Shown here: piece by piece, positions 1 through 35,546 of the stretch
Position numbering within the stretch: the first letter of the stretch is position 1
How the letters are laid out: each line of letters starts with the position of its first letter
NCBI RefSeq assembly: GCF_001194135.2
Contig: NC_068990.1
Span: 54,927,009-54,962,554, forward strand
Length of the DNA stretch: 35,546 bases
Direction of reading: 5' to 3'
Source: Octopus bimaculoides
Taxonomy: Eukaryota
The notes under the pieces: generated by a model
What the model was told of the DNA's origin: nothing
The model's input: the letters and a program-made list of their open reading frames with translations, nothing else
Database searches by the model: none
Program-made: the position numbers and the translations under genes

Positions 1-1113
1 GGCCTGCTTCTCATCCATCCCCCGCCTTTGCCTTTCATCCTTTTGGGGTCGATAAATTAAGAGGCAGTTGCATACTGGGGTCGATCTAATCGACTGGCCC
101 CCTCTCCCAAAATTTCAGGTCTTGTGCCTAGAAAAGAATGTCCTCTCAATGATTAGCCGGAGATGATTTTTAAAATGAAAATTTCTGAAATAAACTCAAC
201 TGCTCTTACAAACGAAAATACTAAAAATGAAACCAACCGCTCTCAAAAATTAAGTAAAAAAAATGGAAAAATAATCCAGAGTCCTTGTCTGGTACCTGAT
301 CGATTCCAATGGTAGTCATGGAATATGGGTGTGTGGCCCATTTTTAATGCTGTGTGTGTGTCATCTGCAGTGGGAACAGGGACAGTTTTCTCTATGAAGG
401 CTTTTTTTTAGTCTATCCACTGACATAGTGTCTTTATAACCATTAAGGTCTATAGTGAAAAATTTATCTGCACAGGAAAGAAAATGAAAAGGACCTGCAT
501 ATGGTGCTGTTAACGGGTGTTTAACAACATCGTTGTGCACAAAAATGTGCGTCCAAGAAGTAAAGCTTCCTTTAAGGTAGAACTAGAAATGCAATTATCA
601 AGTGGGTAAAAGGTTTTAAACAGGAGTGATATATTCAAAATTGGTAAAACTAAAAATTGATGAGGATAAATTAAATTTATTATCGTTACTGAATATGTCA
701 GTGTTATTTAATTTCTGAACGGTTTTGTTGCCGTCTGTTTATGTAGTTTGATTTCTTTATCCATCATTTTCTACTAAGATAGAGATGCGAGTAAAATTAA
801 TAATAGAGAAATGAAAATAAAATTTTGGAAACAGCAATTCCACCATAACTTACATGGAAACCATAAGCATGCTTTCAAGGGAGATAATCGGAGAAAGACT
901 TGAAAGTCAATGTAAGATTGTAATACTTTATGTAAAGTAAATATAACAAATAATCCAGAATCCTTGTTTGCTACCAGTTCAATCCTACAATCTAATCAGT
1001 CCATGCCAGTCACAAAGTCAAACATCCTTAAAAGTTTCATTCGAATCCATCCAGTGGTTCTTGAGACATCTTGTCCATGACTGAAAACAATACCGCCACA
1101 TCCGGTAATAATA

Positions 1114-1736
1114 CTTTCTTCCATAGGCACAGAGCCTGAAATTTGGGGTAGAGGCTAATCAACTACATTGACCCAGTGCTCAACTGAGACTTATTTTATT
1201 GATGCCTCAGCAGAACTTGAACTCAGAACATAAAGATGGACAAAATACTGCTAGGCATTTTGTCCAGTATGCTAATGATTCCGCCAGCTCCAGCCTTAAT
1301 AAATTCTTTCTAGTTTTGGCGCAAGGTCAACAATTTTCACAGAAGGGGAAAGTTGATTACATTGACCCCAGTCCACAACTGGAGCTTTATATTATTGGCC
1401 CTGAAATGAAGACAGGTAAATTTCAACCCCAGTGGTGGAATTTGAACTCATAAAACCGGAATGCCATCAAATATTTTCTCCAATTGCCAATTATTCTGCC
1501 AGCTTGCACCTTAATAATAATAATCCTTTCTACAATAGGTACAAGGCCTGAAATTTGGTGGGGAGGGGACTAATCAATTACATCAGCCCCAGTGTTTCAC
1601 TGGTACTTAATTTATCAACTTCAAAAGAATGAAAGGCAAAACTGACTTCAGCAGAATTTGAACTCAGAACGTAAAGACAGTCAAAATGCTGCTAAGCATT
1701 TTACTTAACATGCTAATGACTCAGCCAGCTTGTCAC
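1114..1736 (-). mobile_element. Three tandem copies of SINE family c
   Basis: Same unit as the 11.3-12.7 kb array. Single copies also near 1-135 (+), 14421-14626, 24040-24238, 25772-25970 and 34895-35098. Confidence 0.8.
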
Positions 1737-4665
1737 TCTATTAATAATAATAATGATAATGATAATAATGATTTCAAGCTTTGGCACTGATGTTTAGAAT
1801 ATAGACTAACATGATATTTTGATGAAAAGTTTAAATCTGGATTACTTTAAGGAAGTTTGCCTTATAGATCCAAGGGTTGTCTCATGTTGCAAAAGTTCTT
1901 AATGTGTAAGTGAATGTGTTGTAATATATAAATGAAGTATTATATGGAACTGAAACAGTTTTGCATGTAAAAAAGCAAAACAAAATAAACAGGCACTCTG
2001 TCTGTTATGATGATGAGGATTCCAGTTGATCCAATCAACAGAAGAGCCTACTCGTGAAATTAACATGCAAGTGATTGAGCACATACTCTTAACATAGTTC
2101 TCAGGAAGGTTCAGCATGACACAGAATGTGATGAGGCTGGTCTTTTGAAATACAGCTACAACTCATTTTTACTAGCTGAGTAGAGCCAAGCAATGTGAAA
2201 TAAAGTGTCTTGCTCAAGGATACTACATGCCACCAGGTATGAAACCCATGATCGTGAGCTGAATACCCTAACCACTAAATAGCCACACATGCATTCATAA
2301 ATACAAGGATGCTTACATGTAATCACAAATACACATAAACATGTATCTAGAATATATCTTTTAACACACATGTGAAGGCACATGACTCAGTGGTTTGGGC
2401 ATCAAGCTCACAATCGCGAGGAAGTAAGTTTGATTCCTGGACCGGGCTGTGTGTTGTGTTCTTGAGCAAGACACTTTATTTCATGTTGCTTCAGTTCACT
2501 CAGCTGCAGAAATGAGTTGTGGTGCCAAGCTGTATCAGCCTTTGCCTTTCCTTTGGATAACACTGGTGGCATGGAGAGGGGTGACTGGTGTGCATGAGTG
2601 ACTGTTGGTCTTCCATAAACAACCTTGCCCGAACTTGTGCCTTGGAGGAGAACTTTCTAGGTGCAATCCCATGGTCATTCATGACTAAAGTAAGCCCATT
2701 CATCTCTCAGTGCTATACTCAACTCAGTTGGAGGGTTTTGTTTTGTGAGTACTTGGTGCCTCACCAGTGCTGTTTTATGAAATACATAACTGACTTAAGA
2801 ATTCTGACTTTGATCTACAAGTGTATTAATACTGCTTTAAACTTTATGCAATGCCAGCTAGCAGCAATTATAGGGAATTACAATGTGCTGAGCATCACAA
2901 CTTTGAGACATGGGATGAACTATCAATTGGCTATGGGGAAATCTCAGATCATTTTCCATTTCAAAATAAGGAAATAAAACAAAAACAAAGAAATTTTTTT
3001 TTTCACTGATTGACAAAATATGAGGGGTTTTTTTCTTTTGTTAATTTTTGCTCATTTCAGTCACTGGACTGCAGCCATGCTGGGGCACTGCTTTGATGGT
3101 CTTAATAAAATAGATCAACTCCAGTACTTATTTTTAAAACCTGGTACTAATTGTATTGGTCTCTTTTATCAATCTGCTAAGTTACAAGAACATAAACAAA
3201 CCAACACCAGTTGTCAAGCATTTGTGGGGTACAAACACAAACACGAGGACACACACACACCTATAAATATATACACCCAATGAGCTTCTTTCAGTTTCTG
3301 TCTAACATATCCAATCAGAAGGCCTAAGGCTATAGTAGAAGAAAATTACCCAAGGTACTCCACAGTAGAACTGAACCCAAAACCATGTGGTTTGAAAGCA
3401 AGCTTATTACCACACAGCCATGCTTGCACATATAACCATGAAGCAAGTTAATGTATTTTTAAGAATTTAAGCAACTATATAATACTCTGACATTGCCATA
3501 AGATCGTAAAATTGAGTAGTGTGTGGACTTTGTATTTAATCATCATCAACAACATCATCATCCTTTTACGTCTGTTTTCCATGCTGGCATGGGTTGGATA
3601 GTTTGAGAGGAGCTGGTGAGGCCAGGATCCACACCAGGTTCCATAGTCTGTTTTGGCTTGGTTTCTATGGCTGGATGCTCTTCCTAATGCCAACCATTTT
3701 ACAGAGTGGACTGGGTGCTTTTTACATGGCACCAGCACCAATACATTTTATGTGGCACTAGCACTGGTGCTTTTTATGCAGCACCTGCACCAGTGCTTTT
3801 TACATGGCACCAATATCATTATAATTAACATTATCATTATAAAAATTCCTCAGGTGCAGGTATGGCTGTGTCGTTAAGGTGCCCATTTTGAAACTATATA
3901 GATAGTCTTGACAGATGCTGGTGTCACGCAAATCGTGCCCATGCTGGTAGCATGTAAAAGTACACATTACACTCTCAGAGTGGTTGGCATTAGGAACGGC
4001 ATCCAGCCGTAGAAAACCATGCCAAATCAGACTGGAGTCTGGTGCAACCTTCCAGCTTACTAGCCCTGGTTAGACCATCCAACCCATACCAGCATGGACA
4101 ACAGACGTTAAATGATGATGATGATGATAGTTATGAGTTCAGTCCCCCCACCCCGTGGGCCTCATGTGTCATCTACTATAGCCCCAAGCTGACTTGTGAG
4201 TGAATTTGGCAGATGGAAGCTAGAAGAAGTCCATTGTATAAATGTATGTTTGAGTACCCTTGTCTTGACATCACGTGATGGTTGTAAATGAGCATCGTCG
4301 TTGTACAATATTGGTTATTTCCAGTCTTCCACGGGAAACATGTCTGGCCAAGGGGAAATATTACCTAGCTTAGAAACAGGTGAGTGATGGTGACAGGAAG
4401 GGCACCCAGCCACAGAAGATTTGCCTCAACAAATTCTGTACTACCCATGCTATCATGGAAAAACGGACATTAAATTATGAGGATGTGTGTGTGCGTGCTT
4501 GTGTGTGTGTGTGTGTATATGTGCGTGTTTGTGTGTGTGTGTGTCTGTCTGCAGGACAACTGGTGTTGGTTGGTTTACATCCCTATAACTTAGTGCTCTG
4601 AAAAAAGAGAGCAATTAAAATAAATACCAGATTTAAAAAGAAAAATAAGTTTGACAAAGCTCTTC

Positions 4666-5892
4666 TACTCAGAGAAAAAAGCAAAGTCTCAACGACAACT
4701 TGAAACCATTACTTGGGAGAAAGTAAAAACAAGCCCAGAGTTGAATATGATGGAGGACTTACGACAAGACAGGAGAGTTGTATTTAAATGATCCTGGAAG
4801 AATGAAAGGTAAGCTTTGAACTCAATGTAAAGAGCTGAGACTAAATGCTGCAAAACATTCTGACCAGCACTTATGATTGTGCCAATCCACTAGTTCTTGA
4901 TCCCACTTAATAATGGAAAAGGCACCAAGTGAAAAGGAAATAAAATCTATTACAGTATAGCATACAGTCATTTATATTTTCATTTTTAAATGATTAAAAA
5001 ATCCTCTAAGGGCATTTAGTCATGGTTCGTATTTTGTCCAATGTACAACATATCTCACAAGTCTTCCACGTGCAGGCACAGGCACGGTTGTGTGGTAAAG
5101 AAACTCACTTTGCAAATATACAGTTTTGGGTTCAGTCCCACTACACGACACCCTGGGCAAGTATCAAGCAATGTCTTGAGAATAAATTTGGCAGATAGAA
5201 ACTGTGTGGAAGCCCACTCTGTATGTGTGTGTGTGTTTCCCTCCACACTGGTGTTGGTTTGTTTATGTCCCTGTAACTTAGTGCTTCAAGAAAAGAGACC
5301 AAGAGAACAATTGCCAGACTTTAAAGAATAAGTACTGAGGTTGATTTGTTCAACTAAAACCCTTTGCATTGTTGGGCAGTGCAGCCCAACATGGCCCACA
5401 GTCTAATGTCTATAACAAGTAAAATATAGGAAATATCTAAATCTTAATAACTCATGTGTGAATAGAGGTGTCTGTCTTGTTTTCAAGTGAAGGTACATGT
5501 TCTTATGAACCTGAAGTTGGGTTCATAATTTAGGTCATCGGATTGATTCCCAGGTGGTACATTGTGTCCTTGAGCAAGACACTTCATTTCACATTTCTCA
5601 AATGTGCTCATTTAAAAATGAGGACCTCTAACAGCGGTAGCTGGGGGTTAACCAACTTTCATAAGACTAGAAATTTTAAGACCTTCAGAATGAGTAAGCA
5701 AAAGCAAACAAAAAAAAAATTAATAAATATGCATATTCTGTACATCTTCTTTATTCTTCAAATGAAAATTCTGTCTTCTAATCCCTCCAGATATTATGAA
5801 GAAATGATTATCTCCCTTGCACTAGCTGTCCACTAGGGGACTGCACATGTTTTAATATTATTATTATTTCTTTTTATCTAAACTCAGTAGAT
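4666..5892 (+). repeat. Diverged direct copy of intronic 9143-9573, split by an 800-bp block
   Basis: 4666-4906 matches 9143-9383 (241 bp, about 6 substitutions). 5706-5892 matches 9384-9573. Confidence 0.9.
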
Positions 5893-6266
5893 CTGTCCAG
5901 ATTTAAAACGAAAAATAAATTTGACTAAGCTCTTCAAAGTTGTGCTCCAGCATGGCTGTAGTCCAATGACTGAATCAAGTAAAGTGTAAAAAGCAACTAT
6001 TCATAAAGGAATCATTACGAATAACAAAATCATTACAGATGTTATCATTGCTGTCAACAATACACAATATTGTTAAAGTTGGAGCTGAGATAATACAATC
6101 AAAAGCATACAAAAGACAAAACAAAACAGACAAACATTTAAGATAGAAGAAGGGATGAGTGAAATGTTTGAAGCTGAAGCAGTATATTTATTATTAATTG
6201 AGAAACAGGCAAAATATATATAATTAATATCTATTCATCATCTCCATCATTTTATTCTGTTTCTGA

Positions 6267-6302
<36 letters not shown>

Positions 6303-6661
6303 CATTATCCTCTTCTTTCAATTTTGTTCCCATTTCTTGCCAAGTGTCTTCCTGACACCTAGGACAAAGAAACTCACTGTATACATTGGTAGGCATTAAA
6401 ATAAACACACCAGATTGTTCATTTACAAAGTCATGTGTATTATTATTATTATTATTATTGTTATTATTATTATTATTATTATAAGCACCATCAAGTGGAA
6501 GCAAGCTTCTGTCTAATTGAGTCCACAACTCAGTATCAACTTCCAGTATAAGCTTTATTTGTTACACTAATGTTCTAGACAAAGAAATCAACTTCTGAGC
6601 CTTTACCCCACCCAAAGTTTAAAATGTCAAGCTCCATGGTAGTATAAGGAACATTCTTCTT

Positions 6662-6721
<60 letters not shown>

Positions 6722-6729
<8 letters not shown>

Positions 6730-6995
6730 AGCTGTTACATGCTATATTATTTAGCAAGGGTAGATGACAATAAGACTTCTCAGATCTCAAGAATCTTTCT
6801 TAAGATTCTTGCAGAAATCAGGGTTGCACTTTTCTTCAGGTCGTCAATGTGAATCTCAGTTCCAGTATCCTACGGTTTTCTAGGTAGTATTATAGGTGTT
6901 GTTCCAAGTTGTACCAATTACCACAAAAATAATTGTTGTCTTAGTCTAGCACAGTACCTTCATCTCTCTGACTAGGTCTTGATATTTCTCAATTA
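6722..6995 (-). mobile_element. 5'-truncated R4/Dong-clade non-LTR retrotransposon 3' end with (TAA)n tail
   Basis: Minus strand 6990-6780 reads EKYQDLVREMKVLC*TKTTIIFVVIGT/LGTTPIILPRKP*DTGTEIHIDDLKKSATLISARILRKILEI* (one frameshift, two stops). This resembles the C-terminus of RLE-type LINE ORFs. Followed by (TAA)n. Confidence 0.7.
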
Positions 6996-7217
6996 TTATT
7001 AATATCATTATTTGTAGAGTTCATTTTTAAACTAGAGTAAAATTATTGAAATAAAAGAATATACAAGAAATGATTATTTTTGTTTTTCTTGATTTTTTTT
7101 TTCAGCTTTTCATCAGGAAAAATAAAAGAAAATATAATGGATAAAAAAAAAACAAAAAACAAAAGCAATAGTTATTTATAAAAACTATTTGGGTAATTAA
7201 TTCAGAGTTCAAAACTT

Positions 7218-7331
7218 CTATCTGCAGCAAGATTTTTTTGTTGGTTCTTGTTGGTTAGCATTAGCTAATTGAATGCGTTCTTTGTCTTCTTCTGTACTAC
7301 CTGTGTTCATATTTTGATCATTTTTGAGGAT
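7218..7331 (-). CDS. RAB32: Rab32/38 last coding exon with prenylation motif
   Basis: tttttttcctcctccag|ATC translates ILKNDQNMNTGSTEEDKERIQLANANQQEPTKKSCCR*. C-terminal CCX fits Rab geranylgeranylation. TAG at 7220-7218. Confidence 0.9.
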   Translation of the reverse strand: MLKNDQNMNTGSTEEDKERIQLANANQQEPTKKSCCR

Positions 7332-7418
7332 CTGGAGGAGGAAAAAAAGCATTTCCTTAAAAAAATATTTCAAGCTGATTAGTACATTTTAACAGAATTT
7401 ACTTATTGAGATATTTAA

Positions 7419-8488
7419 CTCTTTAGCATTTAAACCAGCTATATCAGGCCTGAGTACTTTACTTGTCTTACATTCAAACTAGCCAGATCTAGCCTCTTAC
7501 ACCTACCCTACAAATAATTACATCATCATAATTTTGAAGGTACAAAATCATACAAGTTTAATAAGTGCTTATTTGAGTTACTGTTGTCCTAAACAATTTC
7601 GAGGACACTGTCTCACTCATACATTCCATTTTTGACTTGTTTTCTAAGGTCAGATGTCTGTCCTAATACCAACTACCATTACAGGGTATGCTAGGTGCAA
7701 TTTATCATTCATGGAATCAATATGAGAGATGTCATGCTCTTGGCAAAGCAAAAGGGTCCTCTCAGACGGAAGTTGTCCCTGCTCATTTACCAACCTCGTA
7801 ACCCTTTAGCATTTAAACCAGCCATATCTAGACCAAATATTCCACTTGTTTAATGTACAAACCAGCCAGATCCAGCCTCTCTCACCTACACTACAATATC
7901 ATTCTAAAAAAGAAACAATTATATTATTGAAATCTTGAAGTTATGAGATAATGCTTTTATTAATTCAAAACAATGTGAATAAATAAGCATTATATTTGAC
8001 AGGGTAATCCGAATGTTAAAGAGTTAAAAAAGTAAAGTTACATTCTCAAGTCATACCAACTCATAAGAGCTGATTTCCTGGTTTCATGGTGAATATATTC
8101 CCCACCTGGACAGGACGCTAGTCTATCACAGGATTACTCATTTTTGCCAGCTGAGTGTACTGGAGTAAGGTGAAATGAAGTGTGTTGCTCAGGGACACAA
8201 CATGTCACCCAGTCTAGGAATTGAAACCACAATCTTATGATCATGAGCCCAACATGCTGGACCACTAAGCCACTGCTGAAAAGCTAACCCTTTAGCATTT
8301 AAACTGGCCATATCTAGCCAAAATATTCTACTTGTTTTATGCTCAAACTGGCTAGATTTGGCCTTTCACACCTACTGTACAATGTCATTAACAACCACAT
8401 CATCAAAATCTCAAGATCATGCATAATCCAATACAATGTGATTAAATATAAGCATTACATTTGACAGAGTAATCTGAATGCTAAAGTG
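7419..8488 (+). mobile_element. Three copies of one piggyBac-type MITE (about 7419-7550 truncated, 7802-8023, 8288-8488)
   Basis: Shared start (T)TAACCCTTTAGCATTTAAAC. Ends such as GAATGTTAAAGAG|TTAA. Copies align by eye. Confidence 0.75.
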
Positions 8489-10178
8489 TTTGACCTATGG
8501 GAATTTATTTAATAATGATTTCTAACATTGACATAGAGCCAAAGATTTGAAGTGAGAATATTACAGTGAATTACATTAACTCCAGTATTTTAAGTTCCAC
8601 AGGGTTCAGTCCATGATGCAGTGTGATGGCTCAATGTCCCTAAGAACAATGCCGATGGAGAGCAAGCTGCTCCTGGTTGAGTCTACTATGTTGGACAGGT
8701 CAAATGACTGAGGCTGGACTAATATGGGCCACTTCTTCCCTCTACAGACACATATACCATTAAAGTAGTTCTTAGGGAGATTCAGTGTGACATAAAATGT
8801 GACAAGGCTGACCCTTTAAAATACAGGTATTATGCATTTTTGCCAGCTGAGTCAACTGGAGCAATGTGAAACAAAGTGTCTTGCTCAAGAATACAACAAG
8901 TCATCAGATATAGAACTCACAACCTTACAATCATAAGCTGGATACCCTAACTATAAAGTCATGCACCATCCCTCTGTGGAATACTCAGCCATTTGCATAT
9001 TAATTTCATGAGCAGGCTGTTTCATCAATTGGGTCAACAGGAACCCTCATCATTGTAACTGATAGAAAAATCCTAACCAATGGTAATCGTCATAACTGAC
9101 AGTAAAAGAGGTAAAATGGGTCTGCAATAGGGCCACCACTTTTACTCAGAGAAAAAAGCAAAGTCCCAACAACAACTTGAAACCATTACTTGAGAGAAAG
9201 TAAAAACAAGCCCAGAGTTGAATATGATGGAGGACTTACAACAAGACAGGAGAGTTGTATTTAAATGATCCTGGAAGAATGAAAGGTAAGCTTTGAACTC
9301 AACGTAAAGAGCTGAGACTAAATGCTGCAAGACATTCTGACCAGCACTTATGATTGTGCCAATCCACTAGTTCTTGATCCCACAAACAAAAAATAAAATA
9401 AGATAATAAATATGCATATTCTGTACATCTTTTTTCTTCAAATGACAATTCTGTCTTCTAATCCCTCCAGATATTATGAAGAAATGATTATCTCCCTTGT
9501 ACTAGCTTTCCACTAGGAGACTGCACACGTTTTAATATTATTTTTTTTTATTTTTTATCTAAACTCAGTAGATAGAAAAATCAATAGAAAGTTGGACAAA
9601 ATGCCTTATTGAACTTGGTTACTTTCCTTTATATTCTAAATTCAAGTCCCACTAAATTTAATTTTGCTGATTGATAATATCAATACTACCAATTGTGAAC
9701 AGAGTTGATTAAATTAATTGTTTGTTCTCTCTAAATTTGTGGCTTTATAATCAGGATTAGGGTTGATGGTGAGATCTCAGTCATTTATTAACCATAGAAA
9801 CTGGGTAACCAGCCTTATGAGTTCTAAGGGCTTGTAAAAATAAAACGTTGGGAATTTTGCACAATAGCAACCTCTGAACAACCAATAGGGACGTTCTAAC
9901 TATTGTCGTATTTATTGGTTTCATTTCCAACATCTTCAAGATGGACAGTTTGACATGATCTGATGGGTCCAAGGACTGCATCGTGCTCCAATGTAATTTT
10001 TAGCATGGTTTTTATAACTGGATGCCCTTCTTAACTCCAACCACTTTACAGTATATACAAATGCTTTCTTTTCATGTCACCAGCACTATTGAGGTTGCCA
10101 TGCAGCTCACAAGTCAAAAATAACAAAAAAGAAAAATTAATTTATAACACGTCAAAATGACAAAACAATTTTCATTAC

Positions 10179-10322
10179 CTGTCCAACCAAAAATCGAGCA
10201 GCCTCATCTATGTTAATATTTTCTTTTGCTGAAGTTTCAAACCAACTCAGGAAACCTTTCTCTTTACAGAAATCATCCATCTGCTCTGTATTATTCACAA
10301 GGCCTTCTTTTGTTTGATCACA
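10179..10322 (-). CDS. RAB32: Rab32/38 coding exon (144 nt, G4 end and G5)
   Basis: ttccag|TGT...CAG|gtaatg translates CDQTKEGLVNNTEQMDDFCKEKGFLSWFETSAKENINIDEAARFLVGQ. Completes NKCD and contains ETSAK. Confidence 0.95.
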
Positions 10323-10486
10323 CTGGAAATGGAAGATTAATCCTCACATTAAGGTTCATTCTTCAAAAAATACAATTTCATTAATTTCCACAAAACTATG
10401 TGGATGAATGTTTAACAAAAATAATCTACCCAGTAAAAGTAGAATATGCATGAGATTGCTAGAGACACAATAAGAAAGCTGCCGAA

Positions 10487-10652
10487 GTACAGGTGTGGTT
10501 GTGTGGTAAGAAGCTTACTTCCCAACCACATGGTCCTAGGTTTAGTTCTATTGGGTGGCACCTTTGGCGAATGTCCTCTACTATAGCCTGAGGCTGACCA
10601 AAGTGTTGTGAGTGGATTTGGTAGACAGAAACTGAAAGAAGCCCATCGTATG

Positions 10653-10691
<39 letters not shown>

Positions 10692-10811
10692 NNNNNNNNN
10701 NGAATAAGTACTAGGCTTCCAAAGAATAAGTCCTGGAGTCGATATGCTCGACTAAAGGTGGTGCTCCAGCATGGCCGCAGTCAAATGATTGAAACAAGTA
10801 AAAGAGTAAAA

Positions 10812-10849
<38 letters not shown>

Positions 10850-11080
10850 TGTGTGTGTGTGTCTTTGTGTCACTTTGTCCCCCAGTACTGCTTGACAACT
10901 GGTGTTGTTAGGTTTATGTCCCTGTAACTTAGCAGTTTCGCAAAAGAGGCCGATAGAAAAAATACTAGGCTTAACAGAAAGTAAGTACTGGGGCTGCTTC
11001 GTTCAATTAAAAATTCTTTATGGCAGTGCTCCAGCATGGGCACAGTGTAATGACTGAAACAAGTAAAAGAAATAAAAGAA
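10487..11080 (+). mobile_element. SINE family b with internal (TA)n/(TG)n, plus a partial second copy
   Basis: GTGGTTGTGTGGTAAGAAGCTT...GAAACTGAAAGAAGCCC...GGTGCTCCAGCATGGCCGCAGTCAAATGA. Other copies near 3045-3428 (-), 5072-5425 (+), 15190-15340 (-), 16835-16990 (+), 18958-19322 (-), 29060-29482 (-), 35120-35345 (-). Confidence 0.8.
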
Positions 11081-11283
11081 ATAAATGTAGTTATGTCTGA
11101 ACAGAAAGGAAATAGATATGAGCACTGGCGGAATGTTTTTTGATTTACAATTTTCTGTGGAGTCATGCATACATTTATACGCATGCAGAATATTTTGTAA
11201 GCATCTCAGACCACTTCTGGGTTTGTATATTTCCACACATAATGCACTTGTATGATAATGATAAAAAATAATTATTTATAATA

Positions 11284-11716
11284 TAGGCACAAGACCTGAA
11301 ATTTGGAGCAAGGGAATGAATTTGAGCTCAGAGCATAGTGATGGGTGAAATACTGCTATGCATTTTGCATGCTAATGATTCTGCCAGCTTGATGCCTTCA
11401 AAAATAATGATAATTATTATTATTATTATTATTTCTACTCTAAGCACAAGGCCTTGAAAGTTTTTTGGGGAAGGGGGCTAGTCGATTACAACGACCTCAG
11501 TGCATGACTGGTACTTATTTCATTGATCCTGAACGGATGAAAGGCAAAGTCAATCTTGGCGGAATTTGAACTCAGAACATAGTGACGGGTGAAATACCAC
11601 TAGGTATTTCGTCCAGTATGCTAACAATTCTGCCAGTTCACCACCTTCAGTAATGATAATAATAATAATAATAAGAAAATTAGTAATAATAATAATCCTT
11701 TCTACAATAACCAATC

Positions 11717-11774
<58 letters not shown>

Positions 11775-12045
11775 ATCCTTTCTACTACTGCAAAGCATAT
11801 TGCCTGACACGCTACTGATTCTGCCAGCTCACTCCTTTCTACTATAGGCACAAGGCCTGAAATTTTGGGGGAGGGGGCTAGTCAATTACATTGACCTTAG
11901 TGTTTCATTGGTACTTAATTTATCAACCCCAAAAGGTTGAAAGGTAAAGTCGACCCTGGCAGAATTTGAACTCAAAACATAAAGATGGGCAAAATGCAGT
12001 TAAGCATCTTGCCCAGCGTGCTAATGATCCTACAAGCTTGCCACC

Positions 12046-12082
<37 letters not shown>

Positions 12083-12471
12083 TAGGCACATGGCCTGATA
12101 TTTTGGGGTGGGGGATAGTTGATTATATCAACCCCAGTACATGACTGGTATTTATTTCATTGAGCCTGAAAGGATGAAAGGTAAAAATTTGAACTACACA
12201 TTTTGTCTGGCATGATAACGATTCTGCCAGCTTATCACCTTCAATAATAATAATCTTTTCTACTAGGCACAAGGCCTGAAATTTTTGGGGAGGGGGCCAG
12301 TCTATTAGAGCGACCCCAGGACACAATTGGTACTTAATTTATCGACCCCGAAAGCATGAAAGGCAAAGTCGACCTCGGCAGAATTTGAACTCGGAATGTA
12401 AAGACAGATGAAATACCGCTAAGCATTATGCTCGGCATGCTAACGTTTCTGCTAGCTCACCACCTTCCTTC

Positions 12472-12513
<42 letters not shown>

Positions 12514-12704
12514 CCTTTCTACTAAAGGCACAAGGCCTGAAATTTGTGGGGAAGGCAATAGTTGATTACATCAACCCCAGTGTTTCACAGGTACTTAATT
12601 TATCGACCCCAAAGGGATGAACAGCAAAGTTGACCTCGGTGGAATTTGAACTCAGAATGTAATCATTTTGTCTGGCATGCTAACAATTCTACCAGCTCAC
12701 TATC
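11284..12704 (-). mobile_element. Head-to-tail array of about 7 copies or fragments of a tRNA-headed SINE (family c) separated by (AAT)n
   Basis: Repeated unit CTTTCTACTATAGGCACAAGGCCTGAAATT...GAAAGGCAAAGTCGACCTCGGCAGAATTTGAACTCAGAAC...CTGCCAGCTC. Its reverse complement has a B-box-like GAGTTCAAATTC and a core resembling the Deu/Nin SINE domain (from memory). Confidence 0.85.
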
Positions 12705-13427
12705 TTCAATAATAAAAATAATAATAATGATAATAATAACAAAATCGTTGTTGTTGTTGTTATTCAAACTAAACACACACTAACATCTTTAAATACCAAA
12801 TTTCACTAATCATATACATTCATCCACCTAGCTTTGACCCACTTCTATGATCCCATTAAGTTTCACCTTTTCTATTGTTCTCTTATTTCTCCACCTCTGA
12901 TTATTTCTTTCCTCCTTTTACTAATTCTTCTTCTTCATCCACTATTGCTTGTGCCTCCTTCTTACTCCTTATCATATTATGTTTCTATTACTCATAACTA
13001 CTAGTTAATCAGTTCAACCACAATGTATCTGAAAACTTATCATTACTTCATTGTGATGTATATTATTATCTAACTTGTGACTAGGTTTATATGTTTTTTA
13101 TGAAAAAATTAGAACAAATTCCATAACACAGTAGATTTTCTAAGTTTTCAAAATATTTGCCGTGCACAACTGAAATCTTTGTGGCTTTTCTTTTTCTTTT
13201 TTTTTTTATATTTTGTCATATTGCACTAGATTGCATTGTTTTTCAAATTCAAAAGCTTATATTATTTTTTGTAAGCTCCATAACAATCAATTGAATGTAG
13301 TATTTATATTTTTATAAATCTTCATAACTCTTTCTGTAGAATTTGATGTTTTTTTACATTTTGGCACAAGGCTAGCTATTTTGTGGGGAAAGGGGTATCA
13401 GTTACATCAACCCCTGTGCTCAATTAA

Positions 13428-13707
13428 CCCATTACCTCCCATAATTCTATTAACTGGAATTTTTTAATGAAACTTTGATTTCTAGCCTTAGAAACACGCT
13501 GGAATGATCAAAATAACATTTCAAAATAACATTTTAAATAGAAATAAGCGAGATATTGGGTGAAAAATTAGCAAACCTCATTTGAATATCAGAGAAATAT
13601 ACCTAGTAGATATAGTAAAATGGTTAGATATGTGTAAATATTGACAGATAATTACGAAATTTGTAATTTTTAAGTGATCTCATATGAGATCACTGGTAGG
13701 TAATGGG
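13428..13707. mobile_element. piggyBac-type MITE inserted into a SINE
   Basis: TTAA|CCCATTACCT...AGGTAATGGG|TTAA. The host SINE (about 13361-13850) resumes on both sides. Confidence 0.85.
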
Positions 13708-15166
13708 TTAATACTTATTTTATCGACCTCCAAAAAGACAAAAAGCAAATTTCCCCTCATCGAAATTTGAACTCAGGATGTGCAAGTGAAAGAAATTCTG
13801 CTGAGCATTTTGTTTGGCATGCTAACAACTCTACTAGCCTGGCACCTTTTAGAGAGCAATAATACTAAAAACATGTCTATAGCTGTCACACTGTTTGCTA
13901 ACAATGGTCAAATTTTTCATCTAAGAATGCAAATGAATTTCATGATAATGAATTTTAATTTTTTGGAATTATCTCCCCCTTCTCATTGAGAGCAGCTAAC
14001 AATTTCTGCTAGTTTTGTTTCCTTTCTTTAACTAAAACAAAAGTTTCAATCAATTGTTCAAAAGAGAGGGCAATTAAAGATGTACAATAGTAAGAGTGAG
14101 GGCACAAGGCCTTGTGGTTAGGTTGTTGCATTTGTGATCATAAGATAATGTTTTTGATTCACAGATCAGGCAGTGCGTTGTATTCTTGAGCAAAATGCTT
14201 CATTTCATGTTGCTCTGCGATCACTTCCAGCATGGAAAATGGACATTAAATGATGAAGATGATGGCACATATACAATTGTGCATATGCACACAAACATAC
14301 ATCTGTAAACATAAAAAACACATACACATTTGTAGACACACATCTGTGTACACACATCAGTATACACATGCACACATGCATACACATACATGTCTACACA
14401 CTTACAAATATATATTTTTTCAACTCTAGGCACAAGGCCCAAAATTTTTGGGGAGGGAGCCAGTCGATTAAATCAACCCCAGTATGCAACTGGTACTTAA
14501 TTTATCGAACATGAAAGGATGAAAGGCAAAGTCAACCTCAGCAGTATTTGAACTCAGAACATAAAGACAGACGAAATACCACTAAGCATTCTGCCTGGCA
14601 TATTAACGTTTCTGCCAGCTCACTGCTTTACACTTACAAATATATGAACCAGTGAGGAAAGCCTTTACCTAGTCACTTGACCCTGCTAGAAATAGAAACC
14701 AAATCTTCTTCAAATCACATATTACAAAAGGAAAGGGGAGAGAACATTAGAGAATGTAGCTCTCAATATCCTAAATAAATGCTATATTCACAGCTGGAAT
14801 AACTTTGGTTANNNNNNNNNNNNNNNNNNNNNNNNNNNNNNNNNNNNNNNNNNNNNNNNNNNNNNNNNNNNNNNNNNNNNNNNNNNNNNNNNNNNNNNNN
14901 NNNNNNNNNNNNNNNNNNNNNNNNNNNNNNNNNNNNNNNNNNNNNNNNNNNNNNNNNNNNNNNNNNNNNNNNNNNNNNNNNNNNNNNNNNNNNNNNNNNN
15001 NNNNNNNNNNNNNNNNNNNNNNNNNNNNNNNNNNNNNNNNNNNNNNNNNNNNNNNNNNNNNNNNNNNNNNNNNNNNNNNNNNNNNNNNNNNNNNNNNNNN
15101 NNNNNNNNNNNNNNNNNNNNNNNNNNNNNNNNNNNNNNNNNNNNNNNNNNNNNNNNNNNNNNNNNN

Positions 15167-15199
<33 letters not shown>

Positions 15200-15549
15200 A
15201 CAGGCTTCCTTCTACCAAATCTACTTACAAGGCTTTGGTTGGCCCAAGGCTATAATAGAAGACACTTGCCTAAGGTGCTGCACAGTGGGGCTGAACCCAG
15301 AACCATGTGGAAGTAAGCTTCTTATCACACAGCCACATCTGAACTCTTTGCAATTGAAAGGAAACGGTTGTGAAATTATTATGAATAGAATTGTGTGCAC
15401 ATATGAACTAATAACGTCCTGTATGTTTTGCCCCTCTGAAGGAATGAGTACCATTAGCCATACTCATAATAGCAGGTATAGCATCACAATTATACAAGTG
15501 AAATGAAGGAGGTTATCTCCCTCTACTTTCTCCCTATTAACCTTCTTAA

Positions 15550-15770
15550 CCCTTTAACTGCGAAATTAAATTTTATGGTTATTCCAGTAATGATGTTAGA
15601 TATTCACCCAAATTATAGAACTGGTATTTTCTGCAAGTCACATATCCTCTCAAAAATAGTTTCAAACATGACATTCCTTAACAAAAGATAGAATAGTATA
15701 TAAAACTGTTTTACACTGTGATGAATGATGAAACTTTGACAGAATATATCTGATCTCCACAGCAGAAGGG
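15550..15770. mobile_element. piggyBac-type MITE
   Basis: TTAA|CCCTT...AAGGG|TTAA with degenerate TIRs. Confidence 0.7.
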
Positions 15771-15889
15771 TTAAAACCAATAAGTAACACAGTATAATAT
15801 ACACAAGTCCTGTCTTATTTTAATGAATCCAATCTCATTATTGCTCACTTTTCATTTGTAAACTCCAACTTGGTTCTGTGTTACAAGAG

Positions 15890-16200
15890 AGGAGAAGATG
15901 GGAATAATAGAGAAAAGACGGGGAAGGGAGTATTAAAGAAACAAAGAAAATAATAAAGAACAAGAGGGAGGAAGTTATAAGGAAAAAACAAAGGAAGTTA
16001 TAAAGAGGAAGAAAATTTTAGAGAAAGAAAGAGAAAGTAATAGAGAGAGAGAGAGAGAGAGAGAGAGAAGGAGGAAGTAATAGAGAAAGAGAGGAATTGT
16101 AAATGGAAGAAGAAATAGACAGGATTGAGAGTAAGAAGAAAGAGAGAGCGAGAGTGTGTGTTTGTATATGTATGTCTGAAAGAGATACATTAAAAAGAAA
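15890..16200. repeat. Purine-rich low-complexity and (GA)n tract; other SSRs include (TAT)n/(CTT)n at 6270-6725, (CT)n at 16997-17070, (CAT)n at 26301-26376 and many (TA)n/(CA)n
   Basis: Read directly from the sequence. Confidence 0.9.
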
Positions 16201-16995
16201 AAGCTAAGATTCCTGACACTGCGTTTGATTGGCTTGATATAATTATAGCTTACTACAGACGTTCCTGTTCATCAGGCGACAATGTTACCCTTTCCTACAC
16301 ACACACACACACAACCCCAAACCTCACATCACTCTGAAAACTTGACAGAAATTACAGTTCATGGAAGAAAATCACTGCTTGTAGTTATGTCACTATGAAA
16401 GGTAGCAAGAGTAGAAGTAACAGTTCAACACTGCAGACAGTAAGTTGTGATGGTACACACAAATAATTACAACAGGTCACCAAATCAGCCATGGCATAAA
16501 TATTGGTATGACAAAGAATGGTTATGGTTGTGTCTTGTATGGCTTGTAATGGGTTAGTTAAATGATAGCGATAGTAGTATGTAGATGAGTGTCAGGTCTG
16601 TTATTAGCCTAATTAATTGATCGAAATAATGAAGCTAATTTACTAGTATTAGTGATTGTTATTTTAATTTTCAGACACGGTAGCAATGAAGATGACACTG
16701 CATAGAAAGAAATTGTCCAGATGCTTCTTTGCAGTGCTACACCTCAAAGAATTTGAATCACAAGAACTGTCTTTAGTTCCATCTCTCTGGTTAATAAATG
16801 AAATTCCTGTATAATATAATGGAAATGGGTTATACAGGCATGACTGTTTGGTGAAGGAAGGAGCTCACTTTCCAACCACATGGCTCTGGGTTCAGTCTCA
16901 TTCCAATGTGTGGCACTTCAGGCAAATGTCTTCTATTGTAGACCTGGACCAACTAATGCTTTGTGAATGAAAGCTGTAGACAGAACCTGTATGAG

Positions 16996-17074
<79 letters not shown>

Positions 17075-17159
17075 GTGCGTGTGTTTTTTTTTTTACATTT
17101 ATGAATTTGTCTTGCAAGATTCCTGATGTGAAATCATGTGTTGAAACAGGTATTGTTAT

Positions 17160-17552
17160 AGTTTATATGTGTAGTATTTAGGTTACATATATATATTGTT
17201 ATATTTTGGGATGGTCATTTTTTTTTCTTAAGAAATAAACACACACACTTGTTCACTTGTTTATTATTGTTCTTATTTTATGTGCTTTGTCTGAAAACCT
17301 TTTATCACACACTTGTGACCTCTTCAGCAACTCTGAACCCCATGTGTCTCACACTGGTATAGAGAGTCACTGAAGGGGTCACAGGTGCGTGATGAAAGAT
17401 TTCCAGACAATGGACATAAGATAAAATAAGAACAGTAATAAATGAGTGAAGAACAAACATAGTGTGTGTGTGTTTATTTAGCAAGAAAAAAAAATGACCA
17501 TCCCAAAATATAACAATATATATATGTAACCTAAATACTACACATATAAACT
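17160..17552. repeat. About 390-bp imperfect palindrome (foldback element)
   Basis: 17160-17229 is the perfect reverse complement of 17483-17552. Interior arms continue with mismatches to a loop near 17335-17360. Confidence 0.9.
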
Positions 17553-17824
17553 GGGTAAATTTAACTATTTCTCCACTGACTGAAAAAAAAATACTGAACA
17601 GCCATAATCATTTTCTGAACCTTATTGTGTTCTTATCCGAAGTGTTTACATCACGTGAATAATCCTTGAGAAATAAGCAGCCAATCTGTTTATATGCTCA
17701 ACAAATTCAGTAGCTACAGAGGACTGGAGCTGTTAATTTGCATACTGTAAGCATTTAACACTTTAATATCAGAGACTTGTCAATGGGGATCTCAGTCCAT
17801 TCAGTATCAAGGCATAATATAATA

Positions 17825-18035
17825 TGTGTAACTTATGTAGTATATTACCAAACCATTCAATTTTTTTTCTCCCTGTTTTTCTCCTTGTTTTCTCCATATT
17901 CTTTCTGTTGAAGAGCGTAGCTCGAAACGTTAAAGACTTTCTCTATTCCCGAACGTTAAACTAATACATCCTTTTGTTGTTTACACCACCTGTCCTCGTC
18001 TGTTGTTGTTTTTTTCGTAAATTCTCCCATATATA
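17825..18035 (+). mobile_element. Short repeat with a hammerhead-like motif, ending in (TA)n; Penelope-like terminus suspected
   Basis: TCTTT CTGTTGA A GAGC GTA GCTC GAAA CG TT AAAGA at 17900-17936. Confidence 0.5.
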
Positions 18036-21000
18036 ATACACGCTTACGTGGTTGCACCAGCTAATCCTGTCTCCACTCATCAAACACGAACTTCTGGATT
18101 CTACCTTCTTTCATTCTGGATTTACTCTTTCTGGACTGTTTTATTCTGAACTCTACACTCTCTGGCTGCACCTCTCCTACCCACGGATTACACTGGACCC
18201 ATCTTCTGATAGGAAATCGCCTCAATATACCACAACGTCTAAAACTTTTGAACTTNNNNNNNNNNNNNNNNNNNNNNNNNNNNNNNNNNNNNNNNNNNNN
18301 NNNNNNNNNNNNNNNNNNNNNNNNNNNNNNNNNNNNNNNNNNNNNNNNNNNNNNNNNNNNNNNNNNNNNNNNNNNNNNNNNNNNNNNNNNNNNNNNNNNN
18401 NNNNNNNNNNNNNNNNNNNNNNNNNNNNNNNNNNNNNNNNNNNNNNNNNNNNNNNNNNNNNNNNNNNNNNNNNNNNNNNNNNNNNNNNNNNNNNNNNNNN
18501 NNNNNNNNNNNNNNNNNNNNNNNNNNNNNNNNNNNNNNNNNNNNNNNNNNNNNNNNNNNNNNNNNNNNNNNNNNNNNNNNNNNNNNNNNNNNNNNNNNNN
18601 NNNNNNNNNNNNNNNNNNNNNNNNNNNNNNNNNNNNNNNNNNNNTATATATATATATATATATATATGTATAAGATATGAGGAGTTTTGATCAGGATGAC
18701 TCAACCAAATAGGTATGTGTTCTGAGTGTGCAAATAGGTGTGCCACCAAAATTCCAGTTAGAACAACATTTGAAGTTGTGGTTGTGTGATTATCTTATTT
18801 AAAAAAATGGTTGATGGTGACTTTGCTTTGAGCCAGTAGGTATAAGTTAAAGTAGTGAGGCAAGGCAAAGGTCGTGAGGAAAGGCAAAAGCAGTGAAAGA
18901 ATATCCTTGTCCTGCCTTGACTAATTGTTTGCCTTTCCTCACTACTATATACATATTCTTTTATTCTTTTACTTGTTTCAGTCATTTGACTGTGGCCATG
19001 CTGGAGCACCACCATTAGTCGAAGAAATCGACCCCAGAACTTATTCTTTGTAAGCCTCGTACTTATTCTATCGATCTTTTGTCAAACCGTTAAGTTACAG
19101 GGACGTAAACACACCAACATCAGTTGTCAAACAATAGTGGGACTCACATGCATATATATACAACAGGCCTCTTTCATGTTCCGTCTATCAAATCCACTCA
19201 CAAGGCTTTGGTCAGCCTGAGTCTATAGTAGAAGATACTTGCTCAAGGTCCTACATAGTGGGACTGAAACCACAATCATGTGGTTGGTAAGCAAGCTCCT
19301 TACCACACAGCCACTCCTGCACCTATATATGCATGTATGTATGTATGTATGTATGTATGTATCTATCTATCTATCTATCTATCTCTCTATATATATATAT
19401 ACAAAAATAAGAGGAGTGACCTGCAAAAGTGGACTCCTATATGCTAGAAATAGATGCCGAATCATCTAACCACGAGAAAAAATATATGTTCTCAGTAAAA
19501 TTGAGAACATATATTTTTCTCGTGGTTAGATGATTCNNNNNNNNNNNNNNNNNNNNNNNNNNNNNNNNNNNNNNNNNNNNNNNNNNNNNNNNNNNNNNNN
19601 NNNNNNNNNNNNNNNNNNNNNNNNNNNNNNNNNNNNNNNNNNNNNNNNNNNNNNNNNNNNNNNNNNNNNNNNNNNNNNNNNNNNNNNNNNNNNNNNNNNN
19701 NNNNNNNNNNNNNNNNNNNNNNNNNNNNNNNNNNNNNNNNNNNNNNNNNNNNNNNNNNNNNNNNNNNNNNNNNNNNNNNNNNNNNNNNNNNNNNNNNNNN
19801 NNNNNNNNNNNNNNNNNNNNNNNNNNNNATATATATATATATATAAACAAGGCAAATTTAACTATCTGAAACATTCTAGTATGAAAAGCAGACATCAAAT
19901 ACACTGATGATAGGAATGATTCTTGAACACCATAGCTGTTCCGTATATGTGCGTGGGTGTTTGTCCCTCCTCCACTATTTGACAAACCTGTAACTGAGCA
20001 GTTTGGCAAGACTTAAGATAAAAACGGACTAGGGATGATTTGTTTAACTAAACCCTTCAAGGCAATAGCCTGGCATGATCACAGTCCAATGACTGAAACA
20101 ATCAAAAGATAAAAGAAAATAGAGTAGTAATGAATAGTACTGATGGGGCTTTATACAGCTGCTGATTTGGCTGTAAACCTTCAAGTTCACTTATGCATGT
20201 GTAATATGCTGCTCACTTATACACATACACATATGTGTGTGTTGTGTGTGTGTGTGGAGGCACAATGGCCCAGTGGTTAGGGTAGCGGACTTGCAGTCAT
20301 AGGATCGCAGTTTCGATTCTCAGACCGGGCGTTGTAAGTGTTTATTGAGCAAAAACACCTAAGGCTCCACGAGGCTCCGGCAGGGGATGGTGGCGAACCC
20401 TGCTGTACTCTTTCACCACAACTTTCTCTCACTCTTACCTCCTGTTTCTGTTGTGCCTGTAATTCAAAGGGTCAGCCTTGTCACACTGTGTCACACTGAA
20501 TATCCCCNNNNNNNNNNNNNNNNNNNNNNNNNNNNNNNNNNNNNNNNNNNNNNNNNNNNNNNNNNNNNNNNNNNNNNNNNNNNNNNNNNNNNNNNNNNNN
20601 NNNNNNNNNNNNNNNNNNNNNNNNNNNNNNNNNNNNNNNNNNNNNNNNNNNNNNNNNNNNNNNNNNNNNNNNNNNNNNNNNNNNNNNNNNNNNNNNNNNN
20701 NNNNNNNNNNNNNNNNNNNNNNNNNNNNNNNNNNNNNNNNNNNNNNNNNNNNNNNNNNNNNNNNNNNNNNNNNNNNNNNNNNNNNNNNNNNNNNNNNNNN
20801 NNNNNNNNNNNNNNNNNNNNNNNNNNNNNNNNNNNNNNNNNNNNNNNNNNNNNNNNNNNNNNNNNNNNNNNNNNNNNNNNNNNNNNNNNNNNNNNNNNNN
20901 NNNNNNNNNNNNNNNNNNNNNNNNNNNNNNNNNNNNNNNNNNNNNNNNNNNNNNNNNNNNNNNNNNNNNNNNNNNNNNNNNNNNNNNNNNNNNNNNNNNN

Positions 21001-21312
21001 NNNNNNNNNNNNNNNNNNNNNNNNNNNNNNNNNNNNNNNNNNNNNNNNNNNNNNNNNNNNNNNNNNNNNNNNNNNNNNNNNNNNNNNNNNNNNNGTGATT
21101 GCTGTCAGCAGACTGTTTAGTTTAGTAGTAAAGTACTCAGCCAGTATCTCAGGGGTACAAGCTCAAGTCCTGTAGCCGTCTGCTGACAACTTTTTTCCTC
21201 TTGTAAGGGTAAAATATCCAATCTTTCTGCTGTTTTCACGGCTATACTGTGTTCAAAATTTACTTCCATGTCTATAATATATATATATTAATATATTCTG
21301 TTTTCAATTTGC

Positions 21313-21372
<60 letters not shown>

Positions 21373-21653
21373 TATATATATGCACACACACACACACACA
21401 CATATATATACATATATAAACATACTTTTAGTTCATGCAATTGAAAAAACTACATTATTTATGGGATGACCCAATATATATATATATATATACATATATA
21501 TATTAATAGTTATCGCCAAGCCAACATGGCAGTCNNNNNNNNNNNNNNNNNNNNNNNNNNNNNNNNNNNNNNNNNNNNNNNNNNNNNNNNNNNNNNNNNA
21601 GCTGCCGTGAATTAGCTCCAAGAAGCCATCGCCTCTAGCTAGCTATGTGACAC

Positions 21654-21714
<61 letters not shown>

Positions 21715-23174
21715 TATATATACATATATAAACATACTTTTCGTCCATGTTGGCTTGGCGGTAACTATTAATTTCCAGTACCGCTGCCGTAGTCTCCTTT
21801 AGAGAGACTTAGAAATATTAATAACTCTATTACATATATATATATATATATATATAATGGGCTTCTTTCAGTTTCTATCTACCAAATCTACTCACAAGAN
21901 NNNNNNNNNNNNNNNNNNNNNNNNNNNNNNNNNNNNNNNNNNNNNNNNNNNNNNNNNNNNNNNNNNNNNNNNNNNNNNNNNNNNNNNNNNNNNNNNNNNN
22001 NNNNNNNNNNNNNNNNNNNNNNNNNNNNNNNNNNNNNNNNNNNNNNNNNNNNNNNNNNNNNNNNNNNNNNNNNNNNNNNNNNNNNNNNNNNNNNNNNNNN
22101 NNNNNNNNNNNNNNNNNNNNNNNNNNNNNNNNNNNNNNNNNNNNNNNNNNNNNNNNNNNNNNNNNNNNNNNNNNNNNNNNNNNNNNNNNNNNNNNNNNNN
22201 NNNNNNNNNNNNNNNNNNNNNNNNNNNNNNNNNNNNNNNNNNNNNNNNNNNNNNNNNNNNNNNNNNNNNNNNNNNNNNNNNNNNNNNNNNNNNNNNNNNN
22301 NNNNNNNNNNNNNNNNNNNNNNNNNNNNNNNNNNNNNNNNNNNNNNNNNNNNNNNNNNNNNNNNNNNNNNNNNNNNNNNNNNNNNNNNNNNNNNNNNNNN
22401 NNNNNNNNNNNNNNNNNNNNNNNNNNNNNNNNNNNNNNNNNNNNNNNNNNNNNNNNNNNNNNNNNNNNNNNNNNNNNNNNNNNNNNNNNNNNNNNNNNNN
22501 NNNNNNNNNNNNNNNNNNNNNNNNNNNNNNNNNNNNNNNNNNNNNNNNNNNNNNNNNNNNNNNNNNNNNNNNNNNNNNNNNNNNNNNNNNNNNNNNNNNN
22601 NNNNNNNNNNNNNNNNNNNNNNNNNNNNNNNNNNNNNNNNNNNNNNNNNNNNNNNNNNNNNNNNNNNNNNNNNNNNNNNNNNNNNNNNNNNNNNNNNNNN
22701 NNNNNNNNNNNNNNNNNNNNNNNNNNNNNNNNNNNNNNNNNNNNNNNNNNNNNNNNTCCATGTTGGCTTGGCGGTAACTATTAATTTCCAGTACCGCTGC
22801 CGTAGTCTCCTTTAGAGAGACTTAGAAATATTAATAACTCTATTACATATATATATATATATATATATAATGGGCTTCTTTCAGTTTCTATCTACCAAAT
22901 CTACTCACAAGATTTTAGTCAGCCTGAGGTGCTATGCAGTGAGATTGAGTCCAGAACCATGTTGCTGGGACGCAAATTACATGTTAATTATGTATATATG
23001 TTTGCTTCTTTTTGCACTAGTGTGCATGTTTATACATATTTATGTGGGAGAATTTTAGAGAATTTACACACAAAATGTCTATGTATGAATGTGAATCTTT
23101 GATTGTGCTGAAATGAATATGGATACTTAAGGTTTGCATTTTTTGAGTATATTGTTCAGTAATTAAAGTTGTTA

Positions 23175-23470
23175 TTGGCGAAGGTTTGTGGTTTAGTAGT
23201 TAGGATATTCAGCTCATGAGTTTGATTCCCCCAGGGCACATTGTATCCTTGAACAAGACACTTTATTTCACATTGCTCCAGTCCACTCAGCTGGTGAAAA
23301 TGAGTAGAACCTGTATTTCAAAGGGCCAGCCTTGTCCCATTTTTTGTCATCCTGAATTATGTTAAGGATACACGTGTCTGTGGAGTGCTCAGTCACTTGT
23401 ACATTAATTTCATGAGTAGGTTGTTCCATTGATTGGATCAACTGGAACTCTCATTGTCATTGTCGACATA
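23175..23470 (+). mobile_element. tRNA-headed SINE family a, about 40 bp from the exon donor
   Basis: GTGGTTTAGTAGTTAGG...GAGTTTGATTCC...CAAGACACTTTATTTCACATTGCTCCAGTCCACTCAGCTGG...GATCAACTGGAAC. Related copies near 2005-2290 (-), 2375-2690 (+), 8050-8275 (-), 20258-20507 (+), 29995-30140 (+), 33068-33400 (-), 34093-34358 (-). Confidence 0.8.
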
Positions 23471-23509
23471 GTGTTAGAAAAAAAAAAAATTGATGAAATA
23501 TCGACTTAC

Positions 23510-23691
23510 CTTATTTGCTAGTAATACACATGGTATATTGCTGCCATCAGGTAACTGAACCTTACTGTCTAAGTCATTTTTCCATTTAACCACAGCCTCA
23601 AATGTTGGTACTCTTGTTACATCAAACACTACAAATGCTCCAACAGCCTCTTTATAGTACACTCGTGTCATGTTACCAAATCGTTCTTGAC
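23510..23691 (-). CDS. RAB32: Rab32/38 coding exon (182 nt, switch II to G4)
   Basis: ctgcag|GT CAA...AAT AAG|gtaagt translates (G)QERFGNMTRVYYKEAVGAFVVFDVTRVPTFEAVVKWKNDLDSKVQLPDGSNIPCVLLANK. Confidence 0.96.
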
Positions 23692-24466
23692 CTGCAGTTA
23701 ATGTTTAGAAAAATCATTACAAATTACAAGCATATTGGAGTGGAAAAAGAAATGTAACTAATAGACTCTTTGATATAAAAACTCATTGATAAATGTCAGA
23801 TAACTTCATACAGAATATAAATAGAGAAATTATTTTTTAATTTTCTTTTTATTTGAATTAAATTTGTTCTATTTAATGAAACAAGGTTATCTCTGTAAGA
23901 ACAACTCCTTAAGATTATCATAAAATATTTGGTGGCGTGACATTGTACACTTATTTATTATAGGAGTAAACTGAAACCTATCAGAGTATATAATGTTATT
24001 GTTTATATATAGCTAACATCGGATGTAAAATTGGTTTCAAATTTTGGTACAGGAATTTCGGGGCAGGGAGTAAGTCAATTACAGTGACCCCAGTGCTTAA
24101 TTGCTACTTGTTTTACCAACCTCAAAAGGATGAAGGGCACAGTCAATCTCGGCAGAATTTGAACTCAGAATATAAAAGCAGACAAAATGCTGCTAAGCAT
24201 TTTGCCTGGTGTGCTAATGACTCTGCCAACTTGCTGTCTTGACATTATATGTAATATTCCTATTAGCAGGATAGTTACCTTCCATAGCAGCATGCATTTT
24301 TTGCATGTTCTCCCAGAAAATAATACCTTACCTGTTATATAGAGAATTTGATGGAGCTTTGAATGTGGATATTCCACCAGTATTTCTTGTCAGTTAAAAT
24401 ATAGATACCTTCATGCTTATTGCTTGGTTAAATGCCACATAAAATGTAATGTTTATTGATGTAGAT

Positions 24467-25053
24467 CAGTGGCTCTCAACCATATTTTTCCTATGGACCC
24501 CTTTGATTCCTATTTTGCTCTATTGGACCCCTATAGCTATTTGAAGTTTAAAATTCCCATTCATCATCATCATCATCATCATTTAACGTCCGCTTTCCAT
24601 GCTAGCATGGGTTGGACGATTTGACTGAGGACTGGTGAACCAGATGGCTACACCAGGCTCCAATCTGATTTGGCAGAGTTTCTACAGCTGGATGCCCTTC
24701 CTAATGCCAACCACTCCGAGAGTGTAGTGGGTGCTTTTACGTGCCACCGGCATGAAGGCCAGTCAGGCGGTACTGGCAATGGCCACGCTCAAAATGGTGT
24801 ATTTTACGTGCCACCTGCACAGGAGCCAGTCCAACGGCACTGGCAACAATCTCACTCAAATGTCTTTACAGGTGCCAGGAAGGCGACGCTGGGCACAGGT
24901 GCCATCACGATTTCGCTTCGTTCATCCTCTCGCCATTATATTTTTATAATTAAATTTAAAAATTGCTAAAATATTGTGTGTAAAGTAGAAGTATAACCAA
25001 TTTATTGGGCATAATTTTTAATAATTTGTGTAGACCCCAGTTGAAAACCACTG
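24467..25053. mobile_element. hAT-type MITE interrupted by a SINE-like insertion
   Basis: TIRs CAGTGGCTCTCAAC / GTTGAAAACCACTG. 8-bp TSD ATGTAGAT / ATGAAGAT (7 of 8 match). Confidence 0.85.
24562..24932 (-). mobile_element. Young SINE-like element with (ATG)n tail, nested in the hAT MITE
   Basis: (CAT)n followed by TTTAACGTCCGCTTTCCATGCTAGCATGGGTTGG, shared with copies near 3540-3800, 3845-4128, 26300-26745 and 28705-29030. Many CpGs retained. Possible CCATT TSD at 24557-61 and 24933-37. Confidence 0.75.
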
Positions 25054-26761
25054 ATGAAGATGGTACTGTCCATAAATATTTCTTGCAGTAACTTCATACT
25101 CCATACAAAATTAATATTTTGTTAATCTTATAGGGCAGCTGCTATTGATAAATTTCATCTTTCACATTACTTTGAAAGAACCAATATTCTTTATGTGGCA
25201 GTTTAATATCTCTTGCTCTGGTATGACAAGGAGACACTCTTTAAAATGTTATCAAATTTAATTGCTTACCATTAAAGGAATACATCCTCTCTTATCTGTG
25301 TTGCAGTGTCAATACAACTCATGAGATAATTAACTACTCATGTGGTATATTTACTCTGATATTCAGAATATTTATCCACCAGAGTTTTGCTTAGATAAAT
25401 TTGTTGAAAGCTCAGCAGTGTACATGAAATGTCATACTTTGATATATGGAGTATTTTTCGGAGAGAGGCAACTTCTTATATTGTATTTGCGTTTTTAGCC
25501 AGGAAGGAAGACAGTACCTACAGCCTTTTTACAGAACCTCTAAGAATCATGAGAGAGAAAGAAGATGATATTCTCAATTCAGAGACTTGACTCAAATTAT
25601 TGCAACAGGATGAACTCCACTAAAAGTGGTGCTATGTGGTGATGTTGAACCAGGTAACAGATAAAGTTTACCATCATTATCATTAGAGATAGAATTTGCT
25701 GATGTTGCTGATAAAGTCAAACTTGTCAGAAATTCTTAGTATCTTTTGTATTTTCATGTGTATAGGCAATTCTAGTATAGGAACAAAGTCTGAAATTTTG
25801 TGGGAGGGAGTTAGTTGATTTGATCACGTTGACCTCAGTGCTCAACTGGTACTCATTTTATCAATGCTGAAAGGTTGAAAGGCATAGTTGACCTCAGTGG
25901 CATTTGAACTCAGAACATAAAGAACCTGAAGAAATGCATGAAACATTTTGGTGTGCATGTGGCTCTGCTAGTAAGCCAATAATGTGGATGGCTCGAAGCA
26001 ATCAATCTTGTACGGTAGATGTAATGGATCTCTGCTAGTTTCAATAATGACTACACTGATAAATCAACTGAATTACCTGCTCATTGAATAAATAAATAAA
26101 TGACTGAATATTCCACAGACATATGTATTCTTAACATAAAAACCAGAATCAGTATGGCACAGATGTTCAAATTACAGGCACAAACCATCTGATGGGCTTC
26201 CACACGGTCTCTGCTTATTCCCAGTTTTACTCAACTGTTTGACAATGAAGAAAGGTAACAGCTCACCCAAGCTAAGCCTGCTTTTGCAGAAGATTTGCTT
26301 GCATCATCATCATCATCATCATCATCGTCATCGTCATCGTCATCATCATCATTATCATCATCATCATCATCATCATTTAACATCCATTTTCCATGCTGGC
26401 ATGATTTTGGCAGCTTAACAGAAACCAGCAAGGCCAGAGTCCACAACAAAGTCCATAGTCTGTTTTGGCTTAGTTTCTATAATTGGATGCCCTTCCTAGT
26501 GCCAACCCCTATACAGAGTATACTGGGTGCTTTCTACATGGTACCATCATCAGTGCATTTTGCATGGCATTAGCACCCACATCAATGCTTTTTACATGGC
26601 ACCCTGGTTTTAGGATCTCAACTCTGTTGTGGTATGTGGGTTTTCTTGAGTACAGCGATGCGCCACACATCTTGGTCCTCTGTCATCTCCATATCTTGAT
26701 CCATATCATGTGATGTCAAGATAAGGAAACACTAACACATATACACTGGCATTCTGTCTGT

Positions 26762-27030
26762 TACAACAGCCTACTCATGAAATTAATGTGCATGTGACTG
26801 ACCACTCCACAGACACATGTACTCTTAATAGAGTTCTTAGGGAGATTCTGCATGACACAGAGTGTGACAAGGCTGACCCTTTGAAATACTAGTACTACTC
26901 ATTTTTGCCAGCTGAGTTGACTGGAGCAATGTGAAATAAAATGTCTTGCTCAAGGACACAACACATTGCTGGTATTGAACTCACAGCCTTATGATCATGA
27001 GCCAAATACTCTAATTATTTGGCTGCATGC
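26762..27030 (-). mobile_element. SINE family a, reverse orientation
   Basis: Reverse complement of the 23175-23470 copy (CTCATTTTTGCCAGCTGAGTTGACTGGAGCAATGTGAAATAAA). Confidence 0.8.
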
Positions 27031-27273
27031 CTTCATTGCATGTAATTGAAGTGTTGTAATATGTAACTGAATTTTTATAGCATGTGGCTTTTAAGTGTTA
27101 TGTAACTGAAATTTTATTTCATGTAACCAAAATGCTATGTAACTGAAATGTTGCAGTATGTAACTGATGTGTTGCAGTATGTGTCTGATGTATGATACTT
27201 TGAAACAGAAGTATGACAGTGTGTAACTGAAATGGGAGAGAATGAAATTGAAAATAAATAATCTATATTTTAC

Positions 27274-27352
27274 CTGCAATGTCCCATAATTGCAATCGGA
27301 TAAGTGTGTCAGCATCCCAACTAATGACTTTTAGTGCAAAATCAACACCTAT
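27274..27352 (-). CDS. RAB32: Rab32/38 coding exon (79 nt, not in the ORF track)
   Basis: tacag|ATA...GCA G|gtaaaa translates IGVDFALKVISWDADTLIRLQLWDIA(G). WDIAG instead of WDTAG is the Rab32/38/29 signature. Joins in frame with both neighbouring exons. Confidence 0.95.
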
Positions 27353-27514
27353 CTGTAGACAATGATTAAGGAAGTGAAATTAAAAGTAAGAAACCTGTAC
27401 AAAAGGAAATATCAAATTTTAAAATTGCTATTAATCGATAGATTCTGATGATTTGGAATAAGACTATAACATATCCTCCTCTTATTTTGACACGCAAGAA
27501 ATTTATATACATAT

Positions 27515-27906
27515 AAGTAATGTTTATTGCCACTTCAACATGGCTGTTCTGCAGGAATTGACATTACTATCATTTTACCTCCAGGAGGATGCCTCCTCCA
27601 GATGGTTATCCGATGCAATCTGCACTCGATATATATATATATATATATGTTGTGAGCTGGAGTGAACTACTGTTATCTCTAGTGGATGAGAATCCATTAC
27701 TGAGGATGAGCACAAAGAGCTCAAAACCGTATGGTCTAGTGGTCTCATGGCTGGAAGATGGTAGGAGTTCTCTTCCCTGCTTGCAATATATATCAGGTGC
27801 AGACTGCATGGAATAACCAACAGGAAAATGTGTCCTCCTGGAGTTAAAATGGTAGTAACATTGGTTCCTACAGAACAGCCATGTTTTGTGGCAATAAACA
27901 TCACTT
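27515..27906. repeat. Foldback element with about 120-bp diverged arms and a unique centre
   Basis: TGTTTATTGCCAC...CTGCACTCGATATAT versus ATATATCAGGTGCAG...GTGGCAATAAACA. Confidence 0.85.
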
Positions 27907-28099
27907 CTCAGTATAGTTATTGCTAATTTGCTTGTTATATATGCATATATATATATATATGTAAAAGGTTGAAGAGGAACACATGAGTAGATATATATGT
28001 GGAAAAAAGACAAGGTAGAAAATGCTAAAATACTTTTATAAAAACATTTCAGAACAGGTTTCAATCCTTGAGATCTTTCCAACTGTAAATAAGAATAAC

Positions 28100-28412
28100 A
28101 AATTTTGGAAAAATTAAATTTTGGCAAATTTAAATGAAACGTCTTTTTAAAAACATATTTGTATAGTCTTCAAATAACAGGGGCATTTCCCTTGTTTCTG
28201 TCTGTCTCTGTTTCTCTTGTTAACTCTTGTGGGTTTGACCTTGAACCCACAACAACCTCAAACCCACAACGACCTCGAACCCACAAGAGTTAACAAGAGA
28301 AACAGAGACAGACAGAAACAAGGGAAATGCCGCTGTTATTTGAATACTATACAAATATGTTTTAAAAAGACTTTTCATTTAAATTTGCCAAAATATAATT
28401 TTTCCAAAATTT
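28100..28412. repeat. Near-perfect inverted repeat (about 135-bp arms) with three 17-bp tandem units in the loop; runs into a gap
   Basis: 28100-28235 pairs with 28278-28412. Units GACCTTGAACCCACAAC, AACCTCAAACCCACAAC and GACCTCGAACCCACAAG at 28237-28287. Confidence 0.9.
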
Positions 28413-29750
28413 NNNNNNNNNNNNNNNNNNNNNNNNNNNNNNNNNNNNNNNNNNNNNNNNNNNNNNNNNNNNNNNNNNNNNNNNNNNNNNNNNNNNNNNN
28501 NNNNNNNNNNNNNNNNNNNNNNNNNNNNNNNNNNNNNNNNNNNNNNNNNNNNNNNNNNNNNNNNNNNNNNNNNNNNNNNNNNNNNNNNNNNNNNNNNNNN
28601 NNNNNNNNNNNNNNNNNNNNNNNNNNNNNNNNNNNNNNNNNNNNNNNNNNNNNNNNNNNNNNNNNNTATATATATAAATACACACACACACGCACACATA
28701 TATATATAAAACCATCATCATCATCACTTTCCATGATGGTATGGATTAGATAATTTGAGAGGAGCTGGCAAGCCAGAGGACAGTATCAAGCTCTGCCATT
28801 TGCTTTAGTATGGGTTTTACAGCTGGGAAGCCCTTATCAATACCAACTACATTACAGAGTGCAGTGGGTGCTTTTTACATGGCACCAGCTTCAGCAAGGT
28901 CATCAAGTAATTTGCAAGACACTCACCTCCTCATCCAAGGAAGGAGTAGTATTGAGGAGGTGGTTTAGTGTCAGGTGATAAGTTAAAGTATGATGGAGAG
29001 ATTAAAACAGATCTCAAGCTGTAGTGAACTGACACCCTGTACCTTTTTTTTTTTTTTGTAAGCCTGGTACTTTATTGGTCTCTTTATGCTGAACTGCTGA
29101 ACTACTAAGTTATGAGAATGTAAACACACACACTAGTTGTCAAGCAGTGGTGGGGGACAAACACAGACACAAAGATACAGACACACACACACACACACAC
29201 ATATACAATAAGCTTTTTACAGTTTCCATCCATCAAATCCACTAACAAATATAAAATTAGTGTACATTTAAACACAAAAGAAGCGACCCTTATATATATA
29301 TATATATATATGAAATCATTTGATGGGCTTCTTTCAGTTTCCATCCATGAAATCAAATTACAATGCTTTGGTTGGCCCAGGTCTTTCAAAGATAATGCTT
29401 TCCTAAGGTGCCACGCAGTGAGACCGAACCCAAAACCACGTTGTTCGAAAGCAAACTTCTTACCACACAGTCATGCCTGCACTTATGCATTTTAAAAATA
29501 TTAAATTTTGGCATGATGCCTGCAAAGTTAGTGGGAGAGATGAGCCAATTATATTGATCCCAGGGCTCAGCTGGTACATACTTTATCGACGCTGAAAGGA
29601 AGAAAGGCAAAGTTGAATCCTTTGCAAAATTTTAACTCAGAATACCAAGGGATAGAAGAAAGCTGCCTAGCATTTTGTCTGATATGTTAACAATTCTGTT
29701 AGCATGCTACCTTCAAATAACTAAAAATAATGTGATGATATAAAGGATAC

Positions 29751-29876
29751 AGTAGCTCGGTAATGTTGGGAGAAGAATTGATGGACATAACGTTTGATGA
29801 TACTTGTTTTTCCAGTTCCTAATTCTCCAATAACAAGAATCTTATATAAGTGTTCTTTCTTTTCAATCCCAGATGT
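29751..29876 (-). CDS. RAB32: Rab32/Rab38-family GTPase, first coding exon found (42 codons, P-loop and switch I)
   Basis: Acceptor ttttttcag|ACA. Translates TSGIEKKEHLYKILVIGELGTGKTSIIKRYVHQFFSQHYRAT with G1 GELGTGKTS. Phase-0 donor GTATCCTTT. Confidence 0.95.
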
Positions 29877-30482
29877 CTGAAAAAAAAAAAAAGAAAAGTA
29901 ACAAACATGATAAATATTGATAAACAAGGGAATTAAAATTCTTTTTTTTTTTATATATAACTAATCTTTTCTAAGCATATATCTATACACATGTGAAGGC
30001 ACATAGCCTGATGGCTAGGGTGTTTGCACTTATGATTGCAAGATCATGGTTTCAATTCCTGGACCACATGGTGTGTTGTGTTCTCAAGTAAAACACTTCA
30101 TTTCTCGTTGCTCCAGGCCACTCAGTTGTAAATGAGTCATTCCATTTAGGAGGAGGGGGGAATGTCATGATCTCAGTCATTTATGTATCATTGGCTTGCC
30201 TGCCTGCCTAGCCAATGGGGTGGCATTATTTGAAAGCTACAGCACTGCAAAGAAGTGCAGTCTGACCTGCAGTGTACAACAGCATTTGAATGTTTGGTTG
30301 ATACCATGATACAGATATCTATACACATATAACAGCTACCTTGATGGTATAAGTATGTTTTTGAGGGAAGTTCCCAAATAAGGTTTTCTCCAGCGTCAAA
30401 GGATTATTTGTTGTTAGAACTCTTCCGGGTGGGAGTTTTTGTGTTTTAATATTTCACTTGGGTATTGTGTAGAACTTAATAC

Positions 30483-30766
30483 GTGTATTGAATGATACAA
30501 ATTAGATTATATTCTTTTGAACACAGAATTGCCATTAGAACAGCAGAAATACTGGGTAAATTACCCTTACAAAACAGAAAAAATTGTCAACAACCAGCCA
30601 TAGGACATGAACCCATATCCCTCAAAGACTCCAGCTGAGTGCTTTACCATTAAGCTAAACTGCCTGCTGACAAATTCATGACTGGCTGTTGACAAATTTT
30701 TCCTGTTGTTCTAGTGGCAATTCAGCATTCAAAAAAATATCATCTAATTTGTATTGTTCAATACAC
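30483..30766. repeat. Inverted-repeat element enclosing a tRNA-like sequence
   Basis: GTGTATTGAATGATACAAATTAGAT...ATTGCCATTAGAACAGCAG versus CTGTTGTTCTAGTGGCAATT...ATCTAATTTGTATTGTTCAATACAC. Inner arms AAATTGTCAACA..CAGCCA / TGGCTGTTGACAAATT. Confidence 0.8.
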
Positions 30767-30827
30767 ATTTTAATGCTTATAAAACAAAACAAATGTTAGT
30801 TTGTTTATATTTATGCATATAATTAAT

Positions 30828-31000
30828 ATATGTATGTTTCAGAATGAAGTATTAGCTGATTATAGAGCAATAATAAGAAAGAGAGATGAAAAAGTGATGA
30901 ATGATTATCACATGAACTTCATCATTCATCCCTTTGTCATCTCTCTTTCTTATTACAACTTTATACTCAGCTAACACTTCATTCTGAAACATATGCATAT
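30828..31000. repeat. Hairpin with about 75-bp arms and a 15-nt loop
   Basis: ATGTTTCAGAATGAAGTATTAGCTGA...GATGAATGAT versus ATCATTCATC...TCAGCTAACACTTCATTCTGAAACAT. Confidence 0.85.
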
Positions 31001-32065
31001 TGAGATCTACACTGGGTTATTAGTCTCACAATACCTAAGAGAAATATTAAAACACATAACAGCTATTTAAAACCAACCAAACAAATAAACAATAAATTCA
31101 CCAAAACATATAAACAGGAAATCTCAAAATCTTAAAGAAAAACATATGAACATCAACATATCTACATACAGGCTAACATGAGGAATGTAAAGAAAAGTAA
31201 GAGGAAGTTATAATAAAACTTTTTTCTGAGAGTACAACTGATAAAAAGCAAATGGTAACAAACAAGGAATTAAAACCCAGACAAACTTAGATGTTGTTAA
31301 TATACTAACATTCCTCTTTGACTCTGTTTTGTCCATTTGTTTTTATTTGACACAACACCAATTTTTACAGTTAATTGAAGCATTATCATTATATCAATGA
31401 TGCTGTAAGAAACATTCTTCAAAATTACATTTGTTAAGGTTATTTCTATAGATTTTCTATAGAAATTATAGCCAGCACTATAATTTTTATAGAAAATCTG
31501 TACAGATGACCTTAACAAATGATATAATAGCACTGCTAACACAGTAGGACAGAATTTACTTATTTAAAAAAAACGTTTAATTTACTTATTTAAAAAAAAA
31601 ACGTTTAATATACTTTGCTTAATGAAATACAGTATCCTTACAAGTCACAAAAAGACACTGTTCCAAAAGAAATTTCTTAACTTTTCTTCATTTTAACATG
31701 AAGTCTGTCAATGTTTCACCAGGCAAGTAATTTTTGCGCTGAAACCATGATTTGAAACTAGAATGATTGCAGCATGAAAAGCACATATTAGCCATTCAAA
31801 GATATTAAAAGACTGTCAACTTCACTTAAACACTTATTATTTGGTGCCATGAGAGTATAGTCATGCAGATATACGAAGCAGCTATTTTGTCATAACTGCA
31901 AAGTTTATCTTTTCCCATGTTTGTATTCATTATTCATAGACCAACATAAAAAATAATATGTGCAGTTAATAAAACCCCAAACAACCACAATAGAGAAACA
32001 TCAATCCTTTGTGATAGTTCTGTCAAATTACAGCAGCTATTTCAGCATTACATAAACAAGGTGTA

Positions 32066-32113
<48 letters not shown>

Positions 32114-33484
32114 NNNNNNNNNNNNNNNNNNNNNNNNNNNNNNNNNNNNNNNNNNNNNNNNNNNNNNNNNNNNNNNNNNNNNNNNNNNNNNNNNNNNNNN
32201 NNNNNNNNNNNNNNNNNNNNNNNNNNNNNNNNNNNNNNNNNNNNNNNNNNNNNNNNNNNNNNNNNNNNNNNNNNNNNNNNNNNNNNNNNNNNNNNNNNNN
32301 NNNNNNNNNNNNNNNNNNNNNNNNNNNNNNNNNNNNNNNNNNNNNNNNNNNNNNNNNNNNNNNNNNNNNNNNNNNNNNNNNNNNNNNNNNNNNNNNNNNN
32401 NNNNNNNNNNNNNNNNNNNNNNNNNNNNNNNNNNNNNNNNNNNNNNNNNNNNNNNNNNNNNNNNNNNNNNNNNNNNNNNNNNNNNNNNNNNNNNNNNNNN
32501 NNNNNNNNNNNNNNNNNNNNNNNNNNNNNNNNNNNNNNNNNNNNNNNNNNNNNNNNNNNNNNNNNNNNNNNNNNNNNNNNNNNNNNNNNNNNNNNNNNNN
32601 NNNNNNNNNNNNNNNNNNNNNNNNNNNNNNNNNNNNNNNNNNNNNNNNNNNNNNNNNNNNNNNNNNNNNNNNNNNNNNNNNNNNNNNNNNNNNNNNNNNN
32701 NATATATATATATATATATAAGTAGTGGGGCTCTGAAAGGTGTCTCAGAGAGGAGTAGAGTCCCTGCTTTCCTGAGCTAGTTTTCCACCACATTTCTTAA
32801 AAATTGTGGTAGAGGCCTTGATTTCGGGACCACTCATGAGGTTGGGGGTAAGCAAGGGCATGCTCCCCATAGAAAATCCAGTTCCAAAAGAGCCTCGTGA
32901 TAGCAAAAGAGAATGGGCACCAGCCAGCCCAAAGGTTGGGGTGGGCTGCACCCGCCTACCTTGGTTGCTATGGCATTGAGGTAGATCCAGCCACACCCAT
33001 TAATGGGGACAAAACTTTGATTTAAAACACTGGATGATGATGATGATATATATATGTATGTATGTATGTATGTATGACCCCACCTCCTTTGGTCATGAAT
33101 GATTATGGGATTGCACCTAGAAAGTTCCCCTTCAAAAAACAAGCCCTGGCAAGGATGTTTATAGAAGGCCAGCAGTCACTCATGCATACCAGCCTCCCCT
33201 CTCCACACCACCGATGTTATCCAAGGGAGAGGCAAAGGCTGACGCAGCTTTGCACCAGTGATGTTGCAGCTCATCTCTACATCTAATTGAACTGGAGCAA
33301 CATGAAATAAAGTGTCTTGCTCAAGAATGCAACACACAACCTGATCCAGGAATCGAACTAACTGCCTCATGATTGTGTGTCCAATGCTCTAAGTCATACA
33401 CCTTCACAGATAAATATATATATATGTACATATAAACACACACACACACATATACATACACATGCACACACACACACACATATA

Positions 33485-34034
33485 CAGGGTGTCCCAAAAA
33501 GATGTACCTCACTCTTTGACGGATGATTACTAACGTATTGTTTTTTGTGATGTAAGGGCTTACCTCGATGCAACACATCCAAACAAATGGATTGGGAGGA
33601 GAGGTAGCATTGAATTTCCTGCACATTCCCCAGACCTCACGCTAATGGATTTTTTTTTTTTATGGGGACATCTCAAAGATAAGGTTTACGCTGCAAAACC
33701 AGTGACAATTGATGATTTGAAAAATGAAATTCAAATACAATGTCTTGCAATTCCAAATGAAATGTTTGGCAATGTTGTTAAATCCATTGTTGGACATTAT
33801 CAGCTTTGTTTGGAAAATGAAGGAAGGCAGTTTGAACATTTGCGAACAGGCAGGAATGAGAGAGAACATTAAATAATTCTAAATGACAATAAATAATCGT
33901 TTCTACAACAATTTATTTTCCTGAATTTAATTTAACTTTTTAGGATTGTATGTATATCAATAAACATCTACTTGAAAACAAAATGCATGAGTACAGGAAG
34001 TCAAAGAGTGAGTACATCTTTTTGGGACACCCTG
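33485..34034 (+). mobile_element. Internally deleted Tc1/mariner-superfamily element (550 bp) with transposase C-terminal remnant
   Basis: About 35-bp TIRs CAGGGTGTCCCAAAAAGATGTAC(C)TCACTCTTTGAC with TA on both flanks. 33546-33872 reads CDVRAYLDATHPNKWIGRRGSIEFPAHSPDLTLMDFFFLWGHLKDKVY..., including the SPDL motif. Confidence 0.92.
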
Positions 34035-34038
34035 TATA

Positions 34039-34092
<54 letters not shown>

Positions 34093-34521
34093 GTGGCACT
34101 CTGTTGGTTACAATGACAAGGTTTCCAGTTGATCTGATCAATGGAACAGCCTGCTGGTGAAATTAACGTGCAAGTGGCTGAGCACTCCACAGACACGTGT
34201 ACCCTTAAGGTAGTTCTCAGGGACATTCAGCATGACACACTGCGTGACAAGGCTGGCCCCTTTGAAATACAGGTACAACAGAAACAGGAAGAAAGAGTGA
34301 GAGAAAGTTGTGGTGAAAGAGTACAGCAGGGTTCGCCACCATCCCTGCTCGAGCCTCATCTAGCTTCATTTACAAATTATGCAACATCAAAATAAGGAGA
34401 AACAACCACACACACACACATTATATATCATGGGCTTCTTTCAGTTTCCATCTATGAAATCCACTCACAAGGTTTTGATTGGTCTCATAGTCACTTTGAT
34501 TACACAGCGACACCTGCACTT

Positions 34522-34872
34522 ATTACCTCCATCTTAGCAAAGGCAGAGGTATTGTTTTCAGTTGTGTTTGTTTGTTTGTCCATGGACAAGATATCTCAAG
34601 AACCACTGGATGGATATGGATGAAACTTTCAGAGATGTTTATCCTAGTGACTGGCACAAACTGATCGATCTGGCATCAGACAAGGATTCTGGATTATTTT
34701 TCCTTTTTTTTTACTTAATTTTTGAGAGTGGTCTGGTTCATTATTAGTATTCTCATTTGTGAGAGCAGTCGAGTTTATTTCAGATATTCTCATTTAAAAA
34801 ATCATCTCTGGTTAATCATTGAGAGGACGTTGGTGTTGCCTTGGCGGAAGTTTGCACTCTCTGAGTGCTCTT
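34522..34872. mobile_element. Non-autonomous element resembling Helentron-associated (HINE-like) repeats; related inverted fragments near 140-310 and 950-1100
   Basis: Terminal hairpin TACCTCC..C...G..GAGGTA, short (GTTT)n, subterminal CCTTGGCGGA. GGACAAGATATCTCAAGAACCACTGGATGGAT is the reverse complement of about 1027-1058. Classification is from memory. Confidence 0.45.
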
Positions 34873-35326
34873 GCATTAATATTACTGTTGGTTTCTAATT
34901 TTGGCATAAGGCCAGCAATTTCAGGGAGAGGATAAATTGATTACATTGACCCCAATGCTTAAATGGTACTTATTTCGTTGCCTGCAAAAGGTTGCAAAGC
35001 AAAATCAGCCTCAGCAGAATTTGAACTCAGAACATAAAGACTGACAAAATGCTGCTAAACATTTTGCCTGGCATGCTAATGATTCTGCCAGCTTGCTGAC
35101 TTATATATCAATATTAATACTTTTTTACTCTTTTACTTGTTTCAGTCATTTGACTGCGGCCATGCTGGAGCACTGCCTTTATTCGAGAAAATCGAGCCCA
35201 GAACTTATTCTTTATAAGCCTAGTATTTATTCTATCGGTCTCTTTTTACCGAACCGCTAAGTTACAGGGACGTAAACACACCAGCATCGGTTGTCAAGCG
35301 ATGGTGGGGGGACAAACACAGACACA

Positions 35327-35396
<70 letters not shown>

Positions 35397-35546
35397 TATT
35401 ATTAGGGACAAAATCCAAAATTACAGGTAAAAAACTCAATTAAAATCAATTTATAAAAAATTGAAATTAAATTGAGCCTTATAGATAAAGTATATATAAA
35501 ATATATATAGTTTTAGGGAAAATAACCAATTTTCAAGAACTCATCG

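What the first reader, a model, noticed from the sequence alone, without database searches (positions are those of the whole stretch)
27353..29750. U12-type (minor spliceosome) intron in the switch I region of Rab32/38
Seen: donor GTATCCTTT, branch TTCCTTAAT 13-14 nt from TACAG, and no polypyrimidine tract. The other three introns have ordinary U2-type ends (GTAAAA, GTAAGT, GTAATG). Established: RTATCCTT plus TTCCTTAAY defines U12 introns, which are rare and can be rate-limiting. Inference: expression of this lysosome-related-organelle and pigment-granule Rab depends on the minor spliceosome. The intron splits HYRAT|IGVDF at phase 0, and the short downstream exon is missing from the ORF track.
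Basis: partly seen in the sequence, partly recalled or inferred. Interest (0 to 1): 0.72.

Follow-up and report, generated by a model that had tools for sequence, protein, structure and literature searches.

The report
Ancient U12-type intron in Rab32
The intron is a textbook minor-spliceosome (U12-type) intron in a Rab32/38 GTPase gene. The same intron sits at the same codon in sponge, annelid, limpet and amphioxus, but is gone from the vertebrate RAB32a/RAB38 and dragonfly genes checked, so it is a real, modest addition to a well-known class.

Summary
On the minus strand, exon 29876-29751 (...HYRAT) is followed by GTATCCTTT. TTCCTTAAT lies at 27373-27365, 12 nt before the CAG that precedes exon 27352-27274 (IGVDF...WDIAG). 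The intron is phase 0.

The assembly gap (28413-28666) is wholly intronic and more than 1 kb from either splice signal. It leaves the intron length unknown but does not affect frame or signals.

I built a substitute PWM from 77 published human minor introns. The 5' splice site scores 16.3 bits, the best of 3,589 GT sites in the window. The branch site scores 9.4 bits, in the top 0.6% of AG sites. The gene's other three introns score -14 to -19.

The same phase-0 position carries GTATCCTT and a branch motif close to the U12 consensus in Patella, Owenia, Branchiostoma and the sponge Sycon. Among Rab32-type metagenome contigs, one lineage has the AT-AC form: 6 of 6 AT introns end in AC, and 24 of 24 GT introns end in AG. 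The intron is absent from skate and chinchilla RAB38, teleost rab32a and a dragonfly.

Published human and mouse minor-intron gene lists lack RAB32, RAB38 and RAB29. No paper I searched mentions this intron.

Verdict: a genuine U12 intron, ancestral to animals and lost in some lineages. It is a new member of a known kind. Any regulatory or rate-limiting role is untested.

The parts
29751..29876 (-). Rab32 coding exon 2 (TSGIEKKEHLYKILVIGELGTGKTSIIKRYVHQFFSQHYRAT). It holds the P-loop and ends at the switch I Thr. Its acceptor is preceded by a 20-nt pyrimidine run.
29742..29750 (-). U12-type 5' splice site GTATCCTTT. The exon -2/-1 bases are CT, not AG.
   Evidence: PWM 16.3 bits, the best of 3,589 GT sites in the window.
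27353..29750 (-). U12-type GT-AG intron, phase 0. Nominal length 2,398 nt, of which 254 are N.
28413..28666 (.). Assembly gap, wholly intronic. A (TG)n(TA)n microsatellite lies on one side and a 138-nt-arm foldback (28101-28412) abuts the other.
27365..27373 (-). U12-type branch-point sequence TTCCTTAAT. The branch adenosines are 13-14 nt from the 3' splice site.
   Evidence: PWM 9.4 bits, in the top 0.6% of AG sites.
27353..27354 (-). 3' splice site AG (TACAG|ATA).
27274..27352 (-). Exon 3, 79 nt (IGVDFALKVISWDADTLIRLQLWDIA + first base of G). It ends in phase 1 with the U2-type donor GTAAAA.
23510..23691 (-). Exon 4 (GQERFGNMTR...VLLANK), donor GTAAGT.
10179..10322 (-). Exon 5 (CDQTKEG...RFLVGQ), donor GTAATG. 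It follows a 13.2-kb intron that contains seven gaps.
7218..7331 (-). Last coding exon (ILKNDQNMNTGSTEEDKERIQLANANQQEPTKKSCCR + stop). It carries the C-terminal double cysteine for prenylation.

Best explanation
The 29750-27353 interval (minus strand) is a canonical GT-AG U12-type intron of a Rab32/38 orthologue.

Inferred mechanism, from the established minor-spliceosome pathway:
- The U11/U12 di-snRNP binds both signals together. U11, and later U6atac, pairs with the 5' splice site ATCCTT. U12 pairs with TTCCTTAAT and bulges a branch adenosine 13-14 nt from the 3' splice site.
- U4atac/U6atac.U5 then catalyses the joining of the Thr codon ACT to the Ile codon ATA. This rebuilds the switch I / RabF1 sequence ...HYRAT-IGVDF...
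- If the intron is not removed, translation reads nine intronic codons (VSFISSHYF) and stops. No functional GTPase can be made, so the gene depends on the minor spliceosome.

Shown here: the sequence signals, the exon structure, and the fact that the intron is an ancestral animal U12 intron. It sits at the identical phase-0 position with U12 signals in a sponge, an annelid, a gastropod and amphioxus, and occurs in AT-AC form in another lineage. It has been deleted exactly in the vertebrate rab32a/RAB38 genes and the dragonfly gene examined.

Not shown: actual splicing in this species, and any kinetic or regulatory role.
For: - Sequence read directly.
- The exon chain reproduces a complete Rab32 core with GT-AG at every junction.
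- cDNA contigs of a related species (94% aa identity) pass from exon 2 directly into exon 3.
- The motifs are rare by chance; the joint chance is about 2e-6.
- Substitute PWM built from 77 human minor introns (PMC6717393 Table S2). The 5' splice site scores 16.3 bits (human minor introns: median 13.4, max 16.5) and is the top GT site of the window. The branch site scores 9.4 bits (human range 3.8-15.3). The gene's other three introns score -13.6 to -19.4 at the 5' splice site. The 12-mer ACTGTATCCTTT is identical to human introns scored 100 in that table.
- The same position and phase carries GTATCCTT plus a branch motif within one mismatch of TCCTTRAY, 12-18 nt from the 3' splice site, in Patella, Owenia, Branchiostoma and Sycon. 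The neighbouring shared introns are ordinary U2-type.
- 38 Rab32-type metagenome contigs carry the junction. 6 of 6 AT-start introns end in AC and 24 of 24 GT-start introns end in AG.
- The exon -2/-1 bases are CT, not the AG that marks 'minor-like' introns (PMC11347168).
- The defining criteria and the 11-13 nt optimum distance come from PMC3584512.
Against: - There is no RNA evidence from this species.
- The intron contains an unresolved gap.
- intronIC itself was not run.
- No minor snRNA gene could be looked for beyond this 35-kb window.
- The 'no polypyrimidine tract' criterion does not discriminate in this AT-rich gene.
Confidence: 0.93

Rival explanations
1. The intron carries U12-like motifs but is removed, wholly or partly, by the major (U2-type) spliceosome. 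That would make it a 'minor-like' or hybrid intron on the way to conversion.
For: - It has GT-AG termini, and GT-AG U12 introns can convert with few mutations (PMC3584512; PMC11347168).
- Pyrimidine content upstream of the acceptor is as high as at two U2-type acceptors of the same gene.
Against: - Both signals are at or near full consensus.
- The exon end is CT, not AG (criterion).
- The U2-type consensus GTRAGT is absent from the donor.
- The motifs are held over the whole span of animal evolution, and an AT-AC variant exists at the same site. That is not expected for a drifting hybrid.
Confidence: 0.04
2. The locus is not a working gene as drawn. It could be a mis-scaffolded join across the gap or a decaying copy, so the 29751/27352 junction is never made.
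For: - The window has nine gaps, one of them inside this intron.
- A foldback ends exactly at the gap edge.
- The start-codon exon was not found.
- No 100%-identical protein was returned by the database search.
Against: - All five coding exons found are colinear, on one strand and in frame, with intact GT-AG sites and no stop codons.
- They are 91-94% identical to expressed orthologues.
- The exon order and all four intron positions match those of Patella, Branchiostoma and Sycon.
Confidence: 0.02
3. The match is a coincidence and the intron is an ordinary U2-type intron.
For: Each 8-mer occurs a few times in the window by chance. A chance GTATCCTTAAC lies at 23361-23371.
Against: - The joint chance at the homology-fixed boundaries is about 2e-6.
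- The donor is identical in four other phyla at the same codon.
- The termini covary between AT-AC and GT-AG.
Confidence: 0.01

Closest known systems
U12-type (minor-spliceosome) GT-AG introns, as defined in SpliceRack, intronIC/IAOD and MIDB
   Same: - 5' splice site GTATCCTTT.
- Branch site TTCCTTAAT, 13-14 nt from the 3' splice site.
- GT-AG termini and no exonic AG at -2/-1.
- Strong conservation of type across orthologues, with AT-AC/GT-AG subtype switching between lineages.
- Loss by exact deletion in some clades.
   Different: Nothing in its structure differs. Only the host gene is not among those discussed in the papers searched.
Known mammalian Rab-family minor-intron genes: RAB6A, RAB6B, RAB41, RABL2A/B (PMC6717393 tables)
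   Same: They are small GTPases of the Rab family with a GT-AG U12 intron. The RAB6A 5' splice site is ACAGTATCCTTT in one species and ATAGTATCCTTT in the other, with a CTTAAC-type branch site.
   Different: It is a different Rab subfamily. The RAB6A exon end (ACA in one species, ATA in the other) cannot be the invariant Thr codon in phase 0, so its position is probably not the same. I could not check this. RAB32, RAB38 and RAB29 are absent from those lists.
Vertebrate RAB32 and RAB38
   Same: They are orthologous proteins (about 80% identity; 4CYM at E=1e-93). They share the phase-1 intron inside WDIA|G.
   Different: Their first coding exon runs uninterrupted from Met to WDIAG, so the U12 intron is missing in skate rab38b, chinchilla RAB38 and teleost rab32a. 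The LLANK|CDQ intron is missing as well.

Membership tests
U12-type intron | 5' splice site matching RTATCCTT from intron position +1 | tested here: met
   GTATCCTTT at 29750-29742. It scores 16.3 bits on a PWM built from 77 human minor introns and is the top GT site in the window.
U12-type intron | Branch-point sequence matching TCCTTRAY | tested here: met
   TTCCTTAAT at 27373-27365. It scores 9.4 bits, within the human minor-intron range of 3.8-15.3 and in the top 0.6% of AG sites.
U12-type intron | Short distance from branch site to 3' splice site (optimum 11-13 nt; PMC3584512) | tested here: met
   The branch adenosines are 13-14 nt from the last intron base. This is at the upper edge of the optimum.
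U12-type intron | Terminal dinucleotides of one subtype (GT-AG or AT-AC, not mixed) | tested here: met
   The window intron is GT...AG. In related contigs, 24 of 24 GT introns end in AG and 6 of 6 AT introns end in AC.
U12-type intron | No AG at exon positions -2/-1 (separates 'minor' from 'minor-like'; PMC11347168) | tested here: met
   The exon ends ...GCTACT, so -2/-1 is CT.
U12-type intron | No distinct polypyrimidine tract | tested here: inconclusive
   Only 12 nt separate the branch site from the AG, and the longest pyrimidine run is 7. However, the pyrimidine fraction of 0.72 equals or exceeds that of two U2-type acceptors of the same gene.
U12-type intron | Orthologous introns keep the U12 type | tested here: met
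   Patella, Owenia, Branchiostoma and Sycon have the same phase-0 position with GTATCCTT plus a branch motif within one mismatch of TCCTTRAY.
U12-type intron | Removal by U11/U12/U4atac/U6atac, and a spliced junction seen in RNA of this species | not testable with these tools
   The only RNA support is cDNA contigs of another species. The Rfam scan of the window found no snRNA, which is expected for 35 kb.
Rab32/38 subfamily of Rab GTPases | Closest similarity to Rab32/38 over the whole G domain | tested here: met
   The top 120 hits are Rab-32/38-like. Solved structures match in the order RAB32 4CYM 1e-93, RAB38 6S5H 1e-90, RAB29 5e-61, RAB7 about 1e-36. The Pfam Ras family matches at 4.6e-42.
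Rab32/38 subfamily of Rab GTPases | P-loop, the switch I Thr, RabF1 IGVDF, the subfamily's WDIAGQE (rather than WDTAGQE), and C-terminal prenylation cysteines | tested here: met
   GELGTGKT, HYRAT, IGVDF, WDIAGQERF and ...KKSCCR are all present in the assembled translation. The motif definitions come from established Rab literature, recalled from memory.

The most novel reading that the evidence does not exclude
The Rab32 U12 intron is more than a neutrally retained relic. In invertebrates it would act as a conserved control point that ties the making of lysosome-related organelles and pigment granules to minor-spliceosome activity. Its exact deletion before the vertebrate RAB32/RAB38 duplication would then have released the gene from that control. 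A bolder form of the idea is that the intron predates animals.
Probability: 0.1. Interest if true: 0.55.

Novelty: new member of a known kind. Interest (0 to 1): 0.3.

Why it matters
- It adds Rab32 to the genes whose expression needs the minor spliceosome in many invertebrates. Rab32 is the regulator of melanosome-like and other lysosome-related organelles.
- The intron dates to the base of animals and was lost in the vertebrate and insect genes examined. That explains why human and mouse minor-intron gene lists do not contain it.
- For annotators, the 79-nt exon 3 after this intron is easy to miss.
- For evolutionary work on minor introns, it is a clean case of conservation, AT-AC/GT-AG subtype switching and exact loss within one gene.
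- It does not reveal any new mechanism.

Tried and rejected
- **First coding exon.** I searched 29877-35546 for the Met exon by ORF listing and by blastn/tblastn with the related cDNA and protein. It was not found. It may lie in gap 32114-32701 or beyond the window. Without it, the exact protein could not be looked up for same-species transcripts.
- **Genomic look-ups that failed.** The two insect isoforms P0083 and P0108 were not on record. The Crassostrea look-up returned only transcript contigs.
- **Literature.** 'U12-type' with Rab32 and 'minor intron' with RAB38 both gave 0 papers. The supplements held for the two pan-eukaryote surveys contain no gene tables.
- **Naming the AT-AC lineage.** No contig carries the whole gene, so no exact protein look-up was possible.
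- **Same position as the RAB6A minor intron.** I considered this and think it unlikely, because the RAB6A exon end differs (ACA/ATA) between mouse and human. I could not verify it.
- **Polypyrimidine argument.** Tested and found not to discriminate.
- **Other features in the window.** The Rfam tRNA hits were not confirmed by ARAGORN. A Pfam scan of a transposase-looking ORF was negative.
- One of the 77 branch-site 12-mers I copied for the PWM had a typing error and was dropped, so 76 were used.

Full report
**What is at the coordinates.** The gene lies on the minus strand.
- Reading 29950-27200 shows an exon with a strong acceptor (a 20-nt pyrimidine run, then CAG). It encodes TSGIEKKEHLYKILVIGELGTGKTSIIKRYVHQFFSQHYRAT and ends at 29751.
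- The next nine bases are GTATCCTTT (29750-29742).
- TTCCTTAAT is at 27373-27365. Twelve bases later comes the AG at 27354-27353.
- Exon 3 starts at 27352 and encodes IGVDFALKVISWDADTLIRLQLWDIAG.

**The rest of the gene.** A simple spliced-alignment script fixed the remaining exons, with donors GTAAAA, GTAAGT and GTAATG:

| Exon | Coordinates (minus strand) |
|---|---|
| 3 | 27352-27274 |
| 4 | 23691-23510 |
| 5 | 10322-10179 |
| last | 7331-7218 |

- The start-codon exon was not found in the window.
- The assembled product is a Rab32/38 orthologue. The best 120 database hits are Rab-32/38-like, with 91% identity to several gastropods and 94% to an unnamed transcriptome contig.
- The closest solved structures are human RAB32 (4CYM, E=1e-93) and RAB38. 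Pfam gives the Ras family.
The nearest named proteins are molluscan.

**The gap, tested first.** The N run at 28413-28666 lies entirely inside the intron, 1,084 nt from the donor and 1,060 nt from the acceptor.
- Frame is therefore irrelevant.
- A cDNA contig from a related species (L001, about 80% nucleotide identity) aligns to 29873-29748 and then directly to 27352-27269. No coding exon is hidden in the gap.
- Exon order and strand match the orthologous genes.
- Continuity of the two flanks cannot be proven, and the intron's true length is unknown.
- The gap is flanked by a (TG)n(TA)n run on one side and by a foldback that ends exactly at its edge on the other. That is the usual reason for an assembly break.

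**Is it more than chance?**
- Each 8-mer is expected about three times in the window on both strands.
- The fraction of GT sites followed by ATCCTT is 1.4e-3. The fraction of AG sites with TCCTTRAY 8-21 nt upstream is 1.3e-3. For a GT/AG pair whose positions are dictated by protein homology, the joint chance is about 2e-6.

**A substitute for intronIC.** intronIC was not available. I built PWMs from 77 human minor-intron 5' splice sites and 76 branch sites printed in Table S2 of PMC6717393. I then scored the window with them.

| Site | Score (bits) | Comparison |
|---|---|---|
| 5' splice site ACT\|GTATCCTTT | 16.3 | human minor introns, leave-one-out: median 13.4, max 16.5; best of all 3,589 GT sites in the window |
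| branch site ACTTCCTTAATC | 9.4 | human range 3.8-15.3; top 0.6% of AG sites |
| the gene's other three donors | -13.6 to -19.4 | ordinary U2-type |

- The same 12-mer, ACTGTATCCTTT, occurs in human introns scored 100 in that table.
- The exon ends in CT, not the AG that marks the 'minor-like' class (PMC11347168).
- The 13-14 nt spacing is at the upper edge of the 11-13 nt optimum (PMC3584512).
Pyrimidine content at -20..-3 is 0.72, against 0.61 and 0.72 for two U2-type acceptors of the same gene.

**Orthologues.** I fetched genomic loci of annotated orthologues and mapped their introns (analysis).
- Four intron positions are shared widely: HYRAT|IGVDF (phase 0), WDIA|G (phase 1), LLANK|CDQ (phase 0) and LV..|IL (phase 0).
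- At the first position the signals are:

| Species | Donor | Branch motif | Distance to 3' splice site |
|---|---|---|---|
| Patella vulgata (gastropod) | GTATCCTTT | TCTTTAAT | 12 nt |
| Owenia fusiformis (annelid) | GTATCCTTT | TACTTAAC | 13 nt |
| Branchiostoma floridae (amphioxus) | GTATCCTTT | TCCCTGAC | 14 nt |
| Sycon ciliatum (sponge) | GTATCCTTG | TTCCTTAAC | 18 nt |

- In the same genes, the other introns have ordinary, unconserved U2-type ends.
- The intron is absent where the exon runs uninterrupted across HYRATIGVDF. That is the case in skate rab38b, chinchilla RAB38, teleost rab32a and the dragonfly Ladona fulva. The dragonfly keeps the other three positions.

**A wider scan.** I scanned metagenome contigs for HYRAT codons followed by RTATCCTT.
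- There were 43 hits, of which 38 are Rab32-type exons.
- These donors were selected by the pattern, so they are not independent evidence. The 3' ends are independent.
- 24 of 24 GT-start introns end in AG. 6 of 6 AT-start introns end in AC, with TTCCTTAAC or ACCTTGAC 10 nt upstream. So one lineage carries the AT-AC subtype at this very position.
- That lineage shares an extra FGNMTR|VYY intron with the sponge, so it is probably non-bilaterian. This is an inference.
- Such covariation of termini and subtype switching is characteristic of U12 introns.

**Mechanism and consequence.** The inferred mechanism is standard: cooperative U11/U12 recognition of the two signals, followed by U4atac/U6atac.U5 catalysis. 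If the intron is retained, the frame reads VSFISSHYF and stops. The product would then end just after switch I. The gene therefore needs the minor spliceosome. Whether this step is slow or regulated (Patel et al., cited in PMC3584512) was not and could not be tested.

**What is known.**
- Molluscs are relatively rich in minor introns (PMC10639083).
- Human and mouse minor-intron gene tables list RAB6A, RAB6B, RAB41, RABL2 and RABGGTA, but not RAB32, RAB38 or RAB29. This agrees with the absence I found in vertebrates.
- No paper in the library pairs U12 or minor introns with Rab32/38.
- Automatic catalogues probably already contain this intron for annotated invertebrate genomes.

**Verdict.** The finding is a clean, ancient member of a well-understood class that has been lost in some lineages. 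It is not a new kind of element. Interest is modest.

Noticed in passing
window 28100-28412: A long foldback, with 138-nt arms (83% complementary) and 53-nt outer arms (96% complementary), whose outer arm ends exactly at the edge of the assembly gap. It is either a hairpin-forming repeat that broke the assembly or an assembly artefact.
   Followed up: partly
window 27497-27924: A second inverted-repeat element inside the U12 intron. Its arms are about 100 nt and 37 nt (78-80% complementary) and it spans about 430 nt, like a miniature inverted-repeat transposon.
   Followed up: no
L012 10107-10175 and L013 9147-9212 (Branchiostoma): Inside the amphioxus U12 intron there is a tandem copy of the last ~55 nt of the upstream exon (KTSIIKRYVH.FFSQHYRAT) together with a second GTATCCTTC donor, about 165 nt downstream of the real one. 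It is present in both assemblies. It is a decoy or alternative U12 5' splice site of unknown use.
   Followed up: partly
L023, L026, L035, L039, L045, L048, L049, L056 (metagenome contigs): Rab32 genes of an unidentified host lineage have the same intron in AT-AC form (ATATCCTTT...CCTTAAC or CCTTGAC...AC). They also have an extra intron after FGNMTR that is shared with the sponge Sycon.
   Followed up: partly
window 23361-23371 (minus strand): GTATCCTTAAC, a fused donor-plus-branch-like string, lies about 140 nt into the U2-type intron after exon 4. It looks like chance and has no partner signals.
   Followed up: no
window 30592-30664 (-) and 21111-21181 (+): Two weak Rfam tRNA matches (31-32 bits) that ARAGORN does not call. 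They are probably tRNA-derived repeat (SINE-like) copies.
   Followed up: partly
window 33645-33872 (+): A 75-aa ORF (MDFFFLWGHLKDKVY...FEHL) that, from memory, resembles the C-terminal end of mariner-type transposases. The Pfam scan gave no hit.
   Followed up: partly
window 10323-23509: The 13.2-kb intron between exons 4 and 5 contains seven assembly gaps, and part of it has very low G+C. Its length and content are unreliable.
   Followed up: no
PMC6717393 Table S2 (not in the window): The mammalian RAB6A/RAB6B/RAB41 genes carry a GT-AG minor intron. Whether its position relates to the Rab32 one was not checked. The exon-end bases suggest that it does not.
   Followed up: no
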